Positions 1 to 44,485 of a stretch of 44,485 nucleotides of DNA are shown here, piece after piece. The DNA comes from an uncultured Planctomycetia bacterium. GTDB taxonomy: Bacteria > Omnitrophota > Gorgyraeia > 2-01-FULL-45-10. How positions within the stretch are numbered: the stretch's first letter is position 1; each line of letters opens with the position of its first letter. The stretch is taken from the NCBI GenBank assembly GCA_964352425.1, contig CAYGRZ010000006.1, positions 1 through 44,485 on the forward strand, read 5' to 3'. The notes below the pieces were generated by a model. The model ran no database searches, was not told the origin of the DNA, and worked only from the letters and a program-made list of their open reading frames with translations. A program made the position numbers and the translations under genes.

Positions 1-1625
1 CCGGCCCGATAGTGATAGGCCAGGCGTGCGAATTCGATTATTCCGGCTCGCAGGCCTGCAAGGTCCTTAAGGCAGAGGGGTACAAGGTAATACTCGTCAA
101 TTCCAACCCCGCCACGATCATGACCGACCCCGACATGGCCGACCGCACCTATATTGAACCGATCACCGTCGATGTCGCGGGAAAAATAATAGCCAGGGAG
201 AGGCCCGACGCGCTCCTGCCGACGCTCGGCGGACAGACGGCGCTCAATACCGCGGTAGGACTGGCGGAGGCGGGTATCCTCAAAAAATACAAAGTCGAGC
301 TTATAGGCGCGGACATTAAGGCCATCAAGAAGGCCGAAGACAGGCAGCTCTTCAAGGAAGCCATGCAGAAGATAGGCCTCAATCTTCCGAAGAGCGGCAG
401 GGCATACACGCTCAAAGAGGCGATCGCCGCGGCCGAGGGGATAGGGTTCCCGATCATCATCAGGCCGAGCTTCACGCTGGGCGGGACCGGCGGCAGTATC
501 GCCTACAATATGGAAGAGTTCAAGAAGCTCGCCAAGATCGGCATCGAGTCGAGCATGATACGCGAGGTCCTTATAGAGGAGTCGGTCGTAGGCTGGAAAG
601 AGTTCGAGCTGGAGGTGATGAGGGACAAGAAGGATAATGTCGTCATCATCTGCTCGATAGAGAATTTCGATCCGATGGGCGTGCACACCGGAGATTCCAT
701 AACCGTCGCGCCCGCCCAGACGCTGACCGACCGGGAATACCAGCTGATGCGTAATGCCGCGATAGCGTGCATACGCGAGATAGGGGTCGCGACGGGAGGC
801 TCGAACATACAGTTTGCCGTAAACCCCGACACGGGGAGGATGGTCGTCATAGAGATGAACCCGCGCGTCTCCAGAAGCTCGGCGCTCGCCTCGAAGGCGA
901 CGGGATTTCCGATCGCCAAGATCGCGGCCAAGCTTGCCGTGGGCTATACGCTCGACGAGATATCCAACGATATCACGAAAGAGACACCCGCGTGTTTCGA
1001 ACCGTCGATAGATTACTGCGTGGTGAAGATACCGCGATTCACGTTCGAGAAATTCCCCGGCTCCGACCCGACGCTCACCATCTCGATGAAGTCTGTCGGC
1101 GAGGCGATGTCGATCGGAAGGACATTCAAGGAGGCGCTGCAAAAAGGCCTGCGTTCACTCGAGATAAAGAAGAGCGGCCTCGAGAGCCTCCTCTTCAAGG
1201 ATTTCCTGGCCAATGTGAACGCGGACGAAGACACGGTGAGCACGATATACGAGAAGCTGAGGCTGCCAAACGCAGAGAGAGTATTCTATATCGGCGACGC
1301 CTTGCGCGCCGGCATCGGCGTCGATACAATATACGAGCTCACGAAGGTCGACCGGTGGTTCCTGCATAACATGCAGGAGATCATCGATCTTGAGCGCCAG
1401 ATCGCCCTGAAGAAGGGCGGTATCACCGTAAAGCTCCTCGCCCGCGCCAAAGAGATGGGTTTCAGCGACGCTCAGCTCGCGCACCTGACCGGCACGACCG
1501 AAGAGGATATGTGCACACTTCGGAAATCCCACAACATAACACCGGACTTCAAGCTCGTCGATACCTGCGCGGCCGAATTCCGCGCGTTCACGCCGTATTA
1601 TTACTCCACCTACGACCGGCCGTAG
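1..1625 (+). CDS. carB: Carbamoyl-phosphate synthase large subunit, N-terminal half only (carboxyphosphate + oligomerisation domains); 5' end lies outside the window
   Basis: Frame open from the window edge ([15 protein letters not shown]). Motifs [38 protein letters not shown]. Stops at YYYSTYDRP*, where the full-length copy at 37842 continues into its second half. Confidence 0.95.
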
Positions 1626-1629
1626 CTTT

Positions 1630-1675
1630 GGGACAGTCCCCATCTCGAAGAAGACAATAAGCCGGGGACAGTCCC
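1630..1675. repeat. Two copies of the interrupted palindrome GGGACAGTCCC (REP-like)
   Basis: GGGAC-A-GTCCC at 1630-1640 and 1665-1675, directly after the carB-half stop codon. Confidence 0.75.
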
Positions 1676-1700
1676 TGTATACGACCGCCCATAATCTATC

Positions 1701-1730
1701 TTGCGCTCACCCCCCGCTCAATAGTACAAT
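1701..1730 (+). promoter_or_regulatory. Putative sigma70 promoter of the GH3 gene, probably leaderless
   Basis: TTGCGC (1701-1706), 18 nt, TACAAT (1725-1730); ATG 6 nt downstream; no Shine-Dalgarno. Confidence 0.5.
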
Positions 1731-1736
1731 AGTGCA

Positions 1737-3404
1737 ATGAATATCATCAATCTCTCGCTTAAGGTCCTCGAACCCAACCGCAGGTCATTTGAGGCAGCCA
1801 CAAAGGATCCCATCAAAGCGCAGGAGAAGGTCCTTCTCGAATACCTGAAGCGCAATAAGAACACCGAATACGGACGGGCCCATAATTTCGCCGCCATCAG
1901 GTCAATAGAGGACTACCGCTCGAGCGTGCCGCTCGTAGAGTACGAGTCGATCCGGCCGTATGTCGACAGGATGGCCGCCGGCGAGAAGAATATCCTGATA
2001 AGGGACACCCCGGTCTTTTACGGCATCACGAGCGGCACCACCGATAAGCCGAAACTCATCCCCACGACCAGATACTCCGAAAAGAAGAAAGACGAGATCC
2101 TCAACCTCTGGAGCTACTATATAGCGCGCGACCACCCCGATGTGCTCGACGGAAAGATCCTCGCTATCGTGAGCCCGGAGGAGGAGGGGCATACTCCCGA
2201 TGGGACGCTCCTGGGCGCCGAGAGCGGCCACAGCTACCGCCAGCTTCCCGCGACGGTCATGCTCCTGTATTCGCTGCCATATGAGGTATTCGAGATACCG
2301 GACTACGAGGCACGCCATTACGCGATGCTGCGCATCAGCATGGGCCAGGACATAACCGATGTCGCGACGCTCAACCCCAACACCATCGTCCTCCTGTGCA
2401 GGAAGATCGCCCGGTGGCAGGACCTTATCATAGCCGATATCGCTGCCGGAACGCTCTCGGAAAAGTTCGATATACCCGAGCGCATACGCCGGATCATCAG
2501 CAGGCACCTGAAGCCGGACAAGCGGCGCGCCGAGGAGCTTAAGGCGATCCTGTCAGCTAAAGGGACGCTTCTCCCCAAAGACTTCTGGCCCAATATGAAG
2601 ATCATCGAATGCTGGGTGGGGGGGATGATGAAGCTCTATCTCAAAGAACTCGAGGCATACTTCGGCCCTGTCCCGATACGTGATATGGGCTGTGTCTCGA
2701 CCGAGGCGCGCAGTTCCATACCCGTGCGCGACAATGACCCGGGCGGAGTGCTGGCCATACAGACCAATTTCTACGAGTTCATCCCGAAAGATGACGCCGA
2801 CAAGGAAGAGAAGCGCGTGCTCCTCTCGGACCAGCTCGAAAAGGGGAAGGAATATTGCATCGTCGTGACGACCGCCGGCGGCCTGTACAGGTACAATATC
2901 GACGACATTGTCAGGGTGTACGGGTTCTTCAATTCGACGCCCATGATCGAGTTCGTCCAGAAGGGGCGCGGCGCGACGTCGCTCGGGGGCGAGAAACTGT
3001 ATGAATCGCACGTGACCGACGCGGTCAACGCGGCTACAGGGAAATTGGGAATATTCGTCGACTTCTTCTGCGCGGTCACAAAACCGATGGACGGCCCGCG
3101 CTACGATTTTCTCGTTGAATTCTCCGGAACTGCGCCTTCGGATAAGAAAATGATCACCTTCCTGCAGACGGTAGAGAAGGAGCTTTACGCGCGCAACAGG
3201 GAATACGGGTTCGCCCGGCAGTCGCAAGTGCTGAAGAGCCCGATCATGAAGGTCGCCCGCAAGGGTTCATTCGAGAGTTACCGTTCAAAGAAGATATTGC
3301 AGGGGGCGAAGGAGGGACAGTTCAAAGCGCCCCAGCTGACATCCGACCAGGATTTCGATAAGAACTTCTCCGTCGAGAAAACGATCTCTCTTCCCGATAA
3401 TTAA
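1737..3404 (+). CDS. GH3-family acyl-acid amido synthetase-like protein (adenylate-forming)
   Basis: 555 aa; AQEKVL..YL..N..TEYG N-terminus, ITSGTTDKPK loop, FYEFIP, TT.GGLYRYNIDD, GEKLYE, all typical of GH3 proteins. Confidence 0.88.
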   Translation: MNIINLSLKVLEPNRRSFEAATKDPIKAQEKVLLEYLKRNKNTEYGRAHNFAAIRSIEDYRSSVPLVEYESIRPYVDRMAAGEKNILIRDTPVFYGITSGTTDKPKLIPTTRYSEKKKDEILNLWSYYIARDHPDVLDGKILAIVSPEEEGHTPDGTLLGAESGHSYRQLPATVMLLYSLPYEVFEIPDYEARHYAMLRISMGQDITDVATLNPNTIVLLCRKIARWQDLIIADIAAGTLSEKFDIPERIRRIISRHLKPDKRRAEELKAILSAKGTLLPKDFWPNMKIIECWVGGMMKLYLKELEAYFGPVPIRDMGCVSTEARSSIPVRDNDPGGVLAIQTNFYEFIPKDDADKEEKRVLLSDQLEKGKEYCIVVTTAGGLYRYNIDDIVRVYGFFNSTPMIEFVQKGRGATSLGGEKLYESHVTDAVNAATGKLGIFVDFFCAVTKPMDGPRYDFLVEFSGTAPSDKKMITFLQTVEKELYARNREYGFARQSQVLKSPIMKVARKGSFESYRSKKILQGAKEGQFKAPQLTSDQDFDKNFSVEKTISLPDN

Positions 3405-3430
3405 GTAATAAAAAAGTTTGATTATCGGAC

Positions 3431-3459
3431 TTGTCTAGTGGCGCATTCAGTGATATACT
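3431..3459 (+). promoter_or_regulatory. Putative sigma70 promoter with extended -10
   Basis: TTGTCT (3431-3436), 17 nt, TGa-TATACT (3454-3459) in an AT-rich intergenic region. Confidence 0.5.
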
Positions 3460-3530
3460 AGAGGTGAGTAGGGGTATTTTTTTGACCAGATAGTAAAAGT
3501 TTTTCCTGGAATTGAGAGGCGGTGGTAAAC

Positions 3531-3911
3531 ATGTTGACATTGACACGTTTCACAAAAATGGTGTTGCTAACCTTATTCGTGGCGGGCTTTTTTGTGTCCG
3601 CGTGCCATGCCGAGACGATGGCCACCTATTCAGGGAAGTACGCCCTCGACCTGGAGCAGAAGCAGATGCTCCTCGACTCGATTAAGGAAGACGCGGAGAA
3701 GACCGGGGCCGAGGTAAAGGATAATGTCGACATGATCAAGGCCGCAGACGATGCCAAGACGAGCACATTGAGGATGGAAAATATCAACCTCGTTGAATTG
3801 ATGCCTTCCGTAGAAAAGATCAATGTGGCGTTCACCGCCACTAATCACATGCTGTCGCCCGAATCAGGCCTCAGGATATGGAAGAAAAGCGAAGCCAGAT
3901 CCCGCCGGTAG
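3531..3911 (+). CDS. Hypothetical exported protein
   Basis: Signal-peptide-like N-terminus (RFTKMVLLTLFVAGFFVSACHA-E); GAGAGG upstream of ATG 3531; start could also be 3522 or 3558. Confidence 0.7.
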   Translation: MLTLTRFTKMVLLTLFVAGFFVSACHAETMATYSGKYALDLEQKQMLLDSIKEDAEKTGAEVKDNVDMIKAADDAKTSTLRMENINLVELMPSVEKINVAFTATNHMLSPESGLRIWKKSEARSRR

Positions 3912-3944
3912 AGATGCAGACCCCGCGCACAATACTTCGGAATG

Positions 3945-4439
3945 TTATAACTTAGCGGAGAGCTGGGTGTTCTCGGTTATGCCGGACTGCGACGTATCGC
4001 GGAGGTCCGAGATATTGCCCTTCTCGGATTTCAGGAGATCGATGACCGCGGCATCCTTCGTTTCGGTGATCGCTTCGCTCAAATATTTGATATCGTATTC
4101 GCAGTAGTGCGTAATGAATTTAAGCCATCCGTTCAGGACAGTCAGCACGTCCTTATTTATGCCCTGGCCGGAGGCAAGCGCTATCTTGATCATCTTCAGG
4201 TACGACTCTATCGTGACAAGCGCGTAGTTATTTATCTCGAAAAGCCGCTCAAGGGTCCTGATGTCGGCAGACTGCGCCTTGCGGATAAGATCGGGAAGCG
4301 CGGTGCCGACTTTGGTCATTGACGTCCTGACAGCGTCGAGCTTGCGGATATGCTCCTGGGCGAAGGCAGGAAGTTCGCATGAGGCTACCAGCAGCATGGC
4401 GCAGAGGACAGGGACTATCGTCTTTGTACAGTTTTCCAT
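3945..4439 (-). CDS. Hypothetical exported, largely helical protein
   Basis: 164 aa; signal peptide ending PAFA-Q (or lipobox-like LVASC); strong promoter immediately upstream. Confidence 0.8.
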   Translation of the reverse strand: MENCTKTIVPVLCAMLLVASCELPAFAQEHIRKLDAVRTSMTKVGTALPDLIRKAQSADIRTLERLFEINNYALVTIESYLKMIKIALASGQGINKDVLTVLNGWLKFITHYCEYDIKYLSEAITETKDAAVIDLLKSEKGNISDLRDTSQSGITENTQLSAKL

Positions 4440-4447
4440 TGCATTAG

Positions 4448-4475
4448 ATTATATCATATATTCGGTAAAATTCAA
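4448..4475 (-). promoter_or_regulatory. Putative sigma70 promoter (extended -10), probably leaderless
   Basis: Minus strand reads TTGAAT, 16 nt, TGa-TATAAT, 8 nt, ATG (4439). Confidence 0.6.
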
Positions 4476-4538
4476 ATTGCATCTAAAAAAAGTTAATAGT
4501 AGAATAGGCTTGAAGCTGCTCGATACACGTACAATACT

Positions 4539-5513
4539 ATGACCGCGATCGGAAACCGGACACTCAGCACCAACGTTTTCCTGGCTCCCATGTCGGGATG
4601 CACCGACCTTGCCTTCAGGCTGATCGCCCGGGAGCACGGCGCGGCATTCGCTTTCTTCGAGATGATAGACTCGCATTCCGTCTTCTACCACCGCACAAAG
4701 ACATACTCGCTCCTGAAGACGCTCGCCGATGACGCACCGATAGCGCTGCAGCTCCTCGGCGCCGACCCTGACATCATGTTGAAGGCCGCCCAGGATATCC
4801 TGTCGATGATCGACGTCTCGTTCCTCGATATAAACGCCGGGTGCCCGGCCAAGAAGGTGATAAGGAAGAAGGCCGGCTCATATCTGCTCGAGGATCGCGA
4901 CGCGCTCTACAGGATCATCGGCAAGCTTACATCTTCATTGCTCGTCCCGGTGACCGTAAAGATACGGCTCGGCCACCACAATGAAACGTTGCAGGACATC
5001 ATAGGACTGGCGAAGCGGTGCGAGGACACCGGCGCGTCCGCGCTCTTTGTCCACGGGCGCACGAGGCTGCAGCAATACTCCGGGGAAATTGATTACGGAG
5101 CCATACAGGCGATAAAAGAGTCTGTGCGCATACCCGTCTTCGGCAGCGGCAATATCCTTTCGCCGGACGGTGCGAAGAAGATGTTCGACCTGACCGGATG
5201 CGACGGCATCCTCGTTGCGCGCGGCGCGCTCGGCAATCCGTGGATATTTAAAGGGATAGAATCACGCCTGGCTGGCGGCGAAGGGGTCTTGGGGCCGTCA
5301 CTGGCCGACAGGAAGGATGTCCTGAAGCGCCACCTCTCGTACATCGACCGGCACAACGACTGCAGTCCGACGGTCAAGGTGGGCATCATGCGCAAGGTCT
5401 CGCTCTGGTACCTGAAGTCGTTCATGAACGCCAGGAGGATCCGCGAGAAGATATGTGTTGTCAACAGCTATGAAAAGATGCTAAAATTTATCGACTCGAT
5501 CGGCGACACATGA
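4539..5513 (+). CDS. dusB: tRNA-dihydrouridine synthase (DusB-like)
   Basis: LAPMSG, DINAGCP, PVTVKIRLG, VHGRT, GCDGILVARGALGNPW. Confidence 0.9.
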   Translation: MTAIGNRTLSTNVFLAPMSGCTDLAFRLIAREHGAAFAFFEMIDSHSVFYHRTKTYSLLKTLADDAPIALQLLGADPDIMLKAAQDILSMIDVSFLDINAGCPAKKVIRKKAGSYLLEDRDALYRIIGKLTSSLLVPVTVKIRLGHHNETLQDIIGLAKRCEDTGASALFVHGRTRLQQYSGEIDYGAIQAIKESVRIPVFGSGNILSPDGAKKMFDLTGCDGILVARGALGNPWIFKGIESRLAGGEGVLGPSLADRKDVLKRHLSYIDRHNDCSPTVKVGIMRKVSLWYLKSFMNARRIREKICVVNSYEKMLKFIDSIGDT

Positions 5514-5583
5514 GATCTCTTACAGAATACCTGTTAGCTGCTACAAAAACCTGCCAATTGTTTCCCGACCAAAAATGCACCGG

Positions 5584-5653
5584 TGTTAAGTAGAAAAAAG
5601 ATAGCTTCCTTTCTATTGATTTAACTCATTTACGTGGTATGATTCTACTACGT
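5584..5653 (+). promoter_or_regulatory. Conserved promoter cassette of large gene A
   Basis: TGTTAA..AAAAAA..TAGCT..TTTCTA-TTGATT (5616-5621), 16 nt, TGg-TATGAT (5638-5643), 10 nt, ATG 5654. Homologous to 9594-9655 and 16649-16720. Confidence 0.7.
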
Positions 5654-8600
5654 ATGTGTGTCTATAGGAATGGGTATAGTCTTTTATATAAAGCTATAGC
5701 GCTAGCCATGGGGTGTCTATTTCTGGCTGACAGTATAACTTGGGCAGATCCTTCCTCGGCCACTACTCTTGCCGCAGAGTCCAGACTAAAACCTTTCTTC
5801 GAGAAACATGGCTTAGACTTCCAGAACCTCGCCACGGTAGTTTATACAGCCGGCAAGTTGAGAGATTTAGTTACGTCCGGAAGCCTGAGGGAGAGCCACA
5901 TCATGAATTTGAACAGGCTGTTTCCCGATGGCGCGATAAAAATAGACAAGGGTATTAAACAAGGCGCTCTAAGGTCTGGCAAGGTCTATAACTATGCCGT
6001 GTTTCGTTTTGAAAAAGAACAGAAAACTATCAAGGCGTTATTCATTAAAGACCATAATAAGCTTACCGACGATGAACTCTCAGAGCTTAGGATCAGGAAG
6101 GATGAAGTATATCATCTCGATTATCCGGGCCTGGAAGGAATATGGTTCGTAAATCCAGCCGCTATACCAGCGCCCGACATGCCATACACCTGGGGCGATG
6201 GCCCGGACACGGCGGACTTGTCCGCCGACCTGTCCGCCGAAGCCTCATCCGGTCCAGGCGTGACGGCAAAGGCGGATGGGGCGGCACCGAATGTAAAGTT
6301 CCTACGGTCTGCGATCGCCGAGCTGATGTCCCGCATGCCCGGCCCGCGTAGTCGGGCGCACCTTGAGGCGATGATGCGGGGTATCGTCGCGTGCAAAGAG
6401 ACCGGAGTCGCACCGACCGCTTCAGCTGTTGCGGAACGAGCGGGTATTACTATTCACCAGCTGCGCCATCTCGTTTATGGGCCGCTCGGCAATGAGCATG
6501 CGCAGACACTCGGTCTCGTGCTCGATGAGCAGGATACGTCGGGTAGGCTCGATGACATGGCTCTTGCCGTAACAAAGGTTACCCGGAAACATCCCGGCAA
6601 ACCGATATCGTTTGCCGGAATTGCAAGTGAAATGCGCGAGAAGATTGACTGGCAGGCGCTATGGCTTTGGTTTAAACGGCAGCGCAGCCCTGTGGCAAAG
6701 AAGATACGGAAGGGGATAAGCCGTTCCAGGGTCGCGCCCGAAAAAGGCGCCGCCGGCCATTGGAACATGTCGATCGAGGCGTTCCGGAATTTTGCCGAGC
6801 GCCGTTGCCGGGATAGACTGGGCATGCCTACATCAGCGCTCCGGCTGGGCTTGCGTTCACTGATAAACTTCAGGATTATCGTAGTCGCGACCGCGAAACT
6901 CGAAGAGAAGAAAGAGATACCTACAATAACTAATATAACCGGCGCTTCGCCGCATCTTACAAGGTACCAGGTGAACGATACCGTTGAACTTATCGGATGG
7001 CAGCGCGCAGAGAAGCTCGGAGTGGTGAAGGAGCACGATACGAGCGGAATGTCTGCAAGCGTCGAAAAGGCGCTTGCAGAGATCGCGAAGCATATGCCGT
7101 CAAGCGGCATAACTATAAAGCTCGTAGCCGACGCTCTAAAGAGAATGGGCTTGTACGATATGACGTACGGGAATTTCAACAGATGGTTAAAAGGTCCGGC
7201 GGGGAAGCGGTTTCTCGAAAAAATACAGGAGACCCGGCATAGCATACGAGACAGGGTTGACGCAGTGTTTGGAAGGATGACATCCGCGGAGCTTGCTTCA
7301 TTGGATAAAGCGGCGCTTGGCAGGCGCTCCGGGCTTTCGCGCTACGCCTGGAATACATGGACATACCGGCATCGTTTTGATTTCGAGGAGGAGAGGGCGA
7401 AGTTCCTGGATGAAGCCCGCAAAAGAGAGGAGGCGGCGCGGGCTGTTGATGCAATAGTTAATGAGCTGTCCTTGCCGGAGCATGTTACCCGCGATAGGAT
7501 AGAGGCGATTGCCGCGTCGGCAAGTCCCGGAGATATACAGAAAGGCGCCTGCGCCCTCATTACCAAAGCAAGGGAGCTCGATAGAAGGGCATCTACTACC
7601 AAGACCTCTGGAGAGAAGAAAGCGGCGCAAGATGCAGCCGGCAGCATTTACGTGCGGGTCTTTACACTATTGCAGATCTCCGGGGCCGATCGCGGGCTTT
7701 TCGATGAGATCAGGCCGATAGTGCTACAGCGCCTCGATGCCCGATCCGGAACCGGAACGAAGAAACCGGATGCCGCCTCAGTTCGTACAGAAGGAGCTCT
7801 CCGCGGTAAATACGAAAAACTCATGAATGCGGTGATCGACACGGAAGACCTGAAGGACGTGATCAGGATAGCCAATAGGATCATCTCGCTTTTGCGAGAA
7901 GATAAGGGGCTTAGCGCGGAACAGGCAGCCGGGCACGCCGAAGGACTTCTAGACCTTCTTGACGAGGCCGAGAGTTCTCATGAGCAGGAAATCGCCGATA
8001 CGGATGAGGCGGAAGGGGAAGCGGCCGCGGCGGATCTCGAGAGCCTGCGAGCCCAGTTAAAGGAACTTGTCGCAGAATCCGACGACCGGCCGGATAAATC
8101 ATGGAGCGTCGGCGCCGCCCGCGCCGACGGGCCGGAATTCGAGACGAAGCTCTCTGATCTTTTCGCGGAGGGGGAAGAAGTTTCAGGGGCGGCTCCCGAT
8201 AGAGCGGCACCGGCAGGAGCGTCCCCACAGGCCCCAAATGAGACTGTAAAAGCAAAAATGAAAAAAGCCAGGGATTTCATTTTTACTCCGGACTTAGCAA
8301 GACGCGAAGAAAAAGGCATCCCCTTTTTAACAGCGCCGGCGCTATTATCCCGCGGCGGTTCGGTAGATGAAGCGCTTGCCGGGATAGCCCTCCGCATAAA
8401 AGTCTCCGCGGACGCCCCGGCCGGCAAGCTTAAAGTGGATAATTTGCTCGGATATCTTGAAAGATATGCCCCGGAAACGTTTGGCGCGTCAGCCTCTAAA
8501 GACGAAAAGATGATGTTATTATGCCGGGCTTTATGCAAAGAGATCGCCGATTCGCGGTTTTACGGGGCCATGGAGGACGCGATAAACGATTCCATAAACG

Positions 8601-9490
8601 AAGAACTTTCGCGCCTGAAGAGAAGGATCGGCGAGGATCAGGTCAAGAGAGCGAAGATGAGCATGCGCCGCCGCATGTACAACGCTCTGGATGGTCTGCG
8701 TGAAGAGGCCTCTGCGCGGCTGCCCAAGCCTGCGGCCGCGGCGGCATCTAAGTTTTTGCTCGATTCTCAGGCAGATAGGAGTGCATACCAGTTTGTGGCG
8801 GAACCCGCCGTAACTCCCATCGCGATAGCGCAAGCCGAAGCTGACAGAATCCACGATGAGAACCTCAAGGCCGAATATATGCCGACCATCCCGGATAAGA
8901 CGATCCTGTGCCATATCATCACGGATTCGATAGTCCCCGCCGAACAACAGAATATGTTAAAAGTAGCGCTTGAGCAAAATATGGAGAAAGAAGCGGAGAA
9001 GGGTACGGACTATGGAGAAGGCTTCGCCTGCCTGTCGAGCGCCAACGCGGGCAATCCCGGCGGATATATCAAGGACCTGCAAAGTTTAATGCAAAAGAAG
9101 CGGGATGATTACAAAGCCCTGGGCTACACCGACGTCCGGTTCGACGTCGCCTGCCCGGACACCGGGCTCGTCAGCGCGGTCCTTGGAAGTAACCCTGGGA
9201 TAAAAGCCCTTGCCTTTGAACCCTGTAAAGGGGCTGATTTTGATCTTGTGCAGGTCGAAGGCATCATGCTGGCATTGAGAGCGCTCGATTCCGGCGATAT
9301 AGAAAAACTTAAAAGCGTATTCATCCTCCTTGCGGGGAATAGGCTATCCCCGGAACAGTCGGCCATAATGGATATCGATAAATTCATCAAAACCGTGTCC
9401 TTTATTCTCCCCGCCGCGAAGGTAGAGGACTACAATGAGCGCAGAAGGCTAAACGACCTCATCACGGCCAACATCAAACAGGCGGCGTAA
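5654..9490 (+). CDS. Large modular protein A: signal peptide + conserved N-domain, HTH-like repeat array, helical region, conserved C-domain
   Basis: 1283-aa ORF. The track start (5639) lies inside the -10 box, so ATG 5654 is preferred. N- and C-terminal regions are clearly homologous to gene B; ends NIKQAA. Confidence 0.9.
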   Translation: MCVYRNGYSLLYKAIALAMGCLFLADSITWADPSSATTLAAESRLKPFFEKHGLDFQNLATVVYTAGKLRDLVTSGSLRESHIMNLNRLFPDGAIKIDKGIKQGALRSGKVYNYAVFRFEKEQKTIKALFIKDHNKLTDDELSELRIRKDEVYHLDYPGLEGIWFVNPAAIPAPDMPYTWGDGPDTADLSADLSAEASSGPGVTAKADGAAPNVKFLRSAIAELMSRMPGPRSRAHLEAMMRGIVACKETGVAPTASAVAERAGITIHQLRHLVYGPLGNEHAQTLGLVLDEQDTSGRLDDMALAVTKVTRKHPGKPISFAGIASEMREKIDWQALWLWFKRQRSPVAKKIRKGISRSRVAPEKGAAGHWNMSIEAFRNFAERRCRDRLGMPTSALRLGLRSLINFRIIVVATAKLEEKKEIPTITNITGASPHLTRYQVNDTVELIGWQRAEKLGVVKEHDTSGMSASVEKALAEIAKHMPSSGITIKLVADALKRMGLYDMTYGNFNRWLKGPAGKRFLEKIQETRHSIRDRVDAVFGRMTSAELASLDKAALGRRSGLSRYAWNTWTYRHRFDFEEERAKFLDEARKREEAARAVDAIVNELSLPEHVTRDRIEAIAASASPGDIQKGACALITKARELDRRASTTKTSGEKKAAQDAAGSIYVRVFTLLQISGADRGLFDEIRPIVLQRLDARSGTGTKKPDAASVRTEGALRGKYEKLMNAVIDTEDLKDVIRIANRIISLLREDKGLSAEQAAGHAEGLLDLLDEAESSHEQEIADTDEAEGEAAAADLESLRAQLKELVAESDDRPDKSWSVGAARADGPEFETKLSDLFAEGEEVSGAAPDRAAPAGASPQAPNETVKAKMKKARDFIFTPDLARREEKGIPFLTAPALLSRGGSVDEALAGIALRIKVSADAPAGKLKVDNLLGYLERYAPETFGASASKDEKMMLLCRALCKEIADSRFYGAMEDAINDSINEELSRLKRRIGEDQVKRAKMSMRRRMYNALDGLREEASARLPKPAAAAASKFLLDSQADRSAYQFVAEPAVTPIAIAQAEADRIHDENLKAEYMPTIPDKTILCHIITDSIVPAEQQNMLKVALEQNMEKEAEKGTDYGEGFACLSSANAGNPGGYIKDLQSLMQKKRDDYKALGYTDVRFDVACPDTGLVSAVLGSNPGIKALAFEPCKGADFDLVQVEGIMLALRALDSGDIEKLKSVFILLAGNRLSPEQSAIMDIDKFIKTVSFILPAAKVEDYNERRRLNDLITANIKQAA
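6210..6276. repeat. Palindromic REP-like element in frame inside gene A
   Basis: CGGCGGAC-TT-GTCCGCCG hairpin (6210-6227); 12-bp tandem GAC(T/C)TGTCCGCC; TCCGCC (6233-6238) complementary to GGCGGA (6271-6276). Encodes ADLSADLSAEA...AKAD. Confidence 0.55.
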
Positions 9491-9593
9491 TTCCAACATC
9501 CTGTTCCTTTCAGATTGCATAGAAACCTGCCTATAGTACCCAAATAATGACCCCTAGTGCACACATACCCTACATAATGCATGCATGTTAGAT

Positions 9594-9655
9594 AGGAAAA
9601 AGGTAGCTAAATTTCTATTGACTTAACATGTTTATGTGTTAAGCTAATGGCACGT
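9594..9655 (+). promoter_or_regulatory. Conserved promoter cassette of large gene B
   Basis: TTTCTA-TTGACT (9618-9623), 16 nt, TGt-TAAGCT (9640-9645), 10 nt, ATG 9656. Confidence 0.7.
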
Positions 9656-12600
9656 ATGTTTATATCTGATATCAGATATGGCAGGTTATTAAAGGCTATA
9701 GCGGCAGCGGTAGTGTGTACATTTTTGGTTAATGATATAGCCTGGGCAGACTCGCCTCCCGATTTATTTAATCCTTTACAAAGTGCCACACTTGCCCCGG
9801 AGTCCCGACTTAAGTCCTTCTTCGAAAGACATGGCTTAGATTTCAAAAATACCGCCACAGTAATGTTGGCTGCCGGACAACTGCGAAATATGATTGCAAC
9901 CGGTGGCGCAGGACAGGGCAACATTATGAGATTGAATCAATTGTTTAGTGGCGGCGAAGTAGAAATAGAGAAAGATATCAAACAAGGTAATCTTAGATGC
10001 TCCGGCAGGACATATGATTACGCCGTATTTCACTTCAAAAAAAAGAACAAGACAGTCAATGCGCTATTCATTAAGGACTATGACAAGCTTACTGATGATG
10101 AGCTGAGAGAGTTTGGAGTAAAGACTGCCGAAGATAAGCGGTATTTCAATTCTTCGGAGAATCCTGCCTTAAAGGGAGTATGGTTTAAAACGCAACAAGA
10201 CATATGGTCGGAGCGCGCCGCGGAGGTTGTAGAAAACGCGCGTAATTGCATCATAGGCGATATTAGAGATTTTGACCCGCAGGTTGCGCAAAAGAAAGAG
10301 TCCTTCCTGGCTATCCTTTATCATGCCGCGCAGGAAAGGCTTGATAGCATCGCGAGTAAAACGGCGAAGGGAAAACTAAAAATCTTCGCGCGGATGAACC
10401 TGATGAACCTATCGCCGGAAAAACAAAGCGGAGAGCTCGATTACCCTGATGAGGAAATTAAGGTGGTATTGATGACCAGCACTGCTAACCCGCTGACCTG
10501 GGGGCACATCCTGACCCCTTTAGTTGCCATGGACGAACTTAATGCCGATTTTATAGTTCTGCAGGCGCATGGGAAGATGGAGCACAAAGAAAAACTTTAT
10601 CCTTCTGAACGCGTTTCCGTAGCGCATCGCCACCATATGGTACGGGAATCGATCGACAGATTGTCCCCTCTTATGCGTTATACGGATTTAGGAAGCGAAG
10701 ACGATGATTCGCTTGAAGCAGCCGCGCAAATGCACCGCCTTTTAGCGTTAAATCCTAACCGCAAGGTACATATTTTCTTTCTTATTGGAGCGGAAAGTGA
10801 AGCAAGGATGAACAAATACATTCGTCAGCACTATCAGATGTTTAAGGAGAATAATTTCGGTCACAACCCGAACCATAAAATAACCTTTACTGTTACACAA
10901 AGAGGCGAATATGGCAAGCGGGTTACCCTCGAAGAGCTGCTTGCCATATCCCGCCAAGCGCAGAAAGAGCTAGCTTGCGAACAGTTTCTTGATATCGCCC
11001 TGATCCAGCACCCCCATATGGATCTGGGGGTAGCTTCGACCTATTACCGTGTTACGCAGGACGGCGCTTTTGTGCCAAAACCGGTGCATGAATTCTCAAA
11101 GCGTTTTGGTTATTACGGCCATTCACCCATAGATCCACTAACCGGAAAGCCGTTTTATTCCCAGGAAGAATCTTTCAGGAAGAAGATTGGTCCTGTGGCG
11201 AAAGAATTGGCCGCAATGATATATGCAAAAATTAAGGCGGGAATCGCCGGCGATACTCCATTTGTATCTGTGGACGGAGGCTCAGGCTCCGGGAAAAGCA
11301 CTCTCGGAGCAGAAGTCGCAAAGATTCTCTCCGAAGAATACGGCCTTGAATCCAGGATTATAGGTTTTGATATGTGGCTTAAAGACAGGAAATGGCGGAT
11401 AGCGATACAGAAGTTAGTTAAAGGCGACAGGCTAACTTCGGAAGAAATGAAAATTGCAGGAGAATTGATAAACAGAATTAAGCCTAGAGAGATATTTTTC
11501 GGTGAAGAAGGATTTTTTAAGAATGAGGAGATCTTAGCAACTGTAAAGGAATTGGATAACTGGCGAAATTCTTCTTCCGATACGCATACCATGGCCGTTA
11601 AAGACGCTTATATCCGCGAAAAGGGCACAAGGGAAGACGTGTCTATAGGTTTAAAAAAAGGGCAGGTAATAATTTTTGACGGCAAATACGCGAATACCGA
11701 AGAGCTCCAACCGTATTACGATCTGCGTTTTCGTTTGCATGATTCCCCTGACCGCACCGAGGCGCGTTTTCAGATCCGTTCAAGGAAATATAACCCGGAC
11801 GATGCCGATATCCAGGTAGTTTTTTATAAGCTGGCATTGATACCTTCGTATGAGGCTTATGACAAAAGGACAGAATCTAAAATTCACGGGTTTATTGATC
11901 TTAGGGAGGAGGGGAACTGGTTTTTGGAAACCAATTCCGCCGTCTATGCGCTTCCGGATCCGCTTGATTATCCCCCTGAAAAGTTCAGCCGTGTTTTCGT
12001 TGAGTCTGTATATAAGAATTCCTTGAATGAAAAAACCAAGAAAGAGATAAGGCAGCTTTTTGGCGCTATTCAGGCAGAGAGGCTGCTTCCTAAATTGTAC
12101 AAATTTTTTGAAAATTACTTTTTTGTCAGAAAAGGGAGGTTTAACAGTCAGAATGCAGCCCCGGAGATCCGGTCGTCTTTAATGGCGATTCCAGGCTATT
12201 GTCGGGAATCTACGAAGTTCTTCAGATTTGATCATGATAAAAAAACAGTTCAGAAGTATTTTGCCAAACTGATAGACGAAAAAGTCAAAAAAAATGACCT
12301 TACAGTAACAGCGAAAAGCGTGGGTATCTCGAGCGGCGAGGAGCCTTACAGCATTGCCATGCATATTTATTACGCGATGAAGAAATATTACCAAAGTCAT
12401 AATATGCAAAAGGACGGATTTCGGACCTGGCTCTTAAAATGGAAAATAAGAGTCGAGGCCTATGACAAAGACTTGGTGAGCTTGTGTCTTGCGCGTAACG
12501 GATTATTTGATTTTCAGTATGATGAACCGTTGACCGAAAACGCAGACCCTTATTATGACAATCCTTGGCTGATAAACGGCCTTGATCCGGGCGAGACATG

Positions 12601-13615
12601 GAGTAAAAGAGCAGCTCAAGGCATGATGTTGCCGTTCAGGGAGCCCGCCCTAAACGCTCTTAAGGCAAGCGGACGCAGTAAGTTTGATTTTGCTTTTCAG
12701 GCTGATCCTATAATAAGGGGTTGGATCAAGCCGATCTATGTTAATATAAGAAGCCGAGATGATATGCCGATACTTACCCGCACAAAGGCAAATGTTGTAA
12801 TTGTGGGTTACCTAAATGGTTCAAGGATGCTTGGCGATGAAAACCGCTATATTGAAGATGATTTAAAAAAAGCAGTCGATACCGATTATCCCGCCCTGTT
12901 GTGTTTTGGGGATACCGAGGTTGGAAAAGCGGGTGTAAACCCGCAAAAGAGGCCGTACTTGGAAAATACTCCTTTTAATTTGGTGCGTGATGAAGAACGC
13001 AAAATTCATGCCGAAAATCTCAAATATACACCACCTGTTGCCAACAATACGGTCCTCTGCCATATTGTCGCGCCCTCAATACTGCCAGAAGGCCAGAGAG
13101 GTATGCTGAATAGGCTCGATAGCGGAATGAGAAGCCGGAAATATATTGAAAAGATGCTCGAGCTTAAGACTGACGGTTCCGGTGATTTTATAGAGCAGAT
13201 AAAGGATACAATGCAGAGAACGCAAAAGATATACGAGAAAGCTTACGGTAAAGATTACGTCAATTACACGTTTAAATTTGACATCGCCTGTCCAAACCTG
13301 GATCTTGTAAGAAGAGTCCAGGTCGAATTGGGCCTGCCAGCCCTTGCGTTCGCTCCGGAAGAAGGCGGGGGCAACATGGTCCAGGCGGAAAATATCATGC
13401 TTGCATTAAGGGCCCTCCGTATATCCATGGAAACAAACGATATTCAAATCCTTATCAATGCCTATGTTTTTATTACCGGGAATAGGGCAGGTTCGGGGAT
13501 TAAAAATATTGCCAAATTTACCAGGACCAAGTTGTTCGCTATGCCGAAAGTGAATGTCGATGAACTCGGCAGAATCAACGCCTTAATTGAAAAAAATATC
13601 AAGACCGCAGCGTAA
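9656..13615 (+). CDS. Large modular protein B: conserved N-domain, HxGH-type (NadD-like) nucleotidyltransferase, uridine-kinase-like P-loop domain, CheR-like methyltransferase, conserved C-domain
   Basis: STANPLTWGHI (about 10477-10509), VSVDGGSGSGKST (about 11263-11302), SVGISSGEEPYSIAM (about 12317-12361). Termini homologous to gene A; ends NIKTAA. Visibly more AT-rich than the housekeeping genes. Confidence 0.9.
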   Translation: MFISDIRYGRLLKAIAAAVVCTFLVNDIAWADSPPDLFNPLQSATLAPESRLKSFFERHGLDFKNTATVMLAAGQLRNMIATGGAGQGNIMRLNQLFSGGEVEIEKDIKQGNLRCSGRTYDYAVFHFKKKNKTVNALFIKDYDKLTDDELREFGVKTAEDKRYFNSSENPALKGVWFKTQQDIWSERAAEVVENARNCIIGDIRDFDPQVAQKKESFLAILYHAAQERLDSIASKTAKGKLKIFARMNLMNLSPEKQSGELDYPDEEIKVVLMTSTANPLTWGHILTPLVAMDELNADFIVLQAHGKMEHKEKLYPSERVSVAHRHHMVRESIDRLSPLMRYTDLGSEDDDSLEAAAQMHRLLALNPNRKVHIFFLIGAESEARMNKYIRQHYQMFKENNFGHNPNHKITFTVTQRGEYGKRVTLEELLAISRQAQKELACEQFLDIALIQHPHMDLGVASTYYRVTQDGAFVPKPVHEFSKRFGYYGHSPIDPLTGKPFYSQEESFRKKIGPVAKELAAMIYAKIKAGIAGDTPFVSVDGGSGSGKSTLGAEVAKILSEEYGLESRIIGFDMWLKDRKWRIAIQKLVKGDRLTSEEMKIAGELINRIKPREIFFGEEGFFKNEEILATVKELDNWRNSSSDTHTMAVKDAYIREKGTREDVSIGLKKGQVIIFDGKYANTEELQPYYDLRFRLHDSPDRTEARFQIRSRKYNPDDADIQVVFYKLALIPSYEAYDKRTESKIHGFIDLREEGNWFLETNSAVYALPDPLDYPPEKFSRVFVESVYKNSLNEKTKKEIRQLFGAIQAERLLPKLYKFFENYFFVRKGRFNSQNAAPEIRSSLMAIPGYCRESTKFFRFDHDKKTVQKYFAKLIDEKVKKNDLTVTAKSVGISSGEEPYSIAMHIYYAMKKYYQSHNMQKDGFRTWLLKWKIRVEAYDKDLVSLCLARNGLFDFQYDEPLTENADPYYDNPWLINGLDPGETWSKRAAQGMMLPFREPALNALKASGRSKFDFAFQADPIIRGWIKPIYVNIRSRDDMPILTRTKANVVIVGYLNGSRMLGDENRYIEDDLKKAVDTDYPALLCFGDTEVGKAGVNPQKRPYLENTPFNLVRDEERKIHAENLKYTPPVANNTVLCHIVAPSILPEGQRGMLNRLDSGMRSRKYIEKMLELKTDGSGDFIEQIKDTMQRTQKIYEKAYGKDYVNYTFKFDIACPNLDLVRRVQVELGLPALAFAPEEGGGNMVQAENIMLALRALRISMETNDIQILINAYVFITGNRAGSGIKNIAKFTRTKLFAMPKVNVDELGRINALIEKNIKTAA

Positions 13616-13687
13616 TTACAATATAATCCCACTATCACCCTTTACAAAAATCACCAATCTGCTACAATATCCACATCTATAACTATA

Positions 13688-13732
13688 GAGATTGCTTCGG
13701 CTCGCTGCCTTCGGCAGCGGCCTCGCAATGAC
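13688..13732. repeat. REP-like palindromic element GAGATTGCTTCG...CTCGCAATGAC
   Basis: Outer arms ATTGC/GCAAT; inner perfect 7-bp hairpin CGCTGCC-TTC-GGCAGCG (13703-13719). Lies between a TTTACA-16-TACAAT promoter (13641-13668) and the yjbQ RBS. Confidence 0.7.
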
Positions 13733-13748
13733 GGAGGAGAGGCTTACC

Positions 13749-14165
13749 ATGAAATCCCACACCGAATATCTCTGGATGAATACGAAAGAGCGCTACGCGA
13801 TCGTAAATATCACACCCCAGGTCGAAGACGCCGTGAAGAAGAGCGGCGTGCAGGAGGGACTCTGCCTGGTCAACTCGATGCACATCACCTCGAGCGTCTT
13901 CATCAACGACAACGAGGCGGGCCTGCACCGGGATTTCATCGAGTGGCTCGAGAAGCTGGCGCCGTACGGGAAGAACGCCTACAGGCATAACCTGACCGGC
14001 GAAGACAACGGCGACGCGCACCTTAAGCGTACGATCATGGGCCGCGAGGTGGTCTGTGCGGTCACCGGCGGCAAGCTCGATTTCGGGCCGTGGGAGCAGA
14101 TCTTTTACGGCGAGTTCGACGGCCGGCGGCGCAAGAGGGCGCTCGTAAAGATACTAGGGGAATGA
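13749..14165 (+). CDS. yjbQ: YjbQ/UPF0047 family protein (secondary thiamine-phosphate synthase-like)
   Basis: [42 protein letters not shown]; GGAGGAGAGG upstream of ATG 13749. Confidence 0.9.
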
Positions 14166-14166
14166 T

Positions 14167-14598
14167 ATGGGTTTCGCCATAAAGCTGGTAATAAATATCA
14201 TCGCGCTCTTCTTCGTCGTCAACATCGTGCCGGGCATAAGCGCTTCGAGCTGGCAGGCGCTCGTCGTCGCCGCCGTCATCATCGGGCTCCTGAACACGTT
14301 CCTGCGGCCCGTCCTGATCCTGCTGACCCTGCCGATATCCATACTCTCGATCGGCCTCTTCACCCTCGTCATAAACGGTTTCATGTTCTACCTCGCGTCG
14401 ATGGTCGTAAAAGGATTTGTCGTGGCGAGCTTCTGGAGCGCTTTCTTCGCGGCGCTTCTCTTCAGCCTAACGAGCTTCATACTGAATACCATATTCAGCA
14501 CGGGGCTCCGTATCCGGTTCGGCTCATCCGGCCGCAAGGGGCCGGACCGGAAGAAATATGATAATGTGATAGACGTCGAAGGCAAAGTCGTTGACTAA
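14167..14598 (+). CDS. YvlD/DUF360-like 4-TM membrane protein (phage holin superfamily IV annotation)
   Basis: GLLNTFLRPVLILLTLPI.ILSIGLFTLVING...GF.V.SFWSAFFAAL; C-terminal VIDVEG tail. Confidence 0.85.
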   Translation: MGFAIKLVINIIALFFVVNIVPGISASSWQALVVAAVIIGLLNTFLRPVLILLTLPISILSIGLFTLVINGFMFYLASMVVKGFVVASFWSAFFAALLFSLTSFILNTIFSTGLRIRFGSSGRKGPDRKKYDNVIDVEGKVVD

Positions 14599-14611
14599 CA
14601 GGAGGGTCGCT

Positions 14612-15010
14612 GTGGGAACATTCATCAAACGAATACTGATCGCAGCCGTCGTCATCGTTGCACTCATCTTCATCTACCGCATCGCATTCGTCAGGACCGT
14701 CAATTATGAGATAGGCGGCATCAAGATACCGTCGAAATATAACGCGCTCACCGGCACAGTCACGCCGATACTGAACTACAAGGGCAGGGACATCAAAAAG
14801 ACCGTCGTGGACCGGAAGGCGGGCAATATAGGCCTGTCCGGCGAAGAGGTGACGCTCGCGCAGTTCAGGTGGGCGTTGTTTGAGCAGTGGGTGAAGGCGC
14901 AGCCGCAATACAGGGGATGGGAATCGAATCCGGTCATATTCAAAAAGGCAAACGACGGCTTCCGTAAGGTGACGGAAGCTTCCGGCACGCAGGTTAAAAT
15001 AGTCAAATAG
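14612..15010 (+). CDS. Hypothetical membrane-anchored protein
   Basis: AGGAGG 6 nt before GTG 14612; N-terminal KR followed by hydrophobic helix ILIAAVVIVALIFIY. Confidence 0.75.
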   Translation: MGTFIKRILIAAVVIVALIFIYRIAFVRTVNYEIGGIKIPSKYNALTGTVTPILNYKGRDIKKTVVDRKAGNIGLSGEEVTLAQFRWALFEQWVKAQPQYRGWESNPVIFKKANDGFRKVTEASGTQVKIVK

Positions 15011-15017
15011 ATTTGTA

Positions 15018-15046
15018 TTTACTCTCTGCCTGCTTAGTAGTATAAT
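15018..15046 (+). promoter_or_regulatory. Putative sigma70 promoter, probably leaderless
   Basis: TTTACT, 17 nt, TATAAT (15041-15046), 8 nt, ATG 15055; no Shine-Dalgarno. Confidence 0.55.
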
Positions 15047-15054
15047 TTTGCCTG

Positions 15055-16605
15055 ATGATTAAGCAGTCCGCACTACCGATCACGCGGGTCGGTTTCGATA
15101 ACGAAAAGTACCTGAAAGAGCAGACCGCCGCGATCGTCGATCGTGCCGATAAATTCGACTCAAAGCTCTACCTCGAGTTCGGCGGAAAGCTCTGCTTCGA
15201 CTACCACGCCGCGCGCGTCCTTCCGGGTTATGACCCCAACGTCAAGATACGCCTCCTGCAGCATCTGAAAGACAAGGTCGAGATCGTGCTGGCCATCTTC
15301 GCGGGCGACATCGAGAAGGGGAGGGTCCGCGGCGACTTCGGCATCACCTACGATGCGGCCACGTTCAAACTGATCGATGACCTCAGGAAGTGGGGCCTCG
15401 ACATATCATCGGTCGTGATAACCAGATTCGCGAACCAGCCGTCGGCGGTCATATTCAAGAACAAGCTCGAGCGCCGCGGCGTCAAGGTCTGCCTGCACTA
15501 TCCGATAGACGGCTACCCGACGAGTGTGGACCACGTGGTCAGCGACAACGGCTTCGGCAGGAACGGTTATATCGAGACGAAGAAACCGATCGTCGTCGTC
15601 ACCGCGCCCGGCCCGAACAGCGGCAAGCTCTCGGTCTGCCTTTCGCAGCTCTACCACGAGCATAAGCGCGGCATCAACGCCGGCTACGCGAAGTTTGAGA
15701 CGTTCCCGATATGGAACCTGCCGCTCAAGCATCCCGTCAATATCGCATACGAGGCAGCGACCGCGGACATCCTCGACTTCAACCTCGTTGACCCGTTCCA
15801 TCTGGCCAAGTACAACGAGACCTCGATAAATTACAACCGTGACGTCGAGTGCTTCCCGATACTAAAGCTCATCCTCACGCGGATACTCGACTCGAGGGCC
15901 GCCGGCCTGCCGGTCTATAATTCTCCGACGGATATGGGCGTCAACCGCGCGGGTTTCGGCATCGTCAATGACGAGGTGGTCTGTGCAGCGTCGAAACAGG
16001 AGTTCATCCGCAGGTACTTCCGCTATAACCAGGAATACGTCCTCGGTATCGAGAAGAAAGAGGCTGTCGATCGCGTCGCGATGCTGATGGAGGAAACGGG
16101 GGTCAAGGTCACCGACAGGGCAGTCGTCGCCGTCGCCAGGAAAGCGGCTGAAGACGCCGAGCGCAACGGAAAGGGGCATGCCGGGATCTTCTGCGGCGCG
16201 GCGCTGCAGCTGAAGGATGGCCTGACCATAACGGGGAAGAACTCGACATTGATGCACGCCGCTTCGAGCCTCATCCTGAACGCCCTCAAGACGCTGGCAA
16301 AATTACCCGACGAAATATTGCTGATATCTCCTCAGATCATCAACCAGATCAACACCCTGAAAGAGGACGTGCTCAAAGGCGAACCCGAAAGCCTCGACCT
16401 CGAAGAGGCGCTCATAGCGCTGTCCATAAGCGCCACCACGAACCATACGGCCGAGCTGGCTATGAAAAAGCTGATCGAACTGCGCGGCTGCGAGATGCAC
16501 ATGACCCACATACCGACGCCGGGGGATGAGGTAGGCCTGAAAATGATAGGCGTAAACCTCACCACCGATGGAAAATTCTCCTCCCACAATCTCTTCATAA
16601 CCTGA
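15055..16605 (+). CDS. DUF1846 / UPF0371 family protein
   Basis: GFDNEKYL, KLYLEFGGKL..DYHAARVLPG, TAPGPNSGK, GYAKFETFPIWNLPLKHPVNIAYEAATAD, SPTDMGVN. Confidence 0.9.
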   Translation: MIKQSALPITRVGFDNEKYLKEQTAAIVDRADKFDSKLYLEFGGKLCFDYHAARVLPGYDPNVKIRLLQHLKDKVEIVLAIFAGDIEKGRVRGDFGITYDAATFKLIDDLRKWGLDISSVVITRFANQPSAVIFKNKLERRGVKVCLHYPIDGYPTSVDHVVSDNGFGRNGYIETKKPIVVVTAPGPNSGKLSVCLSQLYHEHKRGINAGYAKFETFPIWNLPLKHPVNIAYEAATADILDFNLVDPFHLAKYNETSINYNRDVECFPILKLILTRILDSRAAGLPVYNSPTDMGVNRAGFGIVNDEVVCAASKQEFIRRYFRYNQEYVLGIEKKEAVDRVAMLMEETGVKVTDRAVVAVARKAAEDAERNGKGHAGIFCGAALQLKDGLTITGKNSTLMHAASSLILNALKTLAKLPDEILLISPQIINQINTLKEDVLKGEPESLDLEEALIALSISATTNHTAELAMKKLIELRGCEMHMTHIPTPGDEVGLKMIGVNLTTDGKFSSHNLFIT

Positions 16606-16648
16606 TTAACGGATCAAATCTATCCATAAAATCCCATAAATGTGCTTC

Positions 16649-16720
16649 TGTTAGGTAATAAAAAAGCTACATATGTTTCTATTGACTTAACATGATGGTA
16701 TGGTATAATTGTACACATAT
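16649..16720 (+). promoter_or_regulatory. Conserved promoter cassette of giant gene C
   Basis: TTTCTA-TTGACT (16682-16687), 16 nt, TGg-TATAAT (16704-16709), 11 nt, ATG 16721. TTTCTATTGACTTAACATG is identical to the gene B promoter. Confidence 0.75.
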
Positions 16721-19700
16721 ATGTTAAGTAATAGTAAATTTAGGCAGCGGATATTCAAGGTTATTTGTTTAGTATTAGCCTGCGTCCTGATATTAAATGA
16801 TTTAAGTTTTGCCGCGTCTCAAAACGATCAGCATCTCGCCGCTGCCAGCCGCTTCAATTCCATACTCGGTCAAAAGAGGAATAAGCCTTTCGTTGAAGCC
16901 GCAACATTTATGGTCATCTCCTCAATCATCGGCAAATACCTGCGCGACGGTATATCCCAGTACACGTTGATCCCCTGCATCAAACATCGGATATCCAAGA
17001 CCGAGCTTGCATGGGCCAGGGAGAAAGACCCTCTTCTCGCAGGATGCGCTATAGACGAGCTGTCATTCCGCGCGGACGAAAAGGCGTTTTATCTGCCGCT
17101 CTATCGCAGGGACGCGCAGGGAAAGAGAGTAAAGGCGTACGTATATACATTTTTAATCGAGGGCGGGAGCACCGATACAGGTTGGACCATTCCGCTGGGG
17201 AATGGGACGAATGTCTATGTGAAGGTCGACGTAGTGCCGGGATATGAGCCGCCGGTCAGCCGAAAGCAGGCAGTCGAAAAGCCACAGGCAGCCGGCAGCA
17301 ATGTTGTGGCCGCCGACAGGCCCTCCGAGCCTGTAACCATCAGCGCAGCCGGGTTGCAGAACGAGATAGCCGGTATTATCGCATCAGACGGCTATCCGGC
17401 TGACAAAGTGAATCTGCGAGACTTGTTCGCATATGTAAAAGCGCACAATCCCGGAATGGTGCAGCTCGGTACGACAGAGGATGAGAAGCTCGCCATCTTC
17501 TGCCTGGCGATCTGGGGGGGCGGACAGGACACCATACGTTTTTCATTTAAGGAGACGGTGCAGCCATCAGAGATGCAGGATCTCAAACAGGGCCTGATCG
17601 CCGATCTCACCAACGATGCGAAAAAAACCCTGGATAAACTTGAACACGTCGTGCTCCGGTCGGACAGGCGTTGCGCGTTCGCCGTTGCCCAATACTACGG
17701 AGCCGGCAACACGAATATCGCCTCTCTTATGACGTGGTCGCCTCAGAAGGCCAGAGTGGCCCGGGAGTTCTTCGGGCTCTGCGTCGAACCGGAAAAACGG
17801 AGATTCGTCGGGCAATGGGAGAGGGATTACGCAAGGCATCTCTCGGGGATGTCCTCCAGAGAGCTTCAGCGCGAATGGGAGAGGGTCGGCACCATTGCCG
17901 GATATATAAATGACCCGCTCTATCTTCTTTCGGTCAACGATTGCCTGAGCGATACGTTTCAGTTCCTCCATCCGTCTTCTTTCTATGTCTTCGACACGGC
18001 ATCGGACCGCGCGGCGGTCAAACATATCGTATCTTACATCGCAAAGACGGGTATCCTGCTCGAATGGGCGTCCCGCCATTGGGGTCCAAAAGAGGCGGCC
18101 GGCTTTTCATCGCTTCCCCGCACGATAACGCCGAGCCTGAGCTATATCAAAGAAACCATCTTCCCGCGACACCTTGAAGACGGAAGCGAGGTGCCGTTCG
18201 AGAACAGGGTGGCATGCAAAGTCCTCAGCGCTCTGACCGACGCGGATGCGGAGACGATATTGGGCTCAAAGCCGGAAGATAAAGGCCCGAACGTAGCTGA
18301 AAAAGAATTCAACCGCCAGCAGGCGCGCATCTTCAGGGACGGCGGCGACGGGCCGGAGGTAGCCCGTGAAATGTTCGCTCCGGAAAGCGGTCCGCTCCGA
18401 AGCGCCGAAGAAGTATCGCCGGAATTTATCAAAAAAGATAAGCGCGGCAGGATCAGGGCGGTAAAAGACAGGTTCGGGACCGTCTGGGAAGAATACCATT
18501 ACAGAACCTTCCGGAACGTAGTGAAGCTGCGAAATTTAAAGACAGGGAAGATGGATATAAAGGTCAGGTACCCATCCGGAGAAAACGCTATCGAGGCATG
18601 CAAGGTAATGGTGAAGGGCAAATCAGCCGGTTCCGTCGATTATTACACGGACGCCAATACCATAACAACGATCCGTATAAACGACAGGGACAAGGGTGTG
18701 GGAGAAACGGTAGTGAACTGGTTCTTCAAGGCGGCCGAGAGGCGCGGCGCCTCACGCGCGGGGATATCCGGCGTCGCCAATCCTGCGCTCGACCATATAG
18801 GCAGAAAGCTCATAAAAGAACCCGCCAATATGAAGCCTGAAGAGATGGATCCGGCCGCCGTCGAATATGCGGTGATGGGAGCCGACTTTGATCCGTTCAG
18901 AAGTTCCGGAAGCGAACTCGGAACGGTAAAGGTCTCGGACGGCAAGATCGTATCATTCGACCTGCCGGCTCACCTCGTTCCGGCCCTTGACAGAGGAAGG
19001 GTTGTCGTACGCGACCGGACCTCCGGCAAAGAGGCGGATGTCGTAATACTTTACAATAAACAGAAGAGAGAGAATATCCACGGCGCACCGAATCCGATAT
19101 TCCCGGTTCTCCACCCGGACGGAGCGATAGAGCACCGGCAGGAAGGCGGAAAGGCCGATGAAATATCCGGTTCGCCAACGGTGGATGCATCCTCTCCCAT
19201 TACATCCGCCACTCAAGAAGCTAACAAGGCCGAAGAGTATTTTAGCGCGAATGGCCTCACAGGATACCCTGCATTGAAAAAAGCATTTACCTCCGAAGTA
19301 TTGGCTGCGCTCATCGACGACCCCGCGCTGCGGCCCGTGTTCCTGCAGGTGCTGCCACAAGAGAATATGGGGCCGCTCGAAATAGATGAGACAATCACAA
19401 TTGCCGGCAAAGATGTGCGGGATATCCTTGAAGAGCATAGCGTATTCCTGGTCGGCGGCGCCGATACGGCAGAGCGGTTATTGAGAGAGGGCCATAGAAT
19501 AGTAGTAGGCGTTACCGACAAGCCAAGCAGCAAAACGCTTATACCGGTGAATAAGGTAGCCAACGGCAGGCAGGCGTATTTCCCGCTTCCGGACGGCACC
19601 TGGCTTGGGATAAAAGGTGCGGGTCAATTTAACAGTGAAACAGAGCCGCCATTCTATTTCAGGAATCAGGCCGGATACCCCGAAAGGTGGGAGGCTCTCG

Positions 19701-22700
19701 CCTGGAAACAGGAGGCTGAGTCAGCCCAAGAGGCAGCCCGCAAGCTGAAAGGATACAATGCCCGGTTCGCCCAGTATCTCGGTTACAGGCGTATTTATGC
19801 CGCCCCGGACGGCAAAGGCGGTTTTAACAGCACGAACGAGCTTGCATTAGATTCGGGTTACCGAAAATTTTCCGAACCGGTGCTCATATTCAAGCGGGTA
19901 GCATCTCCCCATCGTATTATGAAGATAGCGCAATTACTCGAGGCGGACCCGGGGCTGAAGCGGCTTACGGGAAATATCTCACGCTCCCTTGCCGGCTATG
20001 GCCATCTGCCCGAGGGAACAGTCTTGTCCCCCGACGAGATGATTGTGATGGCCATGCGGGAATTCGGCCGCGAAGAAGCTATCAAGCAAAACCTCAGGAT
20101 GCGCAAATACACGTTACACTCGCAGGACCTTACGTTTGCCGGTGAAGAAGCGGACAATGAGGAATTCTGCAACCTTTCCAGCTATCACGCCTATTTAATG
20201 AGTAGAGGCCTCGTATCCCATAACCTTGATCCGCTCACCATAGGTAACGAATTATACTTACCTATAGAAGTACATGGCCTGCAGGAAAAGCTTGTTACAC
20301 TTATTGAGATGGTGACGGCGGCGCGTTGCTCAGGCTCTCATGATAATGAAAAGGACCTTTTCCCCGAGCCTCTTGAGGCGCTGAAAGCCATGTTCCAGGG
20401 ATACTTCAGAGGTCTGGACGACACGTTTCTGGATTCCTGGACAGTCGAGAATCACAGCGTAGATAGCGAGTATTGGCCTGTGAAGGTCGTGACCGCCGAC
20501 AAGAGGATCGACATCCTTCATCCTAAATACAACGGCATTTCTGCCGCGACAGATCTCAAGCCGTTCGACCAGGCAGCTGCCGACGAGATAGAAGGCATGA
20601 TACAGGCATGGGCAGATGAGGAAGCTGCGAGAAGAAACGCGGGAGCATCGGCATCGGTGGATGGCGGCATGGCCGCGCCGCAAAAAGTCGTGACAGAGAG
20701 CGTCTTCGGGCTGGGGGATTTTGATCCGGAGCATCCGCTGGTGAAGGCGGGACGCATCGCCGGAACGAATGATTACAGGAATATCGGCGGGGTCGATCTC
20801 GTCGAATATGCGAAGAAAATGCGACTGGAGAAGGGTATAAAGAGGATCTATTTCGATCTCGACCTTACCGTATTCCGATCGAAGGGGTATCTGTCCTCAA
20901 GTAAATGGTTCGAGGACGTGTCGCGGGAATACGGCGCGGAACAGGCATTCAAGTGGTGGGGTACTATGGGCCATGAATCGCGGCAGATCAAGAACGGGTT
21001 CTTCTACCGCATTATGGACCCGGCGATACCCGATATGATCCGAGAGCTTCAGAAGGCCGGTTTTGAAGTCGTCGGCCTGACGGCTCGCAATTTCGATAAG
21101 GACGAGTTCCGTACGAAGGATATCCTGAACAAACTCGACGTCTGGCTGAACGATGTCATCTATGCGTCCGGCGCGCCGAAGAAGGGCGAGGTCCTGGATT
21201 CCTACGAAACGAAAAAGGATGGAGAACCGGGAAAAGTTGCGTCGCTCTTTGTAGAGGATTCGTTCAAAAATCTCGAGATGGTGCTCGCGGACAGGGATCA
21301 CATGTACGGCATCCACTATAAAGGGCTCGCGGCAAACGATGAAGACGGGTGGGACTATACGACATATATGGCAAAGGCTGAAGAGGCTCAGGCGAAGGGG
21401 AATACGGGCCATGCGTTTGAATATTATTTCAATGCCGTAGTAAAGATCCTGGAGTTAAAGGGGATCTCGCGCGAAACCGCGTATAAGGAACTCGATAAGA
21501 TCTATCAGAAACTGCGCCTGATGAAAGACGCCAAGCCGGCAGGCTATGACCGCCTCTTTCAGATCGCCGAGATCGCACGTGACGGCAGGTCGTACCTGTT
21601 TCACGACGCCCAGGCCAGGGTTTTGCGTCCTTCTGTATCGGGCGGGGCAGCGCGTACCAGGCCTATAGCCGTGACTGCGGAGGTCGAATCAGGATCGCGC
21701 ACGGTCAAGCTGCGCATCAAGTATACGCCGGTCCTCAAGCCGGACTCAAAGCTATGGCATAGATGGACGACAAAGACGCCAGGCCCCGTCACATATACGC
21801 AGGAGGTCGGATTACTGCCGACATTCACGGGAGTTTCAGGAAATAGTAATGCGCTGGCGATGGAATTTTTCCGGCAACTCATCATAACCGGTATCTTGTG
21901 GAAACGCTCGATACGGGAAGACCTGTTCTTCGCGATAGACGGCAATTACGTCAGGGCCTATACGGGTAAGGCGGCAGCGCACAACATACCGCTCAGCCTT
22001 AAGGCCCAGAAGATCGTCGATAAGCTCGTCCGGAAGACGCCCGAGAGGAATGCCGAGACATACGTTTCCGCGGACGTGACCGGGACCGGAAGGAAGCTCG
22101 TCATCCGCGGAGCCATCGAGGAGAAAGAGGCCGGCAGCCTGGCCAGGGATCTGATGCGGTACCGCCACGCGGAGCTGGAGAAGCTCGGCAATATCGAGGT
22201 GATATTCGCCCGCGGTGATATTTCCGTCGAAAGCGATGTCAAGGACGAGAGGGCCGCTGCAGATGTCCTGGATTTCATAGAAGGATTCTATGAAATCATC
22301 GCCATCTCCGACATCCATGCGGCGGCAAAAGGCCCGGAAGATAATTTCGGCTCCGGGAAGGAAGAGGAGTTGATACGGCTCATAGACCGCGCGGCCGCAC
22401 GACGCTCTCTCATCGTCATAAACGGCGACTTCCTCGAGCTCTGGCAGGAAAAGTACGGCAATATCCGTCGCAAGTACCAGCGCCTTTTTGAGGCGCTACG
22501 GAATGCACGGCGCGTCATATATGTAGCCGGTAACCATGATGCCGCGGTCCTCAAGAGCGCTCATGACGCTGAGCGCGGCAATGCCATGCGGCTTGCGGAA
22601 GAACACAGGATAAACGACGACGATCTCAACGGGGAGCTCAAGGAGCTTCTCAGTCGCCCCGAGGTCAAAGCGGCCTCAGACGACCTTATCAGCCAGAGAT

Positions 22701-25700
22701 TCGGCTTTGCGCTCAGCGAAGATTTCTCCGAAAACGGTATCGTGGTCTCCGGTAAAACATATTATATCGACAGGAAGATACTGGGCCTGAAAAAGGAGCT
22801 TGGGGAAGACCTGGCCGCTTTCATACTGAATAAATCGTTCATGGACATCCAGCAGAACCTCAGCGCCATGATCCCGGTGGACCTGGGACAGAAGGATGAT
22901 AATAACCTCATGAGCGTTGAGATCGTCCCGTACTATCACGACCGTTTCCGGGGGCTCTTCTTTGAGCACGGACACATCCCCGATCCGTTCAATTACCAGA
23001 GTATAGTCGGACGATGCATCGCATGGGCTGTGGGAAAATTTGAAAAGATGGGGTGGAATAATGCTGGGGGCAAGCTCTCAATTGCGCTCGACAAGGTATC
23101 CGCCGTCTTCTCGCTGATCTTCCCCGGCATAGCCACAGGGCCGGTAAAAGCGTATGCCGAGCGCGTCCTGGCGCTGGGAGCGATATTGCGGACGATAGCT
23201 CAAGACCCCGACGGGCGATTGACGATATTCTTCGGCCACACGCACCACGCGGTCGATATCGGTAAAGGGCCTCTTAATACGTTCTCGCTCGCGTTCAATA
23301 ATGCGCAGTACGCGAATACGGGCACCTGGTCGTCGGCGGAGGAAGTACGCAAGCGCCAGACGGTTGCCGAGCGCTGGAAGAAGTCTATCGCGCGGCCCGC
23401 AATGACTGCGCAGGCCGAGCGCCCGCCCGTCTCTGATGCCGACTTCAGCCGGAACAAGAACTGGTACGACATCGACGCGCACGGCACGATAACGCTGCGG
23501 AACGGGTTCCGGGCCATTGAAGAGCATGATTCGGGCCTTGCCGATAAATTGGAGGTGATCGCGGCGCCGCCTGCGCAGGACGAAAAGAGCGGCGTTACGC
23601 GACGGGACTTCCTGAAGGGAACCCTACTGGCGGCGACAGCGCTTGCGATAGGCCTCCCGTCACGAAAGGCGCTGGCGGACGTGCAGGGCGTCCCAAATTC
23701 GCCGAGCATCGTGACGGCCCAGGCGGGTGACAGGCGCCTCTTCATGCGCGACCGGCTGCCGGACGGAAGCCTGACAGACACGTACGGCTTCGTGGCGCGC
23801 GGGGTGAACTGGTCGCCGGCATCGATAGGCATCGATCCTGACTCGAACCCGACAGGATACAGGCAGGAATTCTACAATTGGTATTTGACCGACATCCCAA
23901 AGATGGCTGAGATGGGCGTCAATGTCGTGCGCGTCTATCACGACTTCGGCACCGGTTCCGAAGCGATCGCCATCCTCGATGAATTATATAAACACGGTAT
24001 AAAGGTCATCATGCCGGTCGACTCGCCATATCACGGCAATGTCGCCAACCTAAGCAATGTGAGCGCGGTAGTCAACGCCTATAAAAATCATCCCGCGATC
24101 CTCATGTGGGCTGTCGGCAACGAATGGGACCTGAATTATTATTACGGCACATATACCACGCTGACGGATGCCGCCGCCTTCACCGAAAGCGCTGCCCAGC
24201 TCATAAAGTCGCTCGACGCGAACCATCCGGTTGCAACGCTCATCGGCGACCCTCACATCCCTAAATACAGCGATACTGCGCCGTACCATCCCTTGAGCCA
24301 GGAGGCTTTCCCGTTCCTTGTCGGGCCGTATACGAAAGATATCGTCAATACCATGGCGCCGAGCATCGACGTCTGGGGCCTCAATATCTACCGCAATTCG
24401 AGTTTCACGGACGTCTTCCAGCAGTGGAAGTCGATATCGAACAAGCCGATGTTCATAGGCGAGTTCGGATGCGATGCGTATGACCACCGAGTCACGTCAG
24501 AAAATCAGGCCATGCAGGACGCGATGGACAAAGGGCTTTGGGACGAGGCCTTCTTCGACCTTTCGGCCCTGCGCACCGAAGGCGCCGCTATAGGGGCGCT
24601 GAGGTTCACCTGGAACGACGAGTGGTGGAAGAACGGCACGCCGTCCGCACACTCGATCACTGCAGAGACCAACAGCGGCCAGCCCGACGGATACAATGAC
24701 GAGGAGTGGTTCGGCGTCGTCGATATAAACCGCAACCCGAGGAGCGTCTTCACCTCGATGCAGGACCGCTACCTGATGAAGGCATCGTCGAACGTCGAGA
24801 CGGATGGCCAACCGCTATTGACGGCAGCGTCGCAGCAGGGCGGCTCATGGGTCAAATTCAACATCGGCGCCAAAACGGTTTTTTCGCGCGACGGCGGAAG
24901 CGGCCAGGGTGCACGCGGTGTCAACGTGGCCGTCCTAGACGACTCGACCGGCATCAGGATGAGGGAAGTGCGCTCATTCGATACGTGGAATCCCTACGGC
25001 GGCCCCCACACGCATTTCCAGGCCCTGATCGATTACCTGAACAGCCTCCCGAACGGCGCCGTCATATCGATCGCGATAGGCGACGAGGGCGGATTCGTGA
25101 ATGCGAGCAATCAGCCGTGGAACGAACCGGTCGTTGAGAGCGCATACCAGGCACTCGAAGCGCTCGGCAGCACCATGATACGCAGCGTCGGATACGGCGG
25201 CGGATGGGCGATGATCGCGATAAAGGGCCAGGGAAAGCTCGCAGAAAATTATTCCGCTTCTCATGTGCCGGTCAGCGTCCAGGCGCAACCATCACTTACA
25301 CTCGCTCCTGACCAGGGCAAACGCGACCTGCCGTATCCGCCGGCGAGGATATTGCAAACGCCGTCTCCCCGGAACGGATATGAACTCAGATTTGAAAGCC
25401 GCGACTGGTTTGTATATGAAGTCCAATACACCAGCGACCTGAAAGGAACGTGGCAGACAGCCCAGACCGGCATAGTCGCCTCCGGCACTGTAACGAGCTG
25501 GAATGACCCCGGCCCGACCTATCCCGACACACGCTTCTACAAAGTAATGACTGTAGGCAGTTCGTTTGATCTTCTCGCCGCAAGGTCCGGCGGCCAGCGC
25601 GAAAAATATCTTGCGAAAAGAGGAGCTCCAGGAACGCTTGCTCTCGGGGCAGCGGCGATATCAGCGATATCCGGCGCATCTTCAGAAAATGATGATGCGC

Positions 25701-28700
25701 GCTTGAATGGACGCGGCGACACCGGCCAGGCCGAGGTCTGTCGAAAAATAGCGCACGATGCGAGAGGATTTATCGAGAAGAATAAGCAGGCGTTCTGGGA
25801 CAGGGGATTGAGAATAACCTCATGCGAAAGACATGCCTACGAAGTAAAAAGGCGCCTGGCCGAGAAAGGCATCGGCGCGACGGTGATGCATGGGGTGCGG
25901 GGCGACGAGCATCACGTGTGGGTCCTGACCGATGACGGCTATATTATAGATGCGTATCCCAGAGATAACGGCGCGCCAAGGGTATTCAAGGCGGGGTCTA
26001 TCGACACCGACGAATATAAAGGGAAGGACATCATTAGCGTCGAGTGGGCCCCTCGGGAGATCGACAGGTGGAACGCAGCCGCGGAACGCCTGGCATCTGC
26101 TTCAGCAGGCAGGACGGCTCCGAAAGATGAACTCACATTATTTATGTCCGTTATAGAACTATATGCCCCGGCCGGCCAGCCGCCGGCAGGTTCCGCGGAA
26201 GAAGGGCTGCTCAGGCTCGATCTCGACCAGATGAGGGGGCTGCTCAAGCGGCCGAAGCTTACGTGGGAAGGCCTGAGATCGCTGAAGAGCCGGGCTAACC
26301 GGATGTGGCGCGACCTCGGTTCGCAGCTGCGGCTTTCTACCGATAATATTTTGCATACCGCATCCATAGTTTTCAATGACGATATAAACGCCGGATTCAG
26401 GGAATTCGCCGCCGTCTGCAGGGCAGGTATCGCTTCCTGCAGAAAAGATATAGAAAATGGCAGGTTCGACAGGCCCAGGATAGTTGCTATGCTCGAAGAT
26501 ATACGAAAAGCGCATACAAGACTTTATCTCAACCATCGCAATCAGGGCCCTGCCAACGAACCTTCTCTCGATGCCATTACAGGATTATTCTCTATTTCAT
26601 CTTTTCCGGGACTCGACAAAGCTGATAAGGTTATAGCGCTAAGCGCCATAACCGAATCGGAAAAGTCGCTCGCAGAACTTGAGCGCCTTGCCGACGCGGG
26701 CATGTTCGCGGATTCATGGGATGCGCGTGTAACAAGCGGGGTTTACGACTCTTCGCGCGTACTCGGCGCACAACCTGGCGCGGCGTCCTCAAAATCGACG
26801 CGGCGAGCCTACGAGTACCCGCGCTCGGGCGAGGGCGACGGCCCGGGGATGTTGGACGACATGGCCGAGGCTTCCGTTGAGACGGGCATGTCGTTCGATG
26901 GGCGGAAGAGGGCGGTAACAAAATATATTATGGAGAACGATGAGTCGATGTCGGCGCCTACCGCCGGCCTTAAAGGCGTACTCAAGAAGTACAGCATAAA
27001 GATCGTCCCGGCCAAACGGGGTAAGGGCGGATTGCGCGAACTTGCTGATGCTCTTGCGAAAGACGGGACGCGCCCTCAAAAGAAATTCGTGCCGGAAAAG
27101 ACGGTTGCGCAGGTCAAAGCCGATGCTGCAAAGGTCATTGGCATGGCGCGGGAAGAGATCAACAGATTAAGGACAGAGGCCGGGCTCGCCATGAGCCGGG
27201 AACGATTCGCGGATGCGGCAGCCCTGAATGAAAAGATCGTAGCAGTGACAAAAGAGGCTATTGACCACGCGGATGAACCATCGCTCAAGGACAGGCTGCA
27301 GAAGATGGCAGATTTCCATATCGAAAAAGCTGAAAATGCCAGGCAACTGCAGGTTGCCAAGGATAAGAGGTTGCAGGACAAGCTGAGGAGCGAACAGAAA
27401 GAGGCGTATCAGGAAGCCGAGAGACAAAAGGCGCTTAAGGATGAGGCGGAGAGGGGCCGGCAGGCGAAAGAATGGCAGGAATCACGCCCCGCTCAGGAGC
27501 GGCTGCTCGTAACCAGGAAAACCGAGGTGATCGCGCTTTTCGAAGAAGCCGAATCGCGGTTAAATAGCCTGGACTTCGAAGATTTCCCGGGAATAAATAA
27601 TATACGCGATATACGCGAAGCCGCTTCCGCGATAAAGGCGTTTAAAGAGTTCGGCGAGAAATTTGGGGACGACGCAGTGCTGACGGCCGGCTTCGAAGAG
27701 CTCGAGTCAGTAATACGATCAATAGAGGAGTTATACGCAGAATGGCGTCGGGAGCAGGATGAGCTTATTACCGTCGTGACGATGGACCCGAACGAGCTTC
27801 TCGCGAGGATCGGGTCCGCCAGAGCGAAACTGGCGAAGGGCGAGGCGCTCAAGCCTGAAGAGAGGCTCAAGAGCCTCGAGGACTCTTTCCAGGCAGTAAA
27901 GGCATCTCTGATGGGATCGCTGGAAAAGAGGGAGACATTCACTGATGAGGACGCGAAGGCGATCGACCTGCTTAAACAGATCCAGAAAGAGCTCGCCGCC
28001 GTTTCGGCAGCGGGGAACAGGCGCTTCGGCGGACCGAGCGGCGGGGAGGACTTGAGCTGGCTGTATCCAAAGGCCGCGCCATTCATCACGCCGGACATGG
28101 CCGCGGCAGACCTCCTGCAGGCCCTGCCGGCCGATATCCTGGCGCTCATGCCGGATAATAAGAAGGCGGCGTGGGCGGATCAGATCATCGGGATGCGCGC
28201 GCGGAGAGCTTCCGAAGCTCTCCGGGAAAGGAACGCCGCGCAGACTACTGCCCCGCGGCCGGCAAAAGCGAGAAAGATTACCGCGAGGGAAAATAAGCGC
28301 AGTGAAGCGCGGCATATAACAAAACATTTTGTAAAAGGGCAAAAACTTTACAGGCAGGGACGGACCGCCGAGGCGATCGACGAGTTTGAGACAGTATTCT
28401 CGCTCGCTCCGCAAAATATATGGACTCTCCTCTACCTGGTCCCCGCACTGATCGATGCCGATCGGTTCGATGACGCGCTCATGTATGCCGAAGCGGGCCT
28501 GCATATCCCGGACAGGAGCACACACGGCGCCGGTATGAATAAACCTGAATTTAAGGCGGGCCTCCTCTGCTTTGAGACGCATTGCTACATTCATAAAGGC
28601 GAGTTCAGCAAGGCGATCGAGGCCTGCCGCATGGCATGGAAATTCGACCCGCAGAATGTTGACGTAAGGCGCCACCTTGCGGAGGTGTACCTTGATCAAT

Positions 28701-30346
28701 CCGATACCTTGCGCAATGCCGAACAAGCCGAGGAGAGGCTCACTATGGCGGTAGAGCAGGCCAAGGCAGGGCAGGCGGAGGCGGCGAAGCTTGGGAACGC
28801 GGAAAAACGTGCGGATCTTATCGCAAAATTTAAGACTATCGAAAGAGTGGCGTCGTCCAAGCTCAACAAATTGAAATATAGGTCCGCTTCGGAAGATGCC
28901 GCATCTCAAGAGCAGAGACGCGGCTTTGGGAGAAACGAACCCAGGGAGAAGGATGAGCTCGCGTTATTTATATCCGCCATAGAACTATACGCCCCGGCCG
29001 GACAGCCGCCGGAAGGTTCCGCGGAAGAAGGGCTGCTCAGGCTCGATCTCGACCAGATGAGGGGGCTGCTCAAGCGGCCGAAGCTTACGTGGGAAGGCCT
29101 GAGATCGCTGAAGAGCCGGGCTAACCGGATGTGGCGCGACCTCGGTTCGCAGCTGCGGCTTTCTACCGATAATATTTTGCATACCGCATCCATAGTTTTC
29201 AATGACGATATAAACGCCGGATTCAGGGAATTCGCCGCCGTCTGCAGGGCAGGTATCGCTTCCTGCAGAAAAGATATAGAAAATGGCAGGTTCGACAGGC
29301 CCAGGATAGTTGCTATGCTCGAAGATATACGAAAAGCGCATACAAGACTTTATCTCAACCATCGCAATCAGGGCCCTGCCAACGAACCTTCTCTCGATGC
29401 CATTACAGGATTATTCTCTATTTCATCTTTTCCGGGACTCGACAAAGCTGATAAGGTTATAGCGCTAAGCGCCATAACCGAATCGGAAAAGTCGCTCGCA
29501 GAACTTGAGCGCCTTGCCGACGCGGGCATGTTCGCGGATTCATGGGATGCGCGTGTAACAAGCGGGGTTTACGACTCTTCGCGCGTACTCGGCGCAGTCA
29601 AAGGCCATGGCGCCGAATCGGAAGCATCGCCGGCACCGAAAATGGCAGGCGTCAATCTTAAAAGTTTCAACCCGGAGGTTTCTTCGCCCGATACGCCGAT
29701 GTGGCCCGGCCCGGACGATCTGATAGATCTGCATACCCGAAAAACCGCGAAAGCCGATGCCGCGCGCATCCAGGCCATCAAGTTCACCGATGCGGTCAAG
29801 ATCATGCAAGGGGCGAAGCAGAAAGAGCCGGTCATACTCGCGCTCGGTACCGGCTGGATAAAAGGGCTTTCGTCGGATGACAGTCAACTGCGCGGGGCCT
29901 TGAACGTGCACATATCCCAGATACGCAACTACTGCAATGACCACGGCATCATCTTCATCGATAGGGATGATAGCGCCCTCCTCGCCGAGATCGAAAAGGC
30001 GCGGGCTGCTCACCCCAACGCGCGTGTGGTCGTGCTTGCAAAAGAGGAGACCGTCACCTCGAAAGAGTTCGCGCCCTTGCGCGATAATGAGAAAGCCTTC
30101 TTGGCGGGCGTCAATGCAAGCGGCCTGGACGAGACCTGCTACATGCGCATCACCGAAATGCTGATGATGGCCCTGCGGCTCGGCCTCAGAGACCTGTTCG
30201 TCAACTCAGCTCCGCTCGATTGCCCCGCGGTGAAGGCCGAGGCGATTCAGGCCTTCAGAAATGTGTACAGATTCCTGCCTGCGGCCGAGAAGATACCGGT
30301 CGATACGAAATTCAAAAAGCTCTACCCTGTCGAACAGTTCGCGTAA
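16721..30346 (+). CDS. Giant multidomain protein C (about 4540 aa): signal peptide, GNAT-like, SelO-like (weak), HAD phosphatase, metallophosphoesterase, internal Tat motif + clan-A glycoside hydrolase + ILEI-like domain, transglutaminase-like, duplicated helical domain, coiled coil, TPR-like, conserved C-domain
   Basis: Uninterrupted 13.6-kb ORF. Motifs: DKGVGETVV (about 18690), GRQ..LGIKGAG (about 19565-19623), FDLDLT/LTAR/VEDS (20850-21265), SDIH/NGD/GNHD/EHGH/GHTH/NTGTW (22300-23330), TRRDFLK (23597), AVGNE and IGEFG (24110, 24455), C..HVW..IID (25823-25951). Confidence 0.92.
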   Translation: MLSNSKFRQRIFKVICLVLACVLILNDLSFAASQNDQHLAAASRFNSILGQKRNKPFVEAATFMVISSIIGKYLRDGISQYTLIPCIKHRISKTELAWAREKDPLLAGCAIDELSFRADEKAFYLPLYRRDAQGKRVKAYVYTFLIEGGSTDTGWTIPLGNGTNVYVKVDVVPGYEPPVSRKQAVEKPQAAGSNVVAADRPSEPVTISAAGLQNEIAGIIASDGYPADKVNLRDLFAYVKAHNPGMVQLGTTEDEKLAIFCLAIWGGGQDTIRFSFKETVQPSEMQDLKQGLIADLTNDAKKTLDKLEHVVLRSDRRCAFAVAQYYGAGNTNIASLMTWSPQKARVAREFFGLCVEPEKRRFVGQWERDYARHLSGMSSRELQREWERVGTIAGYINDPLYLLSVNDCLSDTFQFLHPSSFYVFDTASDRAAVKHIVSYIAKTGILLEWASRHWGPKEAAGFSSLPRTITPSLSYIKETIFPRHLEDGSEVPFENRVACKVLSALTDADAETILGSKPEDKGPNVAEKEFNRQQARIFRDGGDGPEVAREMFAPESGPLRSAEEVSPEFIKKDKRGRIRAVKDRFGTVWEEYHYRTFRNVVKLRNLKTGKMDIKVRYPSGENAIEACKVMVKGKSAGSVDYYTDANTITTIRINDRDKGVGETVVNWFFKAAERRGASRAGISGVANPALDHIGRKLIKEPANMKPEEMDPAAVEYAVMGADFDPFRSSGSELGTVKVSDGKIVSFDLPAHLVPALDRGRVVVRDRTSGKEADVVILYNKQKRENIHGAPNPIFPVLHPDGAIEHRQEGGKADEISGSPTVDASSPITSATQEANKAEEYFSANGLTGYPALKKAFTSEVLAALIDDPALRPVFLQVLPQENMGPLEIDETITIAGKDVRDILEEHSVFLVGGADTAERLLREGHRIVVGVTDKPSSKTLIPVNKVANGRQAYFPLPDGTWLGIKGAGQFNSETEPPFYFRNQAGYPERWEALAWKQEAESAQEAARKLKGYNARFAQYLGYRRIYAAPDGKGGFNSTNELALDSGYRKFSEPVLIFKRVASPHRIMKIAQLLEADPGLKRLTGNISRSLAGYGHLPEGTVLSPDEMIVMAMREFGREEAIKQNLRMRKYTLHSQDLTFAGEEADNEEFCNLSSYHAYLMSRGLVSHNLDPLTIGNELYLPIEVHGLQEKLVTLIEMVTAARCSGSHDNEKDLFPEPLEALKAMFQGYFRGLDDTFLDSWTVENHSVDSEYWPVKVVTADKRIDILHPKYNGISAATDLKPFDQAAADEIEGMIQAWADEEAARRNAGASASVDGGMAAPQKVVTESVFGLGDFDPEHPLVKAGRIAGTNDYRNIGGVDLVEYAKKMRLEKGIKRIYFDLDLTVFRSKGYLSSSKWFEDVSREYGAEQAFKWWGTMGHESRQIKNGFFYRIMDPAIPDMIRELQKAGFEVVGLTARNFDKDEFRTKDILNKLDVWLNDVIYASGAPKKGEVLDSYETKKDGEPGKVASLFVEDSFKNLEMVLADRDHMYGIHYKGLAANDEDGWDYTTYMAKAEEAQAKGNTGHAFEYYFNAVVKILELKGISRETAYKELDKIYQKLRLMKDAKPAGYDRLFQIAEIARDGRSYLFHDAQARVLRPSVSGGAARTRPIAVTAEVESGSRTVKLRIKYTPVLKPDSKLWHRWTTKTPGPVTYTQEVGLLPTFTGVSGNSNALAMEFFRQLIITGILWKRSIREDLFFAIDGNYVRAYTGKAAAHNIPLSLKAQKIVDKLVRKTPERNAETYVSADVTGTGRKLVIRGAIEEKEAGSLARDLMRYRHAELEKLGNIEVIFARGDISVESDVKDERAAADVLDFIEGFYEIIAISDIHAAAKGPEDNFGSGKEEELIRLIDRAAARRSLIVINGDFLELWQEKYGNIRRKYQRLFEALRNARRVIYVAGNHDAAVLKSAHDAERGNAMRLAEEHRINDDDLNGELKELLSRPEVKAASDDLISQRFGFALSEDFSENGIVVSGKTYYIDRKILGLKKELGEDLAAFILNKSFMDIQQNLSAMIPVDLGQKDDNNLMSVEIVPYYHDRFRGLFFEHGHIPDPFNYQSIVGRCIAWAVGKFEKMGWNNAGGKLSIALDKVSAVFSLIFPGIATGPVKAYAERVLALGAILRTIAQDPDGRLTIFFGHTHHAVDIGKGPLNTFSLAFNNAQYANTGTWSSAEEVRKRQTVAERWKKSIARPAMTAQAERPPVSDADFSRNKNWYDIDAHGTITLRNGFRAIEEHDSGLADKLEVIAAPPAQDEKSGVTRRDFLKGTLLAATALAIGLPSRKALADVQGVPNSPSIVTAQAGDRRLFMRDRLPDGSLTDTYGFVARGVNWSPASIGIDPDSNPTGYRQEFYNWYLTDIPKMAEMGVNVVRVYHDFGTGSEAIAILDELYKHGIKVIMPVDSPYHGNVANLSNVSAVVNAYKNHPAILMWAVGNEWDLNYYYGTYTTLTDAAAFTESAAQLIKSLDANHPVATLIGDPHIPKYSDTAPYHPLSQEAFPFLVGPYTKDIVNTMAPSIDVWGLNIYRNSSFTDVFQQWKSISNKPMFIGEFGCDAYDHRVTSENQAMQDAMDKGLWDEAFFDLSALRTEGAAIGALRFTWNDEWWKNGTPSAHSITAETNSGQPDGYNDEEWFGVVDINRNPRSVFTSMQDRYLMKASSNVETDGQPLLTAASQQGGSWVKFNIGAKTVFSRDGGSGQGARGVNVAVLDDSTGIRMREVRSFDTWNPYGGPHTHFQALIDYLNSLPNGAVISIAIGDEGGFVNASNQPWNEPVVESAYQALEALGSTMIRSVGYGGGWAMIAIKGQGKLAENYSASHVPVSVQAQPSLTLAPDQGKRDLPYPPARILQTPSPRNGYELRFESRDWFVYEVQYTSDLKGTWQTAQTGIVASGTVTSWNDPGPTYPDTRFYKVMTVGSSFDLLAARSGGQREKYLAKRGAPGTLALGAAAISAISGASSENDDARLNGRGDTGQAEVCRKIAHDARGFIEKNKQAFWDRGLRITSCERHAYEVKRRLAEKGIGATVMHGVRGDEHHVWVLTDDGYIIDAYPRDNGAPRVFKAGSIDTDEYKGKDIISVEWAPREIDRWNAAAERLASASAGRTAPKDELTLFMSVIELYAPAGQPPAGSAEEGLLRLDLDQMRGLLKRPKLTWEGLRSLKSRANRMWRDLGSQLRLSTDNILHTASIVFNDDINAGFREFAAVCRAGIASCRKDIENGRFDRPRIVAMLEDIRKAHTRLYLNHRNQGPANEPSLDAITGLFSISSFPGLDKADKVIALSAITESEKSLAELERLADAGMFADSWDARVTSGVYDSSRVLGAQPGAASSKSTRRAYEYPRSGEGDGPGMLDDMAEASVETGMSFDGRKRAVTKYIMENDESMSAPTAGLKGVLKKYSIKIVPAKRGKGGLRELADALAKDGTRPQKKFVPEKTVAQVKADAAKVIGMAREEINRLRTEAGLAMSRERFADAAALNEKIVAVTKEAIDHADEPSLKDRLQKMADFHIEKAENARQLQVAKDKRLQDKLRSEQKEAYQEAERQKALKDEAERGRQAKEWQESRPAQERLLVTRKTEVIALFEEAESRLNSLDFEDFPGINNIRDIREAASAIKAFKEFGEKFGDDAVLTAGFEELESVIRSIEELYAEWRREQDELITVVTMDPNELLARIGSARAKLAKGEALKPEERLKSLEDSFQAVKASLMGSLEKRETFTDEDAKAIDLLKQIQKELAAVSAAGNRRFGGPSGGEDLSWLYPKAAPFITPDMAAADLLQALPADILALMPDNKKAAWADQIIGMRARRASEALRERNAAQTTAPRPAKARKITARENKRSEARHITKHFVKGQKLYRQGRTAEAIDEFETVFSLAPQNIWTLLYLVPALIDADRFDDALMYAEAGLHIPDRSTHGAGMNKPEFKAGLLCFETHCYIHKGEFSKAIEACRMAWKFDPQNVDVRRHLAEVYLDQSDTLRNAEQAEERLTMAVEQAKAGQAEAAKLGNAEKRADLIAKFKTIERVASSKLNKLKYRSASEDAASQEQRRGFGRNEPREKDELALFISAIELYAPAGQPPEGSAEEGLLRLDLDQMRGLLKRPKLTWEGLRSLKSRANRMWRDLGSQLRLSTDNILHTASIVFNDDINAGFREFAAVCRAGIASCRKDIENGRFDRPRIVAMLEDIRKAHTRLYLNHRNQGPANEPSLDAITGLFSISSFPGLDKADKVIALSAITESEKSLAELERLADAGMFADSWDARVTSGVYDSSRVLGAVKGHGAESEASPAPKMAGVNLKSFNPEVSSPDTPMWPGPDDLIDLHTRKTAKADAARIQAIKFTDAVKIMQGAKQKEPVILALGTGWIKGLSSDDSQLRGALNVHISQIRNYCNDHGIIFIDRDDSALLAEIEKARAAHPNARVVVLAKEETVTSKEFAPLRDNEKAFLAGVNASGLDETCYMRITEMLMMALRLGLRDLFVNSAPLDCPAVKAEAIQAFRNVYRFLPAAEKIPVDTKFKKLYPVEQFA
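26123..26770 (+). repeat. Intragenic direct repeat, copy 1
   Basis: 26188-26770 is identical to 29014-29596 by direct reading; the preceding 65 nt carry 10 substitutions. Confidence 0.95.
28949..29596 (+). repeat. Intragenic direct repeat, copy 2
   Basis: Offset 2826 nt (in frame) from copy 1. Confidence 0.95.
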
Positions 30347-30362
30347 TATGAGTGGGTGCACT

Positions 30363-33300
30363 ATGATGAATCTGACACATATATCCCGGTTACGGCCCAT
30401 GAAGATCATATGCGCTATCATCATCTGCGCTATGATCCTTCCCGACGCTGCATGGTCGGGCGATGGCCATGGTGCACGCGGTTCCGGTCTTGCCGCATAC
30501 TCAGGCTTTCAGAAAGACCCGGTAAATCCGGAAGCGGCAAAATACAGGAAGCTGCTCTATTCAGCCGGCGGCCTCATAAATTCCGTCTGCTGCATAGGAG
30601 ACTATTTTTTCCGGGGGATAGAGGACGGCGCTGAGCCTGCGCGGCTGCTGCGCTACCTCGAGCCCGCGCTGACCGATCTGGGCGGCTCGCTGGAAGCCAT
30701 CGACGTGCCGAACGCGAGATTTGAAAACGGGGCGGTGATAGTGCCGTATGAAAACAGCGGCGAGCTCTATGATATCCATATATCATCAAGGAAAGATCCC
30801 GCAGCAGCCGGCCCCGAATGGACTGTCCTTTCGGATACCGGCAGACTGGGCAAATATGCTGTCAAGGTCATCCATAAAGGAAAGAAGGAAGCCGCGGCGT
30901 TCGTCCCGGCCGATATAGAGCCAAAGGATCCCGGCGCAGACCTCGAAGAAGGCCCGAACGCCGCTCTCATCCCGCAGATCGCGGGCATTCCGCATGACGC
31001 TGCCACAACAGTGGATCCGGCCCGCGCCAACGCCGATACGAACGTCCTTGTTATAGGCGCCGGGAAGATCGGAAGAGGCGTCGTGGGGCAGCTCTTGTCC
31101 GATTCCGGTTACAGGATCACCTTCGTGGATAAAGACGCCGACATTGTTAACGCGTTGCAGAGAAGCAATGCTTACACCATAAACATTTACTCACCTGACG
31201 GCAGGATCAATCAAAAAAGGATAAGCGGGATCGAGGCATTGCACAGGGCACGCGAGGGCGAAATAACGGACGCGATGCTGCGGGCGGACACGGTATTCAT
31301 GTCTGTCTTCGAGGCGGATTTTGATAATGTCGCATCGCTTATAGCACGAGGTATCGAAAAAAGGATCGCCGGTAATATCAAACGGCCAGTCAATGTCGTG
31401 GTCGTTTCCAATAAATTTTCCACTGAGTACATCGTCAGGGAGGCGATACTGCGGAATCTTCCGCCGCTCATCCGAAGAGAGGCGGACGGCCTGCTGGGAG
31501 TCATAGATACGGTGACGTTCAATATAGTCCCGAACGTCCCCGAAGCGGCCCGGAAAATTGACCCCGCATTGATACAGATCGGCAGCGACGCGGGCCTTTT
31601 GGCCGATACGACAAAGTTCAAAGGGCCGCCGATACACGTGGCCGGCATCGAGATGACAGACAACCTTGAGCAGGCGAAGCTGAGGAAGCTTTACACCTAC
31701 AATGGCGCCCATGCCATCTGCGCATACACGGGGTACCTGAAGGGATATGTATATATACAGGATGCTATCAAAGACCCTCTTATCTTAGATCTGGTAAAGG
31801 GATCCCTCGAAGAGATGCGCGGGCTGTTAGGGGCGTGGGACGATTACGATGAGTATATCAAAAAAGTCATTAAAGATTTTTCTGATGAGCACATCCGGGA
31901 TGACGTCTCAAGGGTCGGCCAGGACCCGGCCAGAAAGCTCTCGACGTTTGACCGCCTCGTGGGCCCCGCGAGGCTCGCCATGGCCAATAAAAGGATCCCG
32001 AGCGCATACGCGACCGGCATCGCCGCAGCGCTGCTCTACGATAATCCCGATGACACGCAGGCGCACTATATCCAAAACCGGATGGCCGCCGGGGATCCTG
32101 TAGATGCTGTCATATGCGGCATATGCGGCCTGCATCCGGAAAGCGACGCGCAGCTCATATCGTTGATCAGAGAGAAGATCGACGTCCTACGGAAAGAAAA
32201 AGCAAAAAAGCAGCTCAGGGACATCGCCGCCTCAGGAAGGCCCGATAAGACGGTAAAGGTGACGGGGAGGATACCGCACGATGTGAAGCTCGTGATGTGG
32301 GATTTCGATAACGTCATAGCGGACACCCCTAAATATTACGCGCACGCCACGGCGACAGTCTACTGGAGGATACGGAAAGGGGCGAAGAGAGGGGCCGGCG
32401 CGCCTGCTGACGACCCGATCTTCCAGGAAGGAAAGAAGCTGTATTACGGGTTCCTGCCGGGAAGGGCGACCTATCTGACGATAATGGAGGCAATAAAAAA
32501 AGCGAAAGAGGACGGCAGGCCGGATACAGAGCTTGAAAGCGCGGACGAATATTACCACGAGTTCGAATCTGAAAGAGAGAGGATATTCACTGACCTTACG
32601 CCCTCCGAATTCTTCAACCCCGGTATGAGGGAGCTTATATACACGGTGCGGGCTCTCAACCCCCGGGTTGAATTCTGCGTGAACACCGCCCTCGACCAGA
32701 ATTTTTTCCAACGGCAATTTATGAAACGCGGATTCAGGGGATATTTCAGCGCCGCGCGGGCCCTGACCGGGGAAGAGAGGGCCGGGGATACGATAAATAC
32801 CAATAAGGTGAAAAACGGCATGGCCCTGATCAGGGAACGCGGCCTCGACCCGTCTCAGGTGGTATTCATAGATGATTCATACAAGATCATGAAGATGGTC
32901 AAGGAACAGGTTCCCGGCGCTTTCACTATAGGAGTGTCGACCGATACGGCATCAGGCGAGAAGCTTATCGATGCGGGGGCCGATATCGTCATGACAAGCA
33001 TGAGGCCGACCCCCGACAAACTGATGATGTTCGGAATCAGGCAGGAGAGCACGGGTGATATAAAAAGCGCGGCCAAGGATGTCTATGTGATAAAGTCCGG
33101 AGGAGCCAACCGTCAAACGAAAATAGACCCTCTCTGGGAGGCGCGGTTCAGGAAAAATATCCCCTTCATCATCAAGACGCCCGAAGCAAGGCAAAAACTC
33201 GAAAAGCTCTTTGAGGCGCTGGTGCAGAAGGGGGACATCAGGCCGAATGTCGTCATCAATATTAAGAACTACAGCCCGAACGCCGTCTCCGTGTACATGG

Positions 33301-36300
33301 ATGCCCTGAGAGAGATATCCTCCCATTACAACGGAAACGTCACATTTGTCCTCGTGGTCGAGGAAGATATATATCACTTCAGTAATGACATGCCGAGCTC
33401 GTTCACCGCGCTTGCGAAAGCGAAGGAGGTGCTGGGGGACGATTTTTACAGGAATCCGACCGTCATGATAGCGGACGGAGGCAGGAAACTCAGGAACATG
33501 CCGCTGACGCTCGCATACCTGTACGAAGGGCTGATGCCGTATTCGCGCGACAGGTCCAGGCTCCATGAAATATTCGTGCGCTCCGGCGGCCTCATGCTGC
33601 AGATGCCGGATTTCGGAAGAAACGACTGCATCATCGTGGCCAGCGACAGCGTTTTCAATACAGAGAAGATATCAACGCTGCGCGCAGACTGGCCCCTTGC
33701 AGCCATCCCCCCGGTAAAGACGATGAGCGTCCCGGGCGTTCCCATACTTGGGGAGGAGATGAAAGGCAAGATCGTCTGCGGCGTAGACGGCGACAGGAAA
33801 GCGCTTTTCGTGCTGGCCAAGCCGACGCAGCGGGCCTCGTTCGACTATATGTCCAGGTACCCGCCTGCCAGCCTGTACGGCCTGCATTTCCTTACCATCT
33901 GGAATAAGGGGTTCCTTAACAGGTTCCTGCTGGAAATGAAAACATCGACGATGGAGGACGGCAGGCCGTTCCTCGAGATCCCCAGCGACATGTTCATGTC
34001 CCTGTTCCAGAGCACCTGCATGACCGCAGACGAATGGCTATCCTACAGGCCGCAGGACCAAACCGGCGGGGTTTCCGAGCCGGACTGGCTTACGATGAGG
34101 GAGATCGCGCTCAAATTCTTCGGCCCGAAGATCGCCAATGTCACGCTCCTACAGATGGCAGCGAACGCGGCCTTTACCGACGAAGGCATCCTCAGGAGGG
34201 CAATGCCGCGGTTCAAGCTACTCGTCAGGAAAGACCTCAACACCGTAAAGAAGAGCCCGGACGTCGTGCTCTGCAACGCGGCGGCGGCCAGCCTCGACAG
34301 GGTCGTCATAAAAGGCAGGGGCAGGATAGTATTCGGCAGGAACGTTCAGTTGTCGAATGTGGTCATCGAGATGGACGGCGAAGAGCTCTTCATACCCGAT
34401 TACTGGACTATCAGCAATTCCTATATACAGGGAAGCTGCTTTTTCAAGAATGAGAACGGCTATCTGATAAATGCCGCTCTCATCAGCAGCGGCCAAAGCC
34501 GGCTGCTGCCTCTACACGCGGAATTCACGGGCGAGAACGTCACCACCGTCGTATCAACCCTTGGGGGCCGGGAGGTGGTGGTGGGGATCCCTCTTGACGC
34601 AAAGCGGGCCGACCTTGAGGCTATGCGGTTCGGCGGCTACAGGCTCATGCACCTGCAGGAAGACGCCGATATCCTGGGGAACCTGCTGAGGACGGAGATG
34701 CTCGCCGAGAAGATTAATGATGAATTCGCGGCCATGCCCAATATATTCCCGCTTCATAAAGACGCTGTTGTCGAGGAGACGAGAAAAGAGGTCCGGTACG
34801 ATGAGCTGGTCGAGATGATTGCCTCAAGGATCATCAGCGAACATTCCGGGGATGACAGGCAATACTGGGTAACCCTCGAAGGCCTGCAGGGCTCAGGCAA
34901 GACTCACCTCATACACGCGCTGACAGAATCGCTCCGGTCGCGGGGAAAGAACGTCGTGGTCATGGAAGAGGACTGGTATCACCTGGACCGCGCCACACGG
35001 GAGGCGAGGAGAAGTATGTATGCCGGCCTCGGGGAGCGGCGGTGGATGGAACATTTCGAATTGTGGCATGACTGGAAAAGATTGCGCGGCGACCTGGAAA
35101 AGCTCCGCGGCGCCCGCGAAGGGACGCTGGTGCTTGACCGGCTTTACGACAGGGACGCGCACGGCGAGCTGACACGGCGCGTTGAACTTACTATGACAAA
35201 AGGCGCCGTCTGCATATACTCGGGTTTCTATGTTTCAGATAAAGGCAAGGCCGATATCCCCGCGGACCTGTCAATATACCTTGGGGTGAGCCCGGGCGAG
35301 TCCATGAAGACCAAGCTGGGGAGGGACCGCTGGCGGGCTCAGCATGACATAGCCGTTCTTGATAACAAGATTTACCGTCCTGCCCTTGCGCGATATATAC
35401 AGACGAACGATCCGGCTGCCCGGGCGGATATAGTGGTCAGTTTCGACGACATCGATAACCGCTCGCGCGTAAGCATAGTCACTCCGCTGACAAGGCAGGC
35501 CAACAGTCAGAAACCTGCCGCGCCTGAAGAGGTAAAAGCCGCGGCAAATCAATTACCGGAGACGCTGGGCGGCACCGTAACTGACACTCGGTCGAGGTTT
35601 ATCAAGGCCGTGAAGGGTCTTTCATACCTCCTGTTGCCGCCAAAGTGCATGGCCGTAATGAGGCTTCCCGGCCTTGACACGAGACGCGTTACCGCAGAGA
35701 TCATGCTGACCGCCAGGTCGGTACTGGAAGAATTATACGAGAAACGCGAATACGTAAACATCCATAGTACTGCACAAGAAGCCATGACATACCTCATTGA
35801 TAATTTCGATAGCCTGGAGGCCCAGAGCATAATCGGTGCCATCGTCACGCTTGCAGTGAGAGCCAAAAGAGAGAACCAGAAATTGATCATAGGGCTGGAA
35901 ACCGACTGGATACCCGGCATCGACGAAAAAGGATACGGCAGCCAGCACGACGCGATCAACGCCATAATGAAGCAGATCGACTCGTTGGGCGATACGCTGC
36001 GCTCTCTGGGCATAGACAATGTCGAAATAGTCCATGAACATATGGATGACGTCGCCGCGGCGGTGCTGGCGAAAGCTGAATCTACACATACCAGATTATC
36101 CAATGTCATACTGCTTGCGTCTTCCCGTACGGTCTTCAGTTTCAGGATATCTCTTCTTCAGAGAAACAGCAAGGAGATGCCGTTTTTTGCGGCAGTGGAC
36201 GCTTCCAAGCTCAAAGACTGGTATGATAAAAATAAAGGGTCGGGGAAACAGCTCGATATCAGGATACTTGAAATGCTCTCCATAGCCCTGGAACTTGCCG

Positions 36301-36452
36301 TGGGAAAGATGAGCCCGGATACTCTTACGATCGTGACAGAATACAACCGGGAGGAGCGGACGGTCATATTCGCGCCGGCAGCGGAACCGATCGACTATGA
36401 TGACCTGACACATGCGAATCACAGCCGCCTCATCGCCATGCAGTCAGCATAG
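30363..36452 (+). CDS. Large multidomain protein D (about 2030 aa): signal peptide, mannitol-1-phosphate 5-dehydrogenase-like, HAD phosphatase, sugar-nucleotidyltransferase-like + beta-helix, uridine-kinase-like P-loop, conserved C-domain
   Basis: IGAGKIGRG, RKLYTYNGAH, DDVSRVGQDP.RKL..DRLVGPA (31040-32190); WDFDNVIAD/FIDDS (32290-32880); DGGRKLRNMPLT (about 33470); LEGLQGSGKT/EEDWYH (34870-34985). Start uncertain among 30348, 30363, 30366 and 30399. Ends MQSA. Confidence 0.9.
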   Translation: MMNLTHISRLRPMKIICAIIICAMILPDAAWSGDGHGARGSGLAAYSGFQKDPVNPEAAKYRKLLYSAGGLINSVCCIGDYFFRGIEDGAEPARLLRYLEPALTDLGGSLEAIDVPNARFENGAVIVPYENSGELYDIHISSRKDPAAAGPEWTVLSDTGRLGKYAVKVIHKGKKEAAAFVPADIEPKDPGADLEEGPNAALIPQIAGIPHDAATTVDPARANADTNVLVIGAGKIGRGVVGQLLSDSGYRITFVDKDADIVNALQRSNAYTINIYSPDGRINQKRISGIEALHRAREGEITDAMLRADTVFMSVFEADFDNVASLIARGIEKRIAGNIKRPVNVVVVSNKFSTEYIVREAILRNLPPLIRREADGLLGVIDTVTFNIVPNVPEAARKIDPALIQIGSDAGLLADTTKFKGPPIHVAGIEMTDNLEQAKLRKLYTYNGAHAICAYTGYLKGYVYIQDAIKDPLILDLVKGSLEEMRGLLGAWDDYDEYIKKVIKDFSDEHIRDDVSRVGQDPARKLSTFDRLVGPARLAMANKRIPSAYATGIAAALLYDNPDDTQAHYIQNRMAAGDPVDAVICGICGLHPESDAQLISLIREKIDVLRKEKAKKQLRDIAASGRPDKTVKVTGRIPHDVKLVMWDFDNVIADTPKYYAHATATVYWRIRKGAKRGAGAPADDPIFQEGKKLYYGFLPGRATYLTIMEAIKKAKEDGRPDTELESADEYYHEFESERERIFTDLTPSEFFNPGMRELIYTVRALNPRVEFCVNTALDQNFFQRQFMKRGFRGYFSAARALTGEERAGDTINTNKVKNGMALIRERGLDPSQVVFIDDSYKIMKMVKEQVPGAFTIGVSTDTASGEKLIDAGADIVMTSMRPTPDKLMMFGIRQESTGDIKSAAKDVYVIKSGGANRQTKIDPLWEARFRKNIPFIIKTPEARQKLEKLFEALVQKGDIRPNVVINIKNYSPNAVSVYMDALREISSHYNGNVTFVLVVEEDIYHFSNDMPSSFTALAKAKEVLGDDFYRNPTVMIADGGRKLRNMPLTLAYLYEGLMPYSRDRSRLHEIFVRSGGLMLQMPDFGRNDCIIVASDSVFNTEKISTLRADWPLAAIPPVKTMSVPGVPILGEEMKGKIVCGVDGDRKALFVLAKPTQRASFDYMSRYPPASLYGLHFLTIWNKGFLNRFLLEMKTSTMEDGRPFLEIPSDMFMSLFQSTCMTADEWLSYRPQDQTGGVSEPDWLTMREIALKFFGPKIANVTLLQMAANAAFTDEGILRRAMPRFKLLVRKDLNTVKKSPDVVLCNAAAASLDRVVIKGRGRIVFGRNVQLSNVVIEMDGEELFIPDYWTISNSYIQGSCFFKNENGYLINAALISSGQSRLLPLHAEFTGENVTTVVSTLGGREVVVGIPLDAKRADLEAMRFGGYRLMHLQEDADILGNLLRTEMLAEKINDEFAAMPNIFPLHKDAVVEETRKEVRYDELVEMIASRIISEHSGDDRQYWVTLEGLQGSGKTHLIHALTESLRSRGKNVVVMEEDWYHLDRATREARRSMYAGLGERRWMEHFELWHDWKRLRGDLEKLRGAREGTLVLDRLYDRDAHGELTRRVELTMTKGAVCIYSGFYVSDKGKADIPADLSIYLGVSPGESMKTKLGRDRWRAQHDIAVLDNKIYRPALARYIQTNDPAARADIVVSFDDIDNRSRVSIVTPLTRQANSQKPAAPEEVKAAANQLPETLGGTVTDTRSRFIKAVKGLSYLLLPPKCMAVMRLPGLDTRRVTAEIMLTARSVLEELYEKREYVNIHSTAQEAMTYLIDNFDSLEAQSIIGAIVTLAVRAKRENQKLIIGLETDWIPGIDEKGYGSQHDAINAIMKQIDSLGDTLRSLGIDNVEIVHEHMDDVAAAVLAKAESTHTRLSNVILLASSRTVFSFRISLLQRNSKEMPFFAAVDASKLKDWYDKNKGSGKQLDIRILEMLSIALELAVGKMSPDTLTIVTEYNREERTVIFAPAAEPIDYDDLTHANHSRLIAMQSA

Positions 36453-36485
36453 GGCCTGAAATTCCATTTTCTAGGATTATTACTA

Positions 36486-36514
36486 TTGACACAATGACCC
36501 GGCTGTGTTAGAAT
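36486..36514 (+). promoter_or_regulatory. Sigma70 promoter of the carA-carB-pur cluster
   Basis: TTGACA (36486-36491), 17 nt, TGt-TAGAAT (36509-36514). Confidence 0.7.
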
Positions 36515-36657
36515 CTGCGCAATGAAGAAAGCCCACACCCTGTAACGAGAGTGTGAGATTATTATATGATAATACAGATGCTGGAAAAAAAGATTAATGT
36601 CGGTAGTAGAGAGGAGCGGACACAGAGCGAGTAATCTGCTTAATGGCTCCTTTTTGT

Positions 36658-36697
36658 AGCCAGAGGGACAGTCGTCCCTGCTGGCTTTTTTGTTTTT
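36658..36697 (+). terminator. Intrinsic terminator in the carA leader (candidate attenuator)
   Basis: AGCCAG-AGGGAC-agtc-GTCCCT-g-CTGGCT stem followed by a T-rich tract, ending about 25 nt before the carA ATG and downstream of the promoter. Confidence 0.75.
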
Positions 36698-36721
36698 AGG
36701 CACAATTTAACGGAGAAACTT

Positions 36722-37855
36722 ATGAAAGCAATGATCGTACTGGAAGACGGGGCCTCGTTCGAAGGCATTTCGATAGGCGTGCCGGGCGAGAAGATGGGTG
36801 AGGTCGTGCTCAATACCGCGGTCGTAGGATACCAGGAGATGATGACCGACCCGACCAACGCGGGCAAGATACTCGTCCTGACGTATCCGCTCATCGGCAA
36901 CTACGGTGTCGCGAAGAAGTTCAACGAATCGAGGAAATGCTGGATCGCGGGCCTCGTGATCAAGGAGGCCTCGAGGATATATTCGAACTGGCAGGCCGAA
37001 GGTTCGTTCCAGGACTTCCTGCAGGACGAGAAGGTGACGGCGATAAGCGACGTCGACACGAGGACCCTTGCGGTTGCCATACGCGATAACGGCGAGATGC
37101 TCGGCATCATCTCAACGACCGACCTGAAAAAAGAGTCGCTCATCAAGAAACTGAGAGAGCATAAAGCCGCGAAGAAGGATCTCATCAGGGAGATATCGGT
37201 AAAGCACGCGGCGCACACGAAAGTCGGCTCGGGCCCGAATATAGCGGTGCTCGACCTCGGGTTCCTTCACAGCTTCGCCCACCAACTCAAAACTCTCGGC
37301 TGCAATGTAACGCTCCTGCCGTACGACACAGGCGCACGCGACATCCTGGCCGGCCATCCCGACGGCCTCATCATCTCGAACGGACCGGAAGACGACGCGA
37401 GCCTGCCCAAGGTCGCCTCTACCGTGCGCGAGCTCCTCGGCAAGGTACCGATGATGGGTATCGCGACAGGCCATCAGGTGATCGGCATAGCCCTCGGCGC
37501 CAGGCTCACGAAAATGAAGATAGGCCACCACGGCGTTAACTACCCGGTGCGAGCCACCGATTCGTTCAAGGGCGATATCACCGTCCAGAACCATTCGTAC
37601 GTCATAGACGAGAGCACGATCAAGAACAGTAAGAACGTTGCCGTGACGCTGCGGAACGTAAACGACCACACCATCGAGGCGATGGAATCCAAAACCCTCA
37701 AACTCATATCGGTCCAATACAATCCGGCCAGCCCGGGCTTCGATGAGATCAATGAGGCGTTCCGTAGATTCCTTGCCATGGCCGGCGGCGGCAAAGGCAT
37801 TAAACTGAAGAAGAACCCCAAGCAATCGAGTGAGGCGGCCTATGCCAAAGCGTAA
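36722..37855 (+). CDS. carA: Carbamoyl-phosphate synthase small subunit homolog with substituted glutaminase triad
   Basis: [47 protein letters not shown] replaces GICLGHQ and QYNPA replaces Q(Y/F)HPE. GGAG RBS. Confidence 0.92.
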
Positions 37856-40800
37856 AGACATCCATAGGATACTGATGATAGGTTCCGGCCCGATAATAAT
37901 AGGCCAGGCGTGCGAATTTGACTACTCCGGCTCGCAGGCATGCAAGGCGCTGAGAGAGGAAGGCTATTATACGATCCTCGTCAACTCCAACCCGGCGACG
38001 ATCATGACCGACCCGAACATGGCCGACGTGACGTATATCGAGCCCCTGACGGTCGAGGCGGTCACCGAGATAATAAAGAAAGAGAAGCCGGACGCCATCC
38101 TGCCGACACTGGGAGGGCAGACGGGCCTGAACCTGGCCTACTTCCTCATGAAGGAAGGCGTCCTCAAGAAATACGGCGTCGAGTCGATCGGCGCGAACGT
38201 CCAGGCAATCTCGCGGGCCGAAGACAGGGATCTCTTCAAGAAGGCGATGATCGAGATAGGCATCGACGTGCCGAAGAGCGGCATCGCGCGCACGGCCGAA
38301 GAGGGGATGAAGATAGGCCTTTCGATCGGATTTCCGCTCATCCTGCGGCCGGCATACACGCTCGGCGGCTCCGGCGGTTCCATCGCGTACAATAAAGAAG
38401 AGCTCGAGGTATTCCTCGGTAAAGGGCTCGAGATAAGCCCGGTCCACCAGATCTTAGTCGAGCAGTCGGTCCTCGGATGGAAAGAGATAGAGTTCGAGGT
38501 CATGCGCGACTGCGTCGACAATGTCATCATGATAACCTCAATGGAAAATGTCGACCCGATGGGCGTCCATACCGGCGACTCCATCGTCGTCGCGCCTTCA
38601 CAGACGCTGACGGCCGAGGAGTACGTGCGGTTCGTGAACCTCTCCAAGAAGATCATCCGCAAGATCGGCATCACAGGCGGCGGCGCGAACATCCAGTTCG
38701 CCCAGAACCCCGATAACGGCCACATCGTCATCATCGAGGTGAATCCGAGGCTCTCGAGAAGCTCGGCGCTCGCCTCGAAGGCGACCGGCTTCCCGATCGC
38801 ACGGGTCGCGACAAAGCTCGCGATAGGGCTCACGCTTCCGGAGGTATTGAACCAGGTCACGGGCAAGACGACCGCGTTCTTCGAGCCGACGGTCGACTAC
38901 TGCGTATTCAAGATCTGCCGCTTCACGTTCGAGAAGTTCCCCGGAACGGCGCGCGTCCTCAACACGTCGATGAAGGCGGTGGGCGAGGCCATGTCGATCG
39001 GCAGGAACTTCCGCGAGGCGCTGCAGAAGGGCATACGCTCGACCGAGACCAGGCGCTTCGGCCTCGGCTCTGACGGCCGCGACAGGGTTACCGACGCGAT
39101 GCTGAAGACCGCATCGGGCGACCTCATCGCCGAGATCAAGGAGAAGATCCGCATCCCCAGCGACGACCGTTTCTTCTATATCCGTTATGCGATCAAGCTC
39201 GGCATGACCAATGAGGAGATATACGAGATATCAAAAATCGACAGGTGGTTTATCGACAATATGCGCCAGATCGTGGAAACCGAAGAAGAGCTGAAGAAAT
39301 ACAGGAACAATGAACAAGCCGACGATATCAGGCTGCCGGCGAACCTGCTGCTCAAAGCGAAGAAGTACGGGTTCTCGGACGTCCAGATCGCGTTCCTTAT
39401 CAATTCAACGGAGAATAACGTGAGAGACGAAAGAAAGAAGAAAAATATTAAGGCCGCATACAAGGTGGTGGATACCTGCGGCGGCGAGTTCAGGGCCGAG
39501 CGGCCCTACTACTATTCCACCTATGAGACCAAATGCGAGAGCGCGCCCTCGTCCAATAAGAAGAAGGTCCTCATCCTCGGCGGCGGCCCGAACAGGATAG
39601 GGCAGGGCATCGAGTTCGACTACTGCTGCTGCCACGCCTCATACGCGCTGCGCGAAGACGGCTACGAGTCGATCATGATCAACTGCAATCCCGAGACGGT
39701 CTCGACCGACTACGATACCTCCGATAAGCTCTACTTCGAGCCTCTCACGGTCGAAGACGTGATGAATATCGTCGATATCGAGAAACCGATCGGCGCGATC
39801 GTGCAGTTCGGCGGCCAGACGCCGCTCAATATCTCGGGCGCGCTCCATAAGCTCGGCCTGCCGATACTCGGCACGAGCCCCGAATCGATCGATATCGCCG
39901 AGGATAGGAAGCTCTTTCAGCAGATGATAAAGAAGCTCAAGCTCATCCAGCCGGATAACGGCACCGCGACATCGTACGATGAGGCAAAAGCAGTCGCCTC
40001 GCGGATAAGCTATCCGGTGGTGGTACGGCCCTCGTTCGTCCTGGGCGGACGCGCGATGGAGATAGTCTACGACGAGAAGAGCCTGGCAGATTATATGGAG
40101 AAGGCGGTCGAGGCATCGCCGGAGCGGCCGATATTGGTCGACAAATTCCTCGAGGACGCTATAGAAGTCGACGTCGACGCGATAGCCGACGGACAGACGT
40201 GCGTGATCGGCGGAATCATGGAGCACATCGAAGAGGCGGGCATACATTCGGGTGACAGCGCGATGGTCCTTCCGCCGCACACGCTCGCTAAGGATATCCT
40301 CGAGACGATACGCAAGAACACCTACGCGATGGCGATGGAGCTCAAGGTCAAGGGCCTCATGAACGTCCAGTTCGCGGTGAAGAACAATATCGTCTACGTC
40401 CTCGAGGTCAACCCGCGGGCGTCCAGGACGGTGCCGTTCGTCTCGAAGGCGATCGGCGTGCCGCTGGCGAAACTTGCGACAAAGGTCATGCTCGGCAAGA
40501 CCCTGAAAGAGCTGGGCTTTACGAAGGAGAAAAAATGCAGCGCCGTCGCCGTCAAGGAGTCGGTCTTCCCGTTCATCCGTTTCCCGGGCACCGACGCGAT
40601 CCTCGGGCCCGAGATGAAATCGACGGGCGAGGTCATGGGGATAGACTCGACGTTCGGCATGGCGTACGCGAAGAGCCAGATAGCGGCAGGCCAGAAATTG
40701 CCGACAAAGGGCACCGTCTTTATCAGTGTGAAGAACCAGGACAAGCGCAACATCATATTCGTGGCAAAAAAGCTCGCGGACATGGGCTTCAAGATCATGG

Positions 40801-41114
40801 CGACCGCCGGCACTGCCGACGCGCTCAAATCGAACGACATCGATGTCCAGGCGCTGCCGAAGCTCACTGAGGGAAGGCCGAACATCATCGACCTCATAAA
40901 GGACGGCAAAGTGAGCCTGATCATCAATACGCCGGCGGGCAAGGCGACAAAAGAGGACGAGATGAAGATACGCTCGAACGCGATCCTCTATAACGTGCCG
41001 CTGATCACGACCGTTTCCGGCGCGCAGGCTTCGGTAAACGGCATCGAGAACCTGAAGAAGCATCCGAAGATGTCGGTCAAGTCGCTGCAGGAGTACAATA
41101 AGGCGGTTAAATAA
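37842..41114 (+). CDS. carB: Carbamoyl-phosphate synthase large subunit, full length
   Basis: MPKRKDI start; two ATP-grasp halves (GVHTGDS, GIHSGDS, EVNPR twice); C-terminal MGS domain; overlaps the carA 3' end. Confidence 0.97.
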
Positions 41115-41122
41115 TGACCCCT

Positions 41123-41191
41123 GGTATTGGGGTCGTGTGTATTGAGTATTGAGAAATTTGTCTCAAACTCAATACCCAATACTCAATACCC
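41123..41191. repeat. Short heptamer repeats in inverted arrangement
   Basis: GTATTG(A/G) x3 followed by (T/C)CAATAC x3, able to fold into a hairpin between carB and purF. Confidence 0.65.
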
Positions 41192-41213
41192 ATAACAAAT
41201 CTCATTGTTAGCT

Positions 41214-42620
41214 ATGAAAGAATATTGCGGAGTCGTCGGAATATACGGCCATAAGAACGCCGCGCAGCTTGCGTGCCTGGCGCTGTACGCGCTGCAGCAC
41301 CGTGGCGAAGAGTCGACCGGCATCGTCAGCTTCGATAAGAAGAAGATATATCAGCACAAGGGCATGGGCCTGGTCGGCGACGTATTCAAGCCCGAGAGCC
41401 TGAAGAAGCTCAAAGGCTCGCTGGCCGTCGGACACGTCCGTTATTCCACCACCGGTTCGAGCACAGCCAAGAACGTCCAGCCGCTCCTCATCAGCCACAA
41501 GAAGGGGTTCATCGCCGTCGCCCATAACGGCAACCTCACGAACTCCGTGAGCTTACGCAACGAGCTCGAGGACTCAGGTTCCATCCTCCAGACGACGATG
41601 GATTCGGAGCTCATCCTGCATTATCTCGTCAAAGACCACCAGAATAATTACTCGGGCAAGCTCCTGCCTATCATGAGCCGCCTTGAAGGCGCGTTCTCAT
41701 TCGTCCTCATGATCAATGACGGCATATACGGCATGCGCGACCCGCACGGCTTCCGGCCGCTCTGCATAGGAAAGCTTGAAGGCGCGTATATCCTTGCGAG
41801 CGAGACCTGCGCCCTCGACATGATCCAGGCCGCCTACGTCAGGGATGTTGAGCCGGGCGAGATCGTCGTCATCGACAAGAACGGCCTGCGGTCGCTGAAA
41901 CAGCCTGAGGTCAAGAAACACGCGTTCTGCATATTCGAATATATATACTTCGCGCGGCCCGATTCCAACGTATTCACCCAGAGCGTGTACCTGTCGCGGA
42001 AGAACCTCGGCAGAACGCTGGCGAAAGAGCATCCGGTAGACGCCGATCTCGTCATGCCGGTCCCTGACTCGGGCACCTATGCCGCGATGGGGTACGCCGA
42101 GGAGTCGAAGATACCGCTCGAGATGGCGTTCGTCAGGAACCATTACATCGGCAGGACATTTATCCAGCCGAGCCAACTCATCAGGGACTTCAAGGTCAAG
42201 GTGAAACTGAATCCCGTCCGCGACCTCCTTAAAGGTAAGCGCGTCGTCGTGGTCGAGGACTCTATCGTGCGCGGCACCACGTCGAAGGGCAGGGTCAGGA
42301 CCCTCAGGGCCGCGGGGGCAAGCCAGATACACATGAGGGTCAGCTGCCCGCCGCTCATATCACCGTGCTTCTACGGCATCGACTTCCCGACCAGGAAAGA
42401 GCTGATAGCGTCCAGCCATACGGTGGAGGAGATCCGCCAGTTCATAGGCGTCGACAGCTTAAAATACATGAGCCTCGAAGGGCTGCTGGGCTCGATGCTG
42501 CTCCCTAAAGAGGAATTCTGCACGGCGTGCTTCACCGGGGACTACCCCACGCAAATCTGCAAGCCGCTTTCAAAAAAGATGCTCGAGCGCAAAGCTTGCC
42601 CGGGCGTAAAGAAGGTGTGA
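41214..42620 (+). CDS. purF: Amidophosphoribosyltransferase (Fe-S type, short propeptide)
   Basis: [60 protein letters not shown]. Confidence 0.97.
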
Positions 42621-42621
42621 C

Positions 42622-44166
42622 ATGTCACGGGAAAAAGTACTGATAATCGATTTCGGTTCGCAATATAACCAGCTGATCGCCCGCAAAGTGCGCGAGCTGA
42701 ACGTCTTCTGCGAAATAGTCACACCCGACGTGCCGATACATTCCATACACCCGGGCGAGATCAAGGGCATAATATTCTCAGGTGGGCCGGCGAGCGTATA
42801 TTCCGCGAAGGCGCCCCACTGCGACGCCAGGATATTCTCTCTCGGCATTCCGATCCTGGGCATCTGCTACGGCATGCAGCTGATGGCGAAAATGCTGGGC
42901 GGCAACGTCGAAAGGGCACCCCACAGGGAATACGGCCGCTCTCCGCTGACCGTAACCAGCCACAGGCTGCTCTTCAAGGATGTGCCGAAGACGAGCGTCT
43001 CATGGATGAGCCACGGCGACAAAGTGAAGAAAATGCCGAAGGGCTTCACGCGCATCGGCCGCAGCGGCAACGCCTCCATAGCGGCATTCGCGGATTTCGA
43101 ACGGAAGTTCTTCGGCGTCCAGTTCCACCCCGAAGTGGCGCACACGCACCACGGCACGACGATCCTGAAGAACTTCGTCAAGGACATCTGCCGCTGCCGC
43201 GGCGACTGGTCGATGAGATCGTTCATACACGAAACAATAAGCGACATACGCAAGGCCGTCGGAGGCCATGACAAGGTCATCCTGGGCCTCTCCGGCGGCG
43301 TCGATTCGTCTGTGGCCGCAGTCCTGATCCATAAGGCCATCGGCCACAGGCTCGCCTGCATATTTGTCGATAACGGGTTACTGCGGAAGAACGAGGCGCG
43401 GCTGGTAAGGGAAGTATTCCAGAAACACTTCAAGATCAACCTGCGCTGCATCGACGCATCGGATGAGTTTATCGCGGCCCTCCGGGGTGTTACCGACCCG
43501 GAGAGGAAGCGCAAGATAATAGGCCGCACGTTCATTAAAGTCTTCGACCGGGAAGCTAAAAGAACGGGCGGCGTGAAGTTCCTGGCGCAGGGCACGCTCT
43601 ATCCGGACCTGATCGAATCGCGCTCCGCGTTCGGCGGCCCCAGCGCGACTATCAAGACCCATCACAACGTAGGCGGATTGCCCAAGAAGATGAACCTGAA
43701 GCTTATCGAGCCGCTCAAATACCTCTTCAAGGATGAGGTCAGGAGGGTGGGCAGAGAGCTCAAGATCCCCCAGGAGGTGCTGGGACGCCATCCGTTCCCG
43801 GGGCCGGGGCTCGCCGTCAGGATAATCGGCGACATCACGAAAGAGCGCTGCGACATCCTGCGCGAGGTCGACGACCGGTTCATCTCGATACTCAGGAAAG
43901 AGAACCAGTACGACAAGATATGGCAGGCGTTCGCGGTGCTCCTGCCGATAAAGTCCGTGGGAGTGATGGGCGACGAGCGGACGTATGAGTCGGTCGTCGC
44001 GATCCGCGCCGTGACGTCTGTCGACGGGATGACGGCCGATTGGGCGAAGATCCCGTATGACATACTGGGAAAGATATCGAACAGGATAATCAATGAGGTC
44101 AGGGGCGTCAACCGAGTCGCGTATGATATAAGCTCGAAACCGCCCTCGACGATAGAGTGGGAGTAG
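42622..44166 (+). CDS. guaA: GMP synthase (glutamine-hydrolysing)
   Basis: [48 protein letters not shown]. Confidence 0.98.
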
Positions 44167-44485
44167 ATGATCTGGCGAGTTGAAGTAGCAGAGAAAAAAG
44201 GTTACTACGACGCCGTCGGCGCGAGCGTCAAGCGTGACATCCACGACCTGGGCCTCCACGGCAAGGTGAAGGACGTCAAGACCGTGCAGGTATACCTCCT
44301 GGAAGGCGACGTGCCGGAACACGACGTAAAGAGGATCTGCGAGAACCTCCTGATCGACCCCGTCACGCAGGATCATAACTATCGCGGCGGCGTCCTCGAT
44401 GAGAAAGGCTGCAAAGTCGTCGAGGTCGCCTACAACCCCGGCGTGATGGACCCGGTCGAGGAGAGCGCGAAGAAGGCGATCGTCG
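44167..44485 (+). CDS. purL: Phosphoribosylformylglycinamidine synthase subunit with N-terminal tandem PurS-like domains (partial; runs off the window; absent from the ORF track)
   Basis: Manual translation from ATG 44167: MIWRVEV...DAVGASVKRDIHDLG...ICENLLIDPVTQ...VEVAYNPGVMDPVEESAKKAI. This is one PurS-like unit followed by the start of a second. The PurL core is inferred, not seen. Confidence 0.75.
   Translation, partial: MIWRVEVAEKKGYYDAVGASVKRDIHDLGLHGKVKDVKTVQVYLLEGDVPEHDVKRICENLLIDPVTQDHNYRGGVLDEKGCKVVEVAYNPGVMDPVEESAKKAIV

Follow-up and report, generated by a model that had tools for sequence, protein, structure and literature searches.

The binding site of CRP is a short palindrome; LysR-type promoters have their recognition site around -65 and their activation site at -35, and LytTR-type operators are direct repeats with a period of 21-22 bp. 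At the class I promoters of Escherichia coli, as described in the available part of PMC4132738, the CRP site is fixed and helix-phased upstream of the -35, an A/T tract adjoins it, and the -10 is often extended. Here we describe a promoter element of Omnitrophota which likewise shows these features but which, unlike the CRP site, lacks symmetry: its two GTTAG-like half-sites are separated by 15-16 bp.

The giant proteins of Omnitrophota are a noted puzzle, and their functions have been guessed from domains. One giant protein is up 3-fold in attached cells, according to work cited in PMC10066038 (available part). The words "promoter" and "riboswitch" do not occur in the main texts, in the parts available, of bioRxiv 10.1101/2023.11.21.568195, bioRxiv 10.64898/2026.06.07.730766 and PMC10066038, and no Omnitrophota promoter motif was found in the literature searched, which was available in part; the supplements of both preprints could hold a motif analysis.

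Results

We analyzed a 44,485-nt stretch of DNA (the window) from an uncultured Omnitrophota bacterium, in which genes A, B and C are each preceded by a cassette (Table 1). TTTCTATTGAYTTAAC has three exact matches in the window and none further even when up to three mismatches are allowed; shuffled controls at that tolerance gave a mean of 0.36 matches and reached three in 2 of 100 cases. When a matrix built from nine sites in other genomes was scanned over 3.37 million positions of this genome, four matches exceeded 35 bits and none fell between 18 and 35 bits. The shared cassette proposed by the first-pass annotation is real, as are the 19 identical nucleotides that it reported for the B and C sites (TTTCTATTGACTTAACATG). 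Its TGTTA positions are correct for A (5584) and C (16649), while that of B starts at 9586 and not at 9594. The window also holds a fourth, single-arm copy that had not been listed. Of 136 cassettes, 22 have a third element, AGTGCACA at B, at a distance of 29-32 nt.

Table 1. Cassettes, predicted promoters and genes in the window.
Feature	Position	Strand	Details
Single upstream-only element copy	3400..3420	+	31 nt before -35 TTGTCT (3431); -10 TATACT (3454-3459)
Gene behind single copy	3522..3911	+	129 aa; signal-peptide-like N-terminus; no Pfam match
Cassette before A	5585..5625	+	full 41 bp; profile match E 6.4e-15
Upstream element of A cassette	5585-5604	+	GTTAA...AAAAAA-GATAG
Inverted copy in A cassette	5605-5625	+	straddles -35; 14.2 bits
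Predicted sigma70-type promoter of A	5616..5643	+	-35 TTGATT, 16-nt spacer, TG-n, -10 TATGAT
Gene A	5654..9490	+	1278 aa; signal-peptide-like N-terminus; no Pfam match
Third element AGTGCACA	9556..9563	+	31 nt upstream of B's GTTA
Cassette before B	9587..9627	+	full 41 bp; profile E 7.8e-15; inverted arm 13.3 bits
Predicted promoter of B	9618..9645	+	-35 TTGACT, 16-nt spacer, TG-n, -10 TAAGCT
Gene B	9656..13615	+	1319 aa; signal-peptide-like N-terminus; CheR-type SAM-binding domain
Cassette before C	16650..16691	+	full 42 bp; profile E 8.4e-13; inverted arm 8.2 bits
Predicted promoter of C	16682..16709	+	-35 TTGACT, 16-nt spacer, TG-n, -10 TATAAT
Gene C	16721..30346	+	4541-aa giant; signal-peptide-like N-terminus; ILEI, TPR, metallophosphoesterase and GH2-like matches
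Gene D	30348..36452	+	start 30348, 30363 or 30366; ~2030 aa; mannitol-dehydrogenase domains

By BLASTP, A and B have common N- and C-terminal domains (51% and 37% identity), A shares both domains with a 3388-aa paralogue on contig C9 as well, and C and D have a weak common C-terminal domain. B and C, which had been called only distantly related, are even less so: they gave no BLASTP alignment at E≤1. Gene D does follow C by under 20 nt, with in-frame ATGs 1, 16 and 19 nt past the stop codon of C; it has no cassette or promoter element of its own and is likely co-transcribed with C.

The element reads GTTAR-N4/5-AAAAAA-GNNWG and spans ~21 bp; in one family a clean direct repeat of GTTAG flanks the A-tract. 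Upstream of A, B, C and the C9 paralogue there are two copies, the second of them inverted and lying across the -35, and the pair form a 41-bp palindrome in which the TTG of the -35 sits inside the variable spacer of the inverted copy. With a matrix derived from 17 sites, most of them single-arm, the inverted arm averaged 11.5 bits (shuffled, -11.3) and was above 0 bits in 103 of 103 sites, versus 7 of 103 shuffled. YTAAC was kept in 62 of 65 profile-found sites, of which only 29 had TTGA(C/T) as the -35. The GTTAR...YTAAC arms are the conserved, putative protein-binding part of the cassette. An operator made of such arms had been proposed, and the arms are indeed conserved; they do not form a single operator flanking the -35, but belong to two head-to-head copies of ~21 bp, and most targets have just the upstream one. 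A CTT..-N-CTTAA pattern with 11-bp spacing can also be read in the inverted arm; OmpR/PhoB-type boxes are direct repeats with a period of 11 bp.

The predicted promoters belonging to the element are of the sigma70 type with an extended -10: among 103 cassette sites, TAnnnT is present at 101 and TG-n at 88, and spacers of 15, 16 and 17 nt occur at 6, 64 and 33. The C promoter is the best consensus match within positions 1-17500 of the window. The 16-nt spacer and extended -10 described for A, B and C are there, but neither is specific to the cassette: 49 of 177 generic promoter-like sites in the genome have a 16-nt spacer. Similarly, leaders of 10, 10 and 11 nt lacking a Shine-Dalgarno sequence are present at A, B and C but are not a property of the cassette, since an ATG lies within 32 nt of TAAC at only 51 of 106 sites.

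The element begins 29-33 nt before the TTG of the -35 at 20 of the genome's 206 promoter-like sites. With a matrix trained without this genome, 24 matches of at least 9 bits were found at offsets 16-74 before these 206 sites; 21 of them lay at offsets 30-32, and the single commonest offset held 15. Position and orientation relative to the -35 are fixed, as at a class I site. Three locally shuffled genomes yielded 28 element matches above 16 bits; by itself the element is thus a weak signal, and it gains significance only in combination with a promoter. The core WTTGAYTTAAC-N12-TANNNT alone likewise gave many chance matches outside families f1 and f12.

Within the family of this genome, the exact cassette pattern occurs in 22 of 40 genomes (reversed control, 0), and a profile of the 41-bp palindrome matches 38 of 40 (E<1e-8), including 16 of the 18 that contributed no training site. 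A second family has the cassette in 5 of 14 genomes. The single element is present at least four times in 32 of 151 genomes of the class (control, 1 of 151); these counts come from related genomes, which are non-independent samples. It recurs in at least 11 families and is missing from many others of the same class, and with a stricter pattern, 62 genomes of other classes gave no match. A metagenome search using the pattern without its -10 returned 55 distinct matches, some of which duplicate genomes already counted; a -10 followed at a spacer of 15-17 nt in 52, and the remaining 3 end at contig boundaries. A hydrophobic N-terminus was encoded by 44 of 46 downstream ORFs. Viral contigs gave 0 matches.

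We then compared the genes behind element promoters with the rest, using gene calls from a crude custom caller and a hydrophobicity cut-off, rather than a predictor, for signal peptides. Proteins of at least 900 aa lie behind 12 of 18 element sites with a gene versus 6 of 144 other sites (Fisher p 6e-10), and a hydrophobic N-terminus is found for 14 of 18 versus 57 of 144 (p 0.002). Housekeeping promoters are almost all free of the element, which is borne by giant or secreted genes, the largest encoding a protein of 12,491 aa. These data support the dedicated regulon suggested by the first-pass annotation and extend it. Matches had been expected mainly upstream of members of one protein family; the regulon is wider and takes in unrelated signal-peptide proteins and riboswitch leaders. 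The N-terminal domains downstream fall into 33 BLAST clusters, and target types include hydrolases, MEDS, PilZ-HD-GYP, FN3 and LTXXQ proteins. The element is present at 14 of 30 c-di-GMP-I riboswitch loci, or 9 of 23 without the 7 training-set loci; A, B and C have no riboswitch. Some targets lie off the secretion theme (a nitrilase-type/NAD-synthetase-like gene, an AbrB-like antitoxin and a possible ncRNA), and some large secreted genes lack the element: a 1661-aa gene on contig C36 scores 2.3, and no site was called for a 3675-aa gene on contig C18 or for a contig C42 gene. No counterpart was found in this genome for a conserved target protein of 123 aa that occurs in three families.

We searched for a protein that might read the element, and no candidate was accepted. 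The LysR DNA-binding domain (PF00126) had 0 matches in this 99.6%-complete genome, while the control was positive in 13 of 14 genomes; this speaks against a LysR-type operator. A LytTR-type operator was rejected because PF04397 was found in 0 of 5 genomes, 4 of them element-rich, and because the period of the element is 15-16 rather than 21-22 bp. A sigma54 activator was dismissed on only three weak AAA-type matches in the genome, none true, and an AraC/ExsA-type protein on the 15-17-nt spacer and because the one AraC-type protein seen in this genome (REC-AraC) has a close relative in only 1 of 4 element-rich genomes (E≤1e-20). An 83-aa ribbon-helix-helix-like protein without a Pfam match is encoded behind the cassette in family f12, and its nearest named Atlas clusters (DUF7970, MetJ and ParB C-terminal, at 0.85-0.86) are leads only; it was not found in this genome or in four family genomes, and the 51 of 151 genomes that have it are mostly element-free. 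An 89-aa winged-helix-like gene coupled to an HD-GYP gene was rejected on its distribution (59 of 151 genomes, made up of 22 of the 32 element-rich ones and 37 others), as were XRE-REC (0 of 4 element-rich genomes), a 78-aa HTH-like protein (0 of 4, in a search without a positive control) and a 217-aa protein (3 of 4, but also a negative genome).

A 65-aa HTH_17 (excisionase-like) protein reaches at least 70 bits in 28 genomes, including 23 of the 32 element-rich ones and 4 with at most one site. Family f15, the richest in sites, gave no match at E≤1e-12, only a look-alike of ~38% identity, and the gene usually precedes fatty-acid genes; it is a weak candidate, confounded by kinship. Beyond LysR, LytTR and the sigma54 activator, six of the candidates named here fitted the distribution poorly or not at all. 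The genome has three OmpR-type genes, one of them beside the pst phosphate genes. Named by eye from sequence, two ROK, Lrp, MarR, Rrf2, Fis, IHF-like, two SpoVG and LexA proteins and three ECF sigmas are further candidates.

Discussion

We think it probable that the element is a binding site for one lineage-specific activator which would jointly switch on giant, secreted and surface genes; activation is preferred to repression on the position of the element. If transcription starts ~7 nt past the -10, the element would span about -65 to -46, and a bound activator would recruit RNA polymerase in the class I geometry described in the available part of PMC4132738. The alpha C-terminal domain could dock on the A-tract near -56 to -51. 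Where there is an inverted copy, it might contribute a cooperative or class II contact, or set a ceiling on expression at high occupancy, so that the two-copy genes would be controlled at a second level. Targets led by a riboswitch would require the activator and c-di-GMP together, and the activating signal may be tied to a surface- or host-attached state.

An unlikely alternative is that RNA polymerase itself reads the element as a lineage-specific extended UP element, making strong constitutive promoters with no separate regulator. The A-tract at the inferred -56 to -51 is where the distal UP subsite is expected, and there is a T-tract at the inferred -40 to -38 (A/T tracts of UP elements lie between about -40 and -60; see the available part of PMC4132738); position and orientation do not vary, the regulator search ended without an accepted candidate, and strong promoters may suit very long genes. 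But the tract is flanked by specific bases, GTTAR and GNNWG, the alpha subunit would have little use for an inverted copy over the -35, and the element is absent from many families of the same class. UP elements are found at strong housekeeping promoters (rRNA, translation genes); among the 19 top-scoring promoters here, none is that of a ribosomal-protein gene (rRNA promoters are outside this count). A repressor or silencer, with one copy hindering upstream polymerase contacts and the palindrome blocking the -35 so that the costliest genes stay off until a signal arrives, seems to us equally doubtful. The overlap of the inverted copy with the -35 would suit it, as would the near-consensus -35 and -10 boxes of many element promoters, at which there is not obviously a need for an activator. 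Most sites, however, have the upstream copy only, clear of the core promoter, the -35 is often degenerate in two-copy promoters, and the phasing is strict. Strict phasing is more typical of polymerase contact than of steric repression.

The cassette could also have spread by shared ancestry, promoter and signal peptide being copied as a unit while modular genes duplicated and swapped bodies. The genes A, B and that on C9 are paralogues, roughly half of the two-copy sites share the short leader and precede signal peptides that resemble one another, and the gene that occupies the place of C in a congeneric genome retains the cassette despite a different N-terminal domain; such copying may account for part of the two-copy subclass. 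Yet conserved blocks alternate with free positions in the cassette, whose flanks carry little information, and recurrence across families speaks against it. Co-duplication does not explain the element, since it serves signal-peptide proteins unrelated to one another as well as c-di-GMP riboswitch leaders; the genes are non-homologous, with leaders of 24 to ~380 nt. As a sole cause, shared ancestry is largely refuted, and we regard it as very improbable. We give hardly any credence to the palindrome being a folded RNA or single-stranded DNA hairpin (a terminator or part of a riboswitch) or a recombination site. The 41-bp consensus is self-complementary, but its center has no loop, the complementarity of 12 symmetric position pairs is at or near the column-shuffled expectation with no clear covariation, and there is no Rfam match within the window; most sites, moreover, have one arm only, and the element is upstream of the predicted start.

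The activator reading might be taken further, although we hold this only tentatively: the element could define the master regulon of a host-attachment or predation program in a multi-family Omnitrophota branch, where one DNA-binding protein would read GTTAG and the A-tract at ~20 promoters per genome. Its targets would be the giants, up to the largest, two-partner-secretion and surface proteins, c-di-GMP enzymes and riboswitch leaders, with the inverted copy and the third element, three helical turns upstream, ranking expression. The shared element makes it testable whether unrelated giants form one program, whether that program is tied to host attachment and c-di-GMP, and which small uncharacterized genes belong to it. 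It can serve as DNA bait for the regulator and as a marker of true giant-gene 5' ends in fragmented assemblies. Placing the -35 in the free spacer of an inverted site, as the two-copy form does, is unusual among promoter layouts.

Among known systems, LysR-type promoters are echoed by two T-N11-A motifs readable at similar positions in the two-copy cassette, but no LysR DNA-binding domain was found in the genome. Many element promoters are followed directly by c-di-GMP-I riboswitches (Rfam RF01051 / RF03167); the cassette, as DNA lying before the predicted start, does not belong to the riboswitch. The targets resemble the large multi-enzyme, signal-peptide or membrane giants of bioRxiv 10.1101/2023.11.21.568195, bioRxiv 10.64898/2026.06.07.730766 and PMC10066038, as far as the available parts describe them. 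ExsA, of the AraC family, acts in Pseudomonas aeruginosa at promoters with a 21-22-nt spacer, versus 15-17 nt here; as here, these promoters serve a secretion regulon and have two adjacent sites, one over the -35 and one adenine-rich near -51 (PMC4552939, available part).

Results

The first-pass annotation had described a promoter cassette shared by genes A, B and C. TTTCTATTGAYTTAAC has three exact matches in the window and no others at up to three mismatches; the TGTTA sites before A and C lie where they had been placed, whereas the one before B had to be moved (Table). The 16-nt spacer, the TG-n extended -10 and an ATG 10–11 nt further on are present at all three. B and C do have 19 nt in common, but their proteins are less akin than claimed, giving no BLASTP alignment at E≤1; by BLASTP, A is paralogous to B, and all that C and D have in common is a weak C-terminal domain. 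As had been noted, D closely follows the C stop (1–19 nt gap); it lacks a cassette. All four proteins are large and modular, with signal-peptide-like N-termini and enzyme domains. A fourth full cassette lies on contig C9 of this genome (G000), where the gene behind it encodes a 3388-aa protein paralogous to A and B, and a matrix from nine sites in other genomes exceeded 35 bits only at A, B, C and C9, with none at 18–35 bits.

Coordinates of features in the window and at other loci
Feature	Location	Remarks
Gene A	window 5654..9490 (+)	cassette TGTTA at 5584
Helix-turn-helix-looking stretch in A	window 5654–6800	residues ~260–290, by eye; no Pfam hit; odd given the signal peptide of A
Gene B	window 9656..13615 (+)	cassette TGTTA at 9586; AGTGCACA at 9556–9563
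Gene C	window 16721..30346 (+)	cassette TGTTA at 16649
Gene D	window 30348..36452 (+)	
carB-type carbamoyl-phosphate synthase large-chain gene	window 3–1625	contig start; truncated-looking, ~540 aa
carB-type carbamoyl-phosphate synthase large-chain gene	window 36722–41114	full; downstream of carA
GH3-family acyl-acid amido synthetase-like gene	window 1737–3404	-10 just 6 nt 5' of ATG; likely leaderless
Single-arm element and 129-aa protein	window 3400–3911	protein at 3522–3911
Region compared with L007	window 15055–16721	L007 on G001:C5
GC-rich stretch (L260)	G000:C5:34780–35060	~280 nt, no called gene
122–125-aa cytoplasmic protein	L235:1640–2008, L252:1014–1388, L257:1053–1418	behind element
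65-aa HTH_17 gene	G000:C29:15790–16128	L276–L281
89-aa winged-helix-like gene	G000:C1:76622–78398	L188–L199
83-aa ribbon-helix-helix-like family	L080:2081–2332, L092:1800–2051	also L200–L229

Several properties first credited to the cassette are widespread in this genome. Where 177 generic promoter-like sites were measured, the spacer was 16 nt in 49 and 17 nt in 78, and TG often preceded the -10; cassette spacers (n = 103) measure 15 nt in 6, 16 nt in 64 and 17 nt in 33. Nor is the short leader a cassette property: TAAC-to-ATG is at most 32 nt in 51 of 106, 33–70 nt in 19 and longer in 36, and neighbouring housekeeping genes have very short leaders too.

A strict pattern matched seven records of the GTDB collection, six Candidatus Omnitrophota and one uncultured Planctomycetia. 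GTTAN{24,27}ATTGAYTTAAC gave 44 matches in 22/40 family genomes (reversed control, 0) and occurred in 5/14 genomes of a second family; conservation also extends to blocks at positions that the pattern leaves free (A-tract, TAGCT, TTTC) but not to the upstream flank. A sequence-only profile model built from 44 sites recovered 38/40 family genomes (E<1e-8), among them 16 of the 18 without a training site; the two missed are 73% and 79% complete. At E≤1e-5 it matched 16/151 class genomes. Of 65 sites (60 stretches with 62 of 67 new strong model matches, plus three loci of family f12), 62 retain YTAAC and 64 have the left GTTAR with at most one mismatch, counts that lean high because the search model contains both arms; the -35 is TTGA(C/T) in only 29, TTG itself being kept. 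Metagenomes, searched with a pattern free of any -10, yielded 57 matches (55 distinct, some repeating genomes already counted). TAnnnT stands at a spacer of 15–17 in 52 of the 55, the other three running off contigs, and 44/46 downstream ORFs have a hydrophobic N-terminus. At L007, in a congeneric genome, the gene after DUF1846 retains the cassette, and its signal peptide is similar, but the N-terminal domain that follows differs, which suggests body swapping behind a fixed promoter.

We scored the right arm, reverse-complemented, against a single-element matrix of 17 sites, 16 of them single-arm promoters with the upstream copy only. The mean was 11.5 bits (shuffled, -11.3), with 103/103 above zero as against 7/103 shuffled. 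In this genome the inverted-arm score is positive only at A, B, C and C9 and negative at 16 single-arm promoters. Both TGTTA...TAAC arms are conserved, but not as the single operator around the -35 first proposed; by sequence, the palindrome is two copies of the upstream element (GTTAR-N4/5-AAAAAA-GNNWG), the second inverted and holding the -35 TTG in its free spacer. A third word, AGTGCACA, lies 29–32 nt upstream of GTTA in 22/136 cassettes, that of B included (16 times at 31), often with GTGA-like bases 6–7 nt on, and may be a site for a second regulator.

A left-arm matrix whose training left this genome out was scored upstream of 206 of its promoter-like sites at offsets 16–74. Of 24 matches of at least 9 bits, 21 lie 30–32 nt before the -35 TTG, 15 of these at 31. 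Element-bearing promoters number 19, rising to 20 if one at offset 29 is counted; without its promoter the element is too short for significance. Genes behind these predicted promoters encode proteins of 12,491, 6480, 5935, 4541, 3388, 2839, 2293, 1505, 1486, 1319, 1278 and 914 aa, as well as a 325-aa secreted protein leading into a 1883-aa giant and a 700-aa protein resembling, by eye, a two-partner-secretion transporter. Proteins of at least 900 aa follow 12/18 element promoters with an ORF within 400 nt, compared with 6/144 other promoters (p 6e-10), so that the motif is not equally common elsewhere and the dedicated regulon first proposed is supported; a predicted hydrophobic N-terminus is found in 14/18 and 57/144, respectively (p 0.002). 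Not every carrier is on theme (a nitrilase-type gene, an AbrB-like antitoxin and a possible ncRNA), nor do all large secreted genes have the element.

In the window, a single-arm element precedes a 129-aa protein that has no Pfam hit and begins with a signal-peptide-like segment, making it a candidate small member of the giant-protein regulon. On C5, an element promoter divergent from a SpoVG-like gene faces L260, a possible undescribed ncRNA; its folding energy is -115 kcal/mol (no shuffle control), Rfam has nothing matching it at E≤0.05, and its one match, a weak one in G005, follows a promoter resembling this one. Many giants of this genome (on C4, C5, C6, C9, C15, C19, C22, C24 and C32) end in a short helical tail with final -AA, -SA or -SV, possibly a common C-terminal signal; pairwise searches connect subsets only.

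Matches had been expected mainly before other family members. Instead, BLAST sorts the N-terminal regions encoded downstream of 106 cassettes into 33 clusters, and the N-terminus is hydrophobic in 92/106. Further targets are alpha/beta hydrolases, MEDS, PilZ-HD-GYP, LTXXQ, FN3/FG-GAP and rubrerythrin-like proteins, among others; cassette targets belong to more than one protein family. A c-di-GMP-I riboswitch immediately follows the cassette at 7/17 loci picked for long leaders. Searching from the riboswitch, we found the element at 14 of the best 30 of 113 matches, at 9/23 once training loci were removed (about 1 in 10 promoters generally), and at 1/2 riboswitches of this genome.

Across 151 class genomes, GTTAN{5,7}AAAAR-N15-TTG-N{19,20}-TANNNT occurs at least four times in 32 (maximum 20 per genome; the reversed control reaches four in 1) and is absent from 86. 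The element-rich genomes span 12 families, one through a single borderline genome, and mostly signal-peptide proteins lie downstream at their sampled loci. Family f15 has a GTTAG direct repeat 15–16 bp apart with an A-tract between. A stricter, less sensitive pattern matched 13/59 class genomes and 0/62 of other classes. A conserved 122–125-aa cytoplasmic protein lies behind the element in three families; tblastn did not find it in G000.

Our regulator search found no LysR, LytTR or true sigma54 activator in this genome. Seven other candidates had distributions without a convincing match to the element; the HTH_17 protein on C29 fitted best but is missing from f15 and confounded by kinship. 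Its gene, usually 5' of fatty-acid synthesis genes, has CCTAAC, the reverse complement of half-site GTTAGG, two bases 5' of the -35 in 5/5 family genomes inspected. Here and in eight relatives inspected, a winged-helix-like gene (59/151 class genomes) overlaps an HD-GYP-type gene or comes immediately after it. The ribbon-helix-helix-like family, without Pfam hit, occurs in 51/151; 11/30 of its loci have a riboswitch-like pattern, in 9 about 170–320 nt upstream of the match.

Discussion

Large modular giants like A–D have been described for Omnitrophota (bioRxiv 10.1101/2023.11.21.568195; bioRxiv 10.64898/2026.06.07.730766; PMC10066038); the main text of none of the three uses the word 'promoter'. 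We found no study of Omnitrophota promoter motifs in the literature searched, and sequence look-ups retrieved nothing resembling the element. The element genes apparently form a regulon not described before, one whose promoter layout is unusual.

We consider it reasonably probable that the element is the site of a lineage activator, which would bind upstream of the polymerase footprint in class I mode. Its fixed phase and orientation, the adjacent A-tract and the frequently degenerate -35 fit such a site. An element read by polymerase itself, UP-like, is unlikely, and a repressor site equally so. That the cassette reflects passive shared ancestry seems very improbable, with its targets in 33 clusters, and a palindrome acting as hairpin or recombination site more improbable still: symmetric positions have no clear covariation above column shuffles and Rfam has no match in the window, which points to recognition of double-stranded DNA.

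As a class I activator system, the predicted regulon would work like known activator-dependent sigma70 promoters. ExsA promoters (PMC4552939) differ in spacer length, and the regulator's distribution is mismatched here; they are alike in having two sites with an A-rich upstream one. CRP class I promoters (PMC4132738) have the same upstream placement in fixed phase, with an adjoining A/T tract.

Follow-up and report, generated by a model that had tools for sequence, protein, structure and literature searches.

Adjacent genes with shared ends and unrelated middles belong to a lineage-restricted Omnitrophota protein family

Two long genes, A and B, lie next to each other in the window (the whole stretch of DNA analyzed, 44,485 nt), and all features described here are on the plus strand. 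Gene A extends over 5654..9490 from a probable start ATG at 5654. The mechanical ORF (5639-9490, 1283 aa) starts farther upstream, at an ATG (5639) that falls within the -10 box of the promoter. The leader of A (5654..5746), delimited with the hydropathy and charge statistics of its family, has a basic n-region, a hydrophobic core and the end ..DSITWA, which resembles the small-x-small site of signal peptidase I; cleavage there is putative. It is followed by an N-domain (~aa 37-175, 5747..6163; BLASTP, alignments and AF2 model), a helix-rich orphan middle, hereafter the cargo (~aa 176-1058, 6164..8812), and a three-layer alpha/beta C-domain ending in ..NIKQAA (aa 1059-1283, 8813..9487; BLASTP, profile search and AF2). 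The frame stays open throughout the ~880 aa of the orphan middle, with a conserved domain on each side. Gene B occupies 9656..13615 with a probable start ATG at 9656 (mechanical ORF 9647-13615, 1322 aa). A leader ending in ..NDIAWA (nt 9748) and an N-domain reaching ~aa 185 span 9656..10201, a cargo of NadD-like, P-loop kinase-like and CheR-type modules recognized with Pfam and NCBIfam spans 10202..12967, and a C-domain ending in ..NIKTAA, placed by BLASTP, profile and tree, spans 12968..13612 (aa 1108-1322).

The region upstream of A (5570..5653) contains an A-tract, a -35 box TTGATT (5616-5621) and a TG-extended -10 box TATGAT (5638-5643), and the promoter scan returned a match at 5616-5643. 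The corresponding region of B (9575..9655) has a -35 box TTGACT (9618-9623) and a -10-like TAAGCT (9640-9645) that fell below the threshold of the scan. A genome-wide motif search placed the extended upstream element at only four genes; A and B share it with a paralog on contig C9 and with a downstream giant gene, P0003 (16640..30346, probable start ATG 16721, ~4541 aa), which has a similar leader and differs from A and B in its N-region and type of C-terminal domain. Alignment of the four upstream regions confirmed the likeness of upstream DNA and promoter claimed for A and B in a preliminary description, with a common TTGAyT -35 box and extended -10. The alike promoters probably represent a common expression signal.

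Comparison of the two predicted proteins with BLASTP aligned A 3-170 with B 1-180 (49% identity, E 2e-46; nt ~5645-6148 and 9647-10186) and A 1059-1283 with B 1108-1322 (37% identity, E 1e-30; nt ~8813-9487 and 12968-13612). The preliminary description had matched about 165 N-terminal and about 210 C-terminal residues; both likenesses hold, over ~175 and ~225 aa respectively, and the coordinates of both agree within a few codons. No similarity was detectable between the middle of A (~176-1058) and that of B (~186-1107), the next-best BLASTP segment having E 0.26, and the earlier statement that the middles (~900 residues each) are completely exchanged stands in the sense that their sequences do not match.

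Of the three enzymes that had been attributed to B, the CheR-type SAM methyltransferase (aa 855, nt ~12209 onward) passed the Pfam cut-off (E 1.7e-6, 28 vs 27 bits, residues 855-956), whereas the NadD-like nucleotidyltransferase (TIGR00482, E 1.4e-6, aa 276-481, nt ~10472-11089) and the P-loop nucleoside/nucleotide-kinase-like module (~535-577, Walker A at aa ~544-551) stayed under curated cut-offs. Gene A gave no Pfam match at E<=0.1, and the sole match among four scanned pieces of its cargo was a sub-threshold one to MerR (E 0.038). HTH-like units are possible at aa ~220-560, with a charged coiled region beyond, and one weak internal repeat was found (~282-333 vs 451-501, score 56; shuffles mean 25, sd 5, max 64); the HTH-like repeats proposed for A were thus not substantiated. 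Searches for the cargo of A found no homolog among proteins of near or shorter length class in a 5.8-billion-protein index, no Atlas match and no PDB sequence match. When the whole of A was compared with the database, all seven non-self matches covered only 13-18% of A, and their cargo was different in each case: acyl-CoA synthetase, aminotransferase III, ARMT1, radical SAM with NUDIX, HAD and epimerase, MurB, HD with radical SAM and DUF218, and one cargo without a Pfam family.

The ends of A and B recur well beyond this locus. The paralog on contig C9 (3388 aa) has the same ends around a methyltransferase/kinase/GNAT-like middle; the N-ends of the three proteins are 50-66% identical in the alignment, and all three matched the C-domain profile at E 1e-113 to 1e-120. 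The profile search recovered 290 representatives at E<=1e-3, of which 154 reached E<=1e-30; among the matches listed, 150/150 ended at most 5 residues from the protein end. As a rule the C-domain comes together with the same type of leader and N-domain. The N-domain HMM had an N-terminal match in 92 of 157 collected proteins, most of the others being short fragments, and both domains were full-length in 78 proteins, 65 of which have a hydrophobic leader. Among the middles of these 78 members, 41 of 3003 pairs had any match at E<=1e-6 and 11 had at least 50% coverage, in a representative library clustered at 50% identity in which recent swaps between near-identical ends are not visible. Close ends with unrelated cargo were found in P0071/P0093 (N 70%, C 77%) and P0030/P0045 (N 67%, C 70%). 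Pfam cargo at E<=1e-5 was present in 19 of 34 scanned members, and its types were diverse (radical SAM, MurB, PLP aminotransferase, kinases, methyltransferases, NadD-like, response regulator, MutS ATPase). Of 401 sampled genomes, 29 contained the family, in 1-3 copies per genome and mostly within two families of a single class; the MAGs of 16 loci were labelled Omnitrophota (10), Candidatus Aadella gelida (1) and 'uncultured Planctomycetia' (5). A, B and the C9 paralog are members of a lineage-restricted Omnitrophota family. In the plan proposed for it, a Sec-type leader with a signal-peptidase-I-like small-x-small end (..AWA, ..SWA, ..SFA) would come first, ahead of a conserved N-domain of ~135 aa. 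The cargo that follows is hypervariable, measuring 76 to ~6000 aa and containing anything from a single enzyme or binding module to many, and a conserved alpha/beta C-domain of ~210 aa always forms the protein's terminus.

The end domains of A and B had no Pfam or NCBIfam match. The AF2 model of the N-domain (pLDDT 84.3 overall, >90 at residues 60-170) has three helices, a four-stranded antiparallel sheet and two short helices, and searches for a specific PDB fold gave at best Foldseek E 0.24 and VIA Z 4.7. The C-domain was modeled as a parallel-sheet three-layer alpha/beta domain with eight helices (pLDDT 93.3), likewise with no specific PDB fold (best Foldseek E 0.024, best VIA Z 6.6). Cys42, Cys123 and a Q-x-E motif are nearly invariant in the C-domain, which could itself be an enzyme or ligand-binding domain and not a passive signal. 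Since the end domains have no specific structural relative, their role was guessed from position and conservation: the end modules would be common handling parts for export, retention, assembly or delivery, with the work itself done by the middle. No conserved neighboring transporter or partner gene was found among the 16 loci, so the proposed handling role has no dedicated machinery behind it.

Topology was predicted from charge and hydropathy alone. In the 65 of 78 members with a hydrophobic window, the mean number of K+R was 2.66 ahead of the window and 0.78 behind it, and 53 of the 65 leaders have a small-aromatic-small end. From these leaders we infer export via Sec and cleavage after the WA motif; the genome encodes signal peptidase I and a secretin. 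A large part of the cargo (radical SAM, MurB, PLP aminotransferase, NadD-like, ATP kinases, response regulator, MutS ATPase) depends on cytoplasmic cofactors, a trait difficult to square with Sec export to the periplasm or medium. A tentative and rather doubtful way out is that some undescribed delivery route recognizes these proteins by leader, N-domain and C-domain and puts enzymes of cytoplasmic type (radical SAM, MurB, aminotransferases, NadD-like enzymes, kinases, methyltransferases) on or in a partner or prey cell. In this reading the bacteria are host-dependent and ultra-small, and the needed cofactors would be present in the partner or prey cell. If this were true, A and B would be interchangeable effectors and the family an effector-shuffling platform built from new domains, with a logic comparable to MARTX or type IX cargo.

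The same difficulty would be avoided if the leader were an uncleaved N-terminal anchor that holds the enzymes on the cell's own cytoplasmic face, with the end domains serving docking or oligomerisation in a membrane metabolon rather than export. The cofactor-dependent, cytoplasmic type of the cargo fits such an arrangement, two more hydrophobic segments lie within the cargo of the C9 paralog, and a 2026 preprint on Omnitrophota weighs this same reading for long proteins with only a TM segment (10.64898/2026.06.07.730766). However, by the positive-inside rule the charge bias around the leader leaves the N-terminus inside, with the remainder of the protein outside, the small-aromatic-small ends are typical of cleavage sites, and A and B have no hydrophobic segment besides the leader. 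Such an anchor appears improbable, and handling of an exported cargo by the end modules is preferred.

The genomic setting of the genes was compared with that of relatives. Four relatives lack the stretch holding A and B (5514..13690, ~8.1-8.2 kb) at this site, between dus and the UPF0047 gene. The spacing between dus and DUF1846 was 412-1366 bp in four of the five relatives checked and is 9541 bp here, DUF1846 not being found in the fifth, and the same-genus locus was examined over its full length for the insertion. Relative to these genomes, A and B are an ~8.1-kb insertion between the two genes dus and UPF0047. As claimed previously, B is more AT-rich, with GC of 0.42-0.45 against 0.44-0.57 in A. 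Its GC3 is 0.42-0.49 over the entire gene, both ends included, compared with 0.47-0.64 in A and 0.78-0.83 in housekeeping neighbors. B is foreign in composition and probably came in as a whole gene.

Trees of the two end modules are in conflict. The AU test with N-domain data rejected the C-clade of A (dlnL 157, p 5e-7), and that with C-domain data rejected its N-clade (dlnL 234, p 1.5e-45). The nearest relatives of A are the C9 paralog and P0009 at the N-end, and P0027 and P0008 at the C-end. The best N partner is also the best C partner in just 20 of 78 members. Since the N- and C-module trees conflict, recombination within these genes was repeated, and the ends themselves reassort. A is a mosaic of a C9/P0009-type N-end, an orphan cargo and a P0027/P0008-type C-end. 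Over evolutionary time the family probably diversified as recombination brought N-ends, cargo modules and C-ends into new combinations, and additionally by whole-gene transfer between related genomes. Constant cargo among orthologs, named earlier as a refuting condition, is seen for B, whose full-length ortholog P0024 (79% identity) carries the same cargo, but fails across the family.

The preliminary description had explained the pair by cargo replacement through recombination between conserved flanks. Family-wide and over evolution, the unrelated middles and the AU tests bear this out; as an event between A and B at this locus, it is not supported. In that local scenario, a tandem duplication would have been followed by replacement of one middle through the conserved flanks. 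The two genes are indeed adjacent, on the same strand and behind alike promoters, the 12 nt past both stop codons are alike, and loosely alike ~26-nt segments (CCTnTnAGnTnnnACAAAAACCTGCC-like) 3' of dus, of A and of B are spaced as expected of two tandem units. These segments are only ~60-65% alike, however, and partly overlap a promoter-like site; they may reflect chance or a common regulatory element. In the C-domain tree, A and B fall in separate subfamilies (SH-aLRT 99 and 100), each nearer to proteins of other organisms. P0024 is the nearest relative of B at both ends as well as in cargo, the ends of B have the low GC3 of B and not that of A, and the end DNA of the pair is 62-67% identical with a longest exact run of 12 nt. 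Little probability is therefore left for a local swap.

That three paralogs with the same ends and promoter in one genome form an active cassette system switching cargo within the population is highly unlikely, because the end DNA of A, B and the C9 paralog is just 62-72% identical and its longest exact runs measure 12-24 nt, so that matches are neither long nor numerous enough to sustain homologous exchange today, each copy has its own promoter and full frame with none silent, no recombinase, silent cassette, invertible repeat or long flanking direct or inverted repeat was seen at the locus, and the one sediment-metagenome contig that apparently joins 9273 to 13595 is a single low-depth contig with 23 letters on the shorter side and a joint inside the conserved C-domain, of a kind that can stem from other organisms or repeats.

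The explanation that best accounts for these results, at a probability of roughly 0.7, is a fixed-plan protein family in which ends and cargo were reassorted, with A and B inserted at this locus and the end domains probably acting as handling parts. It matters in several respects. Omnitrophota spend a large part of very small genomes on long multi-enzyme proteins with leaders, and the family puts into clearer focus the paradox that enzymes of the cytoplasm, dependent on cofactors, follow an export signal. The end-domain pair represents two new domain families to model and seek. Members of ~0.5-1.3 kaa offer a tractable entry to localisation and topology, for which giants of 10-100 kaa are impractical. 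Furthermore, the family is a natural data set on modular proteins rebuilt through recombination and would illustrate how varied exported proteins, if export is as predicted, are made by part reshuffling.

Several known systems resemble the family in part. Autotransporters have a conserved N-terminal signal region and a conserved C-terminal module around a variable passenger. They share with the family its conserved ends, but their C-terminus is a membrane beta-barrel, whereas the C-domain model here is alpha/beta with long helices and no autotransporter Pfam match was found. In MARTX toxins, conserved ends surround effector modules that differ between strains by recombination. The mosaic pattern of unrelated middles and conflicting end trees is similar; in contrast, MARTX toxins leave by type I secretion, have no Sec leader, and contain glycine-rich repeat ends and an autoprocessing cysteine protease domain. 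The ends of A and B gave no RTX, CPD or other Pfam/NCBIfam match and fold searches returned no protease, results that may miss a distant relation. The conserved Cys residues of the C-domain are noted as a lead only. Type IV pilins and T2SS pseudopilins resemble the N-module, in which a small alpha+beta head comes after a hydrophobic helix, and they made up 13 of the best 50 VIA rows for the N-domain, with Z of only 3.2-4.4 and RelE/ParE-like folds scoring equally; unlike them, the leaders here have no G|F..E prepilin motif, and Foldseek gave no match. The near-identical long flanks, recombinase and silent or invertible segments of pilE/pilS, vls and shufflon loci are missing here. Polymorphic toxins vary in a C-terminal toxin tip that an immunity gene follows; here the variation is internal, the C-terminus is most conserved, and no recurrent small downstream gene was found in the 16 loci. 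Type IX secretion cargo combines a cleavable Sec leader and variable enzymes with a conserved extreme C-terminal domain. This domain is described as an Ig-like beta-sandwich of ~80-100 aa in the source text (PMC11285876), unlike the ~210-aa three-layer alpha/beta C-domain found here. Type IX cargo is not known to have a conserved N-domain such as the one here.

The closest parallel is provided by the long multi-enzyme proteins of Omnitrophota (West-Roberts et al. 2023, 10.1101/2023.11.21.568195), also termed 'multi-enzyme metabolic clusters' (10.64898/2026.06.07.730766). As far as the available text of these preprints describes them, they come from the same phylum, begin with a signal peptide or TM segment, are encoded in small genomes dense in very long genes, and tile methyltransferase, kinase, GNAT, HAD, radical SAM and response-regulator domains. 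Tiled enzyme domains are also present in B and the C9 paralog, the cargo of A having no recognised domain. In this genome, 16 long ORFs of 1298-12,493 aa, taken here to be proteins of this type, total ~64,000 codons or roughly a tenth of 1.68 Mb, and a related leader is found on ~13 ORFs. The giants of the same texts differ in having at least 10,000 aa and in being classed by Pfam content and topology, whereas A and B have only ~1300 aa and the C-domain family does not extend beyond two families of a single class. A conserved pair of N- and C-domains bracketing the cargo was not found described in the available text of either preprint, whose supplements might list such domains. Judged from sequence, the combination of leader, N-domain and terminal C-domain is an undescribed protein family.

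Two adjoining open reading frames on the forward strand, A (5639-9490, 1283 aa) and B (9647-13615, 1322 aa), were compared by BLASTP, which aligned the N-terminal ends (A 3-170 with B 1-180; 49% identity, E 2e-46) and the C-terminal ends (A 1059-1283 with B 1108-1322; 37% identity, E 1e-30). Because no further segment fell below E 0.26, the intervening middles of about 900 residues each, termed cargo here, are unrelated as far as their sequences tell. The preliminary description of shared ends around different middles therefore holds, with coordinates correct to a few codons, and the likeness that it reported in the DNA upstream of both genes was borne out by comparison of those regions. B is also, as proposed, richer in AT than A, ends included (GC3 0.42-0.49 vs 0.47-0.64). 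The claim of three enzymes in B is borne out in part: firmly for a CheR-type methyltransferase, which passes the Pfam cut-off, and more weakly for the NadD-like nucleotidyltransferase and P-loop kinase, each of which scored under its own cut-off (Pfam/NCBIfam). The HTH-like repeats attributed to A remain a guess; Pfam scans recognized no domain in its cargo, which contains a single weak internal repeat. No match to the A cargo was obtained in the protein atlas or PDB sequences, or by word-index search in the near and shorter length classes, and none to B in a PDB sequence search. Neither gene had a PADLOC match.

A third member of the family is encoded on another contig (C9) of the same genome (1.68 Mb, 72 contigs, 99.6% complete). 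This C9 paralog (3388 aa) is 70% identical to A at the N-end and 51% at the C-end, while its middle contains, among other modules, SAM methyltransferases and a protein-kinase-like domain; in PADLOC it gave methyltransferase and kinase look-alikes only. Searching with the whole of A recovered seven other proteins, each covering 13-18% of A (the ends alone) and each with a different middle: an acyl-CoA synthetase, a class III aminotransferase, an ARMT1-like phosphatase, MurB, radical SAM with NUDIX, HAD and epimerase, HD with radical SAM and DUF218, and one in which no Pfam family was recognized.

A profile of the C-domain, searched against 1.84 billion representatives, matched 290 proteins at E<=1e-3, of which 154 reached E<=1e-30. 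Each of the 150 listed matches ended no more than 5 residues from the protein end, and the listed proteins ranged from 123 to 6492 aa. An N-terminal match to the N-domain HMM was found in 92 of 157 proteins, the remainder being mostly short C-terminal fragments. Both domains were full-length in 78 proteins, with middles of 76 to 6023 residues (median 870). Among the 3003 pairs of these middles, 41 were similar at E<=1e-6 and 11 over half of one middle. Pfam scanning of 34 members identified cargo families at E<=1e-5 in 19 and none in 15; the families were ARMT1, radical SAM, metallophosphoesterase, B12-radical SAM with aldo-keto reductase, nucleotidyltransferase, PfkB, PPDK_N, methyltransferases, receiver, patatin, glucosamine-6-P isomerase-like, CheR, URO-D, GNAT, metallo-beta-lactamase, MutS domain V and HATPase. 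Cargo accretion was also found, with protein P0017 holding the cargo of P0023 plus that of P0050, and P0085 holding that of P0079. By MAG label, 16 related loci belonged to Candidatus Omnitrophota (10), Candidatus Aadella gelida (1) and 'uncultured Planctomycetia' (5). The C-domain was present at E<=1e-10 in 29 of 401 sampled genomes of the phylum (this genome included) at 1-3 copies each, and these genomes cluster in two families within a single class (10 of 15 and 15 of 25 genomes).

Near residue 9, a hydrophobic window was found in 65 of the 78 full-length members, with a mean K+R count of 2.66 before and 0.78 after, and in 53 of the 65 the leader ends in a small-aromatic-small tripeptide (AWA, SWA). 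The leader resembles a Sec signal peptide that carries a signal peptidase I site, and the genome codes for signal peptidase I and one secretin. No Pfam or NCBIfam model covers either end domain. The N-domain was modelled as three helices on a four-stranded antiparallel sheet (pLDDT 84, >90 for residues 60-170); its structural matches were weak (VIA-align Z<=4.7, best Foldseek E 0.24), with pilins or pseudopilins in 13 of the best 50 VIA-align rows (Z 3.2-4.4). The C-domain model is a three-layer alpha/beta structure (pLDDT 93.3, pTM 0.90), best matched in VIA-align by HypD (Z 6.6, rmsd 3.2 over 116 residues), followed by periplasmic-binding, LacI and receiver-like domains near Z 5. Neither domain had a Foldseek match at E<=0.001, and the predicted folds of both are taken to match generic arrangements. 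Conserved polar positions of the C-domain include Cys42, Cys123, Gln54, Glu78, Gln156-x-Glu158 and Arg165, and the terminal Ala-Ala is likewise conserved. Complex prediction for the N-domain (42-176) and C-domain (12-234 of the piece) of A gave a score (0.02, mark 0.32) that speaks neither for nor against binding between the two ends.

The favored reading, to which we give a probability of about 0.7, sees an exported family whose ends would serve all members as handling modules and whose middle would be an exchangeable cargo, with recombination and gene transfer as the sources of diversity. The chief problem for this reading is the dependence of much of the cargo on cofactors of the cytoplasm. 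Action of the proteins in a partner cell would be one solution, which we consider unlikely. A different solution, and a rather improbable one, is that the leader stays uncleaved as a tether and the enzymes are turned toward the cytoplasm of the cell itself; the charge bias around the hydrophobic window and the cleavage-like motif at the leader end speak against it. A neighbor survey of the 16 related loci found no conserved partner gene beside family members and no recurring gene except between two syntenic genomes.

With respect to the recombination invoked in the favored reading, the nearest N-domains to that of A belong to P0009 (75%) and the C9 paralog (66%), and the nearest C-domains to P0027 (71%) and P0008 (66%). 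The same protein was the best N and best C partner in only 20 of 78 members. Trees were built for 35 of the 78, picked around A, B and the C9 paralog, with the other 43 left out. In the C-domain tree, A fell in a seven-member clade (SH-aLRT 99) and B in a five-member clade (SH-aLRT 100), with the C9 paralog placed elsewhere. The C-domain clade of A was rejected by the N-domain data (dlnL 157, p-AU 5e-7), and the N-domain trio of A, C9 paralog and P0009 by the C-domain data (dlnL 234, p-AU 1.5e-45). The genes of other genomes that come nearest to A in the C-domain likewise combine a different middle with a distant N-domain, as at the related loci L009 (C 71%, N 37% identity to A) and L010 (C 64%, N 45%). 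By these comparisons, the ends of the family evidently reassort. A 23-nt exact DNA match encoding ADLSAEAS is located directly 3' of the N-domain of A (aa about 190-205, window about 6206-6250) and directly before the C-domain of the C9 paralog, a linker common to both proteins on opposite sides of the cargo.

In four related genomes, one of the same genus, 412-1366 bp separate dus from the DUF1846 gene, compared with 9541 bp here; DUF1846 was not found in a fifth relative. The same-genus order is dus, UPF0047, holin-like, small ORF, DUF1846, a 3511-aa giant, carA and carB. By this spacing and order, A and B together represent about 8.1 kb inserted between dus and UPF0047. No C-domain match at E<=1e-5 was found in the same-genus genome (93% complete). 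The foreign composition of B runs along the whole gene and its ortholog P0024 is full-length with the same cargo (79% identity), so B entered as a whole gene. A is a chimera with an orphan cargo. Ongoing cassette switching is rejected, since the end-coding DNA of A, B and the C9 paralog is too divergent (62-72% identical, exact runs of 12-24 nt) and neither a recombinase among the neighbors nor long repeats were found. A loosely similar segment of about 26 nt after dus (5530-5556), A (9503-9531) and B (13641-13672) is the only, weak, hint of a unit boundary. Its copy 3' of B overlaps a promoter-like site (13641-13668) ahead of the UPF0047 gene, which, compared with the same-genus ortholog, probably starts at ATG 13750 and not TTG 13692. 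Two freshwater-sediment metagenomes (shares of 0.13 and 0.09, short contigs) were uninformative on alternative cargo, and no RNA sequencing runs with this DNA were listed.

Genome-wide, A, B, the C9 paralog and P0003, a giant gene downstream of B, are the only four genes preceded by a shared element about 90 nt long (A-tract, TTGAyT, 16 nt, TG-extended -10). ATG 5639 of A lies within the -10 box; translation probably begins at ATG 5654 in A, 9656 in B and 16721 in P0003, in each case only 10-14 nt 3' of the gene's own -10 box, a placement from which, judging by the consensus, near-leaderless mRNAs would result.

P0003 (16721-30346, forward strand, about 4541 aa) is followed by a second giant, P0004 (ORF 30261-36452, about 2030-2063 aa). 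The first 86 nt of the P0004 ORF overlap the end of P0003, so the gene probably begins further downstream. Together they occupy the place of the single same-genus gene P0158 (L008 3628-14160, reverse strand, 3511 aa). A likeness of their C-termini to those of A and B, seen by eye (..F.LPAA.., ..QFA/..QSA ends), is not established, because an hhalign comparison of the C-domain alignment with the final 240 residues of 14 giant ORFs, these three included, gave a best E of 0.016, and an HMM of the three C-domains found no fourth match among the 3120 ORFs of the genome. P0003, P0158 and P0004 have in common a separate type of C-domain (56% and 28.5% identity). P0003 and its same-genus ortholog share four blocks (leader, 58-173, 546-824 and the last 211 residues; 49-56% identity) and differ outside them, which is module turnover of the same kind in a second end-domain type.

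In translation, P0003 contains a long near-identical internal duplication, ..LFMSVIELYAPAGQPP..SSRVLGA (window about 25800-26900 and about 28750-29750; aa about 3040-3370 and about 4010-4340), and a block of ~300 aa, ..ERRDAIPGAKAEGQGLRAEDG.., is present twice in the C9 paralog. The linker motif FNRQQxRIFRDGGDG..(D)DMAEP occurs in P0003 (aa 534-560, window about 18308-18400) and the C9 paralog (aa 398-425) and is absent from all other genome ORFs at least 150 aa long; in a variant form, ..SGEGDGPG..DDMA.., it stands before a module common to P0003 and the same-genus giant. The motif is a possible marker of junctions between modules or of processing sites. Some 13 long ORFs (1298 to 12,493 aa; contigs C4, C24, C15, C32, C43, C18, C19, C22, C5 and others) have a similar leader (..LLIITFI.QDI.WA-like), many ending ..SA or ..AA. 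By our sum, 16 long ORFs assigned to this family account for about one tenth of the 1.68 Mb genome. Elsewhere in the window, a half-size carbamoyl-phosphate-synthase large-chain-like gene (12-1625, 537 aa, one ATP-grasp unit) is extra to the full carB (37830-41114), which adjoins carA, and a bacterial GH3-family protein of the acyl-acid amido synthetase type (1737-3404), with all three GH3 Pfam domains (E 1.5e-76), is encoded upstream of dus.

Giant proteins of the Omnitrophota with signal peptides, TM segments and multi-enzyme content have been described (bioRxiv 10.1101/2023.11.21.568195; 10.64898/2026.06.07.730766). The passages of these two preprints retrieved by term search cover such giants and do not mention any conserved pair of N- and C-terminal domains enclosing an interchangeable cargo.

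Follow-up and report, generated by a model that had tools for sequence, protein, structure and literature searches.

How does a complete glycanase with its own export signal come to lie, in frame, in the middle of a giant bacterial protein, and what becomes of that signal there? The question is raised by a stretch of 44,485 nucleotides from an uncultured member of the Omnitrophota (the whole of which is referred to here as the window), in which the frame at 16709-30346 of the + strand is stop-free over 4545 codons. The protein encoded, protein C, has 4545 residues if started from the TTG at 16709 and 4541 if started from an ATG (16721-30346, +), the latter form being recorded from a single contig, as a singleton cluster.

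Protein C opens with an export leader (16721-16819, +), made of a basic n-region, a hydrophobic core of 12 residues and then NDLSFA, and this leader is its only strong hydropathy peak (2.42). The same pattern, a hydrophobic core and then D-[IL]-x-[WF]-A, as judged by eye with no model used, is found in the three other large ORFs of the window, in the proteins P0152 and P0154, and in an ORF of G001, a genome of the same genus. At the opposite end lies a conserved tail domain (29819-30343, +), which matches the tail of P0152 by BLASTP (E 4e-5); the three other large ORFs end in similar tails, and the enzyme units in between vary from member to member. Protein C and these three ORFs, arranged in tandem, make up four members of a family of the Omnitrophota whose conserved leader and tail enclose exchangeable enzyme units. 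One such unit, directly upstream of the glycanase (21626-23518, +), joins an unknown domain to a calcineurin-like metallophosphoesterase (Pfam Metallophos, 7.8e-8); its homologs (43-45% identity) align from query residue 1 as far as residues 431-441, it forms the body of proteins of about 700 residues, and it is the sole cargo of the leader-plus-tail protein P0154. The upstream neighbor of the glycanase is, like the glycanase, a self-contained unit. Protein C further contains a 219-residue module in two copies (26123-26779 and 28949-29605, both +) that are 97% identical. When seven parts of protein C were compared by BLASTP with all ORFs of the genome, in search of paralogs, only this internal repeat and one short match were returned. 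The turnover of these giant proteins is fast, the flanks being matched in two of 41 and in four of 41 genomes (G000 included).

The glycanase cassette itself (residues 2297-2951 of 4545) begins with a twin-arginine signal (23597-23677, +; residues 2297-2323), running from TRRDFLKG to PSRKALA, with a predicted cut before D2324. The sequence-only reading of this DNA had placed such a signal near residue 2290, and the placement holds: T-R-R-D-F-L-K at residues 2297-2303 agrees with the S/T-R-R-x-F-L-K consensus, and the NCBIfam Tat model TIGR01409 gives 22.5 bits on the excised segment (cut-off 16.7, E 1e-4) and 18.1 bits on full-length protein C, with Pfam TAT_signal (PF10518) reaching 20.1 bits on the excised segment, short of the 22.7 that it requires. 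The hydropathy of the core, GTLLAATALAIGL, is 2.09 over 12 residues, but less than 1.2 over 19; the c-region, PSRKALA, contains a basic residue, ends in an A-x-A and is followed by D; in the structure model the region is a low-confidence helix. The motif is the best of those scored (22.5 bits versus 20.1 and 13.7, none being listed for P0015 and P0028), and the genome encodes TatC (199.9 bits). Its position departs from that of an ordinary Tat signal, which stands at the N-terminus of its product, as this one begins at residue 2297, with no supported internal start.

The signal is followed by a clan GH-A (beta/alpha)8 catalytic domain (23693-24775, +), recognized by profile, fold, conservation and a structure model (pLDDT 87). 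The putative acid/base Glu2472 (nt 24122-24124), in an AVGNE motif starting at residue 2468, and the putative nucleophile Glu2585 (nt 24461-24463), in an IGEFG motif starting at residue 2583, are both invariant in the 30 aligned homologs. Pfam Glyco_hydro_2_C scores 31.2 bits on the excised segment (cut-off 21), Foldseek retrieves barrels of the families GH2, GH157, and GH158 with E-values between 1e-13 and 1e-15, and a profile search matches the GH158 structure 9oro_A at 1.2e-12, only over profile positions 150-222. With the GH158 endo-beta-1,3-glucanases (PDB 9ORO, 6PAL) the barrel shares the clan GH-A fold and the NE and E motifs (Foldseek about 1e-14), whereas the match in sequence is confined to about 70 residues around the acid/base motif, at 12-15% identity, which settles neither family nor substrate. 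The barrel is of clan GH-A; a profile search brings it closest to GH158, whereas in fold GH2, GH157, and GH158 are its nearest neighbors. Its earlier description as GH2-like stands as to the clan and the two catalytic residues, but not as to GH2 specifically. Next comes an ILEI/FAM3-type domain (24818-25285, +), with RGVNVAVLD at residue 2736, also proposed beforehand and confirmed by PF15711 (60.1 bits versus a cut-off of 27, with all 90 profile positions covered); it matches PDB 5ggj by profile at 2.2e-15 and resembles the sugar-binding stem domain of POMGnT1. The cassette closes with a beta-sandwich tail (25343-25561, +; delimited by homologs and structure model), with YEVQYTSDL at residue 2903 and RFYKV at residue 2942. 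That this is a tail of the PVC type is suggested only by homologs, one of them labelled Verrucomicrobiaceae, in which it forms the very end of the chain; neither Pfam nor NCBIfam has a model that matches it. Behind it is a Gly/Ala/Ser-rich linker (25562-25690, +; pLDDT below 50), whose hydrophobic patch at residue 2977 reaches a Kyte-Doolittle hydropathy of 1.25 over 19 residues, less than a membrane helix requires, so that the weakly hydrophobic segment noted earlier exists as a patch, but not with the strength of a membrane span. The same patch, KYLAKRGAPGTLALGAAAISAISGA, was considered as a second relic signal, belonging to the next unit, and rejected, the homolog of that unit in genome G049 having no such segment in front.

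The origin of the cassette is the part of the question that can be answered most firmly. Stand-alone homologs of 647-699 residues match the segment from end to end, from an N-terminal Sec or Tat signal through to the tail, with which they terminate, stopping 8-12 residues past RFYR[IV]; the residues of protein C after RFYKV diverge from their consensus. A signal-like N-terminal segment is present in 10 of the 11 stand-alone homologs read. In P0015, P0028, and P0019 the order of parts is that of the cassette, at 44-54% identity over 92-98% of the segment, but these proteins are encoded by genes of their own, with start and stop. The signals of P0015 and P0028 are of the RR type, and P0073, another homolog, scores above the TIGR01409 cut-off with 20.1 bits; stand-alone relatives with an N-terminal Tat signal, which the sequence-only reading had recommended searching for, are thus at hand. 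Some sources label these stand-alone proteins "interleukin-like EMT inducer domain-containing protein." The end-to-end match marks the segment as a whole captured gene, as had been suggested, and we hold it very probable that a complete gene for a secreted glycanase was captured in frame, at the level of DNA, without its start or stop codon.

Nor is this capture the only one. Three other long proteins contain the cassette internally with an intact signal, of the Tat type in P0129 and of the Sec type in P0133 and P0152. Among the 18 internal copies in a 56-row set, the four that have the tail all keep an intact signal, while none of the 14 tail-less copies has one, and each of the four whole-cassette fusions carries the type of signal of its own clade. 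In a 22-row tree P0129 is sister to the stand-alone P0015 (support 100/100), and P0133 and P0152 nest within the stand-alone Sec forms. If the four fusions, a group chosen for the AU test after inspection of a quick tree, are forced together, the log-likelihood falls by 474 units (p-AU 4e-48); a minimum of four changes of state is required. By these phylogenetic measures the four captures appear independent. The quick 56-row tree puts the window in the Tat clade (SH-aLRT 81), but the careful 22-row tree leaves its position unresolved, and membership of that clade is therefore not claimed. The RR motif is kept in the fused P0129, so that a loss of RRxFLK from fused homologs, named beforehand as an observation that would speak against the embedded enzyme, is not what is seen. 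As to its age, the capture is not datable: in G001 the cassette is absent, the locus examined there contains no protein C ortholog, and the family member of 3516 residues in that genome, tried as an aid to dating, shares only the repeat module (35% identity to the first copy) and is not syntenic.

As to the fate of the signal, the reading that we put first, at rather less than an even chance for the whole statement, capture included, is that protein C is a precursor cut in the cytoplasm, freeing a Tat precursor for export; that processing and Tat export follow from the capture is, likewise, a tentative proposition. Cytoplasmic cuts at about residues 2270-2296 and 2952-2992, for which the small module behind the cassette may be responsible, would release a Tat precursor of the ordinary kind; the folded enzyme would then leave through the Tat system of the cell itself, and signal peptidase would cleave after Ala2323. 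This module (25691-26113, +) has a transglutaminase-like Cys-His-Asp set (C3039; H3068/H3069; D3081) conserved in the G049 homolog. LapG, a protease that cleaves a giant adhesin, is the best VIA match of its structure model (pLDDT 75), ahead of many transglutaminase-like folds (Z 7.5 over 107 residues, a value in the range that the tool calls common), and as in LapG (PDB 4FGO) the Cys stands at a helix start and the His and Asp on strands. The module scores 17.2 bits against PF13471, below the cut-off of 26; Foldseek returns nothing at E <= 0.001, no stand-alone relatives are found among proteins of 86-277 residues, and its Atlas matches, below 0.9, are leads only. We regard it as a weak candidate for the protease. 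As to cleavage sites, none of the 4- to 6-mers enriched in this genome's 36 ORFs of 1000 residues or more fits the junctions, and a recurring cleavage motif at unit junctions, as expected of a polyprotein, is thus not found in it. P0129 and P0133 have R-S-E-x-R motifs on both sides of the cassette (10 and 4 per protein), and in the long ORFs of the present genome R[SA]ExR is found 5 times over 91,470 residues, about as expected by chance on a rough estimate. GC3 shows no break at the junctions and rises smoothly across the upstream one.

In favor of processing we count the end-to-end matches to stand-alone homologs, the joint retention or loss of signal and tail, the independent captures, the top score of the Tat motif, the presence of TatC, the self-contained upstream unit, the R-S-E-x-R flanks in P0129 and P0133, the module with its conserved Cys, His, and Asp, and the unbroken GC3; against it count the lack of a junction motif, the undated capture, the weak protease assignment, the drifted residues after RFYKV, the choice of the AU-test group after the quick tree, a leader that alone could carry the chain out, and the lack of a bridging read. 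The polyprotein offered by the sequence-only reading is thus kept as possible, with neither a recurring junction motif nor more than a weakly supported candidate protease to its credit. Nearly as likely as processing, and so also below an even chance, is that the whole chain of 4545 residues is Sec-exported by its leader, the Tat signal being an undecayed linker and the glycanase simply a domain. The leader alone could export the entire chain, and the internal signal would then find itself outside the cell membrane, useless. As the only strongly hydrophobic segment, with a short core and basic residues before it, the leader fits a cleavable signal that exports the rest, and the missing cleavage motif and unsupported internal start point the same way, as does the narrow distribution of the flanks: with such a turnover the fusion may be young, and it may be to this youth alone that the signals owe their intactness. 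The parts of a 2026 preprint (10.64898/2026.06.07.730766) used here, moreover, treat giants of the "signal peptide only" kind as fully secreted. A relic would not be expected to retain every signal feature, of the type of its own clade, in four of four independent whole-cassette fusions, when signal and tail have both gone from the 14 domain-style fusions, nor to be the most canonical motif scored in its family; and the basic residue in the c-region is, as described in the sections drawn on from Tooke et al. (2017; PMC5449189), a Sec-avoidance feature, which would hinder passage through Sec.

The remaining explanations appear much less probable. A gene within a gene, with a separate transcript or an internal start making the Tat precursor, is improbable, even though the linker that joins the upstream unit to the signal (23519-23596, +) does contain an in-frame TTG (23549) and GTG (23555), the latter 14 codons ahead of the RR, a distance that would make for an n-region of the usual length. 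The sequence GGAGGTGA at 23551 overlaps this GTG, but its GGAG abuts it without a spacer, the + strand of the 44-kb window has two copies of the 8-mer, close to chance on a rough estimate, and most starts in the window have no such sites; it was rejected as a Shine-Dalgarno relic. No promoter-like site is found within 250 nt upstream and no terminator-like site in 23,000-26,200, and G025 and P0129 have no Met at the corresponding place. As the cassette has no stop codon, a product started internally would continue for another 1,600 residues. The earlier statement that no obvious internal start with a ribosome-binding site exists needs amending as to the GTG; no promoter-like site adjoins it. 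Export of an internal loop, in which the RR segment would insert into the membrane as a helix by way of Tat, put the cassette of 650 residues in the periplasm and let the chain return via the patch at residues 2972-2990, was also among the earlier suggestions, and we consider it very unlikely. According to the sections used of Tooke et al. (2017; PMC5449189), internal Tat signals do function, in the Streptomyces Rieske protein and in polyferredoxins, and the signal of protein C is like those of such dual Sec/Tat proteins in its non-N-terminal position, its low hydrophobicity and the basic residues behind its core; in those proteins, however, the Tat helix comes last, after an even number of Sec helices and before a C-terminal cofactor domain, whereas in protein C a single leader precedes the signal, 1,600 residues without such a domain follow it, and the return segment is far below a membrane helix in hydropathy. 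Equally slight is the chance of an artefact, by way of a chimeric contig or of errors that erased the stops between three genes. Protein C, it is true, comes from a single contig and a singleton cluster, and a read search gave only two runs, with a small share of the window's words and no RNA run listed, in which neither 23552-23658 nor the downstream junction is spanned by a read or contig. But 151-base unitigs from another run (X1) match both sides of the upstream junction (22928-23078, 23117-23267, 23403-23551, and 23659-23809) at 99-100%, and GC3 is smooth across it; errors break frames and do not open 13.6 kb, a pasted-in stand-alone gene would carry its own start and stop, and four analogous fusions exist in other assemblies.

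The sections consulted of West-Roberts et al. (2023; 10.1101/2023.11.21.568195) describe Omnitrophota giants as multi-enzyme chains with ILEI domains, for which cleavage is proposed from protease domains, and raise the question of single chains versus cleavage, with no information on cleavage points. Protein C is of the same phylum, but with one hydrophobic segment and no SecA-type domain; the archaeovorin-type giants, as presented there, combine many transmembrane regions with a divergent SecA DEAD domain, and in protein C no SecA family is found in Pfam at E <= 0.01. Those sections, and the corresponding ones of the 2026 preprint (10.64898/2026.06.07.730766), mention no twin-arginine signals, no polyproteins and no internal signals as real, the latter preprint dropping internal signal calls as artefacts, and a complete Tat-exported glycanase embedded in a giant protein appears in neither.

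In conclusion, the embedded enzyme suggests, though it does not prove, that giant proteins of this kind are made as precursors from which products with targets of their own are cut. Viral polyproteins of the flavivirus type likewise string complete proteins in one frame, some with an export signal of their own, and their cleavage sites and proteases are mapped. Protein C shares with them the stringing and the internal signal, but no site motif was found in it and its protease is only a candidate. It is conceivable, if on balance doubtful, that the Omnitrophota run "gene trains" without stops, each a true bacterial polyprotein cut inside the cell, whose units would follow their own address labels; in a bolder variant the chain would be delivered into prey, and the internal signal would use the Tat system of the prey. 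Whether Omnitrophota giants act as single chains or as cut products can be put to a sharp test by the embedded export precursor, as a mature N-terminus at D2324 is possible only if the internal signal is used, that is, if the chain is cut or internally started. If processing is true, protein C would be a cellular counterpart of the viral polyproteins, and one giant ORF would stand for many proteins, which would change the annotation of these genomes. If the signal is instead a relic, the four apparently independent captures would still show that giant proteins grow by swallowing whole neighboring genes.

The giant protein C is encoded by a stop-free frame at 16709-30346 on the forward strand (4545 codons counted from TTG), its version from ATG 16721 (4541 aa) being recorded as a singleton protein cluster on a single contig, and the source genome is 99.56% complete (72 contigs, 1.68 Mb). 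A motif search places all the motifs named by the sequence-only reading exactly where they had been reported: TRRDFLKG at residue 2297 (nt 23597), AVGNE at 2468, IGEFG at 2583, an ILEI-type stretch at 2736, YEVQYTSDL at 2903, and RFYKV at 2942. The twin-arginine signal proposed near residue 2290 is recognized from residue 2297 by the NCBIfam Tat model TIGR01409 at 22.5 bits (E 1e-4, cut-off 16.7) in the excised segment (residues about 2297-2951), and at 18.1 bits in full-length protein C, while Pfam TAT_signal scores 20.1 bits on the segment, slightly below its cut-off of 22.7. The signal possesses an RR consensus, a moderately hydrophobic core, basic c-region residues, and an ALA site preceding D2324, and a TatC gene is encoded elsewhere in the genome (199.9 bits). 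Another internal RR signal is seen at residue 3801 of a 6544-aa ORF of the same genome (G000, contig C15, 11065-30696, +; L026:1-120), with a Met at its start and a lipobox-like L-G-C at its end, and behind it lie an unassigned domain and a pair of methyltransferase modules; TIGR01409 is absent among the best 25 of the 29 families matched by this ORF.

Pfam recognizes ILEI (60.1 bits) and Glyco_hydro_2_C (31.2 bits) in the excised segment, and its AlphaFold model (mean pLDDT 87) shows the signal as a low-confidence helix, then a TIM barrel, an ILEI domain rich in beta strands, and a beta-sandwich at the C-terminus. The earlier description of a clan-A, GH2-like barrel with both catalytic glutamates stands as to the barrel and the glutamates, E2472 and E2585 being invariant in a 30-sequence alignment, but not fully as to the family, as a GH158 structure (9oro_A, 1.2e-12 over about 70 residues) ranks above GH2 in the profile search; Foldseek matches GH2, GH158, and GH157 barrels (1e-13 to 1e-15). 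The ILEI part matches the POMGnT1 stem domain (2.2e-15), along with FAM3 proteins. We interpret the segment as a clan GH-A glycanase that is secreted and carries a sugar-binding module; beta-glucan is a reasonable guess at its substrate.

A search for proteins of similar length produced 223 relatives at E <= 1e-10 (7999 candidates scored), and 11 free proteins (647-699 aa), each covering 92-98% of the segment, were read individually. In all 11, RFYR[IV] lies 8-12 residues from the C-terminal end, and 10 possess a signal-like N-terminal segment, in the same place as the signal in protein C, P0022 being the sole exception. These are mostly of the Sec type, with P0015 and P0028 being of the RR type, the kind of stand-alone homolog for which a search had been suggested. 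As the free homologs match the segment from signal to end, the segment represents a whole precursor, without its start and without its stop, and we consider capture of an entire Tat-precursor gene, one of the alternatives given by the sequence-only reading, very likely at the DNA level. Just past the RFYKV codons, TAA, TGA, and TAG occur within 13 nt in another frame (25541-25556), probably by chance.

The cassette has strong matches in five of the genomes in a search across 60 relatives, in variable contexts, and no match in the same-genus genome G001. In three genomes (G032, G009, and G016), beta-rich or Ig-like domains stand before the enzyme and no signal is present, while in G025 an internal Sec-like signal precedes it within the 4983-aa protein P0152. 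Among 29 longer proteins found at E <= 1e-30, P0129, a 2269-aa fragment bounded by a contig end, encodes an internal RRDFLR signal, the cassette, the tail, and then acetate kinase (374 bits), the RR motif thus being conserved in a fused homolog, and P0133 (2161 aa) carries the full cassette behind an internal Sec-like signal. Of the 18 internal copies in a 56-row set, those with the tail all keep a signal (4/4), and those without it have none (0/14). In a careful 22-row tree, the free P0015 is sister to P0129 (100/100), P0133 and P0152 fall at separate points within the free Sec-type forms, and the window's copy has no resolved position. A tree constrained to unite all four fused copies is worse by 474 log-likelihood units (p-AU 4e-48), and at least four state changes are needed, which speaks for independent captures; this group was named only after a quick tree was seen, so that the formal p-value loses some force while the effect size does not. 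R-S-E-x-R, counted 10 times in P0129 and four times in P0133, brackets their cassettes on both sides, beginning at the exact residue where the free homologs stop, whereas no junction motif was found in the source genome. P0152 (L023, G025:C7, 2083-17034, -) is punctuated by three two-helix membrane hairpin units with a conserved opening H-D/A-F-T/S-A, one of them directly after the cassette.

As to the carrier, its only strongly hydrophobic segment is the N-terminal leader (2.42), which consists of a hydrophobic core and then D-[IL]-x-[WF]-A; the patch following the cassette has a hydropathy of 1.25. Leaders of this kind, with similar tails, are shared by P0152, P0154, a 3516-aa ORF of G001, and four forward-strand ORFs of the window, at 5639-9487, 9647-13612, 16721-30346 (protein C), and about 30349-36449, the last encoding a mannitol dehydrogenase and beginning 3 nt past the stop of protein C. 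The ORF at 9647-13612 has a GC of 0.445 and a GC3 of 0.47, versus 0.552 for the genome, and a weak CheR-type methyltransferase match. By eye, TATAAT, TACAAT, or TATAAC lies 3-11 nt before the start codon in five of 13 forward-strand ORF starts of the window (25 nt upstream inspected), and GGAG- or AAGGTG-like sites in only two, a faint sign that numerous transcripts are leaderless or have short leaders. The unit that directly precedes the cassette is a metallophosphoesterase bearing an additional N-terminal domain; it has homologs (43-45% identity, query residues 1 to 431-441 of 451), forms the body of about 700-aa proteins, and is the sole cargo of the leader-plus-tail protein P0154. This unit comes to its natural end some 25-30 residues upstream of the RR. 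The flanks in protein C are otherwise nearly unique (matches in 2 and 4 of 41 genomes, the source genome included). A within-genome search recovered only a 219-residue internal repeat of protein C (26123-26779 and 28949-29605, +; 97% amino-acid identity), with a 35% relative in the 3516-aa ORF of G001; the repeated module may be a spacer unit.

Separate expression of the cassette from an internal start has a small probability. The statement that no obvious internal start codon with an RBS exists needs amending, as ATG 23402, TTG 23549, and GTG 23555 are in frame; however, the GGAG near GTG 23555 directly adjoins it and its 8-mer is not rare, the sole promoter-like site upstream of the signal is at 23274-23302, and 23,000-26,200 contains no terminator-like site. 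Equally, little weight falls on a chimeric contig or stops lost at the junctions: no reads bridge the junction, but the GC3 values (upstream unit 0.70, cassette 0.73, downstream 0.63-0.64) are inside the genome's range, with no jump at the upstream junction. The proposed Tat export of an internal loop is also improbable, as protein C shares with dual Sec/Tat proteins, as characterized in the available parts of PMC5449189 and PMC13186574, low hydrophobicity and basic residues but none of their other features.

After the cassette come a Gly/Ala/Ser-rich linker and a 140-residue module weakly matching Pfam Transglut_core3 (17.2 bits, cut-off 26), whose Cys3039, His3068/3069, and Asp3081 are kept in its one relative (G049). 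In its model (pLDDT 75), a helix begins at the Cys, and strands carry the His and Asp. Foldseek returned no match at E <= 0.001, the top weak rows being papain-like folds, while VIA-align ranked LapG first (Z 7.5, a size common for this tool), followed by transglutaminases, N-acetyltransferases, protein glutaminases, and cysteine proteases. Sequence and model together make the module a candidate protease, no more. For giant Omnitrophota proteins, cleavage, at points stated to be unknown, has been proposed from C39 and S8 domains (West-Roberts et al., 2023; 10.1101/2023.11.21.568195), the available part of that text mentioning neither polyproteins, twin-arginine signals, nor fusion; the available part of a 2026 preprint (10.64898/2026.06.07.730766), with no mention of polyproteins, Tat, or cleavage, takes non-N-terminal signal calls as artefacts. 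Full-text literature searches found nothing for Omnitrophota with polyprotein and nothing related for bacterial polyproteins with internal signal peptides. Processing of protein C into a separately exported enzyme is the leading reading of the internal signal, its likelihood falling somewhat short of even; that the signal is a relic within a wholly exported chain is only slightly less likely.

What the first reader, a model, noticed from the sequence alone, without database searches (positions are those of the whole stretch)
36722..37855. carA has lost the entire Cys-His-Glu glutaminase triad
Seen: GIATGHQ (Ala at 37463-37465), SVQYNPAS (Asn 37721-37723, Ala 37727-37729) and SNGPEDD. Established: CarA has GICLGHQ, Q(Y/F)HPE and SNGPGDP, and guaA in this window keeps GICYG and HPE. 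The ORF is otherwise intact and coupled to full-length carB. Inference: an ammonia-dependent CPS with a structural pseudo-glutaminase subunit, analogous to vertebrate CPS1, or a regulatory subunit.
Basis: partly seen in the sequence, partly recalled or inferred. Interest (0 to 1): 0.75.

Follow-up and report, generated by a model that had tools for sequence, protein, structure and literature searches.

The report
Bacterial CPS with dead glutaminase subunit
Besides a normal glutamine-splitting CarA just upstream of the window, this Omnitrophota genome keeps a second, conserved CarA copy that has lost its catalytic residues and is coupled to a full-length carbamoyl-phosphate synthetase, which therefore most likely uses free ammonia, as the human urea-cycle enzyme does.

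Summary
The 377-aa ORF at 36722-37855 is a full CarA homologue. It has Ala for the nucleophile Cys269 and Asn for His353, and the Glu355 position is missing. It is not a decayed gene. All 120 closest database homologues and all 27 copies fetched from related Omnitrophota genomes lack Cys and His. The fold is predicted with confidence, and dN is as low as in the canonical carA.

It is a paralogue ("CarA*"). An intact carA, followed by an N-terminal half carB, lies directly upstream of window position 1; the two contigs overlap by 55 nt.

The full-length CarB coupled to CarA* is a mosaic. Its N half forms a distinct clade with fixed changes in the ammonia tunnel. Its C half is the positional orthologue of the stand-alone C-half gene of close relatives.

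In five checked genomes CarA*-CarB is the only recognisable carbamoyl-phosphate source, while two carbamoyltransferase genes are present.

Best reading: an ammonia-dependent CPS with a non-catalytic small subunit, convergent with vertebrate CPS I. It coexists here with a glutamine-dependent CarA + half-CarB module. No biochemistry exists. I found no paper describing it, but this scan has noted the same lineage in at least nine other genomes.

The parts
36722..37855 (+). carA* : triad-less CarA paralogue (pseudo-glutaminase small subunit), 377 aa
   Evidence: ORF. Pfam PF00988 + PF00117. TIGR01368 366 bits. Alignment to E. coli CarA. Triad table. AF2 model pLDDT 90.3, TM 0.88 to 1jdb_F.
37842..39554 (+). 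N* half of the full-length carB (carboxyphosphate/carbamate-forming ATP-grasp plus oligomerisation domain). Start is ATG 37842 with GAGG 7 nt upstream, or GTG 37830; it overlaps the carA* stop.
   Evidence: N* forms its own clade (24 rows, SH-aLRT 100). Fixed tunnel changes C232T, I234M, T249V, R265V.
39555..41114 (+). C half of the same carB (carbamate-phosphorylating ATP-grasp plus MGS-like allosteric domain). It is the positional orthologue of the stand-alone carB C-half gene of relatives.
   Evidence: 88% and 84% identity to the stand-alone C halves of G014 and G021. Interleaved in the tree. AU test. Same position upstream of purF.
3..1625 (+). carB N-half-only gene. The canonical type stops at the N/C domain boundary. 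Its first 17 codons and the intact canonical carA lie on contig C12, which overlaps window bases 1-55.
36486..36514 (+). Promoter-like site (TTGACA-17-TAGAAT with TG, 11 of 12) upstream of carA*
   Evidence: Conserved in the same-genus genome G001.
36659..36697 (+). Conserved leader hairpin (GCCAGAGGGAC...GTCCCTGCTGGC) followed by a T-run, 25 nt before the carA* start. Either a terminator or an attenuator-like element.
   Evidence: No Rfam match.
36712..36715 (+). GGAG Shine-Dalgarno-like element, 6 nt before ATG 36722
   Evidence: Read from the sequence.
41205..44484 (+). purF, guaA and purS (3' open), same strand, directly downstream: a nucleotide-biosynthesis gene string continuing from carA*-carB
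   Evidence: The order carA*-carB-purF-guaA is conserved in G001, G005, G011, G016 and G023.
15055..16605 (+). DUF1846 gene, the conserved neighbour that lies between carB-N and carA* in relatives

Best explanation
carA* encodes a folded but catalytically dead small subunit. It still docks on the N-terminal half of the co-translated full-length CarB. Together they form a complete carbamoyl-phosphate synthetase that cannot draw nitrogen from glutamine and takes up free ammonia instead. This is an independent bacterial parallel to vertebrate CPS I. In this genome it coexists with a second, glutamine-dependent front end: an intact CarA plus an N-half-only CarB encoded directly upstream of the window.

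Shown here: loss of the triad, conservation, the fold, gene coupling, the mosaic make-up of the CarB, and that the pair is the only CPS in some genomes.

Inferred: that the subunits bind, that ammonia is the substrate, and by which path ammonia enters.
For: (1) The triad is lost clade-wide while the gene is kept.
- 120 of 120 best hits lack Cys and His. The nucleophile position reads S80/A27/G9/V2/Q1/T1. The His position reads Y78/N20/D8/C5/S4/I4/V1.
- 27 of 27 copies from 27 genomes lack both.
- These positions vary freely, whereas 68 other columns are near-invariant: 38 in the CarB-contacting N domain and 29 in the GATase domain.

(2) Purifying selection. Between G000 and G001, dN is 0.165 for carA*, 0.143 for canonical carA and 0.126 for purF, with synonymous sites saturated.

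(3) The fold is kept. The AF2 model has pLDDT 90.3, TM 0.88 to E. coli CarA and TM 0.83 to the CPS1 N-terminal moiety.

(4) Coupling. The carB start overlaps the carA* stop. The CarB keeps E215, H243, Q285, E299, N301 and R303 and matches E. coli CarB over its whole length.

(5) It is the sole CPS elsewhere.
- G125, G103, G269, G042 and G367 (90-96% complete) each have one PF00988 hit, the triad-less type.
- Each has one full-length CarB and no half CarB.
- For G125, G103, G269 and G042, two OTCace_N carbamoyltransferase genes are present and no carbamate kinase scores over the cut-off. G367 was not in those two searches.
- By my reading, 39 of 401 sampled genomes of the phylum carry the type, and 12 of those show no second CarA.

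(6) Co-varying tunnel changes.
- CarA*: Gly293 becomes V/L/M/I in 26 of 27. Pro360 is P in 0 of 27. Position 295 is Y in 27 of 27.
- N*: C232T (a gate residue), I234M, T249V and R265V in 24 of 24, against 17 of 17 canonical.
- In human CPS1, Gln318 at the Gly293 position blocks the old tunnel and an alternative ammonia path is proposed. Its Ser294-Thr295 matches the commonest Ser-Thr of this clade (passages; counts).

(7) Glutaminase-free CP synthesis is otherwise plausible in this family. G018 (99% complete) has a full CarB and no CarA at all. Passages of PMC8121099 propose the same for B. thetaiotaomicron CarB2.
Against: There is no biochemical, expression or structural datum for any member.

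In this genome an active CarA is present, so glutamine could still feed CP synthesis, and the CarA*-CarB pair need not work alone here.

The 'sole CPS' genomes are metagenome bins, 90-96% complete. One of four sampled genomes of genus g57 (G372) does show a second, canonical-type hit.

The tunnel argument rests on alignment to E. coli numbering, not on a computed tunnel. One gate residue differs from both E. coli and CPS1 (C232T), and variants altering the gate impaired both the glutamine- and the ammonia-dependent activity of the E. coli enzyme (passage).

The invariant new acidic residues (E243 in 120 of 120, D245 in 118 of 120) hint at a retained ligand site, which a purely structural subunit would not need.
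Confidence: 0.6

Rival explanations
1. Shared back end. In genomes like this one, the single C half is fused to N*. It also serves the canonical CarA + CarB-N module, in a mixed complex or by domain exchange. Glutamine would then remain the physiological nitrogen source, and CarA*/N* would be mainly a scaffold or an alternative input.
For: G000 and G001 have a conserved canonical carA + N-half carB but no stand-alone C half. The N-half module is under strong constraint (dN 0.100). Close relatives G014 and G021 run carA + N half + stand-alone C half, and that C half is the positional orthologue of the fused one at 84-88% identity. So N and this C lineage can work in trans. Every N-half genome I checked that lacks carA* has a stand-alone C half: G002, G014, G019, G020, G021, G024, G029, G033. 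Aquifex assembles GLN + CPS.A + CPS.B from separate chains (passage).
Against: The C half is covalently tied to an N* that keeps all its catalytic residues. There is no internal start codon at the N*/C boundary that could yield a free C half. Star-only genomes show that CarA*-CarB does not need the canonical module. CarA + N half could instead be self-sufficient as a homodimer, as reported for half-size CPSs (passage).
Confidence: 0.2
2. CarA* is a regulatory subunit. The remodelled former glutamine pocket binds a small ligand and tunes CarB allosterically, whatever the nitrogen source.
For: E243 (120 of 120) and D245 (118 of 120) are fixed in the old oxyanion/glutamine loop, N311 is kept in 120 of 120, and position 273 is mostly E (94 of 120). 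29 near-invariant columns remain in the GATase domain.
Against: The nucleophile and His positions drift freely, as expected for an abandoned pocket. Most conserved GATase columns are shared with canonical CarA (56 of 68 near-invariant columns carry the canonical residue), and they include loops that line the tunnel and the interface. No ligand is suggested by any search.
Confidence: 0.1
3. CarA* is still a hydrolase that uses another nucleophile, Ser in most members.
For: Ser occupies the nucleophile position in 80 of 120 homologues.
Against: This window's protein has Ala there. Others have Gly or Val. The His is absent in 120 of 120 and the Glu column is deleted. Human CPS1 with the same Cys-to-Ser change cannot use glutamine (passage).
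Confidence: 0.03
4. A decaying pseudogene or an assembly/sequencing artefact.
For: None found.
Against: The ORF is intact in 27 genomes. dN is low against saturated dS. The fold prediction is confident. The Shine-Dalgarno element and the overlap with carB are conserved.
Confidence: 0.01

Closest known systems
Vertebrate mitochondrial CPS I (human CPS1, PDB 5DOT/5DOU)
   Same: It has an ancestral glutaminase module that is kept but is catalytically dead. The commonest residues at the Cys-Leu positions are Ser-Thr, as in CPS1 Ser294-Thr295. A bulky residue replaces E. coli small-subunit Gly293, which in CPS1 (Gln318) blocks the old tunnel. Free ammonia is the presumed substrate. The model matches the CPS1 N-terminal moiety at TM 0.83.
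   Different: Here there are two polypeptides, not one fused chain. The His is also lost and the Glu is deleted. Gate residue C232 is changed to Thr, whereas CPS1 keeps the Cys-Ala-Ala gate. Nothing indicates N-acetylglutamate dependence. The origin is independent and bacterial.
E. coli CarAB (glutamine-dependent CPS, PDB 1JDB, 1BXR, 1C30)
   Same: Same domain architecture in both subunits, same gene order and the same overlapping start. CarA* hits CarA at E 1e-60, and CarB scores 1266 bits over its full length. The fold matches at TM 0.88.
   Different: No Cys-His-Glu triad. There are changes at G243, L270, G293, G313 and P360 of the small subunit and at C232, I234, T249 and R265 of the large subunit.
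Aquifex aeolicus split CPS (GLN + CPS.A + CPS.B)
   Same: The canonical module of this genome (carA + N-half carB) and the three-gene form in relatives G014, G021, G029 and G033 match this split architecture (passage).
   Different: In this genome the C half is not a free subunit. It is fused behind a second, divergent N half that brings its own dead small subunit.
Bacteroides thetaiotaomicron CarB2 (orphan CarB proposed to be ammonium-dependent; PMC8121099)
   Same: A bacterial CPS proposed to use ammonium directly, coexisting with a canonical glutamine-dependent system (passages). Orphan full-length CarBs also occur in this family: G018, G019 and G024.
   Different: CarB2 has no small subunit at all. 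Here a dead small subunit is retained and conserved.
Half-size CPS of Methanobrevibacter smithii
   Same: It is a precedent that a single synthetase half can act as a homodimer (passage). This is relevant to what CarA + CarB-N may do here.
   Different: That enzyme is archaeal and has no glutaminase subunit. It was not tested here.

Membership tests
CarA, glutamine-hydrolysing CPS small subunit (TIGR01368; PF00988 + PF00117) | N-terminal CPSase small-chain domain that contacts CarB | tested here: met
   PF00988 hits residues 5-130, 153 bits, full profile. 38 near-invariant columns in the clade.
CarA, glutamine-hydrolysing CPS small subunit (TIGR01368; PF00988 + PF00117) | Class I glutamine amidotransferase fold in the C-terminal domain | tested here: met
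   PF00117 118 bits. AF2 pLDDT 90.3 and TM 0.88 to 1jdb_F.
CarA, glutamine-hydrolysing CPS small subunit (TIGR01368; PF00988 + PF00117) | Cys269-His353-Glu355 catalytic triad | tested here: not met
   Ala, Asn and a deletion in this protein. Cys and His are absent in 120 of 120 homologues.
CarA, glutamine-hydrolysing CPS small subunit (TIGR01368; PF00988 + PF00117) | Glutamine-site and oxyanion residues G241, G243, L270, Q273, N311, G313, F314 (list recalled from the E. coli structural literature) | tested here: not met
   G241 and N311 are kept. G243 is E in 120 of 120. L270 is T in 82 of 120. G313 is S in 112 of 120.
CarA, glutamine-hydrolysing CPS small subunit (TIGR01368; PF00988 + PF00117) | Encoded next to and upstream of carB | tested here: met
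   14-nt overlap with the carB ATG. Same arrangement in all 25 fetched CarA* loci that extend into carB.
CarA, glutamine-hydrolysing CPS small subunit (TIGR01368; PF00988 + PF00117) | Glutaminase activity coupled to CP synthesis | not testable with these tools
   Needs an enzyme assay.
CPS I-type (ammonia-dependent CPS with an inactive glutaminase module) | Glutaminase module retained but lacking the catalytic Cys | tested here: met
   CPS1 reference passage.
CPS I-type (ammonia-dependent CPS with an inactive glutaminase module) | Ancestral ammonia tunnel obstructed at the position of E. coli small-subunit Gly293 | tested here: inconclusive
   V/L/M/I in 26 of 27 against G/A in 32 of 34 canonical. 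No tunnel was computed on a structure.
CPS I-type (ammonia-dependent CPS with an inactive glutaminase module) | Single fused polypeptide | tested here: not met
   Two ORFs with a stop between them.
CPS I-type (ammonia-dependent CPS with an inactive glutaminase module) | Obligatory activation by N-acetylglutamate | not testable with these tools
   Needs an enzyme assay.
CPS I-type (ammonia-dependent CPS with an inactive glutaminase module) | Uses NH3 and not glutamine | not testable with these tools
   Inferred only, from the sole-CPS genomes.
Split CPS (Aquifex type: separate GLN, N-half and C-half genes) | carB N half encoded as its own gene ending at the domain boundary | tested here: met
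   Window 3-1625 stops after ...YYYSTYDRP. About 555-aa orthologues occur in 20 relatives.
Split CPS (Aquifex type: separate GLN, N-half and C-half genes) | Separate C-half gene | tested here: not met
   None in G000 or G001. The only C half is fused to N*.

The most novel reading that the evidence does not exclude
A modular CPS with two interchangeable nitrogen front ends on one back end. In genomes of this type, the single carbamate-phosphorylating/allosteric C half is fed by either of two modules. One is an ammonia-taking CarA*/N* module fused to it in cis. The other is a glutamine-splitting CarA/CarB-N module acting in trans. The cell could then switch nitrogen source without duplicating the whole enzyme.

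The carA*-N* cassette behaves as a plug-in. It has been gained or lost precisely at the N/C domain boundary several times, behind a conserved leader that survives the loss.
Probability: 0.2. Interest if true: 0.8.

Novelty: new variant of a known kind. Interest (0 to 1): 0.6.

Why it matters
Passages of a 2021 paper (PMC8121099) state that all eubacterial CPSs studied so far were glutamine-dependent. Databases name this protein 'glutamine-hydrolyzing'.

A conserved bacterial lineage with a dead small subunit would be an independent replay of the CPS II to CPS I transition. It could show what a dead glutaminase module is kept for: assembly, ammonia entry or regulation. It would also change nitrogen-budget predictions for Omnitrophota, since CP synthesis would depend on ammonium.

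Within one family, relatives carry the canonical, split, star-plus-split, star-only and orphan-CarB forms. That offers a natural series for dissecting how the CPS halves and subunits recognise each other.

Tried and rejected
- Internal translation start for a free C half inside the star carB: no ATG, GTG or TTG at the N*/C boundary. Rejected.
- Known RNA family in the carA* leader: only a chance-level CRISPR-repeat match at E 6.3.
- The long leader motifs were found only in G000 and G001 by pattern search. The hairpin alone is wider.
I did not lay them. The clade-wide conservation answers the sequencing-error question instead.
- Fan et al. 2009 (PMC2748306) is not held. The gate residues were taken from passages of PMC8674909 and PMC4655335.
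- Literature searches for a described bacterial pseudo-CarA gave nothing relevant in listings or abstracts. Supplements were not examined.
- dN/dS as a ratio: synonymous sites are saturated (pS 0.70-0.78), so only dN is informative.
- No complex-prediction job was sent. CarA-CarB and N-C pairs would pass by likeness to solved E. coli structures and could not separate the rival readings.
- In the AU test the row filter accidentally included five canonical N-half rows, which acted as an outgroup. The tested group was also named after the tree had been seen.

Full report
**What is at the coordinates.** The ORF at 36722-37855 (+) encodes 377 residues. Pfam gives a complete CPSase small-chain domain plus a class I GATase domain. 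NCBIfam's CarA equivalog model scores above its cut-off, 366 against 307 bits. HMMER aligns the protein end to end with E. coli CarA at E 1e-60.

In that alignment GIATGHQ lies on E. coli GIC(269)LGHQ, and QYNP-ASPG lies on QGH(353)PE(355)ASPG. The nucleophile is therefore Ala, the His is Asn, and the Glu column is missing. SNGPEDD replaces SNGPGDP. guaA in the same window keeps its Cys and His-Pro-Glu.

GGAG sits 6 nt before the ATG. The carB ATG at 37842 has GAGG upstream and overlaps the carA* stop by 14 nt.

**It is a conserved family, not decay.**
- A search of the 5.8-billion-protein collection returned 3,549 hits. In an alignment of the 120 best (59-100% identity, mostly named Omnitrophota/Omnitrophica where named), none has Cys or His at the triad positions. 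Glu replaces Gly243 in all 120.
- I fetched 27 copies from 27 genomes of the phylum. All 27 lack Cys and His and show the one-column deletion at Glu355.
- The canonical CarA rows from the same set keep the triad. Of 46 rows (34 distinct), 45 show Cys and all 46 show His and Glu. The one exception is a truncated ORF.
- The former triad positions drift (S/A/G/V and Y/N/D/C/I...). Meanwhile 68 columns stay near-invariant: 38 in the N domain and 29 in the GATase domain.
- Against the same-genus genome G001, dN is 0.165 for carA*, 0.143 for canonical carA and 0.126 for purF, with synonymous sites saturated.
- An AlphaFold model built on 48 sequences has mean pLDDT 90.3. It superposes on E. coli CarA at TM 0.88 and on the N-terminal moiety of human CPS1 at TM 0.83.

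**The genome also has a normal carA.** A family search of the assembly (1.68 Mb, 72 contigs, 99.6% complete) finds a second CarA on contig C12. It carries GICLGHQ, QFHPE and SNGPGDP. The reverse complement of the first 55 bases of C12 is identical to the first 55 bases of the window. This intact carA is therefore directly upstream of position 1, and its stop overlaps the start of the carB-like gene at window 3-1625.

That gene is only the N-terminal half of CarB. It stops after YYYSTYDRP, at the domain boundary. Searches for the ATP-grasp and MGS domains find no separate C half in G000.

**Architecture types in relatives.** Among 40 relatives and then 400 genomes sampled across the phylum I see five forms:
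1. Canonical carA plus full carB (for example G027, G032).
2. carA + N half + separate C half (G002, G014, G019, G020, G021, G024, G029, G033).
3. The form seen here: carA + N half, plus carA* + full carB, with no free C half (G000, G001; by locus content also G005, G011, G016, G022, G023, G038, G158).
4. carA* + full carB only.
5. A full carB with no carA at all (G018), or such an orphan as an extra copy (G019, G024).

G026 carries both a complete canonical pair and a carA*-carB pair.

By my reading of the table, 39 of 401 genomes have a CarA*-type best hit. Of these, 23 were verified by sequence, and 16 were classed by 49-62% identity only. 27 of the 39 have a second hit and 12 have none.

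**The coupled CarB is a mosaic.**
- Its N half is 57% identical to the genome's own stand-alone N half, whereas stand-alone N halves are 78-84% identical among genera.
- Its C half is 88% and 84% identical to the stand-alone C halves of G014 and G021.
- In a joint tree of 78 half sequences, the 24 N halves that follow a CarA* form one clade (SH-aLRT 100, stem 0.40). This clade is apart from the canonical N halves, whether free or fused.
- The C halves interleave by taxon regardless of what they are fused to.
- Forcing the 24 CarA*-associated C halves into one clade costs 248 log-likelihood units (AU p 2e-36). The group was named after seeing the tree.
- Synteny agrees. G005, G011, G023 and G158 read carA - carB-N - (Dus) - DUF1846 - carA* - carB - purF - guaA. 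G021 and G014 read carA - carB-N - ... - carB-C - purF.
- The hairpin that precedes carA* in six genomes also precedes the free C-half gene of G014.

So the carA*-N* cassette is present or absent exactly in front of one resident C half. I cannot tell insertion from deletion. In a FastTree of 208 CarA sequences, the CarA* clade sits inside a larger group made only of triad-less sequences, far from the Omnitrophota canonical CarAs. Deep support there is weak and long-branch attraction is possible.

**Function.** In G125, G103, G269 (one genus), G042 and G367 the only CarA-family gene is the triad-less type, and the only CPS-type large subunit is the adjacent full-length CarB. For G125, G103, G269 and G042 I also found two carbamoyltransferase genes each and no carbamate kinase over the cut-off (best 33 bits against 358). 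G367 was not included in those last two searches. In these genomes the CarA*-CarB pair must supply carbamoyl phosphate without a glutaminase.

The CarB keeps the residues aligned with E. coli E215, H243, Q285, E299, N301 and R303.

Fixed differences cluster on the ammonia path:
- Large subunit: C232T, I234M, T249V, M264F, R265V and A267L, in 24 of 24 N* against 17 of 17 canonical. A251 and A314 are unchanged in this protein.
- Small subunit: Gly293 becomes V/L/M/I in 26 of 27. Pro360 is lost in 27 of 27. Tyr is at position 295 in 27 of 27.

A314-A251-C232 is the gate of the E. coli tunnel (passage). In human CPS1, Gln318 at the Gly293 position blocks the old tunnel, and an alternative entry for external ammonia is proposed (passages). 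From memory only, and not checked here: alanine changes at small-subunit P360/H361 and large-subunit R265 were used to perforate the E. coli tunnel. That is a lead for where ammonia might enter, not evidence.

**What remains open here.** This genome keeps a constrained CarA + N-half module without a C half of its own. Either that module is self-sufficient, as half-size CPSs can be (passage), or it uses the C half that is fused to N*. The evolutionary switches between forms 2 and 3 show that this N lineage and this C lineage do work together in trans in close relatives. No internal start codon would release a free C half.

**Comparison and novelty.** The closest functional analogue is vertebrate CPS I. 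The closest relatives by sequence are ordinary CarAB. B. thetaiotaomicron CarB2 is the published bacterial case for ammonium-dependent CP synthesis, but it has no small subunit (passages). My six literature searches found no description of a bacterial triad-less CarA.

Triad loss is not confined to this clade. Of the 150 best 50%-identity cluster representatives, 80 keep Cys-His-Glu, 62 lack the Cys, 6 keep Cys but lack His, and 2 are fragments. This list is ranked by likeness to a triad-less query, so it is enriched for such sequences.

This scan had already noted the same phenomenon in at least nine other genomes. Its lead about a matching altered tunnel in the large subunit was tested here and holds at the sequence level.

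**Verdict.** This is a new variant of a known kind.

Noticed in passing
window 36486-36721: The carA* leader is far better conserved between G000 and G001 (80% identity) than synonymous sites are (pS about 0.74). It holds a near-consensus promoter and a stable fold (z -2.9). It ends in a hairpin plus T-run just before the Shine-Dalgarno element. The hairpin recurs upstream of carA* in G005, G011, G016 and G022, and upstream of the free C-half gene in G014 (13 pairs, 4 with compensatory changes). There is no Rfam match. It is a possible attenuator or unknown riboswitch for the carA*-carB-purF-guaA string.
   Followed up: partly
window 15055-16605, and loci L043, L044, L045, L046, L047, L051, L058, L060, L080: A DUF1846 gene (PF08903/PF20921, function unknown) is a constant neighbour. 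It lies between carB-N and carA*, or directly upstream of carA*, in G005, G011, G016, G022, G023, G026, G038 and G158, and upstream of the C half in G021. It may be functionally linked to CP or nucleotide synthesis.
   Followed up: no
window 16709-30346, 30261-36452, 9647-13615, 5639-9490: Four very large ORFs on the + strand separate carB-N from carA* here; relatives have only 1.6-5 kb in between.
- 4545 aa: ILEI, metallophosphoesterase, GH2-TIM and TPR hits.
- 2063 aa: mannitol-dehydrogenase domains at the N terminus.
- 1322 aa: a weak CheR hit.
- 1283 aa: no Pfam hit.

   Followed up: no
G018:C23 (L057), G019:C31 (L056), G024:C9: Full-length 'orphan' CarBs form a third, separate clade in both halves (SH-aLRT 99) and have no CarA next to them. 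G018 (99% complete) has no CarA-family hit at all. This resembles B. thetaiotaomicron CarB2.
   Followed up: partly
proteins P0123-P0269 (50%-identity cluster representatives): 62 of the 150 best representatives lack the CarA nucleophile Cys, most with Gly. They scatter over the tree in several groups, some next to triad-bearing sequences, which suggests repeated independent losses. Their taxa could not be looked up.
   Followed up: partly
window 1737-3404 and L042 2385-4148: A GH3-family (acyl-acid amido synthetase-like) gene follows carB-N in G000 and in G001 (64% identity). This is unusual for a bacterial CPS neighbourhood.
   Followed up: no
G026:C2 (L047): One genome carries both a complete canonical carA-carB and a carA*-carB, in the order carA*-carB-DUF1846-carA-carB-purF. 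The C half of its canonical copy groups with a genome of another class (G044). This suggests a separately acquired copy.
   Followed up: no
window 1-55 and G000:C12 1-55: The assembly breaks inside the carB N half although the two contig ends overlap exactly by 55 nt. This is probably a graph break caused by the two similar carB 5' regions.
   Followed up: yes
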